Positions 1-64,000 of a stretch of DNA of 64,000 nt are shown piece by piece (the stretch's first letter is position 1; the number at the start of each line of letters is the position of its first letter). Location: assembly GCA_937982655.1 (NCBI GenBank), contig CALJLK010000407.1, positions 2,667 through 66,666 on the forward strand, written 5' to 3'. Origin of the DNA: an uncultured Sandaracinus sp. Its GTDB lineage: Bacteria; Myxococcota_A; Polyangia; Polyangiales; Houyiibacteriaceae. The translations under genes and the position numbers were made by a program. The notes under the pieces were generated by a model. That model was not told where the DNA came from, did no database searches, and worked only from the letters and a program-made list of their open reading frames with translations.

Positions 1-769
1 GCAGATCGTTGTGTCCGGCGTCGCACGCGACCAAGACGCTTCGGGGCAACGCGCGGTGCAGACGCTCGCCGTGCGCGAAGGGGATCACCTCGTCGCGTCG
101 GCCGTGGAGGATCAACGCGGGCACGTCGGTGCCGCCGAGCGCGTCGAGGGTGTCGAAACGATCACGGATGAGAAAGCGCGGCGCGCGAAAGGCGTCCCAC
201 GCGACGTCGGCCACGCTGGTGAAGGTCGATTGAAGGATCACGGCCGCGGGTCGGTGCTCACGCGCGATCAGGCCCGCGGCACCACCGCCGAGCGAGACGC
301 CGTGGAGCACGACGCGCGAAGGATCGACGTCGGGACGCGCGACGAGGCGTGCACGAAACGCGAGCAAGTCGTCGCGGATCGCGGCTTCACTCGGTGAGCC
401 GGCGCTCCGCCCGTAGCCGCGATACTCCGGCAAGAGCACCGAGACGCCGAGCCGTCGATACGTCGCGAGCCACGCGGGCAGCGGGTCGATGACCTCCGCG
501 TTGCCGTGCGTGTAGATCACCGCGGGCCCGGGGCTCGTGGGCGACACGCCGTCGCCCGGAAGGAAGAACGCTTCGACGGGACCTTCGTCGCTCTCGTGCC
601 ACCAACGCTCGAGCCCCGGGGTTCGCGAAAAGAGTCGTTCGTCGGGCGGCGCCGCGTTCGGGTGGAACATCATCGCGCGCTGAAGCCACGTCAGGAGCAC
701 GAACCCTCCGAGGAGCACGAGCGCGAGGAGCGCGAGGCGGAGCGTACGACGACGGGAGGCATCGGCCAC
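1..769 (-). CDS. alpha/beta hydrolase with N-terminal membrane anchor (C-terminal end runs off the left edge)
   Basis: Absent from the track because no stop lies inside the window. My reverse-strand translation from GTG 769 reads VADASRRRTLRLALLALVLLGGFVLLTW (TM anchor), then AVIYTHGNAE, VVLHGVSLGGG (GxSxG nucleophile elbow), LILHGRRDEVIPF and ACDAGHNDL (catalytic His region). GC3 is high in this frame. Overlapping track ORFs 11..397+ and 387..1934- are Arg-rich shadows. Confidence 0.75.
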   Translation of the reverse strand, partial: MADASRRRTLRLALLALVLLGGFVLLTWLQRAMMFHPNAAPPDERLFSRTPGLERWWHESDEGPVEAFFLPGDGVSPTSPGPAVIYTHGNAEVIDPLPAWLATYRRLGVSVLLPEYRGYGRSAGSPSEAAIRDDLLAFRARLVARPDVDPSRVVLHGVSLGGGAAGLIAREHRPAAVILQSTFTSVADVAWDAFRAPRFLIRDRFDTLDALGGTDVPALILHGRRDEVIPFAHGERLHRALPRSVLVACDAGHNDL

Positions 770-971
770 GGGAGTCTCCTACGCACGGCATCGTGGTGGG
801 ATTCCAAGCCCTCGACGGAAGCTCGACGGTCGTGTGGAACGTCGATTGGCAGGCCGCGCCAGCGATCCTCGAGAGCCGAGCGAGCGAGCCGTTCTCGACG
901 CCTCTCGGGAGCGAGGAGCGGAGCCACGACTCTTGCGACGCGGCCCGGGGCTGCGACACGCTGTGCGAACG

Positions 972-2162
972 ATGCTCCGGGGTCCTCGCTGGGTCGTGCT
1001 CCTCCCCACTCTCGTGGGATCCGCGTGGCTCGGTGGATGCGTGGGGACGCTCCGCGTCGACGACGCCGACGGCAACGACGGCGGGATCCTCGACGCCGGC
1101 ATGCGCGACGCATCGCGACCCGTCGACGGCGACGCCGACGCGGGTGTGACCGACGCCGGCTCCGTCGTCGCGCCCGACGCGCGCGTCGACTCCGGGGGTC
1201 CGACGGATCCGTGCGACGGCGTGACGTGTGGGAGCAACGAGATCTGCTCGCGCGGGCTGTGCATCTGCACGGCGGGGTTCGCGCGCGTGGGTGGGAGCTG
1301 CGAAGCGAGCCCGGTGGGGGATCCCGCGAGCCACACGCGCGAGGAGGTGTGCGCGCGTTGGAACGAGAGCGCCGCCGTCTCGCCCGACTACTTCTCGGTG
1401 GGCGGCGCCAGCTGCGATCCCGGCGTGCTCTCCCCCGACGGCGTCAACGACGGCATGCGTCGCACCAACTTCTACCGCTGGCTCGTCGGGCTCGGCCCTG
1501 CCTCCGCCGCCGCCGCGAACGTGGAGGCGCAGCACTGCGCGTTGGTGTCGGCCTGGAATCCGGTCGGCCCGGCCGCGCACTTTCCGGAGCCGAGCGCGGT
1601 CTGCTACACGCCGGAGGGCGCAGCCGGGGCGGGCTCGAGCAACATCGCGTGGGGCAACCACACGCCCGTCTCCGCCATCGACGCGTGGGTCGACGATTGG
1701 GGGAACGAGACGACGATTGGACACCGTCGCTGGATCTTGAACCCACCCCTCTCCGACGTGCAGCTCGGCCTCTACCAGGGCGGCACGTCGTTCGGCGGCG
1801 CGTCCTGCATGTCGGTCTTCGGCATGGGCGGCTCGGGCCCCCGTCCGGACTGGACCGCGTATCCGCCGCCCGGCTTCAGCCCACGGAGCTTGCCCGGCGT
1901 GGGCTCGGGCTTGTCCAATCAGTGGACCTTCCACGCGCCGTGGGACTTCAGCGCGGCCACCGTGACCGTCACGCGCCTGAGCGATGGCGCCGACCTCCCC
2001 GTCCGCATCCTGCCGCTCTCCTCGGGCGGCGGCTTCGGCTACCCACCGGCGACGAGCTGGGTGCCGATGGGTTGGTCGGTCGCGTCGGACGAGACCTACC
2101 GCGTCGTCGTCACCGCTGGGAGCCAGAGCGCAACCTACGACGTGCGTCCCGTCGACTGTTGA
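972..2162 (+). CDS. secreted lipoprotein with CAP/SCP/PR-1-like domain
   Basis: Track ORF 834..2162 trimmed to ATG 972, which gives the signal peptide plus lipobox MLRGPRWVVLLPTLVGSAWLGGC. Followed by a DAG-rich linker and an EGF-like Cys knot CDGVTCGSNEICSRGLCIC. The motif IGHRRWILNP matches the GHRxNILNP signature of bacterial CAP domains. Confidence 0.7.
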   Translation: MLRGPRWVVLLPTLVGSAWLGGCVGTLRVDDADGNDGGILDAGMRDASRPVDGDADAGVTDAGSVVAPDARVDSGGPTDPCDGVTCGSNEICSRGLCICTAGFARVGGSCEASPVGDPASHTREEVCARWNESAAVSPDYFSVGGASCDPGVLSPDGVNDGMRRTNFYRWLVGLGPASAAAANVEAQHCALVSAWNPVGPAAHFPEPSAVCYTPEGAAGAGSSNIAWGNHTPVSAIDAWVDDWGNETTIGHRRWILNPPLSDVQLGLYQGGTSFGGASCMSVFGMGGSGPRPDWTAYPPPGFSPRSLPGVGSGLSNQWTFHAPWDFSAATVTVTRLSDGADLPVRILPLSSGGGFGYPPATSWVPMGWSVASDETYRVVVTAGSQSATYDVRPVDC

Positions 2163-2195
2163 CGTCGCGACGTCGACGTCACGCGACGGCGCGCG

Positions 2196-2867
2196 TCAGG
2201 GAGTGGGGTCGAGGGAGCTCGGGCCGCCGTATTCGAGCACCGAGGTGCGCACGCTGCCGTCCGGCTCGCGCACCACGATCACGAGGTCCTGGTAGCGCTC
2301 GAGGATCGACACGCCCTCCGCGCCGAGACCGCGGAGCAGCGCGGTGTTGTAGCCGCCCGAATGGCCGATCATCAGGACCGTGCTGCCCGACACTTCGCGC
2401 GCACGTTGCCACGCCGCCACCTCGGATCCGAACTCTGCCCACGAGGCCGTCATCGAGATCGGCGCCACCGTGACGGGCGTCCCCGTGCGCTCCGCGAGCG
2501 GCGCTGCGCTCTGTTGGTTGCGCAGGAACGACGTGACGACGATCTCCTCGAAGCCCGTCGCGCCCAGCAGCGTCGCGAGCCGCTCGGCTCGCGCCTGCCC
2601 CTCCGCGTTGATCGGCGGGTCGAGCCCCGGGTCGCGCTCGGTGTGGCGGATCACGTAGTAGGTCGTGGGACGCCCGCTGGGCGGTGGGCCCGCATCGGGG
2701 CGCGCCGCGGCGTCGGCACGATCGTCCCCCGCATCGCCCGATCCCGCGTCGACCGTGCCCCCGTCGAGCGCGACCGTGCCCCCATCCAGCGGGCACGCGT
2801 CGTCGTCCGCGCAGCCGACGCCGAACGAGAGAACGAGCATGATCAGAGAAGCGCGAAGGGCAGGCAT
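2196..2867 (-). CDS. histidine phosphatase (phosphoglycerate-mutase-like) family lipoprotein
   Basis: Last 223 aa of track ORF 2196..4379-. ATG 2867 gives the lipoprotein signal MPALRASLIMLVLSFGVGC. Contains YYVIRHTERD (RHxE phosphohistidine motif) and LMIGHSGG (second catalytic His). The upstream roughly 500 aa of the track ORF is Arg-rich shadow, antisense to real genes. Confidence 0.8.
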   Translation of the reverse strand: MPALRASLIMLVLSFGVGCADDDACPLDGGTVALDGGTVDAGSGDAGDDRADAAARPDAGPPPSGRPTTYYVIRHTERDPGLDPPINAEGQARAERLATLLGATGFEEIVVTSFLRNQQSAAPLAERTGTPVTVAPISMTASWAEFGSEVAAWQRAREVSGSTVLMIGHSGGYNTALLRGLGAEGVSILERYQDLVIVVREPDGSVRTSVLEYGGPSSLDPTP

Positions 2868-2983
2868 CCGCGCAATCCTGGGGCGATCGCGTCGAGCGTC
2901 GAGGGCTTCTCGATGCGCCACGGCTGACGATCGAGAAGCTCTTCGAGCTGCCGCCGCTGCGCCTCGCACGAGGTCACGGCCGA

Positions 2984-3799
2984 TCACGGTGGTGGCGTCA
3001 GCCCGCGCCGATGGAGCGCGTGGTAGAGCGCGGGCGCGGAGCGGTAGCCGAGGCGCGTCGCGATCTCCGCCCCTCGGAGCCGTCGGCCCCCGAGGAGGTT
3101 CCACGCGAGCTCGACCCTCAGCGTCGCGACGTACGAGCGCCAACCGTCGAAACTGGCGTGGTGGCGCCGGAAGTAGGAGCCGACTCGCTCCGAAACGCGC
3201 CGCTCCGGCAGGCCGAGCCCCGCCGCGAGGTCGTCGACGCCGGGGTGGCGATCGAGGTGACTGCACGCGCGCGCCACGAGATCGGCGATGCGCTGATCGA
3301 TTCCGTCCGCGCGGGCCTGCGCCGCGTCGAGCACCCGCGCGCGATCGAGGCCGGGTGGCGTGAGCACGTCGAGGAGCGCGCCGAGCGGGGCGGCGTCGGG
3401 TGAGCCACCGAGCGCGTCCGCGAGGCGGCTCGCACGCACACGCTGACCGGCGTCGAGCGGTGCATGCGCGAGCACGCCGTCGCACGAGCGCGCACCCACG
3501 ATCTGCAAGAGATCGCAGCGCTCGCTCGTCCGCACGAGCCGCGCGTGCTCCTCGCTGCCCACGAAGACCTCGCCCGCGCGCACGACGACTCCGCCCCGCG
3601 TGGTCTCGAGGTGGGCCTCCCCCTCGCGCACGATCCACACCCACGTGCGGTGTCCGGGGCTCGCGCCGCCGCCGAGCTCCATCGTCGCGAGCCCTCGCGT
3701 GCGCGTGCGCGCGACGATCACCGACGGATGCCGCCACGCGTCTTGGTGCATCTCGATCGCGCCGGGCACGAGGAGCCACCGCGGATGCGTCGCGAGCAT
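2984..3799 (-). CDS. AraC/XylS family transcriptional regulator
   Basis: Track ORF of 271 aa. N-terminal cupin-like sensor and a C-terminal double HTH (ERRVSERVGSYFRRHH...AEIATRLGYRSAPALYHALHRRG). Divergent from the hydrolase at 3875. Confidence 0.8.
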   Translation of the reverse strand: MLATHPRWLLVPGAIEMHQDAWRHPSVIVARTRTRGLATMELGGGASPGHRTWVWIVREGEAHLETTRGGVVVRAGEVFVGSEEHARLVRTSERCDLLQIVGARSCDGVLAHAPLDAGQRVRASRLADALGGSPDAAPLGALLDVLTPPGLDRARVLDAAQARADGIDQRIADLVARACSHLDRHPGVDDLAAGLGLPERRVSERVGSYFRRHHASFDGWRSYVATLRVELAWNLLGGRRLRGAEIATRLGYRSAPALYHALHRRGLTPPP

Positions 3800-3874
3800 G
3801 ACGAACGCTATCCGGCCGATCCGACCGGGAAAAGGTCAATGGTCGATCGCCGCACGAGACGTCATTCCGAGCCC

Positions 3875-5335
3875 ATGCGCACCGACTCTTCGCCTTCCTG
3901 CGGGTGGGCTCCGCTCCACGCGAGCCTCGTTTGTGTCTTGCTCGCCTGCGGCTCGAGCGCCGAGCCTCCTGCCGACGCGTCGATCGACACTTCCACGCTC
4001 GACGCATTCGTACCGGCCGACGACGCCGGATCCATCGACGCCTCGGTGCCCTTCGTCGAGTGCCGCGTCGCGCTCCCCTCCGACTCGGTCGAAGGCACCG
4101 ACGTGCGCTGCTTCGATCTCCGCGACGCGCGCGCGCTCCCCGAGATCCTCGTGCACGCGATCGTCTTCGACGCCGAGCTCGCGGGCACTCCGGTCTACGT
4201 GCTCGACGGCGGCCCCGGCCTGCGCGGCACCGCGTACGTCCGCTCGCTCGATCGGGAGACGCGTCGCGCGCGCTTCGGCGAGCGCCCGATCGTCTACGTC
4301 GAGCAGCGCGGCAAAGGCGCCTCGCTGCCGCGGCTCGCGTGCCCGAGCGGCGACCTCGTCTTCTGCGCGGACGAGGCACGCGCGGACGGAATCGATCTCA
4401 CACGCTTCGGCGTCACCGACGCGGCGGACGACGTCGTCGCGATCGCGACGTCGCTCGGTCACGAGCGCATCCTGCTCGCCGGCGGATCGTTCGGGAGCCG
4501 GCTCGCGCTCGAAGTGATTCGCCGTCATCCGGAGCGCATCGAAGCCGCGTACCTCGAGTCGCTCGTGCCGCCCGATCTCGCGTACCTCGCGAACTTCGTG
4601 CGTGGCACCGGGCTCGCGCTCGACGCGTTGGGTGAGGTCTGCGCGGCGGCCCCGACCTGCGAAGGAGACGTCTCGACCGACCTCGTGCGCGCGCTCGAAC
4701 GCGCAGCCGAATCGCCGCTCGACTCGAGCCTCGGTCCGCTGTCGCCGCCGATCGTGACGATTGCGATCGTGGAGGCGCAGTACCACCAGGATCTGCTCGG
4801 CGGCATCCCGAGCGGCCTGCGCGCGTTGGCCGAAGGCGACCCCGACGCGAGCACGTTCGTTCGAAGGGCGCTCTCGCGTCCGCCGCCCGTGGACTCGTTG
4901 CTGCAATACGCGGTGCTCTGTCGCGACATCGCGCCGCTCTTCGATCGCGCCGACCTCGAAGCCGCCGTCGCGGAGGTGGGACCTCCGCTCGGACCGTGGC
5001 TCGAGCCGTTCGGCACCTCGCTCGACGTGTGCGCGGAGCTCGGCGTCGCCGCGGGTCCCGCCGAAGCGCGGACGCCCGTGACGACCGACGTGCCGCTGCT
5101 GCTCGTCGCCCCCGAGCTCGACGCGCGCACCCCACGAATCAATGCCGAGCGTGTGGCAGCGACGGCCTCGCGCGCGCGCATCGTCGACCTCCCCGGTCGC
5201 ACCCACACCCCGGGCCTCGCGCTCCAAGCGGAAGGTCGTTTCCTCGACGCGTGTGCGGCCGAGGTGGTGCGGACGTTCCTGGACGATCCGGACGCGGAGC
5301 TCCCGAGCTGCGAGGCCGCGATCGTGTGGGAGTGA
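3875..5335 (+). CDS. secreted alpha/beta hydrolase lipoprotein (tripeptidyl-aminopeptidase-like)
   Basis: Last 486 aa of track ORF 3464..5335+. ATG 3875 gives the signal plus lipobox ...HASLVCVLLACGSS. Contains YVLDGGPG and the LLAGGSFGS nucleophile elbow, plus a C-terminal region typical of TAP-like hydrolases. Confidence 0.8.
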   Translation: MRTDSSPSCGWAPLHASLVCVLLACGSSAEPPADASIDTSTLDAFVPADDAGSIDASVPFVECRVALPSDSVEGTDVRCFDLRDARALPEILVHAIVFDAELAGTPVYVLDGGPGLRGTAYVRSLDRETRRARFGERPIVYVEQRGKGASLPRLACPSGDLVFCADEARADGIDLTRFGVTDAADDVVAIATSLGHERILLAGGSFGSRLALEVIRRHPERIEAAYLESLVPPDLAYLANFVRGTGLALDALGEVCAAAPTCEGDVSTDLVRALERAAESPLDSSLGPLSPPIVTIAIVEAQYHQDLLGGIPSGLRALAEGDPDASTFVRRALSRPPPVDSLLQYAVLCRDIAPLFDRADLEAAVAEVGPPLGPWLEPFGTSLDVCAELGVAAGPAEARTPVTTDVPLLLVAPELDARTPRINAERVAATASRARIVDLPGRTHTPGLALQAEGRFLDACAAEVVRTFLDDPDAELPSCEAAIVWE

Positions 5336-5547
5336 CTCGGTCTGCGCGTTCGAGATCGCTCGGCGTTCGACGTCGCGGCTTCGTGGCGTGGGCCTCGCCC
5401 GCCGCAACGCTTCGCCGCTCTTCTCGGTGACCCGTCGGCGTCGGACGCTCTCGAAAGAGCGGCGCACGGGCTCACAAAGCCGACCCGACCGGTCGGCAGC
5501 AGGTTCCTCCTCGTCGAGTCGCTCTCACGGCTCGCGAGGAGACCTCC

Positions 5548-6456
5548 ATGAGCCAGAAGAATCTCGAATCGAACGACGAGACGGTGTTGGTGTACGGCGC
5601 GACGGGCGCACAAGGCGCGAGCTTGCTGCGTGCGTTCGTCGCCGCAGGCTTCGCGACACGAGGCCTCGCGCGAGACGACCGAGAAGCCGCGCTCGTCCGG
5701 AGCGCGGGCGCCCGTGCCACCCTCGCGAACCTCGACGACCCGGCGTCGTTGCGGCGCGCCTCGGAGGGCGCGACCTCCGCGGCGATCGTGCTGCCGCTCG
5801 AGTACGACGTGGAGGTCGCGGTGCGTCACGGTCGCGACGCGATCGACGCCGCCGTGCAGGCCGGCGTTCGTCACGTCGTGTTCGACACCAGCATGCGTTG
5901 GCCGACCGAGCGCACCGAAGTGGCAGCGTTCGAGATCAAACGCGCGGTCGCGGATCACCTCGTCGCGCAGCCCGTCGCCACCTCGATCGTGCGACCCACG
6001 TTCTACCTCGAGAACCTGCTCGGCCCGTGGACGCTGCCGGGCATCGTCGAGCACGACACTTTCGCGTACCCACTCCCCGCGAATCTGCGCGCCGCGTGGG
6101 TCTCGCACGACGACGTCGCGCGTGCGGTCGTCGAGATCGCGCGGCGGCCGGAGCTCGCGGGGCGAGCCTACGAGATCGGCGGCGAGCGCGCGGTGACGGG
6201 CCCCGAGCTCGCGGCTGCGCTCTCCGACCACTTGCGTCGTACGATTCGCTACGTGCCGATCGATCCCAGCGACTTCGAACGTGCCCTCGCCGCCGCGGTG
6301 GGTGCGGACGCCGCGCACGAGATCGCCGCGCTCTACGCGTGGTGCGCGCGCGAGGCGACGACCTCGCTCTTCGACGCGCGGCCGAGCGCGCTCGAAGCGC
6401 GTGCGACGCCGCTCGCCGACTGGGTCGCCGCGCAGCGCTGGGAGATCGCGCGATGA
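5548..6456 (+). CDS. NmrA-like / atypical SDR NAD(P)-binding protein
   Basis: Track ORF of 302 aa with the VLVYGATGAQGASL Rossmann motif. GGAG sits about 8 nt upstream of the ATG. The stop overlaps the next start (ATGA at 6453-6456). Confidence 0.85.
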   Translation: MSQKNLESNDETVLVYGATGAQGASLLRAFVAAGFATRGLARDDREAALVRSAGARATLANLDDPASLRRASEGATSAAIVLPLEYDVEVAVRHGRDAIDAAVQAGVRHVVFDTSMRWPTERTEVAAFEIKRAVADHLVAQPVATSIVRPTFYLENLLGPWTLPGIVEHDTFAYPLPANLRAAWVSHDDVARAVVEIARRPELAGRAYEIGGERAVTGPELAAALSDHLRRTIRYVPIDPSDFERALAAAVGADAAHEIAALYAWCAREATTSLFDARPSALEARATPLADWVAAQRWEIAR

Positions 6457-7082
6457 CCCCGACGCTCGTGTACGGCTTCGATCCGCTCTGCGGCTGGTGC
6501 TACGCGTTCGGCCCGACGCTGCGCGCCTTGCGCGAGACCTTCGCGGATCGCGTCGCGATCGAGATCGCGTGCGGAGGCCTCGTCGTGGGAGACCGCGTGG
6601 GGCCGATGCGTGAGATGCGCGACTACCTTCGCGAGGCGTATCCACGGGCCGAAGCGCGGAGCGGCGTGCGCTTCGGGCGCGGCTTCACGGAGGGGCTCTT
6701 GAACGACGACGACGTGGTCCTCGCGTCGGAGCCGGCGTGCCGAGCGATCGTGATCGCGCGCGAGCTCGGGAGTCGGGAGCAGACGCTCGACCTCGCGACG
6801 CGGCTGATCGACGGCCTCTACGATCACGGCTTGGACCCCACGCGTCCCGAGGTCCTCGAGCGCTTCGCGCGAGAGGTCGGCCTGCCCGGGCTCACCGCGC
6901 GTTGGTCGACCGAGGACGCACGCGCGCGCACCGCGCGGCACTTCGAGGAGTCGCGCGCGATCGGGATCTCGATGTACCCCACGCTGCTCGTCCGCTCGAA
7001 GGACGAGACGCGTCTCGTGCTGCGTGGCTACGCTTCGGTCGCCGATGCGCTCGAGCGCGTCGAGGCGGCGTTGACGACATGA
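6453..7082 (+). CDS. DsbA-family thioredoxin-fold protein (CGWC active site)
   Basis: C-terminal 209 aa of track ORF 5142..7082+. The ATG at 6453 overlaps the upstream stop. Begins MTPTLVYGFDPLCGWCYAFGP (CxxC). The rest of the long track ORF is shadow. Confidence 0.8.
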   Translation: MTPTLVYGFDPLCGWCYAFGPTLRALRETFADRVAIEIACGGLVVGDRVGPMREMRDYLREAYPRAEARSGVRFGRGFTEGLLNDDDVVLASEPACRAIVIARELGSREQTLDLATRLIDGLYDHGLDPTRPEVLERFAREVGLPGLTARWSTEDARARTARHFEESRAIGISMYPTLLVRSKDETRLVLRGYASVADALERVEAALTT

Positions 7083-7119
7083 GCGCGAGACCACGCATCG
7101 CATCGACGGAGCCTCGCGC

Positions 7120-7965
7120 GTGGACCCGCTGAGCGCCGCGATCGAGGAGCTCGACGTGCGTGCGGCGACCTTCGAGCTCGCGCGGGTCCGCGTCGGGGGG
7201 CCGCGGCACGTTCGGAGCTCCGACGTCACCGTGCACGTGGTGGAGCGCGGCGAGCTCCGTTGGCAGATGGCCGGCACCCGACGCGCGCTCTCCGAGGGAG
7301 AGCTCGTGTTCGCGCTCGGCGGGACCGAGCACGTGCTGCACGCCACGGGTGACGACGCCGAGGTGCTCGTCGGGCGAGTCGCGCTCGAAGCGCAGGATCA
7401 TCCCATGTTGATGTCGCTGCCGGCGGTGCTCCATCGGCGTCGCGACGATCGCGTCGCGCGACACCTCGACGCGATTCGCTTCGAGCTCGCGTCTCCCACC
7501 GACGGAAGCCACGCCATCATCCGACGCCTCACCGAGGTCCTGTGGATCGAGGCGATCCGCGCGCACACCGACGAACACGCAGAGTGTCCGGCGAGCGGAT
7601 GGTTCCGAGGGTGGCGCGATCCTTCGCTCGCGCGGGTGCTCTCGGCGATCCACGCCGACGTCGCCGCACCGTGGACCGTGGCGTCGATGGCGAGCGCGGC
7701 GGGCCACTCGCGTTCGACCTTCGCATCACGATTCGCCGAGGTCCTCGGCGAGCCCCCGCTCGCGTACGTCACGCGCTGGCGCATGTTCCGAGCGCGCACG
7801 ATGCTCCGAACGACCGACGCGTCGCTCGACGAGATCGCCGCGCGCGTGGGCTACGCGAGCGCGGCCGCGTTCGCGGTGGCGTTTCGTCGGATGCACGACC
7901 GGACCCCGGGCGCGTACCGGAGCTCGGAGCGCGCCACGAACGGGTCGTCCGACGCGGAGCGCTGA
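7120..7965 (+). CDS. AraC family transcriptional regulator with cupin sensor domain
   Basis: Track ORF of 281 aa with a GTG start. The C-terminal segment HSRSTFASRFAEVLGEPPLAYVTRWRM...IAARVGYASAAAFAVAFRR is a classical AraC HTH pair. Confidence 0.85.
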   Translation: MDPLSAAIEELDVRAATFELARVRVGGPRHVRSSDVTVHVVERGELRWQMAGTRRALSEGELVFALGGTEHVLHATGDDAEVLVGRVALEAQDHPMLMSLPAVLHRRRDDRVARHLDAIRFELASPTDGSHAIIRRLTEVLWIEAIRAHTDEHAECPASGWFRGWRDPSLARVLSAIHADVAAPWTVASMASAAGHSRSTFASRFAEVLGEPPLAYVTRWRMFRARTMLRTTDASLDEIAARVGYASAAAFAVAFRRMHDRTPGAYRSSERATNGSSDAER

Positions 7966-8014
7966 TGCGCCGTCGAACGTGCTCGCCACCTCGCTTCGAT
8001 GCGAAGCTCTGGCG

Positions 8015-8875
8015 ATGAAGCTCGGCTGGACGGAGGTCCGTCGTGAGGCCTTCGACGGCCCCGACGTCGAATGGTGGGAGACGCGCGCGGGGATCGTCCG
8101 CGCCCGGCGAAGCGCGTGCGAGGTGGGCCCGCGGCTGCTCTTCGCCTCCGACGGGCCCAACGTGCTCGAGCACTACGACGGCCTCTTCGACGCGCTCCGT
8201 GGCCGCGCGGACGTGGTGGTCTACGAGCCGCCGGGCACGGGAGGATCGGTCCCTTCACGCAGCTTCGGATTTCGCCTCCCCGACTTCGCCCGCAACGCCG
8301 AGGAGGTGTTGGAGCGGGTGGGCCCGCGCGTGCTCGTCTTCCCTTGCTACATGAGCTTCGTCGCGGGCGCGCTGAGCCGCTCGGGACGCGCGGACGTGCT
8401 CGGCGTCGTGCTGCCTCAAGGTCCGTCGTGGGCGCAGATGCGTCGCTGGATGGCGCGGGTGGATCCGAAGCGTGTCCTGCGGACACCGATGCTCGGACAG
8501 GCCGTGCTCGGTCTCGTTCCACGACGCGTCGCGCGCGGATGGTACGCGGGCAGCGCGAGCCCCGCCGCACGTGAGATGCTGGCCGCCACCGCGGATCTCG
8601 TGTTGAGTCGCGGCGGCTGCTTCCACTTGGCGTCGTTGACGCAACGCTTCGAGAAGGGCGCCGACACGAGAGACGATCTCGGCTCCGTGCCCTCCGTGGT
8701 CGCCTGGGGAGACCTCGACCGATCCCACGGCCGCCCCGCGGACGTCACGTACCCCGAAGCGCGTTCGATCGTGCACTTCGAGACCTGCGGCCACAGCCCG
8801 GAGCTCGAGGCACCGCAACGCTTCGCCGAGTGGCTCCTCGGTTGGTGCGCCGACGTCGGTCTCGCGGGCGCTTGA
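8015..8875 (+). CDS. alpha/beta-hydrolase-fold protein (non-canonical nucleophile position)
   Basis: Track ORF 7979..8875. I prefer ATG 8015 (MKLGWTEV), with GTG 7979 as an alternative. Fold markers are VVVYEPPGTGGS and the C-terminal FETCGHSPELEAPQRF. The expected GxSxG position reads FPCYMSF. Confidence 0.65.
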   Translation: MKLGWTEVRREAFDGPDVEWWETRAGIVRARRSACEVGPRLLFASDGPNVLEHYDGLFDALRGRADVVVYEPPGTGGSVPSRSFGFRLPDFARNAEEVLERVGPRVLVFPCYMSFVAGALSRSGRADVLGVVLPQGPSWAQMRRWMARVDPKRVLRTPMLGQAVLGLVPRRVARGWYAGSASPAAREMLAATADLVLSRGGCFHLASLTQRFEKGADTRDDLGSVPSVVAWGDLDRSHGRPADVTYPEARSIVHFETCGHSPELEAPQRFAEWLLGWCADVGLAGA

Positions 8876-8881
8876 GACACG

Positions 8882-8899
8882 GAAACCCAGAACGGTTTC
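8882..8899. terminator. weak hairpin between convergent genes
   Basis: GAAACC-cagaac-GGTTTC, a 6-bp stem in an unusually AT-rich patch between the stops at 8875 (+) and 8968 (-). There is no U-tract, so its function is uncertain. Confidence 0.25.
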
Positions 8900-8967
8900 A
8901 ATCGCACTTCCTCAGAGACGTCACACGCGACGAGCACGTCGGCATCTCGTTCGACGCGACGTCCGAA

Positions 8968-10344
8968 TCATCCCACCCGCAGCGCCTCCGCCACCGGGCG
9001 TCCGCAGCTCGGGCACGTCGCGAGCTCCGCCGCGTACGGAACACCACACACACAACGCACGCGCCCGACGTCGTGGCGAACGGCGTGCAGCTCGGGATAC
9101 AGCGTCTCGAGCTCGAGGCTGCTCATGCGGTCGGCGTCCGCCGCGGGGCTCCAGATCACCTCGAAGGCGACGAGCTGCTCGGCGTCGAGCCGCACGAGCG
9201 CGGCGGCCGTCGGATCGAAGCCACTCGCGGGTGCGACGAGGCCACGCGCGGCGACCACGATCGAGACGACGACGAAGCCTTCGCCTTCTTCGGCGCGCGG
9301 GCGAAGGGCGGGCGCGGCGATCGTGGTGTCGCTCGACGCCGTCGCGTGGGATGCGTCGGTCCGCACCAGCTCGTAGCGGTAGCGCGCCCGCAGATCGGCC
9401 GTCTCGCGCGCGAAGACCCCGCGGGCTTCGACCTGCGGGAGGTGCGCGTGGGCGCGCGTACCTTCGTACGCGATCGACGTCGCATGTGCGTCGAGCAGCG
9501 CGAGGGTCGCGTGCAACGCGCGCAAGCGTCCTTCGGGGCCGGGAGCGAGCGTGGTCGCGAGGACGCCGAGCGCGTCTTGCACCGGCTTGCGGGCGCGCGC
9601 GTCGAGGCCGGCGTGGAGCGCGACGACGCCGAGCTGCGAGCTCTGCGCGCGGGGAGCCGACGGTCGCGAGGCGATCGGCGACGACGACGGAGGCGACGTC
9701 GTCGAGCGTGGAGCCGTGCGTGCCCGCGGCGTCGACGTGCGCGGCGGAGGGACGTAGACGCGAATGGGCTCTCGGTCGTCGAGGAGCAAGCCTCGTTTGG
9801 AGCGAAACGTCGAGTGGACGGCGAGCCCGACGAGGACGAGCGGTCCCCCGAGGACCACGGAGGCGGCGATCAGGAGAAGGCCGACGAAGAGGTAAAAGCC
9901 GACGTCGTCGAACATGCCTTCGGGGAAGACGGCCCCGCCGCGGTACGAGTAGCCCGACGACGACGAGCCCGACGACGACGAGCCCGACGACGACGAGCTC
10001 GACGACGACGAGCTTCCCGACCGGGACGACGCACCCCACGGGTCGTGTGTGTCGTGGCGTGACGAGCTCCACGCGTGGTCGTGATCGTCGCTCGAGCTCG
10101 GGCTCGGGCTTCGCACACGTTCGTAGAAGTCGTCGTCGCTCGAGCGGGTCGAGCACCACGACGAGCCGCTCGACGATCCCCACGACGAGCCGCTCGAGCC
10201 GCTCGACGAGGAGCCGCTCGAGTCGTCGCCCCAATCGCTCGAGCCGAAGCTTCCCCCCGTGACCTGGGCGCTCGCGAGCGATGGCGCGAGCAGGAGGAGC
10301 GCACCGAAGCGACCGACCACGCGAGAGCTGGAGGATCCGAGCAC
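8968..10344 (-). CDS. DUF1517-like membrane protein with Ser/Gly-rich ectodomain and C-terminal zinc ribbon
   Basis: Track ORF of 458 aa with a GTG start. Signal peptide GALLLLAPSLASAQV, then GGSFGSS and a long S/G low-complexity run. TM segment FYLFVGLLLIAASVVLGGPLVLVGLAV. The cytoplasmic domain ends FEVIWSPAADADRMSSLELETLYPEL, recalled as a DUF1517-type motif. Terminal CVCG...CPSCG. Confidence 0.65.
   Translation of the reverse strand: MLGSSSSRVVGRFGALLLLAPSLASAQVTGGSFGSSDWGDDSSGSSSSGSSGSSWGSSSGSSWCSTRSSDDDFYERVRSPSPSSSDDHDHAWSSSRHDTHDPWGASSRSGSSSSSSSSSSGSSSSGSSSSGYSYRGGAVFPEGMFDDVGFYLFVGLLLIAASVVLGGPLVLVGLAVHSTFRSKRGLLLDDREPIRVYVPPPRTSTPRARTAPRSTTSPPSSSPIASRPSAPRAQSSQLGVVALHAGLDARARKPVQDALGVLATTLAPGPEGRLRALHATLALLDAHATSIAYEGTRAHAHLPQVEARGVFARETADLRARYRYELVRTDASHATASSDTTIAAPALRPRAEEGEGFVVVSIVVAARGLVAPASGFDPTAAALVRLDAEQLVAFEVIWSPAADADRMSSLELETLYPELHAVRHDVGRVRCVCGVPYAAELATCPSCGRPVAEALRVG
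9951..10010. repeat. four tandem copies of a 15-bp unit (AGCCCGACGACGACG) inside the CDS
   Basis: Read directly. Copies lie at 9951-9965, 9966-9980, 9981-9995 and 9996-10010 (one mismatch). They encode the GSSSS repeats of the 8968..10344 protein. Confidence 0.9.
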
Positions 10345-10500
10345 GACGCGACGCTATCACCGCGGGCTTTCGAGGTCCGCAGGTCACGTGTTCGCGTGCT
10401 CTGGAAATCCACGCTGTCTCCGACGACGACTTCGCGTCGTCGTACATCTCGATGGCGCCGTGGGGTCAACCGCTGCGCACTCCTCTATCCTCGGAGCACC

Positions 10501-12207
10501 ATGTCCTCGCGTCTCCTCTTCGCGTTCGTCGCAGCGCTCGTCGCCGTGCTCGGCGCGTGCTCGTCCAGCTACTCGCCCGAGCCAACTCCTCCCGGCACGT
10601 CTTGCACCGAAGACTCCGACTGCGAACCGGGTGGGATCTGCGTGACGGATGGCGCGGTTCGCATTTGCACGCGGGAGTGCCGCACGCCCGGGCCGACCCC
10701 CGAATGTCCGGACGGCTGGCGCTGCGGCGAAGGCGACGCGTCGCACCCCAGCGTGTGCCGCTGCGACTCCGCGGGGCCCGAACGCTGCAACGATCGCGAC
10801 GACGATTGCGACGGCTCGATCGACGAGGACGTCTGCCCCGACACTCCGGGCGACCCCGACGGCTGCGGCACGACGCTCGAATGTTTCGACGTGCGCACCA
10901 CCGCGATCGACGCCGTCGATCTGCTCTTCGTGATCGACGACTCGAGCTCGATGGGCAACGAGCAGCTCGCATTGTCCTCCGAGCTTCCTCGGCTGTTTTC
11001 CGCACTGAGGAGCGGTGACCGTGACGGCGATGGTGTCGGAGACATGCCACCCGTGCGGAGCCTTCAGGTTGGGGTCGTGAGCACCGACATGGGCGTCGGA
11101 GGCTTCGCGGTGCCGACCTGCGGAGAACGCTTCGGTGACGACGGGGTATTGCTCACGCGCGGAAACGTCGAGCGCCCCGGCTGCGCAGCCAACTACCCGC
11201 ATTTCCTCAACTTTTCTCCCACCACGAGCGTCGACCAGTTCGCAGCGGAGGTCACCTGCGTGGCGGCCATGGGCACCGCGGGTTGTGGATTCGAGCAGCA
11301 GCTCGAAGCGACGCTCAAGGCGGTCACCCCGAGCACGGGGCTCGTCCGATTCGAGAACGGCACCGTCGGGCACGCGGACGGACAGAATGCAGGTTTCCTC
11401 CGACCGGACTCGGTCCTTCTGATCGTGCTCCTCACCGAAGAAGAAGACTGCTCTGCTGCGAATCCGAGCATCTTCGATCCCGCCGACACGTCCTTCGGCG
11501 GGAACTTGAGCACCCGCTGCTTCGAGTACGGTGCGCCCGAGCTCGGCTTCGTCCATCCGATCGAGCGTTACGTCGACGGTCTGCTCGCCACACGTCCGGA
11601 CGCGACGCGCCTCGTCGTCAGCGGCATCGTCGGCATCCCCGTGGCGACGAGCCCGAGCCCTGGCGCGCCCCCGGATTGGGAAGCGATCCTCGACCACCCC
11701 GACATGCAGGAGATCCCCGATCCCTCGATGCCCTCGCGGCTTCGCCCCTCCTGCGACCGAACGGATCCTTCGGGGGAGCGGTCGCTCGCCTTCCCGCCAC
11801 GCCGCATCGTCCGCACCCTACAGAGCCTCGAGCGAAACGGCGCGCACACCACGGTTCAATCGATCTGTCGGGACTCGCTCGCTCCCGCGATCGACGCCAC
11901 GGTGTCGACGCTCGGCGACGCGATGACCCCGTGCTTCCTGCGCTCGATTGACCCATCACGCTGCCGACTCCTCGAGACGCTGCCGTTCGGACGCGCCTGC
12001 GAAGAGCTCCCCGGTCGCACCGTCGTCGACCGCGTCCGCGACGCGAGCGGTCAGACGGTGGAGATCTGCGAGGTGGCCCCGGGCGCCAGCGACGGTTGGT
12101 CATACGCGGCGAACGATCCGTCGTGCCCCGCCACGCGACCGAATCGCGTACACGTCTCAGCCCCGCCGCTCGACGACTCGCGCCTTCGGCTGCTGTGCGC
12201 GCGTTGA
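10501..12207 (+). CDS. secreted lipoprotein with MopE-type Cys/Asp motif and VWA-like (MIDAS) domain
   Basis: Last 568 aa of track ORF 10075..12207+. ATG 10501 gives MSSRLLFAFVAALVAVLGACSS (lipobox). Contains CNDRDDDCDGSIDED, and DLLFVIDDSSSMGNEQ matches a DxSxS MIDAS motif. Confidence 0.8.
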   Translation: MSSRLLFAFVAALVAVLGACSSSYSPEPTPPGTSCTEDSDCEPGGICVTDGAVRICTRECRTPGPTPECPDGWRCGEGDASHPSVCRCDSAGPERCNDRDDDCDGSIDEDVCPDTPGDPDGCGTTLECFDVRTTAIDAVDLLFVIDDSSSMGNEQLALSSELPRLFSALRSGDRDGDGVGDMPPVRSLQVGVVSTDMGVGGFAVPTCGERFGDDGVLLTRGNVERPGCAANYPHFLNFSPTTSVDQFAAEVTCVAAMGTAGCGFEQQLEATLKAVTPSTGLVRFENGTVGHADGQNAGFLRPDSVLLIVLLTEEEDCSAANPSIFDPADTSFGGNLSTRCFEYGAPELGFVHPIERYVDGLLATRPDATRLVVSGIVGIPVATSPSPGAPPDWEAILDHPDMQEIPDPSMPSRLRPSCDRTDPSGERSLAFPPRRIVRTLQSLERNGAHTTVQSICRDSLAPAIDATVSTLGDAMTPCFLRSIDPSRCRLLETLPFGRACEELPGRTVVDRVRDASGQTVEICEVAPGASDGWSYAANDPSCPATRPNRVHVSAPPLDDSRLRLLCAR

Positions 12208-12209
12208 CC

Positions 12210-12527
12210 TCAGTCCGCGTCCTCGTCCTCGTCCTCATCGGGGATCTCCGCCACGAACGTCACCTGCGGCCAGCGCGGATCGCGCTCGACGCGCCACGTG
12301 AGGTGCACGACGCAGACGCGTCCGTCGTCGAGCACGAACGCGACGTCGTCGCACGTGACGTCCCGCGCGACCGCGAGGCAGCGAAGTCCCTTCAACACGT
12401 GACCCGGCGGCACCTCGCGCCGCAGCTCGTGCTCGAGCGCTTCCGCCTCGTGGTACTCCGTCCTCCGCCAACCTCTCGCCACGCCTCCACGATGGCACGA
12501 CCTGGGTGGTGCTACGCTTCTCACCAT
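12210..12527 (-). CDS. small conserved hypothetical protein with acidic tail
   Basis: C-terminal 105 aa of track ORF 12210..12662-. GC3 is high. The sequence reads EYHEAEALEHELRREVPPGHVLKGLRCLAVARDVTCDDVAFVLDDGRVCVVHLTW...DEDEDEDAD. The start is uncertain: ATG 12527 overlaps the divergent ATG 12526, and an internal GTG 45 nt downstream is possible. Confidence 0.5.
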   Translation of the reverse strand: MVRSVAPPRSCHRGGVARGWRRTEYHEAEALEHELRREVPPGHVLKGLRCLAVARDVTCDDVAFVLDDGRVCVVHLTWRVERDPRWPQVTFVAEIPDEDEDEDAD

Positions 12528-12744
12528 GACGGATGCGGCACGTAAGCTCCTCGACGCGGCGATGCGACTTGCGCCGAGCGAGCGCGCGAAGCTCGCCGCG
12601 CAACTGCTCGCGACGCTCGACGACGCCGAGCCGGACGTGGGCTGGGAGCAAGCGTGGGTCACCGAGCTGAGTCGACGCGTCGACGAGGGCTCGGAGACCG
12701 AGTCCTGGGAGGCCGTCTACACGCGGCTCCGCGCGCGGCGCTGA
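12526..12744 (+). CDS. addiction-module antitoxin component (partners ParE/RelE toxins)
   Basis: Track ORF of 72 aa: MTDAARKLLDAAMRLAPSERAKLAAQLLATLDD...WEQAWVTELSRRVDE. This is the typical pattern of the small 'putative addiction module component' antitoxins. It sits 6 nt upstream of the toxin gene. Confidence 0.75.
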   Translation: MTDAARKLLDAAMRLAPSERAKLAAQLLATLDDAEPDVGWEQAWVTELSRRVDEGSETESWEAVYTRLRARR

Positions 12745-12750
12745 TCCTCG

Positions 12751-13044
12751 ATGCGTGCGCTCCGCATCCTGCGCTCGGCATCCGAAGACATCGCGTCTGC
12801 CGTGCGCCACTACGACGCACGAGACCCGGAGTTGGGTGACGCATTTCTCGAGGGCTTGAATGACACCCTCGAACGCGTGCGCGCACTTCCGAAGTCGTTC
12901 GCGACTTGGCCGGCGGACCCGAGGTTCCGCGGTGCTCCGACGAAGCGATTTCCGTACGTCGTCTTCTTCCGAGAGCTGGACGAGACCTCCATCGAGGTCG
13001 TGGCCGTCGCACACACGCGACGACGCCCGGGCTACTGGCGCTGA
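12751..13044 (+). CDS. type II toxin-antitoxin system RelE/ParE family toxin
   Basis: Track ORF of 97 aa. RHYDARDPELGDAFLEGLNDTLERV...KRFPYVVFFRELDETSIEVVAVAHTRRRPGYW is the canonical ParE/RelE layout. Confidence 0.8.
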   Translation: MRALRILRSASEDIASAVRHYDARDPELGDAFLEGLNDTLERVRALPKSFATWPADPRFRGAPTKRFPYVVFFRELDETSIEVVAVAHTRRRPGYWR

Positions 13045-13077
13045 TTGTGGCCGGTCGGCGGGGTCAGCCGCCGACGA

Positions 13078-14286
13078 TCACTCCCCGAACAGGAACGCCT
13101 CGATCCGATCCCGCTGCGCCTCCGCGTCGCGCCGGCCGAGCTGGATCAGATCGCGCGCGTACGCCGCGTCGAAGAGCAGGTACGACGCCAGGTCCGCGTC
13201 GCCGCCTTCGCCCACGTCGAGCAGGCGCAAGAAGCCTCGCCCGAGCGGGAGCGAGAGCTTCATCTCCGCGCGCCGAAGGTGCTCCGACGCGAGACGCCCG
13301 AGGTCCTCGCTCGGATGAATCGCGAGCGCGTCCACCACCCGCTTGTCGGGCTCACCGCGCGCGCGGCTCTTCTCGTTGAGGCGCTCGAGGAAGTCGTCGC
13401 CGAAACACGCGATTCCGTCGCGCAAGAAATCGTTCACGCGCTCGAGCTCTTCGAGATCCGCGTTCAAGTGATCGAGCAAGAACGCGTTGAGCATCTTGCC
13501 GAGCAAGAACGGCGCGCCCGGATACCGATCGTCCGCGAGCGCCGCGCGCACCGGCGTCGGGTCGCTCACGCCGACCACGAAGAGGCGGCTCGCGCCGAGG
13601 TGGATCGCGGGCGCCATCGGCGTGTTGAGGCGAAGCCCACCGTCGCAGTGGAGCTGTCGACCGATGCGGATGGGCGGGAAGACCATCGGAATCGCCGCCG
13701 ACGCGAGCACGTGCGCGGGCCCGATGTGGGCGGCACGAACCGCGACCTGTTGCGGCAGGTGCTCGGGCAGCGGCACGCCCGGCGCGGCGTCGACGAAGAC
13801 CACCGGGCGTCCGGTGGGCACGTTGGTGGTCGACACCGTGAGCGCCCGAAGCGCGCCGCTCTCGAGGTTCCGACGAAGCTGTCGCCAGCGCACGCCTTCG
13901 CTCACGAGCTTCACGAGCGGCGACGCGTCGAAGATGCCGCGCGCGCGAGTGCCGCCGAGGAGCACGCGATGGAGCCCCGTGGCTTGTTTGAAGCCGAAGC
14001 TCATCACGTCCGCGAGCTGCAAGCGCGTCCAGAGATCGACCAAGTGATCGAGCCCGCGTGGGAAGTCCTCCGCGGTCGACGCGAGGAAGGTCGCGTTCAC
14101 CGCGCCCACGCTGGTGCCCGCGATCACGCTGAGCTTCGGCGCGCGGCCCCGACGCTGCACGAGATCGTGGAAGACGTAGTGGAGCGCGCCGACCTCGTAC
14201 GCGCCGCGCGCGCCACCGCCCGACAGAATGATGCCGACGTCGTCCGGACGAGCCTGCCCCGGCCGACCGGGAACCTGCTCGCTCAC
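13078..14286 (-). CDS. patatin-like phospholipase
   Basis: Track ORF of 402 aa. Contains ILSGGGARGAYEVG (oxyanion GGGxRG), IAGTSVGAVN (GxSxG) and HCDGGL (catalytic DGG). The GTG start overlaps the stop of the upstream kinase (GTGA at 14283-14286). Confidence 0.9.
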   Translation of the reverse strand: MSEQVPGRPGQARPDDVGIILSGGGARGAYEVGALHYVFHDLVQRRGRAPKLSVIAGTSVGAVNATFLASTAEDFPRGLDHLVDLWTRLQLADVMSFGFKQATGLHRVLLGGTRARGIFDASPLVKLVSEGVRWRQLRRNLESGALRALTVSTTNVPTGRPVVFVDAAPGVPLPEHLPQQVAVRAAHIGPAHVLASAAIPMVFPPIRIGRQLHCDGGLRLNTPMAPAIHLGASRLFVVGVSDPTPVRAALADDRYPGAPFLLGKMLNAFLLDHLNADLEELERVNDFLRDGIACFGDDFLERLNEKSRARGEPDKRVVDALAIHPSEDLGRLASEHLRRAEMKLSLPLGRGFLRLLDVGEGGDADLASYLLFDAAYARDLIQLGRRDAEAQRDRIEAFLFGE

Positions 14287-17200
14287 GCGCGGGCCCCCTC
14301 GCGGATCGCGCGCACGTCGCGGCTGTCGAGGAAACGGGCGCGCGTCGTGTCGCTGCGGATCGAGCGCGCCTTCGCGTCGAGCAGCTCATACGCCTCGTCG
14401 AAGAGCTCCTGCGCGTCGGCCTCTTCGCCGAGGCTCGCGAAGAGCTCTGCGAGCAAGCGGTACACCTTCTCCGGCCGCTCCACGTCGATGCCCGCAAGCC
14501 GCTCGCGCGCTTCGCGGGCCCGCGTGAGCGCGTCCTGCCGATCTTCGGCGAGCGCATGTGCCGCCGCGAGCTCCGCCAGCGCGTGCACCTCGTAGCTCAC
14601 GAGCCGCTCCGCCCGCGCCGCTTCCAGCGCTTCGCGCGCGGCCGACTTCGCGCGCTCGGCGTCGCCGGCGAGCCGCTCCAGCCGCGCGCGCACGATCCGC
14701 TCGCGCGCGATCTCGTAGTTCGAGCTCAGCCGCTCCGCGATGCGCCGCGCCTGATCGAGGGGCAGCGCGGCCGACGCGGGCGGCGAGCCTTCGTCGAGCA
14801 TCATCTCGGCCTCCGCCGCGTAGGCGTCGCAGCGACCGGCTTTGTCGTCGACCGCCTCGAAGACGTCGAGCGCGCGCTTCACGAACGAGAGCCCACGCCG
14901 CGTGTCGCCGAGCGCGTCGTAGAGCTGCCCGACGTTGCTGAGCTTGCGCCCGAGGCGCAGCCGATCGCCGGTCTCGCGATCGATGTGGATCGACGCCCGG
15001 AACGCGGTGATCGCGTCCTCGTAGGCGCCGTTCGCCGCGAGCGCGACCCCGAGCGAGTTGAGCGCGAAGGCTTCGTTTCGCCGGATGCCGAGGCGGCGGA
15101 AGATCACGATCGCCTCCGCGTACGCCTCGAAGGCTTCGTCGCTGCGCCCGAGCCGCCGCAACAAGATCCCCTTCTGCACCAAGATCGCCGCGCGCGACGA
15201 GAGCAGCTCCCGCGTCGTGCCCGCGCGCTCGAGCGCGACCCGACACGCTTCGAGACCGCGATCGGGCTCGCCGCGATCGCGCGCCAGCTCCGCCTCCAGA
15301 CGAAGCCCGTCGATCTCGAGCTTCGGATCGCCCGCCGCGCGCGCCGACGCGAGCGCCTGCGGCACCAGCTCGTCCACCTCGCCGGTGCGCGCGTTGTCGA
15401 GATCGAAGCGCGCCATGCGGAGCAGCGCGACCGCCCGACGCCGCGGCCCACCGCCACGCTCCGCCAGCGCACGCATCGCCTCCAGCTCGCGGAGCTGCTC
15501 GTGCGGACGCCCGAGGAAACGCAAGATCTGCTCGCGCCCTTCGTGCGCGGAGAAACGCGCGTCGTGCTCCTCGGGCGAGAGCAGCTCGAGCGCCTTTCCG
15601 TAGAAACGCAGCGCGTCGCGGTTCGAGTAGACGGCGAGCGCTGCGGTCGCTGCTTCGAGGTACGCCTTCGCGGCCGCGCTCCGCTCGCCTGCTTGTTCCA
15701 GGTGTCGCGCGACGCGACCGACACCCACCGGAGCCGCGTGCGCCGCGAGGTGCTGCGCGATGCGGCGGTGGATGCGCGATCGATCGTCGAGATCCGTCGC
15801 CTCGTACGCGACCTGCCGCACCACCGCGTTGGGAAACGCAAAGCCCCCGCCTTCGCCGACGTGCACGAGCCCACGCTTCTCCAGCGTCCCGAGCGCCTCG
15901 GTCGTGTCGACGCCCATGAGCGTCGTGAGGTCGTCGACCTTCAGCCCGCTGCCCGCGACCGCGAGCCAGCGCAGCGTCTGTCGCTCGCGATCGCCGAGCT
16001 CGTCGAGGCGCGCCGCCACCACGCCTTCGAGCGTCGTCGGCAGCGCGATCGGCACGCCCGGCTTGCGCACGATGCGGCGGTCCGGGCCTTTGCCTTCGAC
16101 GCGCACGACCTGTCGCTCGAGCAGCGCGTCCACGAGCTCGACCACGAAGAACGGGTTGCCGCCCGCGCGGTTCTCCACGAGGTGCAGCACGTCCTCGGGC
16201 ACCTGCGCGCCGAAACGCGCGCGCACCAGCGTCCGCGTCGCCTCGGGCGCGAGCTCCTTGAGCTCGATCCACGGCACGCTCCGAAACACCGGCATCAGCC
16301 GCTCGTCGATGCCGCCGCTCGGCAACGAACGCGACGCCATCACCACCAGACAGCGCGCGTCGTACGTGCGCTGCCGCATCTGCCCGAGCAGCTCGAGGCT
16401 CGGACCGTCCGCCCACTGCAGCGCGTCGAGCCACACCACCACCGGCGCGTCGTGCGCGAGCACGCTCACCAGCAGCTCGAGCGCGCGCCGGATCATCCCG
16501 CTGCGATCGCCCTCTCCTTCGCGCACCGGCTCCGCGAGCCCGAAGAGCGGACGCACCGCGTGCACCAGCCTCGCCACGTCGTCGCGTCGCGCCGAGCGCG
16601 CGCGCACCGCGCGACCGAGCAGCTCTTCGAGCCGCGCGAGCTGCGCTTCCGGTCCGTCGTCGTCGCCGAGCGCGCTCTGGATCAGCGCGGTCACCGCGCC
16701 GAAGGGCACGTCCGCGCCGCCGTATCCACACTCCGCGCGCAGCACCGTGGGCGCCGGATCGAAGCTCGCGATCGCGCGCCGCACGAGCGAGGTCTTGCCG
16801 ACCCCGAGCGGGCCCACCACCGCCGCGAATTGCGTGCGCCGCGCGTCGCCGATCTCCGCGTAGAGGCGCCCGAGCATCTCCAGCTCGTCGTCGCGCCCCA
16901 CGAGGTCCATCGCCTCGACCGCGCGCGCCGCCTCGCGCTCGCGCTGCGTGCGAGCCCCGCGCAGGAGCCACGCCTTGATCGCGCGCGGCGCGCTCCCGTG
17001 CTCGGTGCGCACGTCGACCTCGCGCACCTCTTCTTCTTCGAACGCGAAGTCGCGCCGAATCAATCGATGAATCTCGCCCGAGACGAGCACCTCCGAGCGC
17101 GGCGCCGCGTCCGCGAGCCGCTCCGCGACCTCGAGCACGTTGCCCACCGGCGCGTAGCGCAGCAGGCGCCCGTTCGGATCGCGCACCACCGACACGATGC

Positions 17201-18554
17201 CGCGCGACATGCCGCAGCTCGCCGCCACCGGCACGAGCGCGTCCTGCGACATGCTCTGCAGCGCCTCGCTCGCGTCGATCGCGAGGCGCGTCGCCTTGAG
17301 CGGATCGTTCACGGACGCCTTGCCGAGCCCGACGATGAAACGAAAACGTCCGCGTCCGAGCCCGTCCGGCCACGAGAGCACCGCGTCGTTCTTGTAGGCG
17401 ATCGACTCGAGCACCTTCACCGTCTCGTCGTCGCAGGAGACCTCGCCGGACTTCGTGTCCTCGCCGCTCGTGCCCGACGTGCCGGTCGCAGCGCCCTCCG
17501 CGCGCAGGCGGCTCGCCACGATCACCACGCGCCGACGCTCGCGCAGCTCGCGCGCCTCGACGTCCGAGAGCAGCGTCGCACCCGCCGCGAGATCCGAGAC
17601 CCCACCGCGTCGCGCCTCCGGGCTCGTGGCCTCGCGCGGCGCGATCTCGTGGATGAACGTCTCGAGCCCCTCGCCGTCCCACACCTGCTCTTCGGTGTGG
17701 AGGAACTGCGTGAGCGCGCCCGACATGATGCGCGCGCTCGCGTAGCGGTCGTCGCGATCGGGCGCGGTCGCGCGCCGCACGATGCGCTCGAGCCCCCGCG
17801 GCACGTTCGGATCGACCTGGCTCGGCAGCGTGAGCTCCGCCGCGCGTACCTTCTCGAGCACGTCGAGGCCATGGATGCCCGGATACATCGGGCGCCCCAT
17901 CAGGAGCTCCGCGAGCACCACCCCGAGCGAGTACACGTCGCTGCGCGCGTCGACGCGTTCACCCCGCGCCTGCTCGGGCGACATGTAGCTGAACTTGCCT
18001 TTGATGACGCCGGTCTCCTCCGTGACCATGCGCGCCTTCGCGATGCCGAAGTCGCCGACCTTCACGACGCCGTCGTAGGTCAGCAGCACGTTCTGCGGGC
18101 TCACGTCGCGGTGCACGATCTCCATCGGCACGCCCGCCTCGTCCTTGCGCTGGTGGGCGTAGTGCAGTCCCTTGGCGATCTCCTGCGCGAGGAACGCGCA
18201 GAGCCCGAACGGCAGGCGCTTTCCGCTGCGACGCGTGGCCGCGACGAGGCGCCCGAGATCGAGCCCGTCGACGAGCTCCATCGCGAGGAGGAACTCGCGC
18301 CCGACCTGCTCGAACGCGTAGACCTGCACGATGTTCGGGTGGTTGAGGCGCATCGCGACCTTCGCCTCGTCGACGAACATCGAGATGAACTTCGCGGAGC
18401 GCGCGAACGACGGCAGCACGCGCTTGAGCACCAGCAGCTTCTCGATGCCCTCGGCGCCGGTCGACTTCGCGAGGAAGACCTCGGCCATGCCGCCGGTGCC
18501 GAGGCGTCGGAGAATGCGGTAACGACCGAGCTGCTCGGGGAGGTCGTCGGACAT
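14283..18554 (-). CDS. Ser/Thr protein kinase fused to cyclase-homology-like domain, AAA (P-loop) ATPase and TPR repeats
   Basis: Track ORF 14283..18674- trimmed to ATG 18554 (MSDDLPEQLGRYRILRRLGTGGMAEVFLAK). Kinase motifs are HRDVSPQNVLL, DFGIAK and SYMSPEQ. A class-III-cyclase-like segment follows (RRVVIVASRL...VGNVLEVAERLADAAPRSEVLVSGE), then the P-loop VVGPLGVGKTSLV and a long TPR-like C-terminus. Confidence 0.9.
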   Translation of the reverse strand: MSDDLPEQLGRYRILRRLGTGGMAEVFLAKSTGAEGIEKLLVLKRVLPSFARSAKFISMFVDEAKVAMRLNHPNIVQVYAFEQVGREFLLAMELVDGLDLGRLVAATRRSGKRLPFGLCAFLAQEIAKGLHYAHQRKDEAGVPMEIVHRDVSPQNVLLTYDGVVKVGDFGIAKARMVTEETGVIKGKFSYMSPEQARGERVDARSDVYSLGVVLAELLMGRPMYPGIHGLDVLEKVRAAELTLPSQVDPNVPRGLERIVRRATAPDRDDRYASARIMSGALTQFLHTEEQVWDGEGLETFIHEIAPREATSPEARRGGVSDLAAGATLLSDVEARELRERRRVVIVASRLRAEGAATGTSGTSGEDTKSGEVSCDDETVKVLESIAYKNDAVLSWPDGLGRGRFRFIVGLGKASVNDPLKATRLAIDASEALQSMSQDALVPVAASCGMSRGIVSVVRDPNGRLLRYAPVGNVLEVAERLADAAPRSEVLVSGEIHRLIRRDFAFEEEEVREVDVRTEHGSAPRAIKAWLLRGARTQREREAARAVEAMDLVGRDDELEMLGRLYAEIGDARRTQFAAVVGPLGVGKTSLVRRAIASFDPAPTVLRAECGYGGADVPFGAVTALIQSALGDDDGPEAQLARLEELLGRAVRARSARRDDVARLVHAVRPLFGLAEPVREGEGDRSGMIRRALELLVSVLAHDAPVVVWLDALQWADGPSLELLGQMRQRTYDARCLVVMASRSLPSGGIDERLMPVFRSVPWIELKELAPEATRTLVRARFGAQVPEDVLHLVENRAGGNPFFVVELVDALLERQVVRVEGKGPDRRIVRKPGVPIALPTTLEGVVAARLDELGDRERQTLRWLAVAGSGLKVDDLTTLMGVDTTEALGTLEKRGLVHVGEGGGFAFPNAVVRQVAYEATDLDDRSRIHRRIAQHLAAHAAPVGVGRVARHLEQAGERSAAAKAYLEAATAALAVYSNRDALRFYGKALELLSPEEHDARFSAHEGREQILRFLGRPHEQLRELEAMRALAERGGGPRRRAVALLRMARFDLDNARTGEVDELVPQALASARAAGDPKLEIDGLRLEAELARDRGEPDRGLEACRVALERAGTTRELLSSRAAILVQKGILLRRLGRSDEAFEAYAEAIVIFRRLGIRRNEAFALNSLGVALAANGAYEDAITAFRASIHIDRETGDRLRLGRKLSNVGQLYDALGDTRRGLSFVKRALDVFEAVDDKAGRCDAYAAEAEMMLDEGSPPASAALPLDQARRIAERLSSNYEIARERIVRARLERLAGDAERAKSAAREALEAARAERLVSYEVHALAELAAAHALAEDRQDALTRAREARERLAGIDVERPEKVYRLLAELFASLGEEADAQELFDEAYELLDAKARSIRSDTTRARFLDSRDVRAIREGARA

Positions 18555-18660
18555 CGGACGCGGGATCGTACCCGAAGCGCGGGGCGATCGCGCGTCTCGC
18601 GAACGCCCGACACGAACGTTCGAAGCCGACCAGCAGCACGCAAGTTGATATGCTCTCCGC

Positions 18661-19110
18661 GTGAGCTTCGACATCGACGACGCGACCGCCGCGAGCCTGC
18701 CGCCCTTCGTGGAGGTCGAGATGGTCTATCAGACCGGCCACGCGGGCATGGACACCGCGCCGTGGCGCGCGCTCGAGATCTGGACGCGCAACCGCATCTA
18801 CGGCTGCGACTGGAGCATGCGCTGCATCGACGTGCTCGACCGCGAATCCGGTCGCGCCGACGGCGACAGCTCGCTGCTCGGCGCGCGGCTCGCGGGCGGT
18901 CAGCTCCACACCGAAGAGGGCATCGAGGTCACGCACCCCTGGCCACGTCCGGGCTCCGAAGCCGTCTTCGAGCACGCCGCGCGCAAGGGCTACGTCACGA
19001 CCTCGACCGTCACGCGCGTGATCTTGCGAATGCGCGTGCTGACCGTGCCGCAGCAGAAGATCGAGCCGACCTGGGACGATCTGACGATGTCGAAGCGGCG
19101 CGGGAGCTGA
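18661..19110 (+). CDS. hypothetical protein
   Basis: Track ORF of 149 aa with a GTG start. GC3 is strongly biased throughout, and composition is balanced (W, Y, C, H present). Divergent from the kinase gene across a 106-bp spacer. I recognise no motif. Confidence 0.6.
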   Translation: MSFDIDDATAASLPPFVEVEMVYQTGHAGMDTAPWRALEIWTRNRIYGCDWSMRCIDVLDRESGRADGDSSLLGARLAGGQLHTEEGIEVTHPWPRPGSEAVFEHAARKGYVTTSTVTRVILRMRVLTVPQQKIEPTWDDLTMSKRRGS

Positions 19111-19224
19111 GCGAAGCGCTCCGCGAGGGAGCCCGGGACGAGCTGGCGTCTCGCTCTCCCGCGTCGCTCGTCACCGCGTCGGCGGCTTCTCACCCCCGAG
19201 GGCTCCGAGCACCGCGGCTCCGCT

Positions 19225-21402
19225 TCACTCGATCGCGCGCAGGTCCGCGCGATCCTCGCCGCGCGAGAACACCGGCGGCGATCCGATCGGCGCGTCCACC
19301 GTGATCTCCTGCCCCCCCTCGTACGACTCGCCGGTCCAGACGTGGAACCAGGTGCCGGGCGGCAGGTAGAGCGTCCGCGTGGTCGCGCCGGGCTCGATCA
19401 CCGGCGCCACGTAGAGCGCGTCGCCGATCATCATCTCGTGGCTCACGTCCCAGCTCGCGCGGTCCTCCGGGAAGACCAGCATCGGGTGCCGCAAGATCGG
19501 CGCGCCCGTGCTTTGCGACTCGTCGGCGAGCTCGCGGAAGAGCGGCGCGAGCGCCTGGTGGACGCGCGCGAAACGGCGGAAGTGCGCGATGGTCTCGGCG
19601 TTGGAGCTCCAGGTCCAGTTCTCCATCTTCTTGTTGCCGTCGTGCGTGCGGAAGATCGGCGTGAACGCGCCGAGCTCCGTCCAGCGCTGGAAGAGCTCCT
19701 GATCGCTCGGTCCGCCCGAGAAGCCCGCGACGTCGTGGGTCACGTTCGGCTGCCCGGAGAGGCCGAGGTTCAAGAGCGCGGGCACCACCGTGGGCAGTCC
19801 GTCGTGCTCCGACCACGTCGCCTCTTGGTCGCCGACCCAGTGGATCTGCGCGACGCCCTGCACGCCTGTCCATCCGGCGCGCGCGAAGAACGCGTAGTCG
19901 CCGTCCGGTCGCGCCTCGTCGAGCACCTCGCGCGCCATGCGCTGCCACTCGATCGGGTAGCGGTTGTGGTAGCCGATCGGATCGCTGCCGTCGCTCATGA
20001 CGGCATCGAGCGGGTTCCACTCCGAGAAGTCGTGCATCCAGCCGTCGATGCCGAAGTCGTCGACCATCGCGCGCAACGCGTCTTGCACGTACGCCACCGC
20101 GGCCGGATTCGTCAGATCGGGATGACCCGCCATCAGCGTGGGCGAGTTGGGCGCGGTGAAGCGGTAGCTCGCGCCCATCGGGTCGCGCACGAGGAGGCCC
20201 GCCGCTTCCATGGCGTCGAAGTGATTCGGCAACGACGGATCCACGAACGGGTTCGCGTAGGCGAGGAACTTCTTGCCGTCCGCGTGCAGGTCTTCGATGA
20301 ATTCTCGGAGCGTCGGGTAGAGCTCTTCGTCCGCTTCCCAGCGGTACTCCACGCCGAATCCGCCGTCGACGTTTCGCCGAATCCCCGTCCAATCCTGCAC
20401 CCAGAGCGCGCTCCACGGCACGTCGTGCTCGGCGAGATCGGCGACCTCCTGCTCGATCGACGCCTGGCCGCCCTGGCTCGCGATCCAGGTCCCGAACGCC
20501 CACTCCGGCATCGGCGCGGGGCGACCGACGACGTCGCCGAGCTGGCGCACCACGTCGAGCGGCGTCGGGCCGTGGAAGACCACCCACTCGATCGGCTCCG
20601 CGGTCACGACCTCGACGAACGCCACACCGGAGTCCTCGAAGTCGACCCCCTCCGCGTCGCCGTCCTCGTCGGGGACGCAGAGGCTCACGTTCACGCGTTG
20701 ATCGGTGGTGAAGAGCACCCCGTGACCACGCGCGTCGAGCCAGTACGGCATCGGAAAATACGTCGTGTGATCGTTGCCCGCGACGGGGAAGAACCCTCCC
20801 GGTTCGCGGCCGATGCCTTGTTCGGACACGAACAGACCGAAGGCCTCACCGCGCTGGTTGGTGGCGTTGTATTGCTCACCGAAGCCGTGGAAGGTCGCGT
20901 CGGATTCGCAGAGCACCGGCACCGCGACCGACGTCACCTCGGCGGTCTCGCCGAGCAGCTCGAGGCGGAATGCGGTGCGGTCGGGCCCGTCCTCGCGCAC
21001 GTGGAGGCGCGCCGAGAACGACGTGTCGGTGCTCGGCGGGCCGGGGTCGTACGCGAAGCCGATGACGAGCGTTCCGTCCGCGTCGAGCCGCGGCTCGCCG
21101 ACCGCATCGAGCCGCACCCGCTTGGGCACCGGGTCGCCCGCCGCGTCGGTGCGCGTGCGCTCGCGGAAGCTCCAGATCGCGAGGGGCCCGTTGGCCTCGA
21201 CGTCGTAGCGCGAGACGATCGGACCCTCGAAGGGCGGGATCACGAAGGGCCGTCGACCGTCGGGGAGCTCGAGCGCGACCTGTCCGTCCCAGCTCACGAC
21301 GACCGCGCGACCGTCGGCGAAGCGGAACGTGCGAGGCTTGGGCTCGGGCTTGGAGCACGCGAAGAGGGCGGTGAGCGCGAGAAGGAGCGAGACGCGGGAC
21401 AT
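19225..21402 (-). CDS. glycoside hydrolase family 31 lipoprotein (alpha-glucosidase/xylosidase-like)
   Basis: Track ORF of 725 aa. Lipobox MSRVSLLLALTALFACSK. GH31-like blocks are LWVQDWTG, FGIDGWMHDFSEW, FARAGWTGVQ, HWVGDQEATW and FRTHDGN. Confidence 0.85.
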   Translation of the reverse strand: MSRVSLLLALTALFACSKPEPKPRTFRFADGRAVVVSWDGQVALELPDGRRPFVIPPFEGPIVSRYDVEANGPLAIWSFRERTRTDAAGDPVPKRVRLDAVGEPRLDADGTLVIGFAYDPGPPSTDTSFSARLHVREDGPDRTAFRLELLGETAEVTSVAVPVLCESDATFHGFGEQYNATNQRGEAFGLFVSEQGIGREPGGFFPVAGNDHTTYFPMPYWLDARGHGVLFTTDQRVNVSLCVPDEDGDAEGVDFEDSGVAFVEVVTAEPIEWVVFHGPTPLDVVRQLGDVVGRPAPMPEWAFGTWIASQGGQASIEQEVADLAEHDVPWSALWVQDWTGIRRNVDGGFGVEYRWEADEELYPTLREFIEDLHADGKKFLAYANPFVDPSLPNHFDAMEAAGLLVRDPMGASYRFTAPNSPTLMAGHPDLTNPAAVAYVQDALRAMVDDFGIDGWMHDFSEWNPLDAVMSDGSDPIGYHNRYPIEWQRMAREVLDEARPDGDYAFFARAGWTGVQGVAQIHWVGDQEATWSEHDGLPTVVPALLNLGLSGQPNVTHDVAGFSGGPSDQELFQRWTELGAFTPIFRTHDGNKKMENWTWSSNAETIAHFRRFARVHQALAPLFRELADESQSTGAPILRHPMLVFPEDRASWDVSHEMMIGDALYVAPVIEPGATTRTLYLPPGTWFHVWTGESYEGGQEITVDAPIGSPPVFSRGEDRADLRAIE

Positions 21403-21424
21403 GGCCCGCGGACCATAGCAGCGC

Positions 21425-22063
21425 TCAACCCTCGTAGCGGCTGCGTCCGTCGCCTTCGACGTACTGCTTGAGCGTCCACGGGATCTTCAAGATCCACTCG
21501 TGCAGCGTCGGACGCACGAGGCCGCTCAGGAGCCCGTCACCGACGTCGACCATCGCGCCGAAGCTCAGCAGGGTCTGGTTCTCGCCCCAGCGACGCACGC
21601 GCATGAAGCCCCAGCCCGCGCGGATCGTGTGTGGGTGCGACTCGTCGAGCTGGAAGAGGACTGCCTTCTGCTGGTCGTCGTATTGGAAGCGCATCGCGTA
21701 GGTCGCGCGCACGACACCCACGCGATGCTCGAAGTGCATCACGCGCAGGTTCTCTTCTTCGCGGATCTGCCGCGCGGAGTGCACCTGCGGGAGCATGCGG
21801 CGCAGGTGCTCGGGCTCGTCGTGGAGCGCGCGCCACACCGCGCGTGGCGGCAGGTCGACCACCTGGAAGCTCGTGCCGCCGATCAGCGTGAGCGGGCCGC
21901 GACGTTCGCGGACGCGACGCAGCACGATCGAGCCGCGGTCGAGCTGCGCACGCTCCGACTCGGTGAGCGCGGAGCGGATGGCGATCGGCTGTGCGGACGA
22001 CGGCCACGCCGAAAGCGCGGCGAGCAACACCGCGAGGGTGAGCGCCGGGGGGCCGATCCGCAT
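21425..22063 (-). CDS. secreted SRPBCC (START/polyketide-cyclase-like) family protein
   Basis: Last 212 aa of track ORF 21425..22636-. ATG 22063 is preceded by GAGGAG. Signal peptide MRIGPPALTLAVLLAALSAWPSSAQP. The mature region resembles SRPBCC ligand-binding folds (recalled, not motif-proven). Confidence 0.65.
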   Translation of the reverse strand: MRIGPPALTLAVLLAALSAWPSSAQPIAIRSALTESERAQLDRGSIVLRRVRERRGPLTLIGGTSFQVVDLPPRAVWRALHDEPEHLRRMLPQVHSARQIREEENLRVMHFEHRVGVVRATYAMRFQYDDQQKAVLFQLDESHPHTIRAGWGFMRVRRWGENQTLLSFGAMVDVGDGLLSGLVRPTLHEWILKIPWTLKQYVEGDGRSRYEG

Positions 22064-22433
22064 GACTCCTCGATGTAGCAGCCGTGGAACGTGCGTCGAG
22101 GCCCGAAACATGGGGCGTCGGACGGGGCGCGTGGGGATTTGCTTCAGAATCACGATGAAATCCGGAAAGAACGGAAAAGCACACGAGGCAGACCGCCCCT
22201 GTCGCCGAGGCGGCCACGGGATCGGATCGGAGTGAGCCTTCGGTGCAGCCCGGGAGCGATCCGCCGCGTGAGCGCCATCCGGCGACCCAAGCGTTCGGAA
22301 GAGCACGGCGGGGTTCGTGGCTGCGAACCACGAACTCGGGTCATCGCGACCGCGGCGACGATCGAGGACGCGCCCCCGCGCGACGTCGATCTGCGGTTCC
22401 CGACGCGCGGACGCTGCATGTACCATCGACGCG

Positions 22434-23891
22434 ATGAGCGACGCGCTCGTACGCATCGTGGCAGCCGGCGACACGCACATCGGGCTGCGAGAGCACAACG
22501 AGGACGCGATCCTCCTGCGGCGTGAGCTGGAGCTGTACGCGCTCGCGGACGGCGCCGGCGGCGAGAACGCGGGCAACGTCGCGAGCAACCTCGCGCTCAC
22601 GACCATCGCGCATCGCTTCGAGGAGACGCAGAACAAGGAGCGTCCCGACTTCGACGTGCTCGGGCTCCCCTCGGGCGCGCGGCGCCTCTCGGCGGCGGTG
22701 CACCGCGCGAACGCGGAGATCGTGCAGCTCGCGCAGGCTTCGCACCGTTACCAGGGCATGGGCACCACCGTGGTGGCGGCGTACGTCGAGCCGGCGCGCG
22801 CGATCATGCACCTCGCGCACGTGGGCGACAGCCGCTGCTACCGGTTGCGCGCGGGCTTCGTGGAGCTGCTCACGCAGGATCACAGCCTGCTCAACGACGT
22901 GCTCGAGCTCGCGCCCGAGCTGCCGGAAGCGAACGCGAAGAAGCTGCCGACGCGCGTGGTGACGCGCGCGCTCGGGATGGAGCGCGTGGTGCGGGTGAGC
23001 GTGCAGTCGCTCGGGCTCGCGCCGGGCGATCGTTACCTGCTCTGCAGCGACGGGCTCACCGACCAACTCGAAGAGGAGCAGATCGCGGACGCGCTGCGGC
23101 AGGAGCTGCGGCCGGACGCGCTCGTGAAGCTCTTGCTCGACGTCTCCCACGCGGCGAAGGCACGCGACAACGTCGCGGTCGTGGTGCTCGACGTGCACGC
23201 GGTCGGCGCGAGTGACTATCCACAACCGGCGCTCCGCGGTCCGCGGGGCGCGGTCAGCGATTCGGATCCGGAGATCGTGATCCTCGGCAGCGAGCCGCCC
23301 GACCGTGGGCGATCCGAGCGTGCGGCGCTCTACTCCGGCGAGACCGACGTCAGCGCCGAAGACGACGGTGGTGACGACGACCCCGACCTCGACGCCGAGC
23401 CCGCGCGCCCGTCGGATCGCCCTTCGTCCGCCCCCCCCGAAGGCGAAGAGAGTGAAGGCGACGACGTCGACGAGGAGGTCGTCCTCGAAGCCGACAGCAT
23501 CCCTCCCGAGCGCATCTCGGCGATCTCGTCCGCGCGCTTCAAGCGACCGAAGGCGAGCGCGCCACCGCAGACGACCGCCAAGCCGGTGCGACCGCCCGCG
23601 TACGTGCCGCCGGATCCTTCGGGAAAGCCAGAGGGTTCGTGGTCGGAGCCCGCACCGGCGCTCCAGCTCGACGAAGAAGAAGACGCTGGCACCACCAGCC
23701 AATGGCCGGCCGTGAAGATCGTGCCGGCCGCGCCCGGCAAGGCGGAGGAGCTGAAGGTCCTGCTCCACGAGCTGCCAGAGCCACGCGACGAGCGGGATCC
23801 GACGATCCGCTTCCGGCGTCGGTGCCGCCACTGCAACGCGCTCTTCGATGGCCCCGCGGACGTGTGCCCGTTCTGCTGGAAAGCGGACTGA
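22434..23891 (+). CDS. PP2C-family Ser/Thr phosphatase with acidic disordered tail and C-terminal zinc ribbon
   Basis: Track ORF 22317..23891 trimmed to ATG 22434. Contains GLREHNEDA, LADGAGG, GMGTTVV, HVGDSRCY, LCSDGLTD and DNVAVVV (PP2C motifs). The protein ends RCRHCNALFDGPADVCPFCW. Confidence 0.85.
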   Translation: MSDALVRIVAAGDTHIGLREHNEDAILLRRELELYALADGAGGENAGNVASNLALTTIAHRFEETQNKERPDFDVLGLPSGARRLSAAVHRANAEIVQLAQASHRYQGMGTTVVAAYVEPARAIMHLAHVGDSRCYRLRAGFVELLTQDHSLLNDVLELAPELPEANAKKLPTRVVTRALGMERVVRVSVQSLGLAPGDRYLLCSDGLTDQLEEEQIADALRQELRPDALVKLLLDVSHAAKARDNVAVVVLDVHAVGASDYPQPALRGPRGAVSDSDPEIVILGSEPPDRGRSERAALYSGETDVSAEDDGGDDDPDLDAEPARPSDRPSSAPPEGEESEGDDVDEEVVLEADSIPPERISAISSARFKRPKASAPPQTTAKPVRPPAYVPPDPSGKPEGSWSEPAPALQLDEEEDAGTTSQWPAVKIVPAAPGKAEELKVLLHELPEPRDERDPTIRFRRRCRHCNALFDGPADVCPFCWKAD

Positions 23892-23909
23892 ACGCGCGAG
23901 CTCGCAGGA

Positions 23910-24683
23910 TCACCCGCGACGGCGCCGAAGCGCGACGAGCACCGTCGCGACGAGCGCGAGCTCTCCCGACGCGTGGCCCCTGGGGGCGCGGCCCACCCGA
24001 CACGAGCAGCCGCCGCTGACCGCCTCGTGCTCGTGACCTCCGGCGTCGCGGCCTCCCGCGTCGCGCGTCCCCGCGTCGCGCGTCCCGCCGTCGATCGACG
24101 TCCCCGCGTCGATCGCGACGCCCGCATCGATCGCCACGCCCGCGTCGGTGCCCGCGCGTGGCACGAGCACGAGGTCCGCGCACTGGTAGTAGTTGTCGTT
24201 GCCGCCGATCGTGTACGGCCGCTTGTCGTACATCACCTGGATCACCTGCAGCGTGCAGCGATCGCAGACCACGTCCGGCAGCGTGACGGTGATCGTCTGC
24301 TCCCGCGCGGGATCGTCGACCACGTGGTCGAGCAGTACGATCGCGGGATCGCCCGGTGCGAACACCGGATCGGGGCCGCTCGTCTCGCAGTTCTCGACGC
24401 AGACCGGGTCCGCGAAGTCGTCGTGTCCGTCGACGTCGAACGCCACGCGGTAGTGGCTCGGGTGATCGATGTACGCCTCGATCACGATCTCGATCGTCTG
24501 CCCCGCCTCGAAGGTCGTCACCGCCGAGCCGCGCACGCTCCCGGCCGCGCCGCACGGGGCGTCCTTGAGCTCCTCGCCGCCATCGCGTGCCGCGGGCGCC
24601 ACGAGGTGAAGGTGTGCGTGCGCGGGCGAGGCGAGACACCACGTCACGAGACACGACGCGAACGGGACGAGCGCGATCCGCAT
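23910..24683 (-). CDS. secreted LPMO-like (N-terminal His after signal cleavage) protein with MYXO-CTERM anchor
   Basis: Track ORF 23910..24770- trimmed to ATG 24683. Signal MRIALVPFASCLVTWCLASPAHA, then a mature N-terminus HLHLVAPAARDGG. Six Cys in the globular domain. DAGVAIDAGVAIDAGTSIDGGTRDAGTRDAGGRDAGG linker. The terminal GGCSCRVG...LALVATVLVALRRRRG is a MYXO-CTERM-type sorting signal. Confidence 0.75.
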   Translation of the reverse strand: MRIALVPFASCLVTWCLASPAHAHLHLVAPAARDGGEELKDAPCGAAGSVRGSAVTTFEAGQTIEIVIEAYIDHPSHYRVAFDVDGHDDFADPVCVENCETSGPDPVFAPGDPAIVLLDHVVDDPAREQTITVTLPDVVCDRCTLQVIQVMYDKRPYTIGGNDNYYQCADLVLVPRAGTDAGVAIDAGVAIDAGTSIDGGTRDAGTRDAGGRDAGGHEHEAVSGGCSCRVGRAPRGHASGELALVATVLVALRRRRG

Positions 24684-24759
24684 ACCGAGAGAGTACCAGC
24701 GCTCGGGGACCGAGCGCGTCACCGCCGCTGCGCGGACGAAGCTGCTACCTTGGCGCGCG

Positions 24760-25677
24760 ATGAGCCCCACTGGCGTCGGTCTCGGTCTTCGCGCGGCGAT
24801 GGCGCGCGAGTTTCTCGCTCGGATCCCCGACGAGGTCGCGTTCGTCGAGGTGCACCCGGAGAACTACGTCGGACGCGGCGGCCTCTACCGGCGCAACCTC
24901 GATCGCGCGCGCGATCGTTATCCGGTGCTCACCCACGGGCTCACGCTCGGCTTCGGCAGCACCGAGCCCTTCGATCGTGCGTTCCTCGCAGACGTGCGCG
25001 CCTTCCTCGATTCGGTGAACGCGCCTTGGCACAGCGATCACCTCTGCTTCGGCGGGGCGGGCGACGCGTTCGTGCACGATCTCCTGCCGATCCCGTTCAC
25101 GGATGAGTCGGTGAAGACCGCGGCGCGACGCATCACCGAGATGCGCGACGCGCTCGATCGGCCAGTCGCGTTCGAGAACCTCTCCTACTACGTGCCGCTC
25201 GCGAAGGATCCGCTCGACGAGGCGCGGTTCTGCGTCGAGGTCGCCGAGCACGCGGACTGCGCGATCATGCTCGACGTCAACAACGTCTTCGTGAACAGCC
25301 GGAACTTCGGCTTCGATCCGCGGAAGTGGATCGACCTCGTGCCCGCGCATCGCGTGGTGCAGATGCACGTCGCCGGACACCTCGTGCGCCCCGACGGGTT
25401 GCGCATCGACACCCACGGCGAGCCCGTCCCCGACGGCGTGTACGAGCTGCTCGACTACACGCTGCGCAAGCTCGGGCCGCGGCCGGTGCTGCTCGAGCGC
25501 GACAACGACATCCCGTCGCTGGACGAGCTGCTCGCGGAGGTTCGGCGTTTGAACGAAGTGTACGCGGCGGCGACGAGCGCGGGTGTTTCGAGCGTTCCGT
25601 CTACGACCACGACCACGTCCACGTCCACGACCACGACCGCGTCCACTTCTTCTTCTCACGCGGAGGTCGCGAAGTGA
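24760..25677 (+). CDS. DUF692 / multinuclear non-heme iron oxidase (MNIO; MbnB/TglH/BufB/HvfB family)
   Basis: Track ORF of 305 aa. GVGLGLR...EVAFVEVHPENY, LTHGLTLGFGS, WHSDHLCF, FENLSYY, MLDVNNVFVNSRNFGFD, MHVAGH and VLLERDN are the characteristic TIM-barrel blocks of DUF692 proteins. There is an unusual Thr/Ser-rich C-terminal tail. Confidence 0.9.
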   Translation: MSPTGVGLGLRAAMAREFLARIPDEVAFVEVHPENYVGRGGLYRRNLDRARDRYPVLTHGLTLGFGSTEPFDRAFLADVRAFLDSVNAPWHSDHLCFGGAGDAFVHDLLPIPFTDESVKTAARRITEMRDALDRPVAFENLSYYVPLAKDPLDEARFCVEVAEHADCAIMLDVNNVFVNSRNFGFDPRKWIDLVPAHRVVQMHVAGHLVRPDGLRIDTHGEPVPDGVYELLDYTLRKLGPRPVLLERDNDIPSLDELLAEVRRLNEVYAAATSAGVSSVPSTTTTTSTSTTTTASTSSSHAEVAK

Positions 25678-26432
25678 TCCCGCTCGCGGAGCACGAGCGC
25701 CTCGCGGCGGCGGTGTGTTTCTCGCGTGAGCTCGACGACGTCGTCGTGGCCACGCTCGCGGGCGGCGATGCGCTCGCGGACGAACGTTGGCGTGTGTACC
25801 GCGAGATGATCCGCTCACGCTTCCGCAAGGTCGTGCAGGCCGCGCTGCCTCGCACCACCCACGTGCTCGGCGATCGCTTCGAGGCGCGCTTCGCCGCGTG
25901 GCTCGACGAAGCGCCGCCCGACACCCGCTTCTTCCGTGAGGTCCCGGTCGGCTTCGCGCACCACGTGGAGGCGTGGCTCGCCTCGCCCGGAGCGGCCGAT
26001 CTCCCGGCGTTCACGGCCGACATCGCGCGCTACGAGATCGCGCGATGGCGCGTGCTCGCGGCACCCGACGACGAGCCCGCGCAGGAGCTCTCCTTCGAGC
26101 GCCCGCCGCAGTTGACCCGCTCGCTCGCGCTGCTCGACGTGACCCACGCGGTGCACGCGAAGAAGAAGGGGCCTCCGAAGGCCGGCGTCGCACACCTCGC
26201 GATCTACCGCGCGCCGAAGGACGACGCGTTCGAGGCGGTCACGCTCGAGCTGAACGAGCTCGCGCGCGATCTGCTCCGCGCGTGGTCGGACCCGAGCGAG
26301 ACCCCACTCGCCGCGCGGGTGCAGGCGGTCACGCAGGCCCGCGGGACCGCGATCGACGAACGTTTCCTCGAAGGCCTCGGGACGCTGCTCGAAGATCTGC
26401 TGCGACGCGGCGTCGTGCTCGGCTCGCGCTGA
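25674..26432 (+). CDS. DUF2063-type partner protein (BufC/HvfC-like putative peptide-binding subunit)
   Basis: In-frame GTG 25674 inside track ORF 25326..26432+, overlapping the MNIO stop (GTGA). WRVYREMIRSRFRKVVQAALPRT...FFREVPVGFAHHVE resembles DUF2063 N-terminal domains. GC3 is high only from about 25674 onward. Confidence 0.8.
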   Translation: MIPLAEHERLAAAVCFSRELDDVVVATLAGGDALADERWRVYREMIRSRFRKVVQAALPRTTHVLGDRFEARFAAWLDEAPPDTRFFREVPVGFAHHVEAWLASPGAADLPAFTADIARYEIARWRVLAAPDDEPAQELSFERPPQLTRSLALLDVTHAVHAKKKGPPKAGVAHLAIYRAPKDDAFEAVTLELNELARDLLRAWSDPSETPLAARVQAVTQARGTAIDERFLEGLGTLLEDLLRRGVVLGSR

Positions 26433-26658
26433 GCGCTCGTGTGGAGGTCGTGAGCGTGCGCTCGCCACGGGCATGCACGTGCGGTCGTCGTCGTGAAGGT
26501 GAACGCGAATCGAGCCGCTCGACGTCGCGTTCGACATGGCCCGCGCGTCGATGCGACCCTCGACACCTCGGCTCGTGGCTCTAGAGCCCGAGCTTCGACT
26601 GCGACGACGCGCGGAACCACGGCCTCGCTTCGGCGTCGGACGCAGTGTTCTCGAAAGG

Positions 26659-26850
26659 ATGACGATGACTCTGCGCCTCTTCCTCGCTCTGGCCTCTCTC
26701 TCCCTCGTCGCGTGCGGCGGCGGCGAAGAGACGACCTCGACCACCGCGACCGACGAGACCTACACGACGTCGGGCGACGAAGCCGAAGCCGCCGAGGACG
26801 ATCCGCCGGAGCCGGACTACGACGATCCGGACATGGCCGACGGGATGTGA
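26659..26850 (+). CDS. 63-aa hyper-acidic small lipoprotein (candidate MNIO substrate)
   Basis: Track ORF 26536..26850 trimmed to ATG 26659, where GC3 bias begins. MTMTLRLFLALASLSLVACGGG (lipobox), then EETTSTTATDETYTTSGDEAEAAEDDPPEPDYDDPDMADGM. There is no Cys after the lipobox Cys. Confidence 0.6.
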   Translation: MTMTLRLFLALASLSLVACGGGEETTSTTATDETYTTSGDEAEAAEDDPPEPDYDDPDMADGM

Positions 26851-26866
26851 GGCCGACGGGATGTGA
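26835..26866. repeat. perfect 16-bp tandem duplication spanning a stop codon
   Basis: GGCCGACGGGATGTGA occurs at 26835-26850 and again at 26851-26866. A degenerate third copy GGACGGACGCGATGGGTGA lies at 26867-26885. The first copy encodes the last residues ADGM plus the stop of the 63-aa ORF. Confidence 0.9.
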
Positions 26867-27015
26867 GGACGGACGCGATGGGTGAGACGCCTCGATCCTT
26901 CTCATCCTCGCTTCCGCCGACGCCTTCCGACGCGGGCGCATCGTGCGATCGACGACGTCCCGACATCGGTGCGCTCGAAGAACGGCACGAGGACGCGTGA
27001 GCAGGCGTCGCCTGC

Positions 27016-27594
27016 GTGCGACGATGCGGCGTGAGCGTCTGGTACTTCGCGTATGGCGCGAACATGGCGACCGACGTGATCGTGGGTCGGCGTGGGTTGA
27101 AGGTGCTCGAGAGCCGCGCGGGTCGCGCGGTGGGTTGGCGCGTGGGGTTCGTCGAGCGCGGGCTACCGCTCGTGGAGCCTGCCTTCGCGGGGCTCGTGTC
27201 CGACGAGGTGATGGAGGCGCGGACCGACGAGGCACGCGAAGCGCTCGAACGCACGACCACCGACGCGTGGGGCGTGCTGCACCGCGTGTCGGAGAGTGAT
27301 CTGCGTCGGCTCGATCGTTTCGAAGGCCCGGGCTACCTGCGGCGCGCGGTCGCGGTGCGCGACCGTGAAGGTCACGAGGTGGAGGCGCAGGCCTACACGT
27401 CGCCACGACCGATCGCGGGTCGCGCGCCTTCGCGGCGCTACCGCGATCTGCTGCTCCACGGCGCGCACGAGCACGCGCTGCCGGCGTCGCACCTCGCATG
27501 GCTGAACGGACATCCGACGAGGTACGTGCCGGGGCTCGCAGAGACGCTGGAGCTCGTGGTGCTGGCGGCGGAGCGGCTGCGACGTCGGCGTTGA
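27016..27594 (+). CDS. gamma-glutamylcyclotransferase (GGCT/AIG2-like) fold protein
   Basis: Track ORF of 192 aa. WYFAYGANM is the hallmark YGSNM-type N-terminal motif, followed by FEGPGYLRR. The start is GTG 27016 or GTG 27031. Confidence 0.75.
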   Translation: MRRCGVSVWYFAYGANMATDVIVGRRGLKVLESRAGRAVGWRVGFVERGLPLVEPAFAGLVSDEVMEARTDEAREALERTTTDAWGVLHRVSESDLRRLDRFEGPGYLRRAVAVRDREGHEVEAQAYTSPRPIAGRAPSRRYRDLLLHGAHEHALPASHLAWLNGHPTRYVPGLAETLELVVLAAERLRRRR

Positions 27595-27814
27595 GCGGTG
27601 GTCGCTCGTCCGCTCCGGCGGCAACGGATCGGACGTTCTGCCGATCCACGCGAGTCCACGCGAACGCGAACGACGCGCTGCGTTGGCGCGGCGCGTCGTT
27701 CGGAACCAGGGCGATGGATGCGTGCGGGGCTTCGCACTTCGCATCGCGCGGCGCGTAGCGCCCTACGCGGTGGGGCGCTTCGTCACGCGGGTCGCGAGCC
27801 CGAGGACGACGTGC

Positions 27815-28009
27815 TCAAGCGAGGCGGCGGCCCCAGCACTCGACCTCGATGTCGATGCGGGCGTTCGGGAGCTCGCGGGCGGTGAGGCCGACGTCGAGGT
27901 CGTCTTCGTCGAGCGAATCGGCCCACATGGCGGGGAGGTGGGAAAGGCGGTCGAGGCCTTCGAAGATGTGCTGCTCGTGGTCTTCGACGGTGGTGATGGC
28001 GTAGGACAT
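27815..28009 (-). CDS. 64-aa acidic hypothetical peptide with single C-proximal Cys
   Basis: Last 64 aa of track ORF 27815..28231-. ATG 28009 is preceded by GGGGGA about 8 nt upstream. GC3 is near 90 percent, versus a mixed GC3 in the antisense ORF 27683..28027+. Sequence: MSYAITTVEDHEQHIFEGLDRLSHLPAMWADSLDEDDLDVGLTARELPNARIDIEVECWGRRLA. Confidence 0.5.
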   Translation of the reverse strand: MSYAITTVEDHEQHIFEGLDRLSHLPAMWADSLDEDDLDVGLTARELPNARIDIEVECWGRRLA

Positions 28010-28256
28010 GGCGGTCGTTCCCCCTGAGAGAGTCGGCCCGCGAAGGGCCGTGCCCGTCGACAAGGCAGGAGCCAGGCCAACCGGGCGCGCTGACGCGGCG
28101 CGTCGGTGAGCGGACGCACGCAAACGCTGCGCGGCGGCGCGGGAGCTGCGCGGGCGACTGGGTCGATCACCGGCGATTTGCGCGAAGGTGCGACCGCCGT
28201 CGCGCGGATCGTTCGTGCGATGCGTCGGCACGCGGCTCGCTTAGGGGCCCGTCGAC

Positions 28257-28931
28257 ATGGTCGTCGGAGCCATCCTCGCTGGCGCATTCGCCGGCCTCGC
28301 GAGCCTCCCACATTGCGCGGGGATGTGCGGCCCGCTCGCGGCCTTCGCGGGGCGCGACCGACGATCGACGGGCCTCTACCTCGCGGGGCGCTTCGTCAGC
28401 TACGTCGCGCTCGGCGCGCTCGCGGGCGCGTTCGGCGCGACGATGGTGGGCTGGATGGAGCGGCCGCTCGCGCAGGCGCTCCTGAGCTGGACGCTCGGGG
28501 CGGGGCTCGCGCTCACCGCGTGGCGCTTGTGGCGCGGCGGCGCGTCGCGGCCGGCGAAGCTGGTGACGCTGCGGACGAAAGACGAAGCGCGCCGCGCGAC
28601 GCTGCGGGCGCCGCTGCTCGGGTTGATGACGGGCTTTCTTCCGTGCGGCGCGCTCGCGGCGGCGCTTTTGCTCGCAGCAGGCTCCGGCGACGCGCTCACG
28701 GGCGGGCTCACGCTCCTCTCGTTCGCGAGCGCGAGCGCGCCAGCGCTGCTCGGAGCGGGCGTGGCGGCGAGCTACCTGCGTCGCGCGGGCGAGACGCCGC
28801 GCAAGCTGCTCTCGGTCGCGCTCGCGCTCGGCGCGATCGTGCTCTTGCTGCGGCCGATCGACGCGCTGCGCGGCGAGCCGGCGGAGTGTCACGGCGCGCG
28901 GGTCGTCGTGGGAGTGGAGGCTCGGTCGTGA
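28257..28931 (+). CDS. DsbD_2 / TauE-SafE-like membrane protein (HCxxMCGP motif)
   Basis: Track ORF of 224 aa and polytopic. Contains ASLPHCAGMCGPL and a second LPCGAL motif. The stop overlaps the ATPase start (GTGA 28928-28931). In my recollection this family commonly accompanies CcoI/FixI-type ATPases. Confidence 0.75.
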   Translation: MVVGAILAGAFAGLASLPHCAGMCGPLAAFAGRDRRSTGLYLAGRFVSYVALGALAGAFGATMVGWMERPLAQALLSWTLGAGLALTAWRLWRGGASRPAKLVTLRTKDEARRATLRAPLLGLMTGFLPCGALAAALLLAAGSGDALTGGLTLLSFASASAPALLGAGVAASYLRRAGETPRKLLSVALALGAIVLLLRPIDALRGEPAECHGARVVVGVEARS

Positions 28932-31327
28932 GCGAAGAGAGATCGCGCGGAGCCGTATCGGCGGAGTCGTCGCCGCGCACGTGTCTGCACTGCGGGCTGC
29001 CCGTGCCCTCCGAGAACAGCGCGTGGACGCGCGAAGGCTTCTGCTGTCCGGGCTGCCGCAGCGTGTACGGCATCCTGCGCGCGGGCGGGCTCGAGAAGTA
29101 CTACGCGCTGCGCGACGGAGTCGGCGTGCCGGTGGGCGCGGTCGGCGAGCGCGGCGACGCGGAGCGCGATTGGCTCGACGCGGCGAAGGGCAAGCCGCAC
29201 CTCGACCTCGACGTCCAGGGCATGCACTGCGCGGGCTGCGTGTGGGTGATCGAAGAGCTCTTCGAGCGCCGCGGGCCGGGCAAGATCGAGCTCGATCCGA
29301 CGCTCGGGCGCGCGTCGATGTTGCTGCCGGAGGGCTTCGATCTCGAAGGCTTCGTCAGCGACGTCGAATCGCTCGGGTACCAACTCGCGCCCGCGTCGAA
29401 CGATCCAGATCACACGACCGCCGCGAGCGATGCGTTGCTCTTGCGCGTCGGCATCTGCATGGCGCTCGCCGGCAACGGCATGCTCTTCGCGGCCGCGAGC
29501 TACTTCGGCCTCGACGTGAGCGACGGCGCCATCTACCGGCTGCTCACGCGGCTCGCGTTCGCGGCCGCCGCGCTCGCGGTGTTGGTGGGCGGCAGCGTGT
29601 TCGTGAAGGCCGCGTGGCAAGGTCTGCGACGCGGCGTGGTGCACCTCGATCTGCCGATCGCGCTCGGTGTGATCGCGAGCTTCGCGGGCGCGACGTGGAG
29701 CTTCGTGCGCGACGGCGAGGCGCGCTTCGCGGACACCGTCACCGTCTTCATCGCGCTGATGCTGCTCGGGCGGTGGGTGCAGGAGCGAATGCTCGAGCGC
29801 AACCGACGTCAGCTCCTCGCGGACCACGGCGGTGAGGCGCTGCGCACGCGCCGGGTCGACGAGGACGGCGTGCGGCTCGTGCGCGCGACGGAGGTGAAGG
29901 AAGGCGACGTGCTCCAGCTCGGCGCGGGCGATCTCGTGCCGGTGCAGAGCGCGCTGCTGGAGAGCGCGTCGACGTTCTCGCTCGATTGGATCGACGGAGA
30001 GAGCGCGCCGCGCACGTTCGAGGTCGACGCGATCGTGCCGGCGGGCGCGTTCCACGTGGGGCGCGGGACGCGGCGGGTGCGCGCGACCGAGAGCTTCGAG
30101 ACCTCGGCGGTGAAGCGGCTCCTGCAGCGCACGCGATCGCTCACCAGCGATCCGGGCGCGTGGTGGCAGCACGTCGCGCGTTGGTACGTGCTCGGCGTGA
30201 TCGGGGTCGCGGTCGGCGCGTTCGCGACGTGGTGGTCGCTCGAAGGGATCGAGCGCGCGATCGAGGTCGCGACCGCGGTGCTCGTGGTGACCTGTCCGTG
30301 CGCGTTCGGCATCGCGACGCCGCTCGCGTACGAGCTCGCGCACGCGCGGCTTCGTCGGCGCGGGCTCTTCGTGCGCACGCGCGCCTTCCTCGACCGCGCG
30401 CGCGAGGTCACGCGGATCGTCTTCGACAAGACGGGCACGCTGACGACTGGGCGGCTCGCGCTCGTGAACGAGGACGCGCTCGACGCGCTCTCGGCCGAAG
30501 AGCGCGAGGTGCTCGCGAGCCTGGCCGCGGCGAGCACGCACCCGAAGAGCGCGGCGGTGATGCGCGCGCTCGAAGCCCGGGGCGTGGTGGGCGCACCGCG
30601 CGACGTGGTGGAGACGACGGGGCGTGGGGTGTCGGTGCGCGTCGGCGACGTCGAACATCGGCTCGGCGCGCCGGGTTGGGCGGGCGAAGGCACGGGCGAT
30701 CTGGTCTACGGGGTCGGCGACGTGACCCGCGCGGATCTGCGGACCGAAGAGCGCCTCCGCCCCGACGCCGCGCGGGAGCTGCGCGCGCTCGGAGACGCCG
30801 GCTACTCGACGTGGATCCTGAGCGGCGACGATCCGGTGCGCGTGAAGACGCTCGCGCGCGAGGTGGGCATCCCGGAGGAGCGCGCGCTCGGCGGGCACGA
30901 TCCGGAGGCGAAGGCGGCCTTCGTGGCCGCACACGATCCCGCGCACACGATGATGATCGGCGATGGCCTCAACGACAGCCTCGCGGTCACGACGGCCGCC
31001 TGCGCAGGCACGCCCGCGATCGATCGCCCGTTCCTCGCGTCGCGCTCGGACTTCTACTTCACGACCCCGGGCCTCGGTCCGATCCTCGACGCGCTCGCGA
31101 CCGCGAGTGAGCTCGGCCGCGTGGTGCGCGCGCTGCTGGCTTTCGCGGTCGCCTACAACGTGCTCGCGGTGGCGATCGCGTGGGCGGGCTGGATGGAGCC
31201 CTGGCTCGCCGCGCTGCTCATGCCGGCGTCGTCGCTCGCGAGCCTCGCGTACACGCTCACGGCGCTGGGCCCGAAGACGAGCCCGAAGCGCGAGCGGGTG
31301 CGCGCGCTGCGGACCGTCGAGGCCTGA
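28928..31327 (+). CDS. copper-translocating P1B-type ATPase (CcoI/FixI-like)
   Basis: In-frame GTG 28928 within track ORF 28106..31327+. N-terminal CLHCGLPVP...GFCCPGCRSVY metal-binding module. Contains TCPCAFGIATP (CPC), FDKTGTLT, ASTHPKS (HP motif) and MIGDGLNDS. Confidence 0.9.
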   Translation: MSEERSRGAVSAESSPRTCLHCGLPVPSENSAWTREGFCCPGCRSVYGILRAGGLEKYYALRDGVGVPVGAVGERGDAERDWLDAAKGKPHLDLDVQGMHCAGCVWVIEELFERRGPGKIELDPTLGRASMLLPEGFDLEGFVSDVESLGYQLAPASNDPDHTTAASDALLLRVGICMALAGNGMLFAAASYFGLDVSDGAIYRLLTRLAFAAAALAVLVGGSVFVKAAWQGLRRGVVHLDLPIALGVIASFAGATWSFVRDGEARFADTVTVFIALMLLGRWVQERMLERNRRQLLADHGGEALRTRRVDEDGVRLVRATEVKEGDVLQLGAGDLVPVQSALLESASTFSLDWIDGESAPRTFEVDAIVPAGAFHVGRGTRRVRATESFETSAVKRLLQRTRSLTSDPGAWWQHVARWYVLGVIGVAVGAFATWWSLEGIERAIEVATAVLVVTCPCAFGIATPLAYELAHARLRRRGLFVRTRAFLDRAREVTRIVFDKTGTLTTGRLALVNEDALDALSAEEREVLASLAAASTHPKSAAVMRALEARGVVGAPRDVVETTGRGVSVRVGDVEHRLGAPGWAGEGTGDLVYGVGDVTRADLRTEERLRPDAARELRALGDAGYSTWILSGDDPVRVKTLAREVGIPEERALGGHDPEAKAAFVAAHDPAHTMMIGDGLNDSLAVTTAACAGTPAIDRPFLASRSDFYFTTPGLGPILDALATASELGRVVRALLAFAVAYNVLAVAIAWAGWMEPWLAALLMPASSLASLAYTLTALGPKTSPKRERVRALRTVEA

Positions 31328-31330
31328 AGC

Positions 31331-34300
31331 TCAATCGCGCAACAGGCGCTCCAACGTCTCCAGATCCACTCGCACGTCCGCGTCGTCCGCGTCCGCGAGC
31401 AATCCCTCCGCGAGGCTGCGTTTCTGATCGTGGATCGCGAGGATCTTCTCCTCGACGCTTCCCTGCAGCACCAGGCGGTACACCGTGACGGGGCGCGTCT
31501 GGCCGATGCGGTGCGCGCGATCGCTCGCTTGGTCCTCCGCGGCGGGGTTCCACCAGGGATCGAGGTGCACCACGTAGTCGGCCGCGGTGAGGTTCAGGCC
31601 GGTGCCGCCCGCCTTGAGGCTGATGAGGAAGAGATCCCCCTCGCCGTCTTGGAACGACGCGACCTCACGCTCGCGCTGCTTCGGGGAGGTGCTTCCGTCG
31701 AGGTAGCGGTAGGGGATCCCGCGCGCGTCGAGGTCGCGGCGCACGAGCGCGAGCAGGTCCACGAACTGGCTGAACACCAGCGCGCGGTGGCCGCCGTCGC
31801 GGAGCTCGTCCACGAGCTGCATGAACGCTTCGAGCTTCGCGCTCGGCACCTTCGTGCGCGGCGAGACGAGCTCGGGCGCGCAGCACGCGCGGCGCTGGCG
31901 CATGAGCGCGGCCAGCAGCGCGAAGCGGTGGTCCTTGGCGTCGGCGAGAGTGCGCAGATCCTTGCGACGCAGCGCCTCGAGGAACGCGAGCTGGGCGTCC
32001 GAAGGCTCGACGTGGAGCACGAGCTCGGTGCGCGGAGGAAGCTCGCGAAGCACGGTGCGCTTCTCGCGCCGAAGCACGAAGGGGCGCACGCGTTCGCGCA
32101 GGCGCCGCCCGGGGTTTCCGGGTTGGAACGCGTGACCCTCCACGTCCGCCACGGGCTTGATGAAGTTTCCTTGAAAACTTCGTTTGGTACCGAGGAGTCC
32201 GGGCACCAAGAATCGAAACAGACTCCAGAGCTCGCCGAGGTGGTTCTCGATCGGAGTGCCGGAGAGCGCGACGCGGGCGTCGGCGCGGAGGCGATGGGCC
32301 GCGCGCGCGGTCTGGGTCGTCGCGTTCTTGATCGCTTGGGCTTCGTCGAGGACCGCGGTCGTCCAGGCGCGCGACGCGAAGAGCTCACCGCGGGTCGGCA
32401 ACATGCCGTAGCTCGTGAGCACCACGTCGAAAGGGCCCGCGTCGCGCACGATCGTTTCGGCGTCCTCACTCGCGATCCCGGCCCCGAGCACGTGCACGCG
32501 CAGCGAAGGCGCGAAGCGCGCGGCCTCGTCGCGCCAGCCCGCGAGCACGCTGGTGGGCGCGATCACGAGGGCCGCACCGTCGCGCGCCCGATCGAGCAAG
32601 AGCGCGAGCGTCTGCACGGTCTTGCCGAGGCCCATGTCGTCCGCGAGGCAGGCCCGGAGGCCCGCGCGGCACAGGCGCGCCATCCAGCGGAATCCTTCGA
32701 CCTGGTAGGGGCGAAGCTCCGCGTCGAGGGTGCGCGGCACCGGGATGTCCGCGTGCATCGCCTCGCGCAAGCGCTCGCGCTCGACCTCCACGCCGCGCAG
32801 CTCGAGCTCGGGGTCGTCGAGGAGCGCGACGAGCGGATGCAGCGCGCCCTCGTCGGTGAAGGCTTCGAGGCGCTCCAGCGCGCGTTGCAGCGACGCGGTG
32901 AGCTCGAGATAACGATCGTCGTCGAGGCGCACGAAGCGACGCTCGCGGCGCACCGCGTCGAGCAAGGCCTCGTAGGTCGCCACGAGCTGTCCGTCGAGCT
33001 CGAGACCGCCGCTCGGCTCCAGCCAATCGTCGCGTCGCGCGACGCGTACCGCCAGCGTGCCGGTCGCGGGCTCCACGCGGAGCGGCGCACCTTCGCGCCA
33101 CTCGACGTGGGCGTTCGCCGCGCGCAGCTCCGCGAGCAGATCGAGCGTCGTGTCGAGCGAGCACGCGCCGTGATCGCGTCGACCGAGCGTCGGGCACGCG
33201 TCGAAGAGCACCGCGCGCGCGAGCACCTCCGCGCGGCGATCGCGTTTCGCTCGGCGGCCCTTGGCGATCACGGTGTCGTGCCCTTCGCCGGGGCGGAGCG
33301 CGGGACCGTCCGGACCGAGCGGGGAGACGACGAGCTCGAAGCCGACCACGCCCGCGTCGCGGTGCAGACGCACGCGCACCGTCGAGTCCGCGCGCACGTC
33401 GTCGAGGGTGTCGATCGCGAGATCCGCGGTGGCGTCGACGGTGAAGAGCGGTGAGAGCGCGGCGACCAGCTTCTCGAGCTCGTCGCGGGCTTCGAGCGGC
33501 AGCTCGAACGCGCCGTCGAGCGCACGCGCAGCTTCGGCCTGGCGCGCGTCGAGCACCACCGCTTCGAGGTGGGTGCCGCGATCGACCAGACCGGTGGAGC
33601 GTGGCTGCACCGCGAGCGTGAAGGCCTCGGCGTCTTCGGTGATCGCGAGCCGCGCGGCGCCGCGACGCACCGGGATCGGCGACGGGTTCGGCGACGGGTC
33701 GTCGCGGCGCGTGACGCGGGGATGACCGACCAGCGCTTCGACGAAGAGCGCGTCGTGCAGGAAGATCCCGTCGCGCGTCACGTAGCGGAAGCCTCCGCGC
33801 GCGTGTTGGCCGAGCGCCTGGAAGAGACGGCGGTCCTCGTCGGGCACGCCGGTGCCGATCGGGCGACGGATCATGCGCGCGAGCTCGACGACCTTGCCCC
33901 GCGACCAGCCGTTCTTGCTCACGCGTTGCTCGCGCACCGTGAGCCCGTCGATCCGATCGTCGCGGAGCTCGAGGGCCCAGAGGTAGCGCACTTGAACCGG
34001 CGCCGGCGCGGCGACCTCGAGCGCAGCCTGTACGCGCCTCAACGTACGACGCCACGGCGGCTCGACATCGAGGAGCGCGAGCAGGGTGCTGCGCGCCGCG
34101 CGCGAGCCCTGCAGCAGATCCCGCAGCTCGGTGGCCTCGTGCGCGAGCCAGGGCACGTGGACGAGCTCGTCGAGCCGACGGGTGAGCGGATCGGCCGCGC
34201 GGCGCCGTCGATCGAGATCCGACACGAACGCCGCGTGCACGAGCGCGTACGCGAAGGTGCACCAGAAGCCTTCGTCGCGGGCGATCCAGGCCTCGATCGA

Positions 34301-35179
34301 AGCCGCGGGATCGTCGCGGAGGCGCTGGCCCCACTGGAAGGCTTCGTCGACTCCTCGCGGCACGCCGCGGTCGAAGCTGCGGACCGGGACGTCGGCCGAG
34401 AGCTTCGCGAGGCGTACGAAGAAGCGGAGCGCGACGCCGTGCGGGGCATCGTCGGTGAGGGTGAGGTTCGTGAGCGCATCGCGCGCCGATCGATCGCCAC
34501 CGAGCCAGGCGGACAGCCCGTCGAGGATGCGTTCGTCGACGGTGTCGACACGGCGTCCGAGCGAGAGCGCGCGAGGGCCTTCTTCGAAGCCCGCCCGGAG
34601 CGCACGCAGCGGGCGGACGTCGGCGGGCGTGTCGGAGGTCGGCTCGGCGGGCGGCCCGAAGGCGCTGCGGGCGACGACGTCGTCACCGAGCGCGTCGACG
34701 GAGTGGATCGCCGCCGCGCGGGCGTAGACCTCGCGCGCGGCCACGAGCGCGTAGACCTTCGGGAGCGGGTCGTCGGCGAACGCGTGAATCGGGGCGAGGA
34801 AGTCGATCGGATCGTGGATCCGCCAACGGCTCGCGCGCATCACGGTGCGACACAGGTCGACGTCACCCAGCACTTGCGCGATCGCGAGATCCCGCCGCAC
34901 CACCCTCGGCTCGGAGCCCTGGCGGGCGACGCGCACGCGATCGAAGAGCGGACGCAGCCGACTCGACTGCGCGAGCTCGCGCAGGAGCGTGAGGCGTCGC
35001 TCGAAGGGCACGCGGTCGCGCTCGTCGATCGCGCCTTCGTCGCGCAACCGCCGCGTGGCTTGGGCGATCGCGTCGTACGAGGCGCCGAGGAGGTGATGTC
35101 GCTCGTGCGACGTGAGGGTGCCGTGCTCGACCGCGAGGAGCTCGAGGAGGGCGCGCGGGAGATCGGCGGGCGAAGGCAC
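31331..35179 (-). CDS. SNF2-family helicase with SNF2-associated domain and about 450-aa unknown N-terminal extension
   Basis: Track ORF 31331..36274-, trimmed because 35224..36159 belongs to another gene in a different frame. Candidate starts are GTG 35179, or TTG 35227 overlapping the upstream stop (TTGA). Contains [56 protein letters not shown] and [21 protein letters not shown]. Confidence 0.85.
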   Translation of the reverse strand: [1282 protein letters not shown]

Positions 35180-35223
35180 GAGCGATGCGTGAGAGCGGAG
35201 AGAGTTGCTCGACGAGCTTGCGT

Positions 35224-36159
35224 TCAAACCTCGAACACGTCGGGAACTCGGGCGCCGTTCAACGCCCAACGCAGGGTCCGTCGAGGCGGGGAGACCAGCG
35301 GTTCTTCGCAGACCTTCGCGCGCCAGACGCCGCCGGGGCCGTCGATGGTGTCGCCGTCTTCGATCACCTCGCCGCGCTGGAGCAGGTAGTAGGCGAGGTT
35401 CATGAGGAACGCCGCGATCTCGTTGGGATCTTGATCGCGATCGAGGACGGCCTCGTGATCGGGGAGGAAGACCTGGTCCGCGCCCACGGTGTCCATGAGC
35501 GACCAGCCGGACGCTTCGGCGACGTTCATGAGGCGGACGTGGACGAAGGTGTCGAGCGGAGGCACGTCGCGCTCGTTCGCGTCGGCGAGGCGGCGCGTGA
35601 GCTCTTCGGGCTGCAGGAGCAGCTCCGCGCTCGGGTTGAAGTAGGCGATCGCGCCCGGGAGCGCAGTGAGCTTCTCGGCCAGGCGCGCGACGAAGGTGAG
35701 CTCGTCGACCACATCGGCGTCTTCGGGGAGCACGACGGCGTCCTCGCCCGCGCCCATCACGTAGCTGCCGCGCAGACGGATCATCCCGCGGTGCCGCGCG
35801 ACCGCTTCGTTCGGATCGGCGGTCCAGGACACCGCTTGTTGGGCCGCGCGCGCGAGGTTGCCGGGGAAGGCGCCCGGTCCGAACGCGCCCATCGACCACG
35901 CGCCGAAGGTGTCCTCGTCGTGCTGCGGATCGCCCATCGTGTCGGGCCAGGTGCGGTCGATGCGCTCGACGGTGATGAAGCCGCGGATGGCGGGGCGGTA
36001 GTCGACCACGAGCTCGTCGAAGCCGCCGAACCAACTCTCTTCGTCGGCCGCGCGGCGTGCACGGATCGTGAAGTCGCCGAGCGCGGCTTCGATCGCGTCG
36101 AGGCTCGGCAGGGTGTCGAAGAGGACGGTGGTGCAGGTGGTGAAGAAGCCGCGGGGCAT
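35224..36159 (-). CDS. hypothetical protein (possibly DUF4261-like)
   Basis: Last 311 aa of track ORF 35224..37749-. ATG 36159 (MPRGFFTTCTTVLFDTLPSLDAIEAALGDF). GC3 is high and composition is balanced. The family name is a recollection only. The remainder of the track ORF is antisense shadow of 36283..37860. Confidence 0.7.
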   Translation of the reverse strand: MPRGFFTTCTTVLFDTLPSLDAIEAALGDFTIRARRAADEESWFGGFDELVVDYRPAIRGFITVERIDRTWPDTMGDPQHDEDTFGAWSMGAFGPGAFPGNLARAAQQAVSWTADPNEAVARHRGMIRLRGSYVMGAGEDAVVLPEDADVVDELTFVARLAEKLTALPGAIAYFNPSAELLLQPEELTRRLADANERDVPPLDTFVHVRLMNVAEASGWSLMDTVGADQVFLPDHEAVLDRDQDPNEIAAFLMNLAYYLLQRGEVIEDGDTIDGPGGVWRAKVCEEPLVSPPRRTLRWALNGARVPDVFEV

Positions 36160-36282
36160 GGGCGCGGAGAGTAGTCGCGGGGCCGCGAGGCGCGAGGAGG
36201 TTTCTCGGGCAGCGCCACGCGAACGACCTGCGCACGACTCTCCACGCGGTGACACGTGTGTTCGTGGTATCCACACGTCGTC

Positions 36283-37860
36283 ATGGCCGTTGAAGAGCCG
36301 GCGCCGCTGCGTCTTTCGTTCGCTCAGGTCGACGTGGAGGGGCTCGAGCTCGAGCTGCCGGTCCCCGAAGGTCACCGCGAGCCGCCGCGCGTGACCCTGC
36401 GCAACGCGCAGCGGCTCTCGGGGCGCATCGTGCAGCGACCGGGGCGGCTGCGGATCGATCGGCTCGAAGCGGAGCAGCTCGGGCTCGACGCGCTGCGGCT
36501 GATCTTCGGCGCGGTGGTGATCTCGGAAGAAGGAAAAGCCGTGCTCGAAGGCGCGAAGTGCACCTTCGAGCAACGCGCCGACGCGGTGGAGCTCGATCTC
36601 GAGGCTGCGACCGTGCGCGCGCATCGGCTCTCCGTCGCGGTGTCGGGTACGAGCGTCGCGGCGCGCGCGAGCTTCCGCGATCTGCGGATCGCGGCGCAGG
36701 GCGCGGAGGGCAGCTTCGAAGCGGAGGAGCTCCTGCTCGAAGGCTTCGCGATCGTCGCGCGCGGGCTCCGCGTGGAGGCGCCGCGCCTCGAGGCCACGCG
36801 GCTGCGCATCGAGTGGGGCGCGGCGGGCTTTCGGCTCGAAGCGCACGGCGCGAAGGCCCCGAGCCTCACGGTGCGCGCGGAGAATCTGGAGCTCGAGCTC
36901 GAAGCGATCGCGATCGCACACCTCGTGAGCCACGAAGCGCACGTGCTCCTCGAAGACGCCGAGATCGGCAAGGCCACCCTCGACGCGCGCTTCGAGCCGC
37001 GCGACTCCGCGGCCGAGACCGTCGAGCTCGTGCCGAGGTCGGCCCCGAAGCCGGAGCACCCACGCTTCGACGGGCGCTTGCTCGACACGCTCTTCGGCGA
37101 GCTGAAGGTCGATCTGCGCGTCGATCTCGAGGTGCCGATCCTCGGCCGTCGCGTGGCCACGCACCGCTTCCGCGTGCCCGTAGAGGCGGGCGCGGTGAAC
37201 TTCCTCCAGCTCGAGGACGATCTCTCGACCCTGGAGAACGCGATCCTGAACTTCGCGGTGCGCGATCACGCGCTGGTGCTGGAGCGCGGCATCCCGCTCT
37301 TGCAGACGCGGGGCAAAGGCAAGGCCGTGTTGATCTGGAGCCTCGACGACGCCGACCTCGCGCTCGCGCGCGACCGCGATCGCGTGCGGCTCGCGGTGTT
37401 GCCGGGCTTCGACCTCGCGAAAGACACGGACGCGCCGAGCGAGCCCACGTCGAAGCCGAAGATCGCCCTGCGCGCGCTCGGCGCGGAGAACGTCGAGCTC
37501 TCGTTGCGCCTCGAGCCGACGGAGACGGTGCGCGAGGGCGTGATCCCGAAGATGGAGATCGAGTCGCTCTCCGTGAGCGGCGAGGTGCACCCGCTCACGC
37601 GCGAGGGCTCGCGCGAAGGACGGCTCCGCGTCGAGGCGCGCGAGATCGCCGCGAGCGTGCGTACGCTGCTGGACGAGCATCCGGTGGAGCTGGTGGATCT
37701 CCGCTGCGTCGCGATCCCGGAGGCGGAGCTCGCGTTCGCGGGGTCGCACCTCGAGCGCGTGCAGATCACGCTCGAACGGCTCGGTCTGAAGTCGGCCGAG
37801 CGGCTGCCAGTGCGCGCGGTCGAGGAGCGTCGAAAGGCCGAGCCGAACGGCGCGGCCTGA
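36283..37860 (+). CDS. hypothetical protein with periodic L/E/R/A-rich strands
   Basis: Track ORF 36256..37860 trimmed to ATG 36283. GC3 is very high along the whole frame. There is no signal peptide and I recognise no catalytic motif. Confidence 0.6.
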   Translation: MAVEEPAPLRLSFAQVDVEGLELELPVPEGHREPPRVTLRNAQRLSGRIVQRPGRLRIDRLEAEQLGLDALRLIFGAVVISEEGKAVLEGAKCTFEQRADAVELDLEAATVRAHRLSVAVSGTSVAARASFRDLRIAAQGAEGSFEAEELLLEGFAIVARGLRVEAPRLEATRLRIEWGAAGFRLEAHGAKAPSLTVRAENLELELEAIAIAHLVSHEAHVLLEDAEIGKATLDARFEPRDSAAETVELVPRSAPKPEHPRFDGRLLDTLFGELKVDLRVDLEVPILGRRVATHRFRVPVEAGAVNFLQLEDDLSTLENAILNFAVRDHALVLERGIPLLQTRGKGKAVLIWSLDDADLALARDRDRVRLAVLPGFDLAKDTDAPSEPTSKPKIALRALGAENVELSLRLEPTETVREGVIPKMEIESLSVSGEVHPLTREGSREGRLRVEAREIAASVRTLLDEHPVELVDLRCVAIPEAELAFAGSHLERVQITLERLGLKSAERLPVRAVEERRKAEPNGAA

Positions 37861-37936
37861 CGCGAGCCGTCTTCCGAGTCCGAGGCCGCCAAACCCTCAT
37901 TGACGGAACCACCGACCCGGCACAGGGTTCGCGCCC

Positions 37937-38233
37937 ATGGCGAAGGTACGCTTCGAGCCCAGCGGCTACGAGACCGACATCACCCCCGGCACGCGCTTCA
38001 TCGACGTGACGGACGAGCACCCCGAGGCCGAAGTGCCCTACAGCTGCCGTTCGGCGAGCTGCGGGACCTGCCGCGTCGAAGTGAAGGAAGGCCACGCGCA
38101 CCTTCTCTCGCCCGAAGACGACGAGCTCGAAGTGCTCGAGGTGTTCGGCGACGACCCGAAGCAGATCCGCCTCTGCTGCCAGATCCGCCTGAAGGACGAA
38201 GGCCGCGTCGTCCTGCGCGTCGTCGAGCCCTGA
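37937..38233 (+). CDS. 2Fe-2S ferredoxin (plant-type fold)
   Basis: Track ORF of 98 aa. YSCRSASCGTCRVEV plus a downstream LCCQ gives the Cx4Cx2C...C cluster ligands. Confidence 0.85.
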   Translation: MAKVRFEPSGYETDITPGTRFIDVTDEHPEAEVPYSCRSASCGTCRVEVKEGHAHLLSPEDDELEVLEVFGDDPKQIRLCCQIRLKDEGRVVLRVVEP

Positions 38234-38238
38234 GGGCG

Positions 38239-39174
38239 TCAGCCCACGAGGCGCGCGAGGTCTGAAGGCAACGCGCTCGACACGTCGACGTCCCCGCCCG
38301 GGCCCGCGAACGCGAGCTTCGACGCGTGCAGCGCGTGGCGCGAGAGCCCCTCGATCGACGGACCGCCGTAGAGCGCGTCGCCGAAGAGCGGATGCCCGAT
38401 CGACGCGAGGTGCACGCGCACCTGATGACGCCGCGCGTGGTGCGCGCGAACCTCGACGAGGCTGCCACGCTCGTCCGCGGCTGACCCCGCGGACCCACGA
38501 CGATCGATCACGCGGCTCGTGAGAACCTCCGTCCGCGCCGCGCGCGCGCCCTTCTCGCCCGCGTCCGCGACCCGCATCTTGCGCGCGTCGTGGTGCGCGA
38601 TCGGCGACGCGATCGTCTGTGGCGCGCGCACTTCGCCCGCGCAGAGCGCGAGGTAACGTTTGTCGACGCGGCCCGAGCGGAGCGCTTCGACCAAGGTCTC
38701 GAACGCACCCGCGTTCTTCGCGGCGAGGAGCAGCCCGCTCGTGTCGTTGTCGAGCCGATGCACGAGCCCGGGCTCGCGCGGCGCGAAGCCGACGCCACGC
38801 ATCGACGGGAAACGCGCGACGAGCGCGTTGGCGACCGTGCCCTTCTCGTCCGGTCGCAGCGGGTGCGAGGGCTGCCCCGCGGGCTTGTCGACGATCACGC
38901 ACGCGTCGTCCTCGTACACCACCACGAGGGGCGCGTCGGGATCGGCCAGCGCCTCGAAGTCCGCCGGCGGCGGCGGCTCGTCGAGCGCGAGCACTTGCCC
39001 CGCCTCGACGCGCACGCCCTTGCGCACGCGCTTGCCGTCGATCTTCACGCGGCCTTCCTCCGCGAGGGTCTTGGCGCGCGCGCGTGAGGTCTCGAAGAGC
39101 TCCGCGACCGCGAGGTCGACGCGGATGCCGTCGAGGTGCGGGGGGACGGTGTGGGTGATCGGGGCGGTGGTCAT
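38239..39174 (-). CDS. RluA-family (RluD-type) pseudouridine synthase
   Basis: Track ORF 38239..39282- trimmed to ATG 39174. S4-like N-terminus (RVDLAVAELF...EGRVKIDGKRV), then VDKPAGQPSHP and HRLDNDTSGLLL (catalytic Asp motif). Confidence 0.9.
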   Translation of the reverse strand: MTTAPITHTVPPHLDGIRVDLAVAELFETSRARAKTLAEEGRVKIDGKRVRKGVRVEAGQVLALDEPPPPADFEALADPDAPLVVVYEDDACVIVDKPAGQPSHPLRPDEKGTVANALVARFPSMRGVGFAPREPGLVHRLDNDTSGLLLAAKNAGAFETLVEALRSGRVDKRYLALCAGEVRAPQTIASPIAHHDARKMRVADAGEKGARAARTEVLTSRVIDRRGSAGSAADERGSLVEVRAHHARRHQVRVHLASIGHPLFGDALYGGPSIEGLSRHALHASKLAFAGPGGDVDVSSALPSDLARLVG

Positions 39175-39303
39175 CGAGGTCCAGCGAGCGAGTCGCGCGA
39201 GGAGCGCGACGTGGATTGGGAACGAACCGCGCTTCGGGCGCGGTGGAAGGACGAGGCGCGGTTCGGGCGCGACGAGAAGCAAGAGTGGAGCGCAAACGGG
39301 TGA

Positions 39304-39777
39304 TCAGAGACAGGCGGGCGCGCCCATCACGCGCGTCCACACCCCTGCGAGCTCTTCGGTCTCGCTCGTGAAGGTGCCGGCGTCGTCGTCGGCCGTGCCG
39401 CTGAAACGCATCGGACCGTCACCTTCGCCGCGCCGCAGCGCTTGCACGACGTTGCCCGGACGCAGCGCGTAGCCGCCTGCGTTCACCACCGCGGTGAGGC
39501 GCAGCGTGAAGTCGCCGTTCGGACAGAAGACGAGGCTCTGCGCGCACTCGACCGACTCGTCACTCGCGGCACGACAGTCGTCGAGCGTCTCGAAGGGCGG
39601 GAGAACCCGCGTGTAGACGTGCTCTTCCGCGAAGGTCGGCTGCATCACGGGCGGCACGTCTTCGGGCACGAACGCGTCGACCGGCGCATCGACGCCAGCG
39701 TCTTCGATCGGCGCATCGTCGTCGCCGCACGCGACGAGGGCGAGGAGAAACGCGAGTCCCACGGGGCGAACGAACAT
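39304..39777 (-). CDS. small secreted lipoprotein, unknown function
   Basis: Last 157 aa of track ORF 39304..40614-. ATG 39777 gives MFVRPVGLAFLLALVACGDDD (lipobox). Four further Cys. GC3 is high. Confidence 0.6.
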   Translation of the reverse strand: MFVRPVGLAFLLALVACGDDDAPIEDAGVDAPVDAFVPEDVPPVMQPTFAEEHVYTRVLPPFETLDDCRAASDESVECAQSLVFCPNGDFTLRLTAVVNAGGYALRPGNVVQALRRGEGDGPMRFSGTADDDAGTFTSETEELAGVWTRVMGAPACL

Positions 39778-39850
39778 CGGGCGGAGGCTGACGCGTGCGG
39801 CGCGGCTCGTCGAGGCTTCGATCGCTCGAGCGACGAACGGAGAGCAACGA

Positions 39851-40765
39851 TCACGTGCGCGGACGGAGCGAGGGGATGCGCTGCTTCGGGCGGAGCACCG
39901 CGCCTTCGGTGCGCTCCACCAGCGGCCACGAGGGCTGCGCGTCGCGGGCGTCGAGGAGCACGCGGCGCGCGGCTTCCGGCAGCTCGTCGATCCACGCGTC
40001 GACGCGACGCACGAGCGGAACGGGGAGCGCGGGCGGCTGCACGGGCTCGGGGACCAGACGAGGCTTGGCGGCCGGAGCGGACGCGACGCGTTCCGAGGAA
40101 GCTTCGGGAACCGAGCGGTCCCCCTGCATCGCGATCGCGAGCGCCCGGCGATCGGCGCGCAGCGTGCGATCTTCTTCGTCTTCCTCGAAGGCGTACGGTG
40201 CGGGCTCACCGTCCGCGAGCGCGACCTTCGTCGCCGCGAGCAACGCCTCGCGCACCATCGCCGCCGCGGGCACCGTGGGCAGCTCGTCGGGGAACCCTTC
40301 GAGCTCGAGCTTCGGACGCACCCCCCGAATCGTGGGCGAGTCGTCGTCTTCCATCGAGGGGCTGTCGCCAGCCCCTCCCCCACGGGGCATGAAGCCCCGA
40401 GGGGCCCCCACCCGCGAGCCTTCGCTCCCTTCGGTCGCTGCGCGCCGTCCAGTAGGGCGGCTTGCAACATCGGCTGAGCGTCTTCTCGGATCCTCCAGCT
40501 CTTCCAGCTTCGCCGCGCGCGCCGCCGCTTCCAGCGCAGCGTCCAGCGCGGTCCGCTCGAGCTGCGGCAAGCGCGGAGCCGTCGGGCCCACGTCGATCGC
40601 GTCGCGGCGCCCACGAATCGTGACGTCGTCGTCGCCCGCCTCCGCGAGCACCGGCAGCCGCAGCGTGGTTGCCACGTCCGCGCTTCGCAGCGACGCGAGG
40701 ACCTCCTTGGGGTCCACCACGTCCAGGGTCACGTGACCACGCTCGTCCGCGTCGGGGCTCCGCAT
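39851..40765 (-). CDS. hypothetical protein (low-complexity middle section)
   Basis: Track ORF of 304 aa. GC3 is good at both ends. The central part (about 40330-40500) has weaker codon bias and contains two GC-rich hairpins. Confidence 0.5.
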   Translation of the reverse strand: MRSPDADERGHVTLDVVDPKEVLASLRSADVATTLRLPVLAEAGDDDVTIRGRRDAIDVGPTAPRLPQLERTALDAALEAAARAAKLEELEDPRRRSADVASRPTGRRAATEGSEGSRVGAPRGFMPRGGGAGDSPSMEDDDSPTIRGVRPKLELEGFPDELPTVPAAAMVREALLAATKVALADGEPAPYAFEEDEEDRTLRADRRALAIAMQGDRSVPEASSERVASAPAAKPRLVPEPVQPPALPVPLVRRVDAWIDELPEAARRVLLDARDAQPSWPLVERTEGAVLRPKQRIPSLRPRT

Positions 40766-41133
40766 GGAGAACGTGAATGCGGCTCGTGTGCCAAGCCCGA
40801 TCCCCCGTGGGCGACCCTCGACGAGGCTCGAACGACCTCTTCTCGATCGCCTCGAAACCGAACGAAATCCGCACTTTGGAGCGCGCCGACCGGAACGACG
40901 CCCCGCGGGGTGGGTGGCGCCCGCGCTGGCCGCTGGAAGCCACGCGCGCCAGTCGATCGCCGAGCACGCTCGACTCGCGGAAGAAGACCGCCGCGATCGG
41001 AGCGGGTCCGTGATCTCGGCGGGGCGTGGTGCTTCGGGGTCGCCGCGGCGCCGATCCGGCAGACGTCGACCGACGTGACCCGTGCGCCGCCCGTTTGCGC
41101 CGGGGGAGTCGAGGCGCTACCGAGCCGCCGATC

Positions 41134-42237
41134 ATGGGTCTTTCCGTCGGCATCGTCGGCCTCCCCAACGTGGGCAAGTCCACCCTCTTCAACGCGCTCT
41201 CGAGCAAGCAGGCCGAGGCGGCCAACTACGCCTTCTGCACGATCGAGCCGAACCACGGCATCGTGCCGGTGCCCGACTGGCGCTTCGACGCCCTGGTCGA
41301 GCTGGTGCAGCCGGGCAAGCAGGTGCCGGCCACGGTCGAGTTCGTCGACATCGCGGGCCTCGTTCGCGGCGCGTCGAAGGGCGAGGGCAAGGGCAACGCG
41401 TTCCTCAGCCACATCCGCGACGCGCAGGCCATCGCGCACGTGGTGCGCTGCTTCGAGGACGACAACGTCCTCCACGTCGACAACCGCGTCGATCCGATCG
41501 CGGACATCGAAACCATCGAGACGGAGCTGCTGCTCAAGGATCTCGAGACGGTGCAGAAGCGCCTCGACCGCGCGCGTCGTCAGTCCAAGGGCGGCAACAC
41601 GATCGAGAAGAAGGCGGTCGAGGTCTGCGAGGCGCTGGAGAAGCGCCTCGACGCGGGCACCCCAGCGCGTGGCTTCGAGGTCGAAGGCGAGGACGAGCAG
41701 TCGATCGTGCGCGATCTGCAGCTCATCACGTCCAAGCCGATGTTCTACGTCTGCAACGTGAAGGAAGAGCAGCTGGCGGCGGGCACCGACGATCCGCTGG
41801 TGGCGCGCGTGAAGAAGCTCGCGGACGAGCGCGGCGCGCCGGTGGTGGTGATCTGCGCGGCGATCGAAGCCGAGATCATGCAGCTCCCGAAGGAGGAGCG
41901 GGCGGACTTCCTGGAGAGCATCGGCCTGAAGGAGCCGGGTCTTCACGCGGTGATTCAAACCGGGTACCGCATGCTCGACATGATCACGTACTTCACGGCC
42001 GGAAAGGTCGAAGTGCGGGCGTGGACGATCAAACGCGGCACCAAGGCCCCCCAGGCGGCGGGCGTGATTCACACGGATTTCGAGCGCGGCTTCATCCGCG
42101 CCGAGACGATCGCGATCGACGACTTCCTCGCGCACAAGACCGAAGCCGCGGTGAAGCAGGCGGGCAAGATGCGGCTCGAAGGCAAAGAGTACGTCGTCAA
42201 CGACGGCGACGTGATGCACTTCCGCTTCAACGTCTGA
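41134..42237 (+). CDS. ychF: redox-regulated ribosome-binding ATPase YchF
   Basis: Track ORF 41026..42237 trimmed to ATG 41134. Contains MGLSVGIVGLPNVGKSTLFNAL, FCTIEPN, VDIAGLVRGAS and the TGS-domain end ...YVVNDGDVMHFRFNV. Confidence 0.95.
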   Translation: MGLSVGIVGLPNVGKSTLFNALSSKQAEAANYAFCTIEPNHGIVPVPDWRFDALVELVQPGKQVPATVEFVDIAGLVRGASKGEGKGNAFLSHIRDAQAIAHVVRCFEDDNVLHVDNRVDPIADIETIETELLLKDLETVQKRLDRARRQSKGGNTIEKKAVEVCEALEKRLDAGTPARGFEVEGEDEQSIVRDLQLITSKPMFYVCNVKEEQLAAGTDDPLVARVKKLADERGAPVVVICAAIEAEIMQLPKEERADFLESIGLKEPGLHAVIQTGYRMLDMITYFTAGKVEVRAWTIKRGTKAPQAAGVIHTDFERGFIRAETIAIDDFLAHKTEAAVKQAGKMRLEGKEYVVNDGDVMHFRFNV

Positions 42238-42344
42238 ATCCAGCGCGCGGTCGCGGGCACTCGCATCGCTCCGTCGTGATGCGGCGCGAGGACGCGCCGA
42301 CGACGCGGCGTTGCGACGAAACGAATCTCGGGGGGCGACACGGA

Positions 42345-43157
42345 TCAACGCGGCTTTTTGAGCACCGACTTGATCCCGTCCTTCAACCTTCGAACTCCCG
42401 CGTCGACCGTTTGTTTCATGCCCTGGGCGGGCATCAGGACGTGCTTCTTGAGGTACTCGTCGGGTCGAGCCTTGAAGATCGTCGTGTGCTTCTCGCCACG
42501 CCAACCCGCCGGAGCTTCGGCCGTGTAGTAGTAGGCGGCGAAGGAGCAGCGCTGAACGCCGGGTGGGCACTGAACCGCGGTGACCCCGTGGTAGCTGACG
42601 TTGTTGGTCGTGAACACGACACAACGATTCAGAATGGGGCTGATCGCCTGCTCTCGACGCGTGACGTCGGCGTTCCACATCTCGAAGAGACCGCCCCAAC
42701 GCTCGTCCCAGCCGGGATTCAAGTAGATGAGGATGTTCAAGCGCCGATGGAGCTGTAACTGCTCGTTGAAGTTGAAGTCGACGTGCACGTCGAGCCAGCC
42801 GGACTGGTTCGTCTGATGCATCCCTCCACCTGCGTACCCGGGGTCCCAAACCAGCGAATCGATCCCCGTGATGTACTCGAGATCGGCGAGGAAGGACGGG
42901 GACGAGATGGCCTCCGCAATTTGCCGAATCGGCGGCGGGAACTTCTCGGAATCGACGATCTGGACCTTGCCGCTCTCGTTGATGGCCGAGAACTCTCGCC
43001 CCTGAAGCCGCGCCCGCTCGAAAGGCTCGAACGAGCGGGCCGCTTCCTCTGCGACTTCAGGTCGGAGGAACCCGTCGATCACCATGTGAGGGAACGGTGA
43101 AGCTCGGCGATACGACTCGCGCAGACCTTCGCGGTCGAGCGGTAGGATGATGGACAT
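42345..43157 (-). CDS. 2OG-Fe(II) oxygenase family protein (Tpa1/prolyl-hydroxylase-like)
   Basis: Track ORF 42345..43238- trimmed to ATG 43157 (GGAGGAG about 9 nt upstream). Contains SPFPHMVIDGFL, WLDVHVDFN (HxD) and VSYHGV (distal His). Codon usage is visibly less GC3-biased than in neighbouring genes. Confidence 0.8.
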   Translation of the reverse strand: MSIILPLDREGLRESYRRASPFPHMVIDGFLRPEVAEEAARSFEPFERARLQGREFSAINESGKVQIVDSEKFPPPIRQIAEAISSPSFLADLEYITGIDSLVWDPGYAGGGMHQTNQSGWLDVHVDFNFNEQLQLHRRLNILIYLNPGWDERWGGLFEMWNADVTRREQAISPILNRCVVFTTNNVSYHGVTAVQCPPGVQRCSFAAYYYTAEAPAGWRGEKHTTIFKARPDEYLKKHVLMPAQGMKQTVDAGVRRLKDGIKSVLKKPR

Positions 43158-43277
43158 GACCGATGACTCCTCCTCGTGACCGGATCGCGCCCGGGCGTGA
43201 GGATAGGGCATCCGGCCGTCGGAACGCCATGGGGTCACGCCCCTCGGTGAGGCCTCCGCCGTCGTTCTCGGGAGGTC

Positions 43278-46200
43278 TCACTCCTCCGCGACCGGGACGT
43301 CCGCGGGCACGTTCCGCGAAGGCAACGCGCCGCGCACCCGCGCCATGACCGCGTCCTTCGCGCGCCGCGTGAGCTGCGAGAGGTCGTCGAGCCACGTGTA
43401 GAGCACCGGCGTCGCGAGCAGCGTGAGCAGGAGCGCGAGCGACTGGCCGCCGATCACGACGCCCGCGGTCGCGCGGTTCATGCCGCTGCCGGGGCCGCCC
43501 GCGATCATGAGCGGCGCCATGCCCGCCACGAACGCGACCGTGGTCATCAAGATCGGTCGGAGACGGTCTCGGTTCGCGATCATCACGGCGTCTGCGCGAC
43601 TCCAGCCTTCCTTCTGGAGGTGGATCATGTGATCCACCTGAAGGATCGAGTTCTTCTTCACGATCCCGAAGAGAACGAGCACCCCGAGCGCGGAGAAGAC
43701 GTTCAGCGACTGCCCGAAGATCAGCAGCGAGATCATCGCGTACGGGATCGTCATCGGCAGCGACGCGAGGATCGTGATCGGGTGGATCCAGCTCTCGAAC
43801 TGCGCCGCGATCACCAGGTACATGAAGATGAAGCTCAGCACGATCGCGGTGAGGAACGCCGCCGCCGCCTTGCCGAACTCCTTCGCCTGTCCCGTCAGCG
43901 TGGTCGAGTACGTCGACGGCATGTCGAGCGCCTCCGCCGTGCGGTCGAGCTTCGCGAGCAGCGCCGCGGTCGACGAGCCAGGCAGTGTGTTGGCGTAGAC
44001 GCGCACGCTGCGCTCACGACCGATGTGCTCGATCGCGGCCGGCCCGGTGCCCTCGACTAGCCGCGCCACCTGCGAGAGCGGCACGAGCGAACCGTTCGAC
44101 GCGCGCACGTGGTAGCGGTCGAGGTCCTCCGCGCGCGTGCGTTGGTCGACGCCGGCGCGCAGGTTCACGTCGTACTGATCGTTGCCGAGCGTGAGCGTCG
44201 TGACGTCGAGCCCGCCCACGAGCACACGCAGCGTGTCCGCGAGATCCGCGATCGACACCCCGAGCTCCGCCGCGCGCTCGCGGTCGATCTCGACCCGCAG
44301 CTCCGGACGCCCTTCGCGGAACGTGGTGTCGGCCTGCGCGACGCCCGGCTCGTCCCGCAGCGACGCCGCGAGCGCCTCCGAGTATTCGTCGAGCTTCGCG
44401 AAGTCGGGGCCACGCAGCACGTATTGGATCGGCGCCGCCTGCGCGCCCGATCCACCGAACGCCGCGACCTTGGCGATCGTCGCCTCGAGCTGCCCTTCGA
44501 AGCCCGGCATCACCTGCTGACGCACGCGCTCCATCAGCTCCACCTGCGAGGCCTCGCGCTCGGAGTCCGGCACGAGCGAGACGTAGACCAGCGCCTCGTG
44601 ATCGCCGCGGCCGCTCACGTCGCCTTCGTTCGCACCCACGATCACGATCGTGTGGTCGACCTCCGGCATCGCGCGCACCCGACGCGCCACCCGCTCCGCG
44701 AGCAGCTCGGTGCTCCCGAGCGAGGTGCCCTGCGGGGCTTCGAGCACGATCTCGAAGCGCCCCTCGTCGTCCTCCGGCAAGAAGCCGGTGGAGAGCATGG
44801 GACCGACCACCGCCATGCTGCCGAAGGAGAGCAGGATCGCGAGGCCGACCACCCAGCGGTGGCGCATCGAGAACGCGAGCAGCTTGCCGTACCAACGCTC
44901 GTAGGCCGCGCCCGGCAGCTCGATGCCGGTCTCCCCCTTCTGCCACTGCCGATAGCGCGCGCGCTCCTCCGCGCCCGTCATGCGCGCGGCCTTCGCGGGC
45001 GGCGTCGGACGATGCGCGTGGCCGCCGCTCGGCTTGAGCCAACGCGCGGTCAGCATCGGCGTCAGCGTGAACGCGACGAAGAGCGAGACGAGCACCGCGA
45101 CCGCCATCGTGATGCCGAAGCTCGCGAGGAAGCGGCCCATGATGCCGCCCATGAACGCGACCGGGAGGAACACCGCGACGAGCGAGAGCGTGGTCGCGAG
45201 CACCGCGAGGCCGATCTCCTTGGTCGCGTAGAGCGTCGCTTCGCGCGGCGGGAGATCGCGCTCCTCGAGGAAGCGGATCACGTTCTCCAGCACGACGATC
45301 GCGTCGTCGATCACGATGCCGACCGCGAGGGTGAGCGCGAGCAGCGTGATCATGTTCAGCGTCAGCCCGAGCGCGGAGAGCACCGCGAAGGTCGCGACGA
45401 TCGACACCGGGATCGCGAGCGCGGCGATCACCGTCGCGGGTCCGTTGCGCAGGAACGAGAGCACCACGAGGATCGCGAAGATCGCGCCGAGGATGAGGTG
45501 CTCCTGCACCGCGTGGACGGCGGTGCGGGGGAACTCGCTCTCGTCGCGCACCACGTCGAGCGTGTAGCCGGCGGGAAGATCTTCGCGGATCACGTCGAGC
45601 TCGGCGCGCAGCGCGTCCGCCACCGCGATCGCGTTGGTGCCCGACTGGCGCGTGATCGTGAGCATCACGACCGGATCGCCGTCGAGGGTCGCGAGCGACT
45701 CCGCCTCGGCCGCGCCGTCCGTCACCGTCGCGACGTCGGCGAGGCGCACCACGTGACCGCCACGCTGCGCGACCGGCACCTGCGCGAGCTGCTCGGCGCT
45801 CTGCACGCGCCCGGGCACCCGCACCTGCAACGTGCGCGCGCCTTGCGTCATGTCGCCACCCGGAAGCTCGAGGTTCTCGCGCGCCAGCGCGACGCGCACG
45901 TCGAGCACGCTGAGGCCCTGCGCCTGCAGACGCGCGGGATCGACCTCCACGCGGACCTGGCGATCGCGCGTGCCGAGCAGCGTGATGGCGCCGACGCCCG
46001 CCTTGCCTTCGAGGCGCGCCTTGACCTCGTCCTCCGCGAAGACCGAGAGCTCCTGCGGCGTGCCTGGACCACGGAGCGCCACGTAGAGCAGCGGCGCGGC
46101 GTCCGGATCGATCTTTTCGACACGCGGCGGATCGAGCGACTCTGGGAGCTGCGCGAGCACGCGGTCGACGCGATCCCGCACCTCCTGCGCGGCCACGTCG

Positions 46201-46505
46201 ACGTCCTTGTCGAGCTCGAACTGGATCATCACGATCGAGAGCCCCTCGTACGACGTCGACTGCAGCTCCGAGAGCCCCGCGACGCTGTTGACGGTCTCCT
46301 CGATCACGTCGGTGACCTCGGTCTCGACCTGCTCGGGCGAGGCGCCGGGATAAGGCGAGATCACGGTCACGACCGGGATGTCGATGTTGGGGAAACGATC
46401 GACGGGCAGCCCACCGAGGGCGGCGACGCCGACCACGAGGAGCGTGAAGGAGAGCACCCACGTGAAGACGGGGCGATCGACGCAGACGCGTGCGAGCCAT
46501 TGCAT
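43278..46505 (-). CDS. RND efflux transporter permease (AcrB/HAE1-type)
   Basis: Track ORF of 1075 aa. RPVFTWVLSFTLLVVGVAALGGLPVDRFPNIDIPVVTVISPYPGASPEQVE is a classical AcrB N-terminus. 12-TM architecture. Confidence 0.95.
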   Translation of the reverse strand: MQWLARVCVDRPVFTWVLSFTLLVVGVAALGGLPVDRFPNIDIPVVTVISPYPGASPEQVETEVTDVIEETVNSVAGLSELQSTSYEGLSIVMIQFELDKDVDVAAQEVRDRVDRVLAQLPESLDPPRVEKIDPDAAPLLYVALRGPGTPQELSVFAEDEVKARLEGKAGVGAITLLGTRDRQVRVEVDPARLQAQGLSVLDVRVALARENLELPGGDMTQGARTLQVRVPGRVQSAEQLAQVPVAQRGGHVVRLADVATVTDGAAEAESLATLDGDPVVMLTITRQSGTNAIAVADALRAELDVIREDLPAGYTLDVVRDESEFPRTAVHAVQEHLILGAIFAILVVLSFLRNGPATVIAALAIPVSIVATFAVLSALGLTLNMITLLALTLAVGIVIDDAIVVLENVIRFLEERDLPPREATLYATKEIGLAVLATTLSLVAVFLPVAFMGGIMGRFLASFGITMAVAVLVSLFVAFTLTPMLTARWLKPSGGHAHRPTPPAKAARMTGAEERARYRQWQKGETGIELPGAAYERWYGKLLAFSMRHRWVVGLAILLSFGSMAVVGPMLSTGFLPEDDEGRFEIVLEAPQGTSLGSTELLAERVARRVRAMPEVDHTIVIVGANEGDVSGRGDHEALVYVSLVPDSEREASQVELMERVRQQVMPGFEGQLEATIAKVAAFGGSGAQAAPIQYVLRGPDFAKLDEYSEALAASLRDEPGVAQADTTFREGRPELRVEIDRERAAELGVSIADLADTLRVLVGGLDVTTLTLGNDQYDVNLRAGVDQRTRAEDLDRYHVRASNGSLVPLSQVARLVEGTGPAAIEHIGRERSVRVYANTLPGSSTAALLAKLDRTAEALDMPSTYSTTLTGQAKEFGKAAAAFLTAIVLSFIFMYLVIAAQFESWIHPITILASLPMTIPYAMISLLIFGQSLNVFSALGVLVLFGIVKKNSILQVDHMIHLQKEGWSRADAVMIANRDRLRPILMTTVAFVAGMAPLMIAGGPGSGMNRATAGVVIGGQSLALLLTLLATPVLYTWLDDLSQLTRRAKDAVMARVRGALPSRNVPADVPVAEE

Positions 46506-46517
46506 GACGTGTCCTCC

Positions 46518-47900
46518 TCAGCCTTCCCGCGCTTCGTTCGGAGCGCTCGGCTCGCTCGGTGCGCTCGGTGCGCTCGGTGTGCTCGGGCGAGCGTCCGCGC
46601 TCGAGGCGCCGTCGCTCGTGACGCGCGCGCCGTCCGCCAGCTCGCGCGGCGGCGCACCGACGATCGTCTCGGCCGCACGAAGATCGCCTTCGAGCAGCGT
46701 TCGATCCCGCTCCGGCCCCGCGCCGCGCTCGACCACCCGCACGATGCGCGCCTCCGCGGTTCCGTCGACGATCGCGTACACGCGGTACACGCCCGCGCGC
46801 TCGCTCACCGCCGTGCTCGGCACCGAGACCAGCTCGCGCGTCTCACCGAGATCGATCCGCGCACGCGCGAAATGACCTGCGCGCACCGAGCCGTCCTCGT
46901 TCGGCACCACGACCTCGATCGTCAGCGTGCGGCGCTGCGCGTCGATGGCCGCCGCCATGTGGCGCACCTCGCCCTCGCGCGTGAGCTCGGTGCCGTCGAT
47001 CGCGACCAGCACACGCTGCCCCACGCGCACCTTCGTGACGAAGCGTTCGGGCACCTCGAGCCGCAGCCGGAGCTGCGACGCGTCGACGAGCTCGATCACC
47101 GGCGTCTGCGGACCCACGAACTCGCCGACCTCCGCGAGGCGCGCGGTCACGCTGCCCGCGAAGGGCGCGCGCACCGTCGTGTTGTTCGCGTCGTTGCGTC
47201 GGAGCGCGGCCTCGCTGCGGAGCGCCGCGTAGCCCGCGAGGCTCGCGCCGACCGCCTGCCGCGCGCTCTCGTAGCGCGCCCGCGCCGCCGCTTCACGTTG
47301 CGTCGCTTGCTCGAAGGTCTGCTCGTCGACCGCGCCGCTCTGGTGCAGCGGGGTCAGCCGTCGCAGCGCGTCCTCCGCGCTCACCAGATCCGCCCGCGCC
47401 GCGGCCACGCTCGGCACCGCCTCGACGTCGACCGCGGACGCGTCGTCCACGCCGAGCTGTCGGAGCTGCGCCTCCGCACGCGCCGAGGCCGCCGACGCCG
47501 CGAGCCGGAAGTCGACGCTGCGCAGCACGAGCAGCGGCGCGCCTTCTTCCACGACGTCGCCGAGCTCCGCGCGGACCTCCGCGACGTGCCCGTTCACCAG
47601 CGGCGAGAGACGCGCGTGGCGGTTGGGCTCGAGCGTTCCTTCGAGCTCCAACGTGAGCGGCACCGTCACGCCCTCCGCCGCCTGCGTCTCCACCGCGATC
47701 GGGGCCGCTTCCGACGGAGTCTCGGGAGCACGCGCGCTCGCGCCGTTGCACGCGGTGCCCGCGAGCCCGAGCGCGGCGATGCTCAGCACGCCGAGCGCAC
47801 GTGCACTGAGCGCACGCACGTCGCGCGAGGGGTAGTTCTTCGAGAAGTCGGCGGCTGACCCCGCCGACCCGACCGAGACGATCCGAGCTGCAGACTTCAT
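46518..47900 (-). CDS. RND efflux periplasmic adaptor (MFP) subunit
   Basis: Track ORF 46518..47918- trimmed to ATG 47900. Lipoprotein-like LGLAGTACNG. LEGTLEPNRHARLSPLVNGHVAEVRAELGDVVEEGAPLLVL is a barrel-sandwich/lipoyl hairpin motif. PSAPSAPSEPSAP tail. Confidence 0.85.
   Translation of the reverse strand: MKSAARIVSVGSAGSAADFSKNYPSRDVRALSARALGVLSIAALGLAGTACNGASARAPETPSEAAPIAVETQAAEGVTVPLTLELEGTLEPNRHARLSPLVNGHVAEVRAELGDVVEEGAPLLVLRSVDFRLAASAASARAEAQLRQLGVDDASAVDVEAVPSVAAARADLVSAEDALRRLTPLHQSGAVDEQTFEQATQREAAARARYESARQAVGASLAGYAALRSEAALRRNDANNTTVRAPFAGSVTARLAEVGEFVGPQTPVIELVDASQLRLRLEVPERFVTKVRVGQRVLVAIDGTELTREGEVRHMAAAIDAQRRTLTIEVVVPNEDGSVRAGHFARARIDLGETRELVSVPSTAVSERAGVYRVYAIVDGTAEARIVRVVERGAGPERDRTLLEGDLRAAETIVGAPPRELADGARVTSDGASSADARPSTPSAPSAPSEPSAPNEAREG
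46543..46587. repeat. five tandem 9-bp units (GCGCTCGGT-like) inside the MFP gene 3' end
   Basis: Read directly as gcgctcggc tcgctcggt gcgctcggt gcgctcggt gtgctcggg. They encode the (P/E)SAP repeats. Confidence 0.85.
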
Positions 47901-47901
47901 T

Positions 47902-49563
47902 TCAACGCTCCTCCACACGAGCGACGTCGTTCGAGCTGACGCCGAGCGCGCGTCGGAGGCGCGCGTCGGCGAGGTGGGCGTCGACGACCGCGTCGACGAG
48001 ATCCAAGCGCGCGCCGAGACGCGCCGATTCGGCCTCCGCGAGATCCGTCGCGGTCGCGAGCCCCGCCGTGCGGCGCTCGGTCACCACACGCGCACGCTCG
48101 ATCGCGGACGCCGTCGCAGCGTGCTGCGCCTCCACCCCCGCGAGCGCCGCGAGCAGTCCGCCGCGTGCTTGCAGCGCGGTGCGCTCGATCGACTCGCGCA
48201 GCTCCTCCGCGGCGAGGCGCTGGTCCTCCGCGATCGCGCGTTGCTGTTGCATCCGTGCGCCCGCGACGAGCGCTCCGTCGAACGACCACGAGAGCTCGAC
48301 GCTCGCGTCCCACGTCGTCGTGAAGTCCGTCGTCTGCGGGAAGATGCGTTGGTTCGGGTTGGCGACGTCGACGTTGAACGCGACCCCGAGCGCCGGATAG
48401 AGCTGCGCACGCAGCGCGTCGGCCCGAGCGTCGGCCGCTTCCGCGCGAGAGAGCGCCGCCGCGACGTCGGGCGATCGTTTGCGCGCACTGCGGCGAAGCT
48501 GCGCGGGCGCGACGTTCGGCGCTTCGGGCAGACGTCCGAGATCGGCGCGGAGCCGCAGCGGAGCGCCCTCGTCGAGCCGCAAGAGATCGCGCAGCACGGC
48601 CTCCGCGATCTCCGCGCGGCTGCGCGCGACCTCGAGGAGCTGCCCGTAGCTCCGCGCCGCCGCGTCCGCGGCGAGACGATCGCCCTCCGTACCGACGCCC
48701 TGCGCGAGGCGTTCAGCCGCTTCCTGCGCACGCCGCGCCGCGACCGCGCCGGCTTCTTCTGCCAGCACGAGCTGCGCCCGCGCGCGTACGACCTCCCAAT
48801 ACGCGTCGAGCGCGTCGACCACGACTTGATCGCGCGCCGCGCGCGCTTGCTCCGCCGCCGCCTCCGCGTCGTGCTCCGCCGCGCGGAGCTGGTGGCGCTG
48901 CACGCCGATCAAGTCCGAGAGACGCGAGCCGACGGAGACGCGAAGTGCGTATTGATTCAGGATCGGCTCTTGAAGGACCACCCGTTGAACGAAGGTGTCC
49001 GGAGCGGCTTGGCACGTGACCAGATCCTGGAGACATCCCGCGGTGTCGAAGGCGGAGATGGTGCCGGGCGTAATGTCGGACAGGCGCGTGTAGCGCGCCG
49101 ACAAGCGCGCTTGAGGCACGAACCCCCGACGCGCGACCGCCGTCCCTGCGTCCGCCGCGCGAGCCCCGAGCTCCGCGCGGCGGGCCGCGATCGACGCCCG
49201 CGTCGCGCGCGCGACCGCCGCTTCGACGTCCAGGCCGTCCGTCTCCGCGATCCCGTCGGGGAGCAGCGCGTCGAGCTCGAGCGCGCGGGGCTGGGTGACC
49301 GCGCGTGGGATCGCGAGCCGCGGCGGGTCGACATGCTCGGCGTCCGTAGGGGGCGCGACGTCCGTGCTCGTGGTCTCGGGCACCGACGGCACCTGGGGCG
49401 TGACGTCCAGCGGCGAGGTCGGGGTGCGGGCCGGCTGTGCGAACGTCGGCGTGGCGAGGACCACGACCAGCACGGCCGAGAGGCTCGACAGAACCCGTCG
49501 AAGCGAGCCTCCGGAGACGTCCCGGGACGCGATTCGGCCGTTCGAAAGTTCGTGAGCGCTCAC
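47902..49563 (-). CDS. TolC-family outer membrane efflux protein
   Basis: Track ORF 47902..49833-. Signal RRVLSSLSAVLVVVLATPTFAQP. OEP-type coiled repeats. The stop lies 1 nt before the MFP start. I prefer GTG 49563 as the start, because ATG 49638 and 49833 would add 50-115 non-signal residues across a low-GC3 region that carries operator-like repeats. Confidence 0.75.
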   Translation of the reverse strand: MSAHELSNGRIASRDVSGGSLRRVLSSLSAVLVVVLATPTFAQPARTPTSPLDVTPQVPSVPETTSTDVAPPTDAEHVDPPRLAIPRAVTQPRALELDALLPDGIAETDGLDVEAAVARATRASIAARRAELGARAADAGTAVARRGFVPQARLSARYTRLSDITPGTISAFDTAGCLQDLVTCQAAPDTFVQRVVLQEPILNQYALRVSVGSRLSDLIGVQRHQLRAAEHDAEAAAEQARAARDQVVVDALDAYWEVVRARAQLVLAEEAGAVAARRAQEAAERLAQGVGTEGDRLAADAAARSYGQLLEVARSRAEIAEAVLRDLLRLDEGAPLRLRADLGRLPEAPNVAPAQLRRSARKRSPDVAAALSRAEAADARADALRAQLYPALGVAFNVDVANPNQRIFPQTTDFTTTWDASVELSWSFDGALVAGARMQQQRAIAEDQRLAAEELRESIERTALQARGGLLAALAGVEAQHAATASAIERARVVTERRTAGLATATDLAEAESARLGARLDLVDAVVDAHLADARLRRALGVSSNDVARVEER

Positions 49564-49730
49564 TTTCGACTCGACCGTGGCGTCGGCCGCATCGTGGCGG
49601 CCCGAACCACGACCGTTAGTTCGTGAGCGCTTGCTCATTTGTAGCGCAGCGGGTTGGACGAGCGCCTGTTCAGCCCGAACCTTGTCGGGTCGTTTCATTA
49701 GTGAGCACACACTTATCATTGGTTCACCGC
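49545..49730. promoter_or_regulatory. putative TetR operator cluster upstream of the efflux operon
   Basis: An exact 14-mer AGTTCGTGAGCGCT occurs at 49548-49561 and 49618-49631. The first is embedded in the 12-bp palindrome GTGAGCGCTCAC (49552-49563). A related TTAGTGAGCACACACTTATCA lies at 49698-49718. All share GTGAG with the palindrome at the tetR start (50478-50511). Confidence 0.55.
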
Positions 49731-49860
49731 ACGGAGGGTCGTGGAAGTCGGGCGAGCGTTTCATTCTCGGCGCGATTTCGTTGGTTCGGTCGCCTGACGG
49801 CGTCGGGTCGCTCGGCCTGGCGGCCGGCTCCAAAAACGTCGATTCGAGGCGTGGCCCGGC

Positions 49861-50481
49861 TCAGGAGCTCGTGATCGGCCGCGCGCCAGCGAGCTCGACC
49901 ACGGCTCGCGCGAACCTGCGGCTCGCCTGCTCGAGCGTCTCGCTGCCCGGCAAGTCCCCGAAATACTGGAGCAAATGCACGTGCTTGAGGCACGCGCCGA
50001 GCAAGAAGTCCGCGAGCGTCCGGGTGTCGAGCGGCCGCATCCGACCCGCTTCGATCTCCCCCCGGAAGTACACCTCGAATCGGTCTCGCACGAGCTCGGG
50101 CGGCGCGTCCTCGTCTCCGATCACCGCCCGCAGGTCACGCGGCTTCATCTTCCCGCTCGACATCACGGTCTGCATGATCGGAATGATCTCGGAGATGTAG
50201 CCCATGAAGGCCAACGTCAGGTCCGCGACCTGGCTCTCCAGCGAGCCCTTGCCGACCCGCGCCGGCATCGACTCCATCCACACTTGGTCCTCGAGCGCCG
50301 GCATCCGCATCGCCTGGACGAAGAGCTTCCGTTTGGTGCCGAAGCGCTTGAACAACGTGCCTTCGCTGACCCCCGCGCGTTTGGCGAGCTCCTGGCTCGA
50401 AGCCGCAGGCCCGAGCTCCAAGAACGTCGCGCGCAGCGACTCGAGCAGGGCTTCGTCGTCGTACTTGCGGGGACGCGCCAT
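49861..50481 (-). CDS. TetR/AcrR family transcriptional regulator
   Basis: Track ORF 49861..50592- trimmed to ATG 50481 (MARPRKYDDEALLESLRATFLELGPAASSQELAKRAGVSEGTLFKRFGTKRKLF, the TetR HTH). Lies directly upstream of the TolC-MFP-RND genes on the same strand. Confidence 0.85.
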   Translation of the reverse strand: MARPRKYDDEALLESLRATFLELGPAASSQELAKRAGVSEGTLFKRFGTKRKLFVQAMRMPALEDQVWMESMPARVGKGSLESQVADLTLAFMGYISEIIPIMQTVMSSGKMKPRDLRAVIGDEDAPPELVRDRFEVYFRGEIEAGRMRPLDTRTLADFLLGACLKHVHLLQYFGDLPGSETLEQASRRFARAVVELAGARPITSS

Positions 50482-50511
50482 GGTTCGTGAGTGTGTACTC
50501 ACGAACCATGG
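50478..50511. promoter_or_regulatory. 34-bp perfect inverted repeat (15-bp arms, 4-nt spacer) overlapping the tetR start codon
   Basis: CCATGGTTCGTGAGT-GTGT-ACTCACGAACCATGG, read directly. The left arm contains the tetR ATG (complement of 50479-50481). It lies 23 nt after the stop of the upstream RCC1 gene. It could be an autoregulatory operator, an intergenic terminator hairpin, or both. Confidence 0.6.
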
Positions 50512-50533
50512 CGTGCAACCCCGCTCAGCTGCA

Positions 50534-53677
<3,144 letters not shown>

Positions 53678-53836
53678 GTCGTCCCCCTCGCCTCGCGGCA
53701 ACGTGATCCCACGACGTCCCCGGAACGACGCGGCATCGGACGGATCGTATCGCGGGTCGCTCGCGCAGGGTTCGGTGAAAGATTGGGGACGTCGGCGACG
53801 AAGCGCTCGCCTCGGCCGCATCGTAGGCTTCGCCGC

Positions 53837-55024
53837 GTGCGCACCCTCCACCTCGCGTGTCTGCCCTTCCCGTCGCCCCAAGGGACGCAGGCGATCGTGC
53901 GCGCGATGGTCGAGGCGCTCGCCGACGCGGGCCACGACACGCACCTGCTCACCTACGCACACGGCGCGCTCGACCCACGCGAGGGCACTCGGACGGGTGC
54001 GCACCGACGCGCGCGAAGGGATCTACACACGCGGAGCGATCCGCACGCGCGCACCGCTCCGCGCGGCGTCACGCACCATCGACTGGTCGACTTCCCCCCG
54101 ACACGTTCGCTTCGTTCGGGCCCCTCTCTTTCGAAAATCGCCCTCGATCTGCAGATGATCCTCGTCGCGCGTCGGCTCGCTTCTCGGCTCCGTCCAGACC
54201 TCGTGATCGCGCACGGTGTCGAAGCCGCCTACGTCGCGCGCTCCGCGCGTCTCTCGTCGATCGCGCGCACCATCCACTACGCCCACACCCGCTTCGACGC
54301 CGAGCTGCCGACGTACGCGACGAAGACGAAACGCACCGCGGCCCCGCTGCAGACGCTCGGCAGCCTGCTCGACGCCGGAGCCTCGCGGCTTCGCACCGTC
54401 GCGATCACGCCCGACCTCGCAGCGCACCTCGCGCGGCGCAGCTCCCGCCGCGAAGGTCGCGCGACCCCGCTGCTCCCGCCGTGGTCCCCGCTCGACCCCC
54501 CGCGTTCGGACGAACGCGTCGCCGCGCGCGCGTCCCTCGCGCTTCCCCTCGACGCGAAGGTCGTCCTCTACGCGGGAAACCTCGATGGCTATCAAGGCTG
54601 GGAAGAAGCCGCCGACGCGGCGCGCCGCGCGAACGCGACCTTCCTCGTCGCGACCGAGAGCGATCCGGCGCCGCTCGCTCCCTTCCCTCACCTTCGTGTT
54701 CGCCTCGCGGACGAGCCCGATCGACGTCGCGCCTACGCGGCGTGCGATCTCGCCATCGTGCCGCGGCGCGCGCCGGGTGGGTTGCCCATCAAGCTGCTCG
54801 ACGCCCTCGCGCGCGACGTGCCCGTGGTGGCCGGGCCGCGCGCGCTGGCAGGGCTCGACCCGCGCGGCGTCGAACGCGCGGACACCGACGAAGCCCCCGC
54901 GCTCGCCGTAGCGATCGAACGCGCGCTCGCATCCGCGCCGCGAGGGGGTCGGGCGTGGATCGAAGACTCCCTCGCGCCCGCCCGCTTCATCGCGGCTGTC
55001 GCGGAGCTCACGCGCGGCGCGTGA
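53837..55024 (+). CDS. glycosyltransferase (GT4/GT1-like, GT-B fold)
   Basis: In-frame GTG 53837 within track ORF 50204..55024+ (the preceding 1,200 aa are shadow). VRTLHLACLPFPSPQGTQAIVRAMVEALADAGHDTHLL, then YAACDLAIVPRRAPGGLPIKLLDALARDVPVVA, which is a typical C-terminal sugar-donor domain. Confidence 0.75.
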   Translation: MRTLHLACLPFPSPQGTQAIVRAMVEALADAGHDTHLLTYAHGALDPREGTRTGAHRRARRDLHTRSDPHARTAPRGVTHHRLVDFPPTRSLRSGPSLSKIALDLQMILVARRLASRLRPDLVIAHGVEAAYVARSARLSSIARTIHYAHTRFDAELPTYATKTKRTAAPLQTLGSLLDAGASRLRTVAITPDLAAHLARRSSRREGRATPLLPPWSPLDPPRSDERVAARASLALPLDAKVVLYAGNLDGYQGWEEAADAARRANATFLVATESDPAPLAPFPHLRVRLADEPDRRRAYAACDLAIVPRRAPGGLPIKLLDALARDVPVVAGPRALAGLDPRGVERADTDEAPALAVAIERALASAPRGGRAWIEDSLAPARFIAAVAELTRGA

Positions 55025-55048
55025 GCGGATGCCGAGTGCGCGACGACC

Positions 55049-55135
55049 GCATCGGATTTTCCGATGCTCCTTGCTCGAACCCATCGGTGATCCCGATGAC
55101 GTGCCGAGCCGACACCCCGATGACGTGCCGAGCCG
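55049..55135. promoter_or_regulatory. repeat/palindrome array upstream of the regB-like gene
   Basis: Hairpin GCATCGGA-ttt-TCCGATGC (55049-55067). Inverted pair CATCGG-tgatc-CCGATG (55082-55098). A perfect 20-bp direct repeat CCCGATGACGTGCCGAGCCG at 55092-55111 and 55116-55135 (24-bp period). The hexamer CCGATG/CATCGG occurs five times in about 75 bp. Confidence 0.5.
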
Positions 55136-55183
55136 GCGTGGGCAGCTTCTGGTACCGAGGCGCGCGCGTAGTAACGTCCGACC

Positions 55184-56422
55184 GTGATCGCCGGACCGAT
55201 CCTCGACGCACGTCCCAGCTCCGCGTGGCTGCTCCGGCTGCGTTGGGTCGCGATCGCCGCCGAAGGCCTCGTGCTGATCTTCGCGCCCTTCACCGGCGTC
55301 TCGCTCGATCGCCGCCCGCTCTTCGCGCTCGTCGCGCTGCACGCGCTGACCAACGCGCTCCTGCAGCGCCGCCGAACGTCGCTCGGCGAAGCTGGCTTCG
55401 GTGAAGCCACCCTCGGCGCGGTCCTGGTCTTCGACGTCTGGCTCCTCACCGCGCTGCTCGGTCTCAGCGGCGGACCCGCCAACCCCTTCAGCGTCCTCTA
55501 CTTCACGCAGGTGCTCGTCGCCGCGCTGCTCCTCGGCCCCGGTTGGACCTTCGCGGTCTGGCTCCACACGGTGTCTGGCTACGCGCTCATCTTCTTCGAT
55601 CACCGCGCGCTCCCCGGCCTCGGCCACGTGCACGGCGATCTCGGCGCGCACCTCTGGGGCATGCTCGCCGCGTACGTGCTCGTGAGCGCCATCCTCGCGT
55701 TCTTCGTGCGTCGCCTCGCGCACGTGCTCGACGAGCAGCGTGAGGCGCTGGTGTCGATCCGCGATCGAGCCGCCCGCGCCGAACGCGTCGCGAGCCTCAC
55801 CACGCTGGCCGCCGGCGCCGCGCACGAGCTCGGCACCCCGCTCGGCACCATCGCGATCGTGGCGGGCGAGCTCGAACGTCAGCTCGAGGGATCGCTCGCG
55901 GAGGACGCGCGCCTCATCCGCAGCGAGGTCGCCCGATGCCGCGCGGTGCTCGACTCGCTCGCCGCGCGCTCGGGCGACGTGCTCGGCGCGAGCCCCGAGC
56001 GGCTCGATCTCGTCGCGCTCGCGAACGCGCTGCGCGAGAAGCTCCCGAGCGCGCGCGCGAAGCGTCTGGTCGTGACCGGCGAAGGCAGCGCGCTCGCCCC
56101 CCGCGCGCCGCTGCTGCAAGCGCTCGAGGTCCTCGTGCAGAACGCCTTCGACGCGAGCGGGCCGGACGCCGACGTCGAGCTGCTCCTCTCCGACGATCGT
56201 GTCGAAGTGCGCGACCACGGCGCGGGTATGGACGCCGCGACGCTCGAGCGCGCGTGCGAGCCCTTCTTCACCACGAAGCCCGAAGGGGTCGGCATGGGCC
56301 TCGGCCTCTTCCTCGCGCGCAGCACCGCCGAAGCGCTCGGCGGCACGCTGATGCTGACGAGCAAGGTCGGCGAAGGCACACGAGCGGTCCTCTCACTTCA
56401 CGACGCCGGCGCGCCGACGTGA
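55184..56422 (+). CDS. regB: RegB/PrrB-type redox-sensing histidine kinase
   Basis: Track ORF of 412 aa with a GTG start and a multi-TM N-terminus. LSGGPANPF matches the RegB quinone-site heptapeptide GGxxNPF. H-box AAGAAHELGTPLGTI. Cys in EVARCRAVLDSL at the position of the RegB redox box. G-box GMGLGLFL. Confidence 0.85.
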   Translation: MIAGPILDARPSSAWLLRLRWVAIAAEGLVLIFAPFTGVSLDRRPLFALVALHALTNALLQRRRTSLGEAGFGEATLGAVLVFDVWLLTALLGLSGGPANPFSVLYFTQVLVAALLLGPGWTFAVWLHTVSGYALIFFDHRALPGLGHVHGDLGAHLWGMLAAYVLVSAILAFFVRRLAHVLDEQREALVSIRDRAARAERVASLTTLAAGAAHELGTPLGTIAIVAGELERQLEGSLAEDARLIRSEVARCRAVLDSLAARSGDVLGASPERLDLVALANALREKLPSARAKRLVVTGEGSALAPRAPLLQALEVLVQNAFDASGPDADVELLLSDDRVEVRDHGAGMDAATLERACEPFFTTKPEGVGMGLGLFLARSTAEALGGTLMLTSKVGEGTRAVLSLHDAGAPT

Positions 56423-56618
56423 CCCCGCACGACGCGCGATGGCATGCCGACTCGAACGCGCGCGAGGTCGAGCGGTCGTTCACGATCCAGTGCGTTGCGG
56501 TCCTCGACCCTTCGCTCTCGTAGGCCGCCACGCAGCTGGATGGCACGCAGGAGGCGACGAAACGGAGCCCACGCTCCCTCGAAGAAGGAATCTGCGGGCA
56601 TTCGCGTATCTTCGCGAC

Positions 56619-59165
56619 GTGGCGATTCCGCATTTCTTGCTCGACCCGCCGTGGCGCCGCGCGACCAGCGCGATCACGTCGTGCTCCTCCGACATCGGCC
56701 ATCCCGAGCTACCTCCCCCTCGCCTCGCGTGGGAGCCCGGCGAGCGCGAACGCTTGGCGGGCCCCGACGGCACGCTGAAGGGCGCGGCCGACGAGAAGGC
56801 GCTCGACCGATTGCTCGATCGCCTCGACGACGGACGTCCGCTCCCGCTCGCGAAGGTCGAGCTCCTCTCCGACGCTTCGCTCGCCGTGTTGGCCGACGAA
56901 GCGCCGCTCGAGGCGATGGACGCGGGCATCGCGCGTCGAATGCTCGCCCGCCTCGGCGCGCCTTTCGTCGAACGGGCCCTCGCGTGGTTCCGCTCGCGTC
57001 CTCCGTCCGTGACGCTCTTCGCGTCGGTGGCTCCCATCGCCTGCCCCTCACTCGCGCCCGCCGCGGCCGAGGCGCTCCTCGCCCGGGACCTCGGCGACGT
57101 GCGCCTCGAGCTCGACCCGGTCTTCTCCGAGGCCGAAGCGTGGCTGAGGCGCTTCCCCCGCGAGGCGGCGCTCGGGCTGCTGCTCTTCCCGGACGCGCCC
57201 TCGACGCGCGCGGCGCTCACGTGGCTCGCCGCGCGTGGGCACGCCGACACCCTCCACGACGTGCTCGCGTCGCACGGGGCGGCTCGTTCGTCGCTCTCGG
57301 AGGCGACACACCGCGCGGCGTCGCTCGCGGAGGAGAGCTCGTCGCGCTTCGAATGGCTGGCGCTCTTCGCCGCGCGTGATCCCGCGCTCGCGCTCGATCG
57401 ACTCGATGCGCTCGTTCCCGAACCCACGTCGAGCGAGCTTCGAGCGTTGGTCCCGTGGGTCGCCTCCACGCTCGCGACCCTCGCGCGCTCGCGTGCGGTG
57501 GACTGGCTGCGCGCGCACGCCGAGCACTCGGTGCCCATCCTTCGCGCGCTCGCCGCGCCCGCTGCCGTCGAGGCCGATCGCGCAGCTCGGCACGACGCGG
57601 TCGCCGCCGACGCACGGCTCGCGCTCGCGGTGCTGGAGGGTGATCTCACGCGCGGCGCTCCCGACCTCGAGGCGGTGCCATCGCACATCCCGCCGCTACC
57701 GACGTTCTTCGACCCCTCCGTGCTCCCCGCGCCGCGGCTCCTCGACGGAACGCCCTTTCCCTCCGACGTCGTGCGCGCGCTCGGGGAGATGCTCCGCTTC
57801 TCACCGCTGGCGCGCCCCTATCCGGGCGTGGCCCTGGTGCGGCAAGCGTGCGATCCGGGCTCGCTGGACGACCTCGCGGTCGCGCTTCTCGCCGCGTGGG
57901 AGGCGGCCGACTTCCCGCCGCTCGAGCAGTGGGTGCTCGAGAGCGCAGCGAAGATCGGGGCCGATCGCGCCGCCGGCGAGGTCGCGCGTCTCGTGCGTTC
58001 GTGGAGCCGCGACTCGGTCGCGCAGCGGACCGAGTGGGACGAGCGCGCACGCGAGCGAGTGATGGTTCAGAAGGGAAACCGCGAGTGGTTCCTCGCGCGC
58101 TCCGGTTGCGCCGTGCTCGGCGCTCTCGCTCGCTCCGAAGGCCCTGGCTCGAAGCTCGCGCTCGCGACCCTCGACGACCTCGCGCGTCACGGCGCGGTGT
58201 CTTGGCTGCGCAAAGAAGCCGCGGCCGGCCTCGACGGACTCCGCTCGGAGCGCGCGACCGCGCGGGTCGTCGACGAAGCACCGATCCCGGACTTCGGCCT
58301 CGCGCCGGACGGAACGCTCACGCTCGACTTCGGTCAGCGCCGATTCCGTGTCGACTTCGACGAGACGCTCGTGCCCTTCGTGCGCGACGCCGACGGCGAG
58401 CGCCTGCGCGCGTTCCCGCGAGCGCGGCGCGAAGACGATCCCGCGGCCGTCGCCACCGCGAAACGCACGTTCGAGGCGCTCCGTCGCGACGTGAAGGTCG
58501 TCGCACGCCAACAGGTCGCCGCGCTCGAAGCGGCGATGTGCACGGGTCGTCGCTTCGCCCTCGGTCCGACCCGGGCACGCCTCTTCGATCATCCGTTGAT
58601 GCGGCACGTCGCGCGGCGCCTCCTCTGGGCGGCCGTCGAGGAGGGCGAGCAGCCGATTCCGTTTCGCATCGCCGAAGACGGCACCTTCGCCGACGTCGAC
58701 GACACGAGCCTCTCCATCGCCGCCGACGCCACCGTGCTCCTCGTCCATCCGATCGACCTCGACGCGTCGCTCACTTCGTGGCGTGAGCTCTTCGCCTCCT
58801 ACCGAATCCTGCAGCCCTTCCCGCAGCTCGGCCGCGAGACGGCGCGCGTGAGCGACGACGAGCTGGACGAGACGCGGTGGACTCGCTTCGAAGGCGCGCT
58901 TACGAGCCGAGGTCGGCTCTTCGGCCTGACGCGCAGTGGTTGGCAAGCTCACGCGGAGGCCGGGACGCTCGTTCGATGGTCGCGTGAGCTCCCGAGCGGC
59001 GCGCGCCTTCAGGTGCGCGTGAGCCCTGGGCTCGTGCTCGACGGTCCGGGGGCGGACGACGAGCACCAGTCGATCGTCGAGGCGACGAGCTCGCGACGTC
59101 TCGGGAACCTCTCGCCGCGCGAATACAGCGAAGTCACGCGAGAGCTCCAGAACCTCTGCCGCTGA
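56619..59165 (+). CDS. DUF4132 domain-containing protein
   Basis: Track ORF 56439..59165 trimmed to GTG 56619, where GC3 bias begins (56439-56618 has mixed third positions). In the C-terminal third, LTLDFGQRRFRVDFDETLVPFVRDADGERLRAFP...AKRTFEALRRDVKVVARQQVAALEAAM...FDHPLMRHVARRLLWA matches my recollection of DUF4132. Confidence 0.65.
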   Translation: MAIPHFLLDPPWRRATSAITSCSSDIGHPELPPPRLAWEPGERERLAGPDGTLKGAADEKALDRLLDRLDDGRPLPLAKVELLSDASLAVLADEAPLEAMDAGIARRMLARLGAPFVERALAWFRSRPPSVTLFASVAPIACPSLAPAAAEALLARDLGDVRLELDPVFSEAEAWLRRFPREAALGLLLFPDAPSTRAALTWLAARGHADTLHDVLASHGAARSSLSEATHRAASLAEESSSRFEWLALFAARDPALALDRLDALVPEPTSSELRALVPWVASTLATLARSRAVDWLRAHAEHSVPILRALAAPAAVEADRAARHDAVAADARLALAVLEGDLTRGAPDLEAVPSHIPPLPTFFDPSVLPAPRLLDGTPFPSDVVRALGEMLRFSPLARPYPGVALVRQACDPGSLDDLAVALLAAWEAADFPPLEQWVLESAAKIGADRAAGEVARLVRSWSRDSVAQRTEWDERARERVMVQKGNREWFLARSGCAVLGALARSEGPGSKLALATLDDLARHGAVSWLRKEAAAGLDGLRSERATARVVDEAPIPDFGLAPDGTLTLDFGQRRFRVDFDETLVPFVRDADGERLRAFPRARREDDPAAVATAKRTFEALRRDVKVVARQQVAALEAAMCTGRRFALGPTRARLFDHPLMRHVARRLLWAAVEEGEQPIPFRIAEDGTFADVDDTSLSIAADATVLLVHPIDLDASLTSWRELFASYRILQPFPQLGRETARVSDDELDETRWTRFEGALTSRGRLFGLTRSGWQAHAEAGTLVRWSRELPSGARLQVRVSPGLVLDGPGADDEHQSIVEATSSRRLGNLSPREYSEVTRELQNLCR

Positions 59166-59245
59166 GCGAGCCTCGCGCGCCGGGCCTCACGCTGCGACCT
59201 CGTGACGCATGGAGATTCCTCCGGGGGTGTCGCAGACTGCGCGTC

Positions 59246-59803
59246 ATGACCGACGCGCTCGACGGACCGAGCACGCTCCTCGTGGTCGACGACGACGAGG
59301 TCTTCCGGACGCGGCTCGCGCGCGCGCTCCAAACACGAGGCTTCGAGGTCTGGTCGGCGAGCGGTCCCACCGAAGCGCTCGTGATCGCGCGCGAGCACGC
59401 GCCCGAGCTCGCGCTCGTGGACCTGCGCATGCCGGACGGCAGCGGCCTCGACCTCGTGCGCGATCTGCTCGCGCTCGAGCCGTGCACCAACGTCGTCGTG
59501 CTCACCGGCTACGGCAGCATCGCGACCGCGCTCGAAGCGGTGCGTCGTGGCGCGACCCACTACCTCACCAAGCCCGCCGACGTGGACGAGATCCTCGCCG
59601 CCTTCGCGCGCAAGGACCTGCCCGCGGAGGCGGATCCGCCCGAGGTGCAGGTCGAAGCGCCTTCGCTCGCGCGCATGGAGTGGGAGCACATCCAGCGCGT
59701 GCTCACCGATTGCCACGGCAACATCAGCCACGCGGCGGAGCGGCTCGGCCTCCATCGGCGATCGCTGCAGCGCAAGCTCTCGAAATACCCGGTGCAGCGT
59801 TGA
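59246..59803 (+). CDS. regA: RegA/ActR/PrrA-type response regulator (REC + Fis-type HTH)
   Basis: Track ORF of 185 aa. Contains LLVVDDD, LALVDLRMPDGSG and LTGYGSIATA. The HTH NISHAAERLGLHRRSLQRKLSK closely parallels the invariant RegA HTH. Confidence 0.9.
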   Translation: MTDALDGPSTLLVVDDDEVFRTRLARALQTRGFEVWSASGPTEALVIAREHAPELALVDLRMPDGSGLDLVRDLLALEPCTNVVVLTGYGSIATALEAVRRGATHYLTKPADVDEILAAFARKDLPAEADPPEVQVEAPSLARMEWEHIQRVLTDCHGNISHAAERLGLHRRSLQRKLSKYPVQR

Positions 59804-59810
59804 GCGTGCC

Positions 59811-60191
59811 GTGAGCGTCTTCCTCGCCGTCTCGTCGGAGCTCTGGGTCGCGTCGAACACGCTGGCGTTCGCGATCCGCGACGCGAACCCGGTCACCGAC
59901 GGACACACCCTCGTGATCCCGAGGCGTCTCGTGGTCGACTTCTTCGGCACCACCGACGAGGAGCGCCTGGCGCTCTTCGCGCTGGTGGACGAAGTGAAAC
60001 GCGCGCTCGACGCGAGCCATCGACCCGACGGATACAACGTCGGTTTCAACGCCGGAGCCGCCGCGGGTCAAACCGTCTTTCACCTCCACCTGCACGTCAT
60101 CCCGCGCTACGCGGGGGACGTCGAGGATCCTCGGGGAGGCATTCGTCACGTGATCCCAGATCGCGGCGTTCCTCCGACGAGTCCCCGCTGA
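59811..60191 (+). CDS. HIT (histidine triad) family protein
   Basis: In-frame GTG 59811 within track ORF 59547..60191+. Contains AIRDANPVTDGHTLVIPRR and QTVFHLHLHVIPRY (HxHxHxx triad). Confidence 0.85.
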   Translation: MSVFLAVSSELWVASNTLAFAIRDANPVTDGHTLVIPRRLVVDFFGTTDEERLALFALVDEVKRALDASHRPDGYNVGFNAGAAAGQTVFHLHLHVIPRYAGDVEDPRGGIRHVIPDRGVPPTSPR

Positions 60192-60255
60192 AGGTCCCAC
60201 CGAAGGACGGACCGCCGACTGCGGACGACCCCGCCTCGACGGGGCGAACCTCCGA

Positions 60256-63093
60256 TCATGCGATCTCGCGGGCCCCCACGCGCGCCCTCGCGCGGCCGAT
60301 CCACTTCTTCAGCTCGATCACCGCGAGCACGATCATCCCCGCGCCCGTGAACCAGAGCCACCAGAACCACTCGATCGGAGCGGTGTGGAAGAGCCGATTC
60401 ATGAAGGGGACATAGGTGAACAGAAGCTGCGCGCCGAGCATCACGGTCGCGCCGATCCACACGTAGCGATTGGTGAAGAGACCGAGCTGCCAGATCGGAA
60501 GCCGCAAGCTCCGACACGCGAAGAGGTACGCGACCTCCACCACCACGATGGTGTTCACCGCGAGGGTGCGCGCCACCGCCAGGTCGTCGGGTCGACTTCG
60601 TTGCGCGTACTCGAACAGGCCGAACGCCGCCGCGGACATCAGCACGGACACGATGAGCGTGCGCAGGCCGAGCTTCGCCGAGAGCAGCGGCTCGTCGACG
60701 TCACGGGGCGGCCGGTCCATCAGCCCCGGCTCCTTCGGCTCGAAGACGAGCGAGAGCCCGAGCAGCACCGCGGTCGACATGTTCACCCACAAGATCTGCA
60801 CGGGCAGGATCGGCAGCACCGCGCCCGTGATCACCGCGAGCAGGAGCACGAGCCCTTCGCCGCCGTTGGTCGGCAGCGTCCAGGTCACGAACTTCACGAG
60901 GTTGTCGTACACGCCGCGACCTTCCTCGACCGCCGCGGCGATCGTCGCGAAGTCGTCGTCGGTCAGGATCATCGCGGAAGCCCCCCGCGCGACGTCGGTC
61001 CCGCCCTTGCCCATGGCGACGCCGATGTCCGCTTGTTCGAGCGCCGGCGCGTCGTTCACACCGTCGCCCGTCATCGCGACCACGTGGCCTCGATGCTGGA
61101 GCGCGCGTACGAGCAAGAGCTTCTGTTCGGGTGCGACCCGCGCGAAGACCGCGACCTCCTCCGCGACCGACGCCACCCGCTCGAGGCGCGCGGCGGAGAA
61201 CGGATCTTCCCCCTCCGACACCCGCCCCGCGAGCGTCGTCAGCTCGGCCCCCGTGACCGCGCGCAGGCGCCCCGCCTCGTCGCGCGCACCTTCGAGCCCG
61301 ATCTCGGCCGCGATCGCGGACGCGGTCACCGCGTGATCGCCCGTGATCATCTTCACCTTCACGCCCGCCCCGCGACACGCGGCGACCGCGCGCTTCGCCG
61401 CCGGACGCGGAGGATCGATCATGCCGACGAGCCCGAGGAAGACGAGCTCCGCGACCGCGTCACGCGTGAGGGCCCCTTCGGGTCGGTGCATCCGTCGATA
61501 CGCGAGCGCGAGCACACGCAAACCCTCGCTCCCGAGCTCGCGCACCTTCGCCTCGATCGCCTCGACGTCGAGCGTGCCCCCCTCCGCACGGACACAACGC
61601 GGAAGCAGCGCCTCGGCGGAGCCCTTCACGAAGAGCCACGCGTCGTCTCGTGCGTCGTCGGCGCTGCGGTCGGGAGAGCCGCGCTCGTCGATGCCGCGCT
61701 CCTCGGCGCCTCGCTCGTCGGGGCTCGCCCCGCCCTCGCGGACCAACGTCGCCATGTACATGTGCTCGGAGGCGAACGGGATCTCGTCGAGCCGCGTCCA
61801 CGCGCCGACCTCGACGCCGCCCTTCCCGGCCGCCACGAGCAACGCCGCTTCGGTCGGATCGCCCTCGACGCGCACCTCGCCCGCTTCGCGCACGATCCGC
61901 GTGTCGTTGCAGAGCAGCCCGCAGCGGAGCGCACGCTCGACCGCGAGCCCCGTGTCGAGCGCCTCGCCATCGGAGCTCACGACGCGACCCACCGGATCGT
62001 AGCCGACGCCTTCGAAGGCGAAGTCGCCCGATTGAGTCCAGAGCCGGGTCACGGTCATCTGGTTCTCGGTCAACGTGCCGGTCTTGTCGGAGCAGATCAC
62101 CGTGGTGCTGCCCAAGGTCTCGACCGCCGGCAGGCGCCGAACGAGCGCACGACGCTTGGCCATGTGCGACACGCCGACGGCCAGCAGCACCGTCACCGCC
62201 GCAGGGAGCCCCTCGGGGATCGCGCCCACCGCGAGGGCCACCGCGACGTTGAAGGTCTCCGTGAGGTCCGCGCCTCGCAGCGCCTCGATCGCGAAGAGCA
62301 CGCACGCGAAGCCGAGGATGATCCACACCAGCAGCTTCGAGAGCGCCGCGATGCGTCGCGTGAGCGGCGTCGCGATCTCGGTCGCGTTCGCGATGAGCCC
62401 CGCGATGCGGCCGGTCTCCGTGCGATCGCCGGTCGCGACGACGACCCCGAGCCCGGTGCCGAACGTCACCGCGGTGCCCGCGAAGGCCATGTTCGTGCGA
62501 TCGCCGATCGTCGTCTCGCGCGCGACGGGTTCGACCGTCTTGAGGATCGGCACCGACTCGCCGGTCAGCGCCGCCTCATCGGTCTGCAGCTCTCGTGAGC
62601 GCAGGAGCCGCAGATCGGCCGGAACCGAATCCCCCGCCTGCAACGCCACGACGTCGCCCACCACGAGCCCCCGACTCGGGATCCGACGGTTGCGTCCGTC
62701 GCGGAGCACGTCGGCCTCCGTGACCACCATCGCGTCGAGCGCCGCGATCGCCTGCTCCGCGCGGTGCTCCTGGAGGAAGCCGATCACCGCGTTGACGAGC
62801 ACGACCGCACCGATCACCAGCGCATCGACGACGTCACCGAGCGCGACCGAAACTCCAGCCGCCGCGATCAAGACGATCACGAGCGGCTGCGCGAACTGGT
62901 CGAGCACCCGACGCAGCGTCGACTTGCCGCGCCGCGCGCTCATCACGTTGGGACCGTCACGTTCGAGGCGTCGCGACGCTTCGTCGGACGAGAGCCCCGT
63001 CGCCGCATCGCTCTGGAGCTCCGCGAGGAGCTCGACGCGTGTCTTCGCGTGCCAGTGCACGTGCGCGAGATAGCAGACGACCGGACCGGTCAC
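60256..63093 (-). CDS. P2-type cation-transporting P-type ATPase (Ca2+/Mg2+-ATPase-like)
   Basis: Track ORF of 945 aa. N-terminal GLSSDEASRRLERDGPN, then AIPEGLPAAVT (PEGL), ICSDKTGTLTENQMTV, KMITGDH and TGDGVNDAPAL. Confidence 0.9.
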   Translation of the reverse strand: MTGPVVCYLAHVHWHAKTRVELLAELQSDAATGLSSDEASRRLERDGPNVMSARRGKSTLRRVLDQFAQPLVIVLIAAAGVSVALGDVVDALVIGAVVLVNAVIGFLQEHRAEQAIAALDAMVVTEADVLRDGRNRRIPSRGLVVGDVVALQAGDSVPADLRLLRSRELQTDEAALTGESVPILKTVEPVARETTIGDRTNMAFAGTAVTFGTGLGVVVATGDRTETGRIAGLIANATEIATPLTRRIAALSKLLVWIILGFACVLFAIEALRGADLTETFNVAVALAVGAIPEGLPAAVTVLLAVGVSHMAKRRALVRRLPAVETLGSTTVICSDKTGTLTENQMTVTRLWTQSGDFAFEGVGYDPVGRVVSSDGEALDTGLAVERALRCGLLCNDTRIVREAGEVRVEGDPTEAALLVAAGKGGVEVGAWTRLDEIPFASEHMYMATLVREGGASPDERGAEERGIDERGSPDRSADDARDDAWLFVKGSAEALLPRCVRAEGGTLDVEAIEAKVRELGSEGLRVLALAYRRMHRPEGALTRDAVAELVFLGLVGMIDPPRPAAKRAVAACRGAGVKVKMITGDHAVTASAIAAEIGLEGARDEAGRLRAVTGAELTTLAGRVSEGEDPFSAARLERVASVAEEVAVFARVAPEQKLLLVRALQHRGHVVAMTGDGVNDAPALEQADIGVAMGKGGTDVARGASAMILTDDDFATIAAAVEEGRGVYDNLVKFVTWTLPTNGGEGLVLLLAVITGAVLPILPVQILWVNMSTAVLLGLSLVFEPKEPGLMDRPPRDVDEPLLSAKLGLRTLIVSVLMSAAAFGLFEYAQRSRPDDLAVARTLAVNTIVVVEVAYLFACRSLRLPIWQLGLFTNRYVWIGATVMLGAQLLFTYVPFMNRLFHTAPIEWFWWLWFTGAGMIVLAVIELKKWIGRARARVGAREIA

Positions 63094-63117
63094 ACGGCGG
63101 CGTTCGCGGCCTTCCGT

Positions 63118-64000
63118 TCATCCGGTCTGCAACGGAGCCGACTCCGGGCGCGAGACGGCCGCGAGCTTCGCCCGCATCACCGCGCTCGTCTCGCCCGTGC
63201 CGTCCGCGCGCCACCCCGGGGGTCCGAAGACCACCCCGAGCGCTTCGCGCAGCGAACGCGCGCTCCGCAGGTCGCGGCCGATCGCCGCCCACTCGTGGAA
63301 CGCGATGGTGACCGGATGGAACGACTCGAGGTTCTTCGTGAGCCCGTAGGTCGGCGTCTGCCGCTCCGCCTCGAAGGTCCCGAAGAGTCGGTCCCACACG
63401 ATCAGGATTCCCCCGTGGTTGCGATCCAGATAGCGCGGGTCACTGCCGTGGTGGACGCGGTGGTGCGAAGGCGTGTTGAAGATCCACTCGAAGGGCCCGA
63501 GCTTCCCCAGCCACTCGACGTGGATCCAGTACTGATAGAGCAGCGAGATCGCCTGCTGCATGAGCACGAGCGCGGGATGGAAACCGAGCCAGAGCAGCGG
63601 CAGCCAGAAGATGCCGCCCACGATGGGCCCGGTCCACGACTGCCGGAGCGCGGTCGAGAGGTTGTAGTGCTGGCTGGAGTGGTGGTTGACGTGCGCGGCC
63701 CAGAAGAAACGCACCTCGTGGCTCGTGCGGTGGAAGACGTAGTAACAGAAGTCTTCCGCCACGAAGAGCAGCACGAAGACCCACCAGGCATCGACCGGGA
63801 GCTCGAAGAGGCGGTGCTCGTAGATCACCCACCAGAGCGGGATCCACGCGAGCTTCGTCACCGCGGAGATCACGACGTTGCCCACGCCCATCGTGAGGCT
63901 CGCGAAGGTGTCCTTCACCTCGTAGCCCACGAGCGGGCTGCCTTCGCGCTGCGCCTTCGTGACGAAGAACGCCTCCAGCAGCACGGTCACGAGAAACGCC
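63118..64000 (-). CDS. sterol desaturase / fatty-acid hydroxylase superfamily membrane protein (N-terminus probably beyond the right edge)
   Basis: Track ORF 63118..63990-. His boxes are HRTSH, HVNHH and HHRVHH. The frame stays open upstream of GTG 63990 to the window end (..AFL-VTVLLEAFF), so the true start is likely outside the window. Only 24 nt separate it from the downstream ATPase start. Confidence 0.8.
   Translation of the reverse strand, partial: AFLVTVLLEAFFVTKAQREGSPLVGYEVKDTFASLTMGVGNVVISAVTKLAWIPLWWVIYEHRLFELPVDAWWVFVLLFVAEDFCYYVFHRTSHEVRFFWAAHVNHHSSQHYNLSTALRQSWTGPIVGGIFWLPLLWLGFHPALVLMQQAISLLYQYWIHVEWLGKLGPFEWIFNTPSHHRVHHGSDPRYLDRNHGGILIVWDRLFGTFEAERQTPTYGLTKNLESFHPVTIAFHEWAAIGRDLRSARSLREALGVVFGPPGWRADGTGETSAVMRAKLAAVSRPESAPLQTG

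Follow-up and report, generated by a model that had tools for sequence, protein, structure and literature searches.

A putative HvfB/HvfC-type maturase pair that has lost its cis precursor gene and is retained with a small acidic lipoprotein in a Sandaracinus-like lineage

The Hvf/oxazolin system of Haemophilus influenzae consists of the precursor HvfA, the MNIO HvfB, and the partner HvfC, and fontiphorin and gonophorin are termed captophorins (PMC11252979, PMC13097082). Bufferin loci (BufA/B/C/D), found in Caulobacter and others, encode DUF2282 or BUF_6/12Cys precursors, and bufferin surveys report ~4,000 MNIOs with no recognized adjoining precursor (PMC11626156, PMC12452194). According to published surveys, a sizeable share of bufferin precursors is unlinked to MNIO genes (PMC12452194). 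In the DAG-RiPPs, products of ChrH/DybH-type MNIOs are matured via the lipoprotein pathway (PMC13056109), and the methanobactin system MbnABC combines an MNIO fold and a partner protein with Cys oxidation and copper binding.

The window, a 64-kb stretch of DNA that was analyzed as a whole, carries an MNIO gene and a partner gene among the following features:

23910 to 24683, minus strand: SCE4755-family LPMO-like/BIM1-like secreted protein (NF043005, 140 bits; cutoff 75)
24684 to 24759, no strand: divergent intergenic region of 76 bp, with a box, CTGCTACCTT, 9 nt before the MNIO ATG
24760 to 25677, plus strand: MNIO (DUF692) enzyme of the HvfB/BufB type, 305 aa (PF05114, E=4.6e-92)
25674 to 26432, plus strand: PME1 partner, 252 aa, with an N-terminal DUF2063 domain and a C-terminal RRE-like domain (PF09836, 32 bits)
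26659 to 26850, plus strand: small acidic "TDETYT" lipoprotein, 63 aa (or 61 aa), lipobox LVAC, last gene of the operon
27016 to 27594, plus strand: GGCT/AIG2-like (AIG2_2) protein (PF13772, E=3.6e-12)
27815 to 28009, minus strand: 64-aa acidic ORF with one Cys near its C terminus (GC3 0.89, no family match)
28257 to 31327, plus strand: translationally coupled DsbD_2 membrane protein and CPC-motif P1B copper ATPase (PF13386, E=3e-27)

An earlier note on this DNA had described the MNIO gene, a BufC/HvfC-type DUF2063 partner whose start overlaps the MNIO stop, a divergent region upstream, and a 63-aa acidic lipoprotein beside the pair, and each of these was borne out. The GTGA at 25674-25677 joins the TGA stop of the MNIO gene to the GTG start of the partner gene, and the 76-bp region faces the minus-strand gene. 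The likelier start of the lipoprotein is the ATG at 26665 (61 aa), which has AAGGA 5 nt ahead of it. Among NCBIfam models, HvfB scored best on the MNIO (293.6 bits; cutoff 360) and BufB second (273 bits; cutoff 310), and the partner matched HvfC (E=1.3e-17). The PF09836 score of the partner exceeds the gathering score, and PF22106 (NGO1945_C/RRE) gave a weak match below it (19.6 bits). In an AF2 model, the C-terminal domain of the partner consists of three strands followed by three helices, and Foldseek matched the partner model to TglI (8HI7_A), NGO1945 (3DEE), and MbnC, all of them MNIO partners. The closest solved relative of the MNIO is 3BWW (E=1e-56), which comes from an MNIO-PME1 cluster (PMC13097082). 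Its His/Glu/Asp/Asn columns, including D248, are invariant in an alignment of 30 relatives.

These comparisons place the MNIO and PME1 in the bufferin/oxazolin/captophorin class of periplasmic copper-binding RiPPs and, as judged from sequence, within a Polyangiales (Sandaracinus-like) clade of HvfB/HvfC-type maturases. As in the Hvf and captophorin systems, the two maturase genes are translationally coupled, and conversion of Cys to 5-thiooxazole and copper binding would both be expected here. The window differs from those systems in lacking a cis precursor gene and a DoxX gene, in encoding an additional conserved small acidic lipoprotein after the partner, in having Asn at the equivalent of FonB Phe250, and in its HvfB, BufB, and HvfC scores, all of which are below the curated equivalog cutoffs. 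Bufferins share the MNIO plus DUF2063-RRE (PME type 1) architecture and the Sec signals on precursors, but neither DUF2282 nor BUF_6/12Cys models matched any called small protein here, and no DoxX gene accompanies the pair. The DAG-RiPPs provide a precedent for lipobox-bearing, lipid-anchored MNIO-modified peptides, although their MNIOs belong to another subfamily (the ChrH model scored 49.5 bits on the window MNIO; cutoff 600), and the window pair lacks the ChrH C-terminal helical domain and the CPxCGxG motif and has a PME1 as its partner. Methanobactin biosynthesis resembles this system in the MNIO fold and partner protein and, putatively, in Cys oxidation and copper binding, but the MbnB model scored 39.7 bits (cutoff 325), the partner here is DUF2063-RRE rather than MbnC, and there are neither MbnA nor transport genes.

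The earlier note had found no canonical multi-Cys precursor, and none was detected anywhere in the 64 kb. A stop-to-stop ORF listing with Cys count and GC3 across 23.4-28.7 kb contained no small multi-Cys coding ORF in the intergenic gaps, a repeat-motif regular expression run over the six reading frames of the entire 64 kb detected no precursor, and TBLASTN of four related precursors against the 64 kb returned only low-complexity noise. A profile HMM trained on nine related precursors reached a maximum of 11 bits in the window vs. 94-126 bits in precursor-bearing loci. The absence of the precursor is therefore genuine and not due to a missed ORF.

Relatives with 48-81% MNIO identity almost always encode an HvfA-like lipoprotein precursor immediately upstream, with (E)ASCGGE or EASCGEGSCG repeats. 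One relative's precursor clears the cutoff of the NCBIfam HvfA-family domain NF050137 (21.3 vs. 19.5 bits), others falling just below; like captophorin precursors, they have signal peptides and tandem x-x-x-C-G repeats, but the repeats are E-A/G-S-C-G (Ser-Cys) rather than E-G-K-C-G and the proteins carry lipoboxes rather than being signal-peptidase-I substrates. The clade's own precursors are of the repeat type, unlike those of bufferins, and lipoboxes occur both on them and on the TDETYT protein, as in DAG-RiPPs. The earlier note had considered that the system could be of a new type; the canonical HvfA/oxazolin-type Cys-repeat precursor in these orthologous loci is largely the finding that it had named as telling against its own view. 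Because the relatives encode a canonical precursor, the pair is assigned to the known bufferin/captophorin class, with its cis precursor lost. Loci L001, L168-170, L172, and L174 carry the precursor (in two copies in L174), as do nearly all outgroup loci with enough upstream sequence. The window, L004/5, L007, and L171 lack it and make up a single clade (87-93% identity); L173, the sister of L174, lacks it independently. The window's subclade and one other lineage have thus lost the cis precursor independently of each other. Upstream flanks in the precursor-less clade take three arrangements: the window has the SCE4755 gene, L004/5 have two WYL genes with a nitroreductase-like gene, and L007 and L171 have WYL genes directly. 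The box CTGCTACCTT is kept in all four precursor-less loci (window, L004, L171, and L007) and is not conserved in loci with a precursor gene ahead of the MNIO; a promoter role for it is putative.

Within the precursor-less clade, dN/dS is 0.16-0.25 for PME1, 0.08-0.17 for its C-terminal RRE domain, and 0.08-0.24 for the lipoprotein, and the MNIO gives 0.17-0.19 against precursor-less relatives (overall 0.08-0.25 across four diverged relatives, dS 0.4-0.8). Purifying selection on the MNIO, the partner, especially its RRE, and the lipoprotein argues that the system is alive. The RRE falls short of the Pfam threshold in exactly those lineages that lack a precursor (19.6, 23.4, or no match vs. 33-40 bits), which hints at altered recognition. 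In an alignment of the MNIO, no column qualified as fixed differently between the window clade and all precursor-bearing relatives, and neither the catalytic Asp (D248) nor the ERDN motif has changed. In the window clade, D13A alters the residue adjoining an Arg whose aligned counterpart in FonB is the substrate-gating Arg.

Comparison of gene neighborhoods, which the earlier note had proposed as a check, identified the 63-aa lipoprotein as the co-conserved small ORF. In L001-6 and L169-L176, the PME1 gene is followed directly by an ortholog of it, with a 4-nt overlap in L169 and L172, and the TDETYT core is invariant among these orthologs; the motif is common to fifteen clusters (50% identity). 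The strongest rival explanation, which we regard as unlikely, is that this lipoprotein (26659/26665-26850) is a substrate of MNIO-PME1, and the sole one in precursor-less lineages, modified at its single lipobox Cys or at non-Cys residues of the invariant TDETYT or PPEPxYxDP motifs. Consistent with that role, it lies directly 3′ of PME1 in every distinct locus examined, including the two most divergent members, and both lineages that independently lost the precursor kept it along with MNIO-PME1; it and the RRE are under purifying selection, and only in those lineages does the RRE depart from the family model. It is the best, insignificant, match of the precursor HMM in the window and L004/5. 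The lipobox A-C-G-G is also similar to the S-C-G-G repeat found in the lost precursor, but lipoproteins in general often have CGG following the lipobox. The TDETYT protein shares its small size and its signal peptide with all known PME1-class substrates (PMC12452194), and an NVCGG motif can be modified once by FonBC (PMC13097082). However, every characterized MNIO-PME1 pair converts Cys, and the mature peptide has none beyond the lipidation Cys, the sole Cys of the protein. Furthermore, the canonical precursor coexists in most loci, L168 has precursor, MNIO, and PME1 but no lipoprotein, the gene follows the enzyme genes instead of preceding them, and no MNIO column qualified as fixed differently in the window clade.

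It is very improbable that the pair is a functionless relic decaying after precursor loss, a reading to which the absent cis substrate, the scores below equivalog cutoffs, the lengthened 226-bp spacer ahead of the lipoprotein gene, and the low-complexity, Thr/Ser-rich C-terminal tail of the MNIO (residues ~268-305; missing from most relatives) would lend themselves. Against it stand the intact reading frames (GC3 0.88-0.90), the low dN/dS values, the invariant MNIO columns, and near-identical partner copies (n=26) across many metagenomes.

The other neighbors named by the earlier note are real genes, by family match and GC3 (0.82-0.92 for all genes it named). The SCE4755-family protein also matches PF20238 (27.8 bits), its mature N terminus is His after predicted signal cleavage between AHA and H, and its MYXO-CTERM-like tail scores 17.9 bits, just below the cutoff of 20. 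The 64-aa ORF has no signal peptide. The DsbD_2 gene (28257-28931) overlaps that of the P1B ATPase (28928-31327), which matches TIGR01511/TIGR01525 and PF12156 and has a CcoI/FixI-type N-terminal metal-binding domain. The proposal that these flanking genes and the pair form a new MNIO-dependent system did not hold: the LPMO-like, GGCT, 64-aa, DsbD_2, and copper ATPase genes have no homolog next to the MNIO in any of 171 related loci, the four closest (85-90% identity) among them. In the closest relatives, those positions hold WYL regulators, a nitroreductase-like gene, Tol/ExbBD genes, or ParDE. The copper neighborhood is thus no conserved system, and these genes appear to be chance or loosely thematic neighbors. 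PP2C and SNF2-helicase genes flank the window locus and also occur around related loci, suggesting that other genes may have been inserted around a locus that stayed at its ancestral site. A MopE-like copper-binding gene lies near one related locus (L170). Least probable of all is a new metallophore or copper system with one neighbor as substrate, largely refuted by this non-conservation even though several neighbors are copper related, the LPMO-like gene and the MNIO share the 76-bp divergent region, L170 has its MopE-like gene, and the class as a whole is tied to copper stress (PMC11626156).

We consider it probable that the pair is an HvfB/HvfC-type maturase, made up of a multi-iron MNIO oxidase and its PME1 partner, whose cis precursor was lost, with MNIO, PME1, and lipoprotein maintained by selection and a precursor most likely encoded elsewhere in the genome. 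Counting against this explanation are the scores below the equivalog cutoffs, the subthreshold RRE, D13A beside the gating Arg, and the missing DoxX gene; no trans precursor was seen within 64 kb of the genome, and two independent precursor relocations that leave the trio intact are less parsimonious than the lipoprotein as substrate. The ancestral operon would have run from an hvfA-like lipoprotein precursor through MNIO and PME1 to the small TDETYT lipoprotein, and, in the subclade of the window, rearrangement of the upstream flank and loss of the precursor would have left the other three genes in place. We infer that the coupled MNIO-PME1 complex would bind a Cys-Gly-rich precursor with a Sec/lipoprotein signal in the cytoplasm and oxidize each target Cys to 5-thiooxazole, consuming O2, and that the product would be exported and lipid anchored to buffer copper. 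The substrate would be either the product of an unlinked HvfA-like gene, which is the likelier, or the Cys-poor lipoprotein. The TDETYT lipoprotein is a lineage-specific fourth component that may act together with the mature peptide or serve as a second substrate, and if it is a substrate, it would represent a new substrate class for HvfB-type MNIOs.

The region has a G+C content of ~70%, and GC3 is 0.82–0.92 for every gene named in the earlier note. The genes around the MNIO (DUF692) enzyme gene are the following, the gene calls and domain matches bearing out the identities that the note had given to the neighbors:

23910–24683, − strand: SCE4755-family LPMO-like/BIM1-like gene with a MYXO-CTERM-like tail, divergent from the MNIO gene
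24760–25677, + strand: MNIO enzyme gene
25674–26432, + strand: partner gene PME1 (DUF2063 + RRE)
26659–26850, + strand: small acidic lipoprotein gene; translation more likely begins from the ATG at 26665, with AAGGA 5 nt upstream and orthologue N termini in agreement
27016–27594, + strand: GGCT/AIG2 gene
27815–28009, − strand: acidic ORF of 64 aa that has a single Cys and matches no family
28257–31327, + strand: DsbD_2 gene coupled to the gene of a P1B ATPase that has a CPC motif and a CcoI-type N-terminal domain

The MNIO protein matches PF05114 (MbnB_TglH_ChrH; gathering score 25) with 308.4 bits and E = 4.6e-92, its residues 5–267 spanning profile positions 1–261 of 263. In a 30-sequence alignment, columns H59, H91/H94, E139, D172, N175, H203, D217, H219, E246, and D248 are invariant; they include the putative counterparts of the iron-ligand set of MbnB structures, His/His/Glu/Asp/Asn/His/Asp/His/Glu. 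The catalytic Asp of FonB, Asp249 (PMC13097082), has its equivalent in D248. The top NCBIfam model is HvfB (NF003818; 293.6 bits), followed by BufB (NF050167; 273.2 bits), each score lying below its equivalog cutoff (360 and 310, respectively); by these models, HvfB and BufB are the closest subfamilies and the MNIO is no strict equivalog. Among solved structures, the best-matching relative is 3BWW (E = 1e-56). Methanobactin systems are more distant, the MbnB model TIGR04159 (cutoff 325) giving only 39.7 bits and the window partner being of the DUF2063 type, as are ChrH-type/DAG-RiPP systems (NF050165; 49.5 bits, cutoff 600). ChrH-type enzymes have an extra C-terminal helical domain, whereas the C terminus of the window MNIO is a low-complexity tail rich in Thr and Ser (residues ~268–305; window 25561–25677). 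The partner protein in L004, one of the most closely related loci, has a Ser-rich insertion of ~28 aa between its two domains (L004:10954–11796), and low-complexity expansions seem frequent in the window's clade.

The MNIO gene and the GTG start of the partner gene share a 4-nt overlap (GTGA). The partner protein scores 32 bits for DUF2063, which is over the gathering score, matches the HvfC model at E = 1.3e-17, and gives 19.6 bits with the RRE-domain profile NGO1945_C, under the gathering score of 27. An AlphaFold2 model built from 12 input sequences (mean pLDDT 72) consists of a helical N-domain and a C-domain of three strands and three helices, and its best fold matches are the MNIO partners TglI (8HI7_A), NGO1945 (3DEE), and MbnC.

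At least 176 related loci were gathered by genome and metagenome scans that used an MNIO alignment as query and listed relatives at ≤62% identity, and by exact look-ups of the closest proteins, which supplied the closer ones. Nearly all Myxococcota relatives at 48–81% MNIO identity that have sufficient upstream sequence carry a Cys-repeat precursor gene directly upstream on the same strand. These precursors are 76–170 aa long, usually with a lipobox, and have an acidic Ala/Glu/Gly-rich spacer and two to six copies, typically C-terminal, of the repeats (E)ASCGGE or EASCGEGSCG. One clears the NCBIfam HvfA-family repeat domain NF050137 (21.3 vs. 19.5 bits), with others slightly under; they are of the HvfA/oxazolin type, with Ser replacing Lys before Cys. 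Their signal peptide, MNSALKHT[LI][VI]AMATAAL, is strikingly conserved; it is near-invariant in the related loci L008–L013, L088–L091, and L168–L174 (e.g., L168:4460–4735), though their MNIOs share just 56–80% identity. Such conservation far exceeds that usual for signal peptides, and the signal may also serve in recognition, as a leader element.

The earlier note had found no small multi-Cys ORF on either side of the pair, and every search made for a precursor agreed. Listing the stop-to-stop ORFs of 23.4–28.7 kb with their Cys count and GC3 gave no small multi-Cys coding ORF in the intergenic gaps, a six-frame repeat-motif regular expression over the 64 kb produced zero precursor matches, four related precursors used as tblastn queries against the window returned compositional noise only, and a profile HMM of nine related precursors scored ≤11 bits anywhere in the window, against 94–126 bits where the gene is present. 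The precursor is likewise missing in the four closest relatives, L004/L005 (90% identity) and L006/L007 and L171 (85–89%). The upstream flanks of this clade come in three arrangements: the SCE4755 gene in the window, WYL genes directly in L007 and L171, and two WYL regulators with a nitroreductase-like gene in L004/L005. L173, a second precursor-less lineage, has a sister, L174, that holds two tandem copies, and in a neighbor-joining tree the losses are two independent events. The tandem genes lie within L174:2094–2828, and L174 has an additional 114-aa ORF after its lipoprotein gene (L174:4741–5085). Partner cluster P0137 comprises 26 near-identical versions (the same 90%-identity cluster) from many metagenome assemblies, on contigs of up to 99 kb, so the precursor-less lineage is widespread; for the 76%-identical partner cluster, the annotated source is Sandaracinus sp. 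MAGs.

By the alignment test, no MNIO column qualified as fixed differently in the precursor-less clade. The sole notable difference is that LRAAMA replaces LR[VFYMH]DMA, next to the Arg aligned with the substrate-gating Arg of FonB, and the specificity-determining region is essentially unchanged. In the partner, PF22106 scores the RRE-type domain at 33–40 bits in precursor-bearing loci, compared with 19.6 bits, 23.4 bits, or no match in precursor-less ones. The domain is sub-threshold in Pfam only in the two precursor-less lineages (the window, L004, L006, L171, and L173). Within the precursor-less clade, it is the most constrained part of the partner (dN/dS 0.08–0.17 vs. 0.20–0.33 for the N-domain); since it is shifted yet constrained, with no decay, we infer that it still recognizes something.

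A 10-nt box, CTGCTACCTT (window 24741–24750; L004:9982–9991), lies 8–9 nt before the MNIO ATG, likewise in L171 and L007, and is conserved in the four precursor-less loci only. The box may be a promoter gained after precursor loss, perhaps one with a −10-like element that yields a leaderless mRNA. A promoter and terminator scan of 23–29 kb detected neither sigma-70-like promoters nor, in the intergenic gaps, terminators, and an Rfam scan of the same interval gave nothing meaningful. A sub-threshold match within the coding sequence of DsbD_2, to the Pseudomonas sRNA P5 (28707–28788, + strand; 33.6 bits vs. a gathering score of 60, E = 0.007) is probably due to chance.

The LPMO-like protein matches NF043005 at 140.2 bits (cutoff 75) and the BIM1-like family PF20238 at 27.8 bits vs. 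27, and a putative signal cleavage placed by eye at AHA|HLHL would expose an N-terminal His. When 171 of the gathered loci were scanned for homologs of the SCE4755, GGCT, 64-aa, DsbD_2, and ATPase genes, none of the 171 listed had one near its MNIO, and the multi-gene copper or metallophore system that had been proposed from these five flanking genes is not borne out. The LPMO-like protein was also considered as an MNIO substrate for its x-x-C-G contexts, an idea rejected because its adjacency to MNIO occurs in the window alone among the 171 loci listed. L170, another related locus, has a different copper-themed neighbor, a large protein that bears a copper-binding domain of the MopE type and is encoded ~2 kb away from the operon (L170:8973–10819); this neighbor is not conserved. 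No DoxX match was found among the window genes scanned or in the Pfam lists of the clade's related loci; DoxX is a frequent accessory of the class but is not obligatory, as in buf2 (PMC11626156).

PP2C phosphatase and SNF2 helicase genes, which are candidate orthologs, flank the window locus and some related loci, suggesting that the locus may occupy an ancestral chromosomal position with other genes shuffled in around it. Just downstream of the L004 operon are a ParD/ParE toxin–antitoxin pair (L004:12692–13233) and an RND efflux pump, which suggests a rearrangement-prone region. The wider context of the window (13078–22150 and 31331–42237) is ordinary myxobacterial content, including a patatin-like lipase, a 1480-aa Ser/Thr kinase with AAA and TPR, a GH31 glycosidase, an SRPBCC-like secreted protein, the PP2C phosphatase with a long acidic tail, the SNF2 helicase (~1390–1650 aa), a 2Fe-2S ferredoxin, a pseudouridine synthase, and YchF.

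The small acidic lipoprotein encoded directly after PME1 aligns with seven locus orthologs and 13 database representatives. Its genes lie directly 3′ of the partner gene in L001–L003, L004/L005, L006, and L169–L174, with spacing from a 4-nt overlap to 245 bp, and among the loci compared it is missing solely from L168 and every outgroup. An exhaustive profile search covering 1.84 billion representatives identified 15 clusters, and a word-index search gave two proteins. Family members are lipoproteins mostly of 46–63 aa (one of 81 aa and one of 87 aa) with a lipobox, an invariant TDETYT(T/S) motif, and an acidic Pro-rich tail (..DPPEPxYxDP..), features that hold for the clusters retrieved, barring two N-terminally incomplete fragments and leaving out one 614-aa match; the only Cys is that of the lipobox. 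Wherever gene context existed, the family adjoined PME1, and because even the two most divergent members with available gene context directly follow the PME1 C terminus, it is seemingly exclusive to the operon. The TDETYT lipoprotein family is previously undescribed and strictly tied to the partner gene. Similarity to the precursor HMM is limited to the signal-peptide/lipobox region (11 bits, E = 0.075), and the lipoprotein is probably not a Cys-less paralog of the precursor. A short conserved stretch, GCCTCGCTTCGGCGTCGGA, which may form a small hairpin, and then AAGGA lie ahead of the lipoprotein start (window 26620–26658; also L004, L006, and L171). The remainder of the spacer is unconserved, and the spacer has expanded, from an overlap in L169 and L172 to 226 bp in the window. 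In L173, ~20 tandem copies of the hexamer (GGACCC)n take up the whole spacer (L173:4629–4873).

The best-supported explanation is that MNIO–PME1 is a maturase pair of the bufferin/oxazolin/captophorin class that has lost its cis precursor. In this class, MNIO and PME1 turn Cys into 5-thiooxazole on Sec-exported copper-binding peptides (PMC11626156, PMC11252979, PMC13097082). The window pair would likewise convert Cys to 5-thiooxazole, with copper binding by the product, and its substrate would most likely be encoded by an unlinked HvfA-like gene; unlinked precursors are on record for the class (PMC12452194). The headline proposal of the earlier note, a new metallophore system built on an orphan MNIO–DUF2063 pair, falls.

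The TDETYT lipoprotein follows the partner gene across the Polyangiales clade, L168 excepted, and persists in the two lineages from which the classical precursor has disappeared. Were it itself the substrate of this HvfB/HvfC-type pair, the survival of MNIO, PME1, and lipoprotein through two independent precursor losses would be accounted for more economically, and the shifted RRE domain would be explained too, but chemistry not known for the subfamily, or modification of the lipobox Cys, would be needed, and we consider this reading unlikely. A decaying relic is contradicted by selection data: between the window and L004, L006, and L171, dN/dS is 0.17–0.19 for MNIO, 0.16–0.25 for the partner, and 0.08–0.24 for the lipoprotein (dS 0.37–0.84), and by these ratios the precursor-less system is alive.

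As a maturase pair with a lost cis precursor, the window locus shares with captophorin/bufferin-class gene clusters the PME type 1 partner (DUF2063 and RRE domains) adjoining MNIO, but the Cys-rich precursor with a Sec or lipoprotein signal is absent from the window's 64 kb and present in orthologous loci at 48–81% identity. Its class is that of Hvf/Buf systems and it would work as they do; the pair falls under strict equivalog cutoffs and lacks the defining precursor. The clade also differs from described Hvf/Buf systems in that its precursors bear Ser-Cys-Gly repeats and are of the lipoprotein type, for which the sole precedent is the ChrH subfamily (PMC13056109), and in having no DoxX gene and a new, strictly linked small lipoprotein. 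The published surveys consulted make no mention of such Myxococcota loci, lipoprotein captophorin precursors, or the TDETYT protein.

MNIO–PME1 clusters rank with the most abundant RiPP systems, thousands lacking a recognized precursor. The locus is a clean, phylogenetically resolved case of how an orphan arises, the cis precursor having been lost while the enzymes are still under selection, and this orphaning, together with the linked lipoprotein, makes it a real and testable lead. The Myxococcota captophorin-type precursors, as Ser-Cys-Gly-repeat lipoproteins, extend the recently described connection of MNIO RiPPs with the lipoprotein pathway. The locus bears on what orphan pairs act upon, be it unlinked precursors in trans or a second, non-canonical substrate; if the lipoprotein were the substrate, it would represent a new MNIO product class, and the activity of pairs deemed dedicated to converting Cys to thiooxazole would extend to a peptide that has no internal Cys, or to a lipobox Cys.

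Follow-up and report, generated by a model that had tools for sequence, protein, structure and literature searches.

Clusters that pair an MNIO with a PME1-type partner number more than 24,000 loci, and the one activity known from them so far is the conversion of Cys to copper-binding 5-thiooxazoles. The characterised systems with a DUF2063 partner all install this group on Cys, and the same source calls it an open question whether 5-thiooxazole is the sole MNIO-PME1 modification (PMC13097082). In this BGC class, precursors are located strictly 5′ of the MNIO and accessory genes 3′ of the partner; orphan pairs, beside which no precursor can be recognised, are common, and MNIOs acting on residues other than Cys fall into different sequence clusters and have different types of partner (PMC12452194). 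Published surveys confined their search for precursors to ORFs that contain Cys and are located 5′ of the MNIO (PMC12452194); they would have overlooked a conserved peptide without Cys encoded 3′ of the partner gene.

Captophorin/oxazolin clusters (HvfABC, FonABC, NgoABC, NedABC) combine an MNIO with a DUF2063/HvfC partner, and the captophorin repeat reads E-G-K-C-G. Bufferin precursors, BufA1 (DUF2282) and BufA2 (BUF_6/12Cys), are folded small proteins with 4-12 conserved Cys, encoded 5′ of the MNIO; about 16% of the Buf2 precursors are predicted lipoproteins. In the DAG-RiPPs lipo-DybA and lipo-NedA, a lipobox-bearing small peptide has a demonstrated MNIO-modified Cys core, the concept being that the Lgt/Lsp/Lnt pathway completes the RiPP; the lipobox Cys is triacylated and not MNIO-modified (PMC13056109). 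Non-RiPP lipoproteins within MNIO/bufferin clusters are a recognised category as well (BON-domain, LptM, glycine-zipper, TssQ and hypothetical proteins; clusters V-IX; PMC13056109). Finally, aminopyruvatide (ApyA/ApyHI) shows that an MNIO can act on an acidic residue close to a C-terminus; ApyHI belongs to a different MNIO cluster with a PME type-2 partner, and the ApyA precursor has no signal peptide and ends in Asp.

The locus described here is of the captophorin type; it encodes a conserved Cys-free lipopeptide as an additional component and, in this lineage, no canonical precursor. The added peptide, referred to as the mini-lipoprotein, is best read as a dedicated, lineage-specific member of such clusters in Polyangiales-like Myxococcota and not as their canonical substrate.

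Organization of the locus

The window, i.e. the whole 64-kb stretch of DNA that was analysed, has a base composition of 71% G+C. The genes discussed below are located as follows.

23910-24683, minus strand: copper protein of the SCE4755 family (LPMO/BIM1-like), divergently encoded and bearing a MYXO-CTERM tail (NF043005, 140 bits, cut-off 75)
24760-25677, plus strand: HvfB/BufB-type MNIO (PF05114, E = 4.6e-92)
25674-26432, plus strand: HvfC/DUF2063 partner, PME1 type (PF09836, 31.1 bits, cut-off 27.2)
26665-26850, plus strand: mini-lipoprotein gene, 61 aa from the ATG at 26665, stop codon at 26848-26850 (from the ORF, its translation and 17 orthologous loci)

The best NCBIfam matches of the MNIO were HvfB (293.6 bits, cut-off 360) and BufB (273.2 bits, cut-off 310). 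Judged by these scores, HvfB/BufB is its nearest family, and by the NCBI thresholds it is not an equivalog. The 19 conserved H/D/E columns of the PF05114 TIM-barrel are retained, and the ApyH model gave 89.4 bits versus a cut-off of 400. The HvfC partner scored 64.5 bits with NCBIfam HvfC, under the cut-off of 142; its GTG start (25674) overlaps the MNIO stop (GTGA), and a GGAGG was read in the sequence. The SCE4755-family protein matched BIM1-like and LPMO_10 in Pfam and fell just short of the TIGR03901 cut-off (17.9 bits versus 20). Its gene, present only in the window and at L001 (L numbers denote loci), occupies the place where relatives have a Cys-repeat precursor, and is regarded as context rather than as a demonstrated member of the MNIO system. 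On the 3′ side of the mini-lipoprotein gene, a GGACT/AIG2-like gene is followed by genes for a DsbD_2-like membrane protein and a FixI-like P-type ATPase.

The mini-lipoprotein gene

Translation of the ORF at 26659-26850 (plus strand) gave MTMTLRLFLALASLSLVACGGGEETTSTTATDETYTTSGDEAEAAEDDPPEPDYDDPDMADGM. GC contents at codon positions 1/2/3 are 0.64/0.53/0.86, with a GC3 of 0.82-0.91 in the flanking genes. The closest relative is the Myxococcota MAG carrying L001, whose MNIO is 97% identical; its mini-lipoprotein ORF differs at six nucleotides, five differences being synonymous and one changing Glu to Asp. The dN/dS ratio is 0.06 versus L001, 0.24 versus L085 and 0.51 versus L086. The ORF lies in a conserved island (26605-26850), in which identity is 95.9% with L001 and 97.6% with L089; neither of the adjoining spacers could be aligned, and the flanking genes are less conserved (88-93%). 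This ORF is a real gene, well beyond chance. A first-pass annotation, made from the letters of the sequence, had taken it for a gene with strong GC3 bias, which its GC3, the near-synonymous divergence from L001 and the 17 further orthologous loci confirm.

Other points of that annotation needed adjustment. The ORF was delimited correctly, but the 63-aa product, which starts from an alternative in-frame ATG at 26659, is replaced by a likelier one of 61 aa (MTLRL...). The ATG at 26665 is preferred as the start because a Shine-Dalgarno sequence, AAGGA (26655-26659), is found 5 nt upstream and because the resulting N-terminus matches those of the orthologues (MTLR/MTR). A 104-aa ORF from 26536 was rejected; the in-frame extension is non-coding, given its GC3 of 0.61 and its lack of conservation. 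The gene had also been placed directly downstream of the MNIO pair. It is indeed the next gene, but 226-232 nt away from the HvfC stop (26432) instead of adjoining it. Features within and upstream of the coding sequence are given below.

26605-26664, plus strand: conserved 5′ region, aligning with L001 and L089 and partly with L085
26665-26715, plus strand: predicted signal peptide ending in the lipobox L-V-A-C (Cys codon 26713-26715)
26749-26769, plus strand: family-defining motif T-D-E-T-Y-T-T (D, E, T, Y and T invariant in 21/21 members)
26803-26829, plus strand: acidic proline tail PPEPDYDDP (from alignments; P50, D54 and P55 at least 90% conserved)
26830-26847, plus strand: C-terminal extension DMADGM, confined to the subclade without an upstream Cys precursor

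The N-terminus shows predicted SPII signal features (M-T-L-R-LFLALASLS-L-V-A-C): a positively charged n-region is followed by a hydrophobic h-region and by a lipobox of the general form [LVI][ASTVI][GAS]-C. In 21/21 family members the Cys of this lipobox is invariant, position −1 is always A or G and position −3 varies across orthologues, consistent with the lipoprotein-type signal proposed at first. The peptide is not Cys-free as had been stated, since this single Cys would remain as the lipidated N-terminus; the core is free of Cys in 21/21 members. Counted from the lipobox Cys, the mature peptide would have 45 residues rather than 43 and contain 16 D+E (36%), 10 S+T and no K/R/H. With a net charge of about −16, it is hyper-acidic as described, and the reported absence of His and Arg holds.

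AlphaFold2, run on an alignment of 21 sequences, returned a helix in residues 2-17 only and coil elsewhere (pTM 0.23), so that the mature peptide is predicted to be disordered. A disordered peptide of about 40 residues with one invariant heptad has more in common with a RiPP core, or with a short linear binding motif, than with a typical accessory protein, which speaks against an accessory role. Pfam and NCBIfam scans assigned the mini-lipoprotein to no family at cut-off. Matches to Pfam 'New_glue' and to NCBIfam lipoprotein models were discarded, being far under their cut-offs and spanning just the signal peptide and a Thr-rich stretch.

Among 21 aligned full-length members, the Thr residues flanking the core of TTxTDETYTT are at least 90% conserved. 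The tail follows the family consensus (D/E)PPEPxY(D/E)DP, in which Tyr is replaced by F, A, N or M in some members, and most orthologues stop one residue past D-P. The C-terminal extension follows the pattern PDM(A/D)DG[MFY]. Its carriers are the window, L001, L089, L085/P0006, P0023 and L086/P0011 (PDMDDGY), and it is absent elsewhere.

The conserved 5′ region may serve as a promoter. It contains an ECF-sigma-like motif, GGAAC-N16-CGTC, at 26613-26637, with GAAAC-N16-CATC as its counterpart in L085. An ECF-type promoter was not retained as an assignment: the position of the motif is conserved, yet three copies were found in the window versus 3.5 expected, which is not above chance. No sigma-70 promoter or intrinsic terminator was found in 26300-27100, and Rfam gave no riboswitch or sRNA match in the spacer.

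Distribution and linkage to the MNIO-HvfC pair

Genomes were scanned with the MNIO of the window, which yielded 80 myxobacterial loci; these were then searched for the mini-lipoprotein by tblastn and six-frame motif scans. Among these, the gene was limited to the closest clade and absent from L010-L080. A profile search of 5.8 billion protein clusters gave about 24 true members of 38-87 aa, unannotated or labelled 'hypothetical'; weaker matches covered the signal peptide only. Following context look-ups and a metagenome scan, which added only two loci, the number of loci carrying the gene came to 18 (17 and the window). The mini-lipoprotein is the founding member of a small family that has not been described before. 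Neither its motif nor the family was found to be mentioned in the searchable literature and accessible supplements.

In all 18 loci with context, an MNIO+HvfC pair is found within 4.1 kb of the mini-lipoprotein gene, and no member occurs apart from such a pair. This bears out the co-conservation and synteny with MNIO+DUF2063 pairs that the first-pass annotation had proposed to check. Absence or disruption of the ORF in close relatives, named there as grounds for refutation, was not observed; the ORF is intact wherever MNIO identity is at least about 57% and the downstream context is visible. In 14/18 loci the gene is located directly 3′ of HvfC on the same strand; a same-strand position 5′ of the MNIO was seen in none (0/18). 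It overlaps HvfC by 4 nt in L083, follows it after a 5-nt gap in L086 and overlaps or abuts it in L084 as well. In L009, L081, L087 and L088, the distance is 0.9-4.1 kb or the gene is encoded on the opposite strand. Other syntenic neighbours in the clade of the family are genes for a PP2C, an acyl-CoA dehydrogenase and a thymidine phosphorylase.

The canonical precursor and its loss from the locus

At 11 mini-lipoprotein loci, one or two ORFs for Cys-repeat lipopeptides, (EASCGG)n...EASCGEGSCG, are located 5′ of the MNIO, and most other related loci also have such a precursor in that place. These precursors consist of a highly conserved signal peptide (MNSALKxTLVAMATAALG...), a lipobox Cys and an acidic core with E-A/G-S-C-G-G repeats that ends in EASCGEGSCG; besides their repeats, they bear a G-C-G-G lipobox. 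Further precursor-like ORFs were found 2-5 kb from the MNIO in several loci. By analogy with captophorin clusters, the Cys-repeat lipopeptide is expected to be the thiooxazole ("captophorin") substrate of the pair in these relatives. Since this precursor is present there in the standard arrangement, the acidic peptide would at best be a second substrate in the 11 loci.

A Cys-repeat precursor elsewhere in the window was sought by tblastn, for which four precursors served as queries, and by scanning all six frames for the motif; over the whole 64 kb, both returned only noise. None was found in about 100 kb around the loci for the window, L001, L085, L086 and L002, nor was any small ORF found in the MNIO-upstream gaps of L085, L086 and L002; the L089 sequence is too short to show its MNIO-upstream side. 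In a neighbor-joining tree of the MNIOs, the precursor-less loci formed one clade nested within the mini-lipoprotein clade. This subclade comprises the window, L001, L089, L085, L086 and, probably, L002. Upstream neighbours within it are the SCE4755-family gene (window, L001), WYL/PafC regulators (L085) and a 943-aa PPC-domain protein (L086). Because these neighbours differ between loci, MNIO, HvfC and the mini-lipoprotein have been moved or retained as a unit.

Within the subclade, dN/dS values were 0.08-0.21 for MNIO, 0.15-0.48 for HvfC and 0.06-0.51 for the mini-lipoprotein. All three genes are under purifying selection, in three different neighbourhoods. That the trio is still kept together in this way without a precursor counts against an accessory role.

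In an alignment of 84 related MNIOs, 74 columns reach a conservation of at least 90%; the precursor-less clade has no change in any of them, which gives no sign of new MNIO chemistry. MNIOs with and without a mini-lipoprotein differ by ordinary clade-marking substitutions only. Neofunctionalised MNIO or HvfC in the precursor-less or mini-lipoprotein-bearing clades was rejected on the same basis, as the conserved columns are unchanged and only clade markers and two small HvfC insertions were seen.

Comparison with described clusters

The locus shares with captophorin/oxazolin clusters the MNIO (best NCBIfam match HvfB) and the DUF2063/HvfC partner with overlapping start and stop codons. Repeat-Cys precursors upstream in the relatives and copper-related neighbourhoods are further points of agreement, and the captophorin precursor NedA also uses a lipobox and is triacylated. 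The repeat of the relatives is E-A-S-C-G, compared with E-G-K-C-G in captophorins. Unlike captophorin precursors, the mini-lipoprotein has a core without Cys and without 5-mer repeats, is encoded 3′ of the partner gene and has its own motif, TDETYTT; unlike captophorin clusters, the locus in the window has no repeat precursor at all.

As with BufA1 and BufA2, a small predicted-exported product is found beside MNIO+DUF2063. In contrast to bufferins, the mini-lipoprotein is predicted to be disordered, is Cys-free in its core, is encoded 3′ of HvfC and has no DUF2282 match. It resembles DAG-RiPPs as a lipobox-bearing small peptide in an MNIO cluster; their core contains Cys modified by the MNIO, and any chemistry on the mini-lipoprotein would have to be new. 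Like the non-RiPP lipoproteins of MNIO clusters, it is small, co-located and not obviously a substrate, but it is much shorter and predicted to be fully disordered, and Pfam/NCBIfam models show no relation to them. No match to an LptM/YifL-like family was obtained in these scans at E ≤ 0.01. Unlike ApyA, it has a predicted signal peptide, ends in Met and is accompanied by a DUF2063 partner. Taken against the hallmarks of captophorin, bufferin and oxazolin precursors, the mini-lipoprotein has a Sec-type signal on a small product beside MNIO+DUF2063, whereas a conserved Cys in the core, set in a Cys-Gly, Lys-Cys or Cys-Lys motif, and a position immediately 5′ of the MNIO are missing.

Accessory partner or substrate

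The explanation we prefer, to which we give about an even chance, is that the mini-lipoprotein is a dedicated exported accessory partner that is not modified. Its Sec/SPII signal peptide would be cleaved and its Cys lipidated, resulting in a membrane-anchored, disordered polyanionic peptide of about 44 residues that displays one invariant short motif, TDETYTT. The acidic lipopeptide would be exported unmodified and, in the envelope or at the surface, function alongside the thiooxazole lipopeptide, either as a docking partner via TDETYTT or as a cation-attracting partner in copper handling. In the subclade of the window, the MNIO-HvfC pair would act on a precursor encoded elsewhere, because the Cys precursor is no longer in the locus. 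We infer lipidation and export, the lack of modification and the partner role alike. If unmodified, the peptide would be an obligate accessory, new to science, of the lipid-anchored peptides that bind copper in myxobacteria, and the precursor-less subclade would then indicate that MNIO pairs can serve precursors encoded elsewhere.

Tentatively, and with a clearly smaller chance, the mini-lipoprotein could be a Cys-free substrate of a second type for the HvfB/HvfC pair; in the lineage of the window, no other substrate would then be encoded locally. TDETYTT would be bound in the cytoplasm by HvfC or the MNIO. Oxidation by the MNIO would fall on a non-Cys residue, namely a Thr, Tyr, Asp or Glu of this motif or the conserved D-P-x C-terminus, and the product would later be exported and lipidated as a DAG-RiPP. 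The peptide is peptide-sized, predicted to be disordered and signal-bearing, like all substrates of the enzyme class (PMC12452194), and has one invariant heptad amid otherwise variable sequence. Translational coupling to, or abutment with, HvfC in several loci points the same way. The idea is kept alive above all by the monophyletic subclade, which has no adjacent Cys precursor and nevertheless keeps the three-gene module intact under purifying selection; the C-terminal extension was gained in this same subclade. Other MNIOs target Asp, Asn, Phe or homocitrulline. The Asp/Asn-directed ones include ApyH, PflD and MovX (PMC13056109), so Asp-directed chemistry is not restricted to the aminopyruvatide type, as the first-pass annotation had it. 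The exclusivity of 5-thiooxazole in MNIO-PME1 systems is, moreover, stated to be open (PMC13097082).

Against modification stands, in the first place, the lack of Cys in the core. FonBC is strictly Cys-dependent and does not process Cys-to-other variants, and 5-thiooxazole is what every characterised DUF2063-partnered MNIO makes (PMC13097082). MNIOs with non-Cys targets belong to other clusters and partners (PMC12452194), and the MNIO of the window is far below the ApyH cut-off (89 bits versus 400) with its conserved columns unchanged. The gene order is wrong for a precursor (PMC12452194), the canonical precursor in 11 loci would require the enzyme to perform two chemistries, and orphan MNIO-PME1 pairs are common elsewhere (PMC12452194).

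Signal peptides were also considered in this respect. Their identity between mini-lipoprotein orthologues is 43%, versus 73% for the canonical Cys precursor from the same genomes, and a leader common to the two was looked for and not found. The signal peptide was dropped as a recognition element, since that of BufA1 is dispensable for modification, recognition residing in the core (PMC11626156). For the same reason, signal-peptide drift is weak evidence against a substrate, and recognition in the core counts in favour of one. In its specific form, the TDETYTT peptide would undergo the first non-thiooxazole modification by a PME1-type MNIO, on Thr, Tyr, Asp or Glu of the heptad, giving a new lipid-anchored RiPP; we give this a similarly limited chance. 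Modification of the peptide would mean new chemistry for the enzyme and a lipidated RiPP of a new kind, and the precursor-less subclade would be a natural minimal three-gene system for it.

It is improbable that the mini-lipoprotein has no functional relation to the MNIO pair and owes its place beside it to nothing more than synteny within one lineage. The family is limited to one clade, in which PP2C, acyl-CoA dehydrogenase and thymidine phosphorylase genes are syntenic too; a promoter of its own is possible in the window, 232 nt from HvfC, and the gene is remote from the pair or on the other strand in L009, L081, L087 and L088. It nevertheless stays with the pair where both flanks have been replaced (window, L085, L086), overlaps or abuts HvfC in L083, L084 and L086, and has no member away from the pair in the 18 loci with context.

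That the lipobox Cys is the MNIO target and not, or not only, the lipidation site, making the peptide a one-Cys captophorin precursor, is very improbable: its A-C-G-G context resembles S-C-G-G of the canonical repeats (C-G-G being common to both), FonBC tolerates Ala before Cys and favours a small residue after it (PMC13097082), and one-Cys signal-peptide ORFs beside MNIOs have been listed as possible precursors (PMC12452194), but the Cys is exactly at the lipobox after a hydrophobic h-region in 21/21 members, canonical precursors have both their repeats and the same G-C-G-G lipobox, DybA and NedA are triacylated at the lipobox Cys, which the MNIO leaves untouched (PMC13056109), a single-repeat peptide was unmodified by FonBC (PMC13097082) and the invariant TDETYTT would be left unexplained.

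As a point against the accessory partner and for a substrate, the MNIO and HvfC are the most economical binding partners of TDETYTT, because they are the only proteins that always co-occur with the mini-lipoprotein. The mini-lipoprotein can meet this pair only before export.

Upstream copper protein and Cys-repeat precursors

The gene upstream of the MNIO in the window was read as follows.

23910-24683, - strand: SCE4755-family LPMO/BIM1-like copper protein, divergent from the MNIO

Signal-peptide cleavage of this protein was predicted at ...SPAHA|HLH and would expose an N-terminal His, giving a His-brace type site. The C-terminus (GGCSCRVG...LALVATVLVALRRRRG) looks like a MYXO-CTERM sorting tail. 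Among the related loci, the gene was found at the cluster only in the window and in L001, its closest relative. There it takes the place occupied in other relatives by the Cys-repeat precursor, for which the following coordinates were recorded.

One interval: L003, 5506-5769; L005, 5587-5865; L006, 5619-5891; L007, 5661-5933
Two intervals: L008, 5199-5432 and 5548-5835; L082, 3505-3768 and 3976-4239

Precursors were likewise present at many other loci, and tandem pairs were frequent. Their signal peptide, MNSALKxTLVAMATAALG, was unusually highly conserved (73% pairwise identity). It is followed by a lipobox and E-A/G-S-C-G-G repeats, terminating in EASCGEGSCG. The 5-mer of these relatives carries Ser before Cys, whereas the published EGKCG motif has Lys at that position.

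MNIO tail and the spacer 5' of the small ORF

Two elements were noted in the window, in the MNIO tail and 5' of the acidic mini-lipoprotein gene (small ORF).

25590-25677, + strand: Thr/Ser-rich low-complexity MNIO C-terminal tail, with ACG/ACC-type hexanucleotide repeats
26613-26637, + strand: GGAAC-N16-CGTC, an ECF-sigma promoter-like motif ~25 nt 5' of the small ORF

The spacer between HvfC and the small ORF is filled in L001 (~7850-7900) and in the close relative L089 (~470-530) by variable-length (CACGAC)n, similar to the MNIO-tail repeats. Such hexanucleotide repeats, variable in length in the spacer, are probably why both stretches could not be aligned between close relatives. GGAAC-N16-CGTC was not enriched in the window (3 observed versus 3.5 expected by chance), and none of the genes seen nearby encodes an ECF sigma factor. 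The motif was kept in L001 and L089 and read GAAAC-N16-CATC in L085, of the same precursor-less subclade; the spacer around it could not otherwise be aligned.

Downstream and flanking genes

27016-27594, + strand: GGACT/AIG2-like gene (gamma-glutamyl cyclotransferase fold), directly 3' of the small ORF
28257-28931, + strand: DsbD_2-like membrane protein
~28950-31327, + strand: FixI/CcoI-like copper pump, a P-type ATPase whose N-terminal metal-binding domain is of the ATPase-cat_bd type, after the DsbD_2-like gene
22317-23891, + strand: PP2C-type phosphatase, adjoining the cluster

The GGACT/AIG2-like gene showed ~89-90% amino-acid identity in L001 and L089 and was missing from the other mini-lipoprotein loci. 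Copper-related neighbours recur, though as different genes: the DsbD_2-like and P-type ATPase genes are two genes 3' of the small ORF in the window, and in their place MopE-like copper-binding proteins adjoin the cluster in the related loci L083 and L084.

Following the DUF2063 gene, two Labilithrix loci carry a Cys/His-rich ORF of ~140 aa (HNCHCEV...HSHCGCPICVPEL; L039, 7783-8199; L046, 7817-8254), distinct from the mini-lipoprotein. This suggests that MNIO clusters of myxobacteria carry further lineage-specific genes 3' of the partner gene.

A PP2C-type phosphatase gene was recurrent beside the cluster (window, L003, L005, L007-L009, L081, L082 and L088). At L088, the last 4 nt of the phosphatase gene are shared with the start of HvfC, and the two genes therefore appear to belong to the same operon. 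The PP2C of the window is a longer version (524 aa) and a distant relative (27-29% identity), terminating in a CxxC...CxxC motif.
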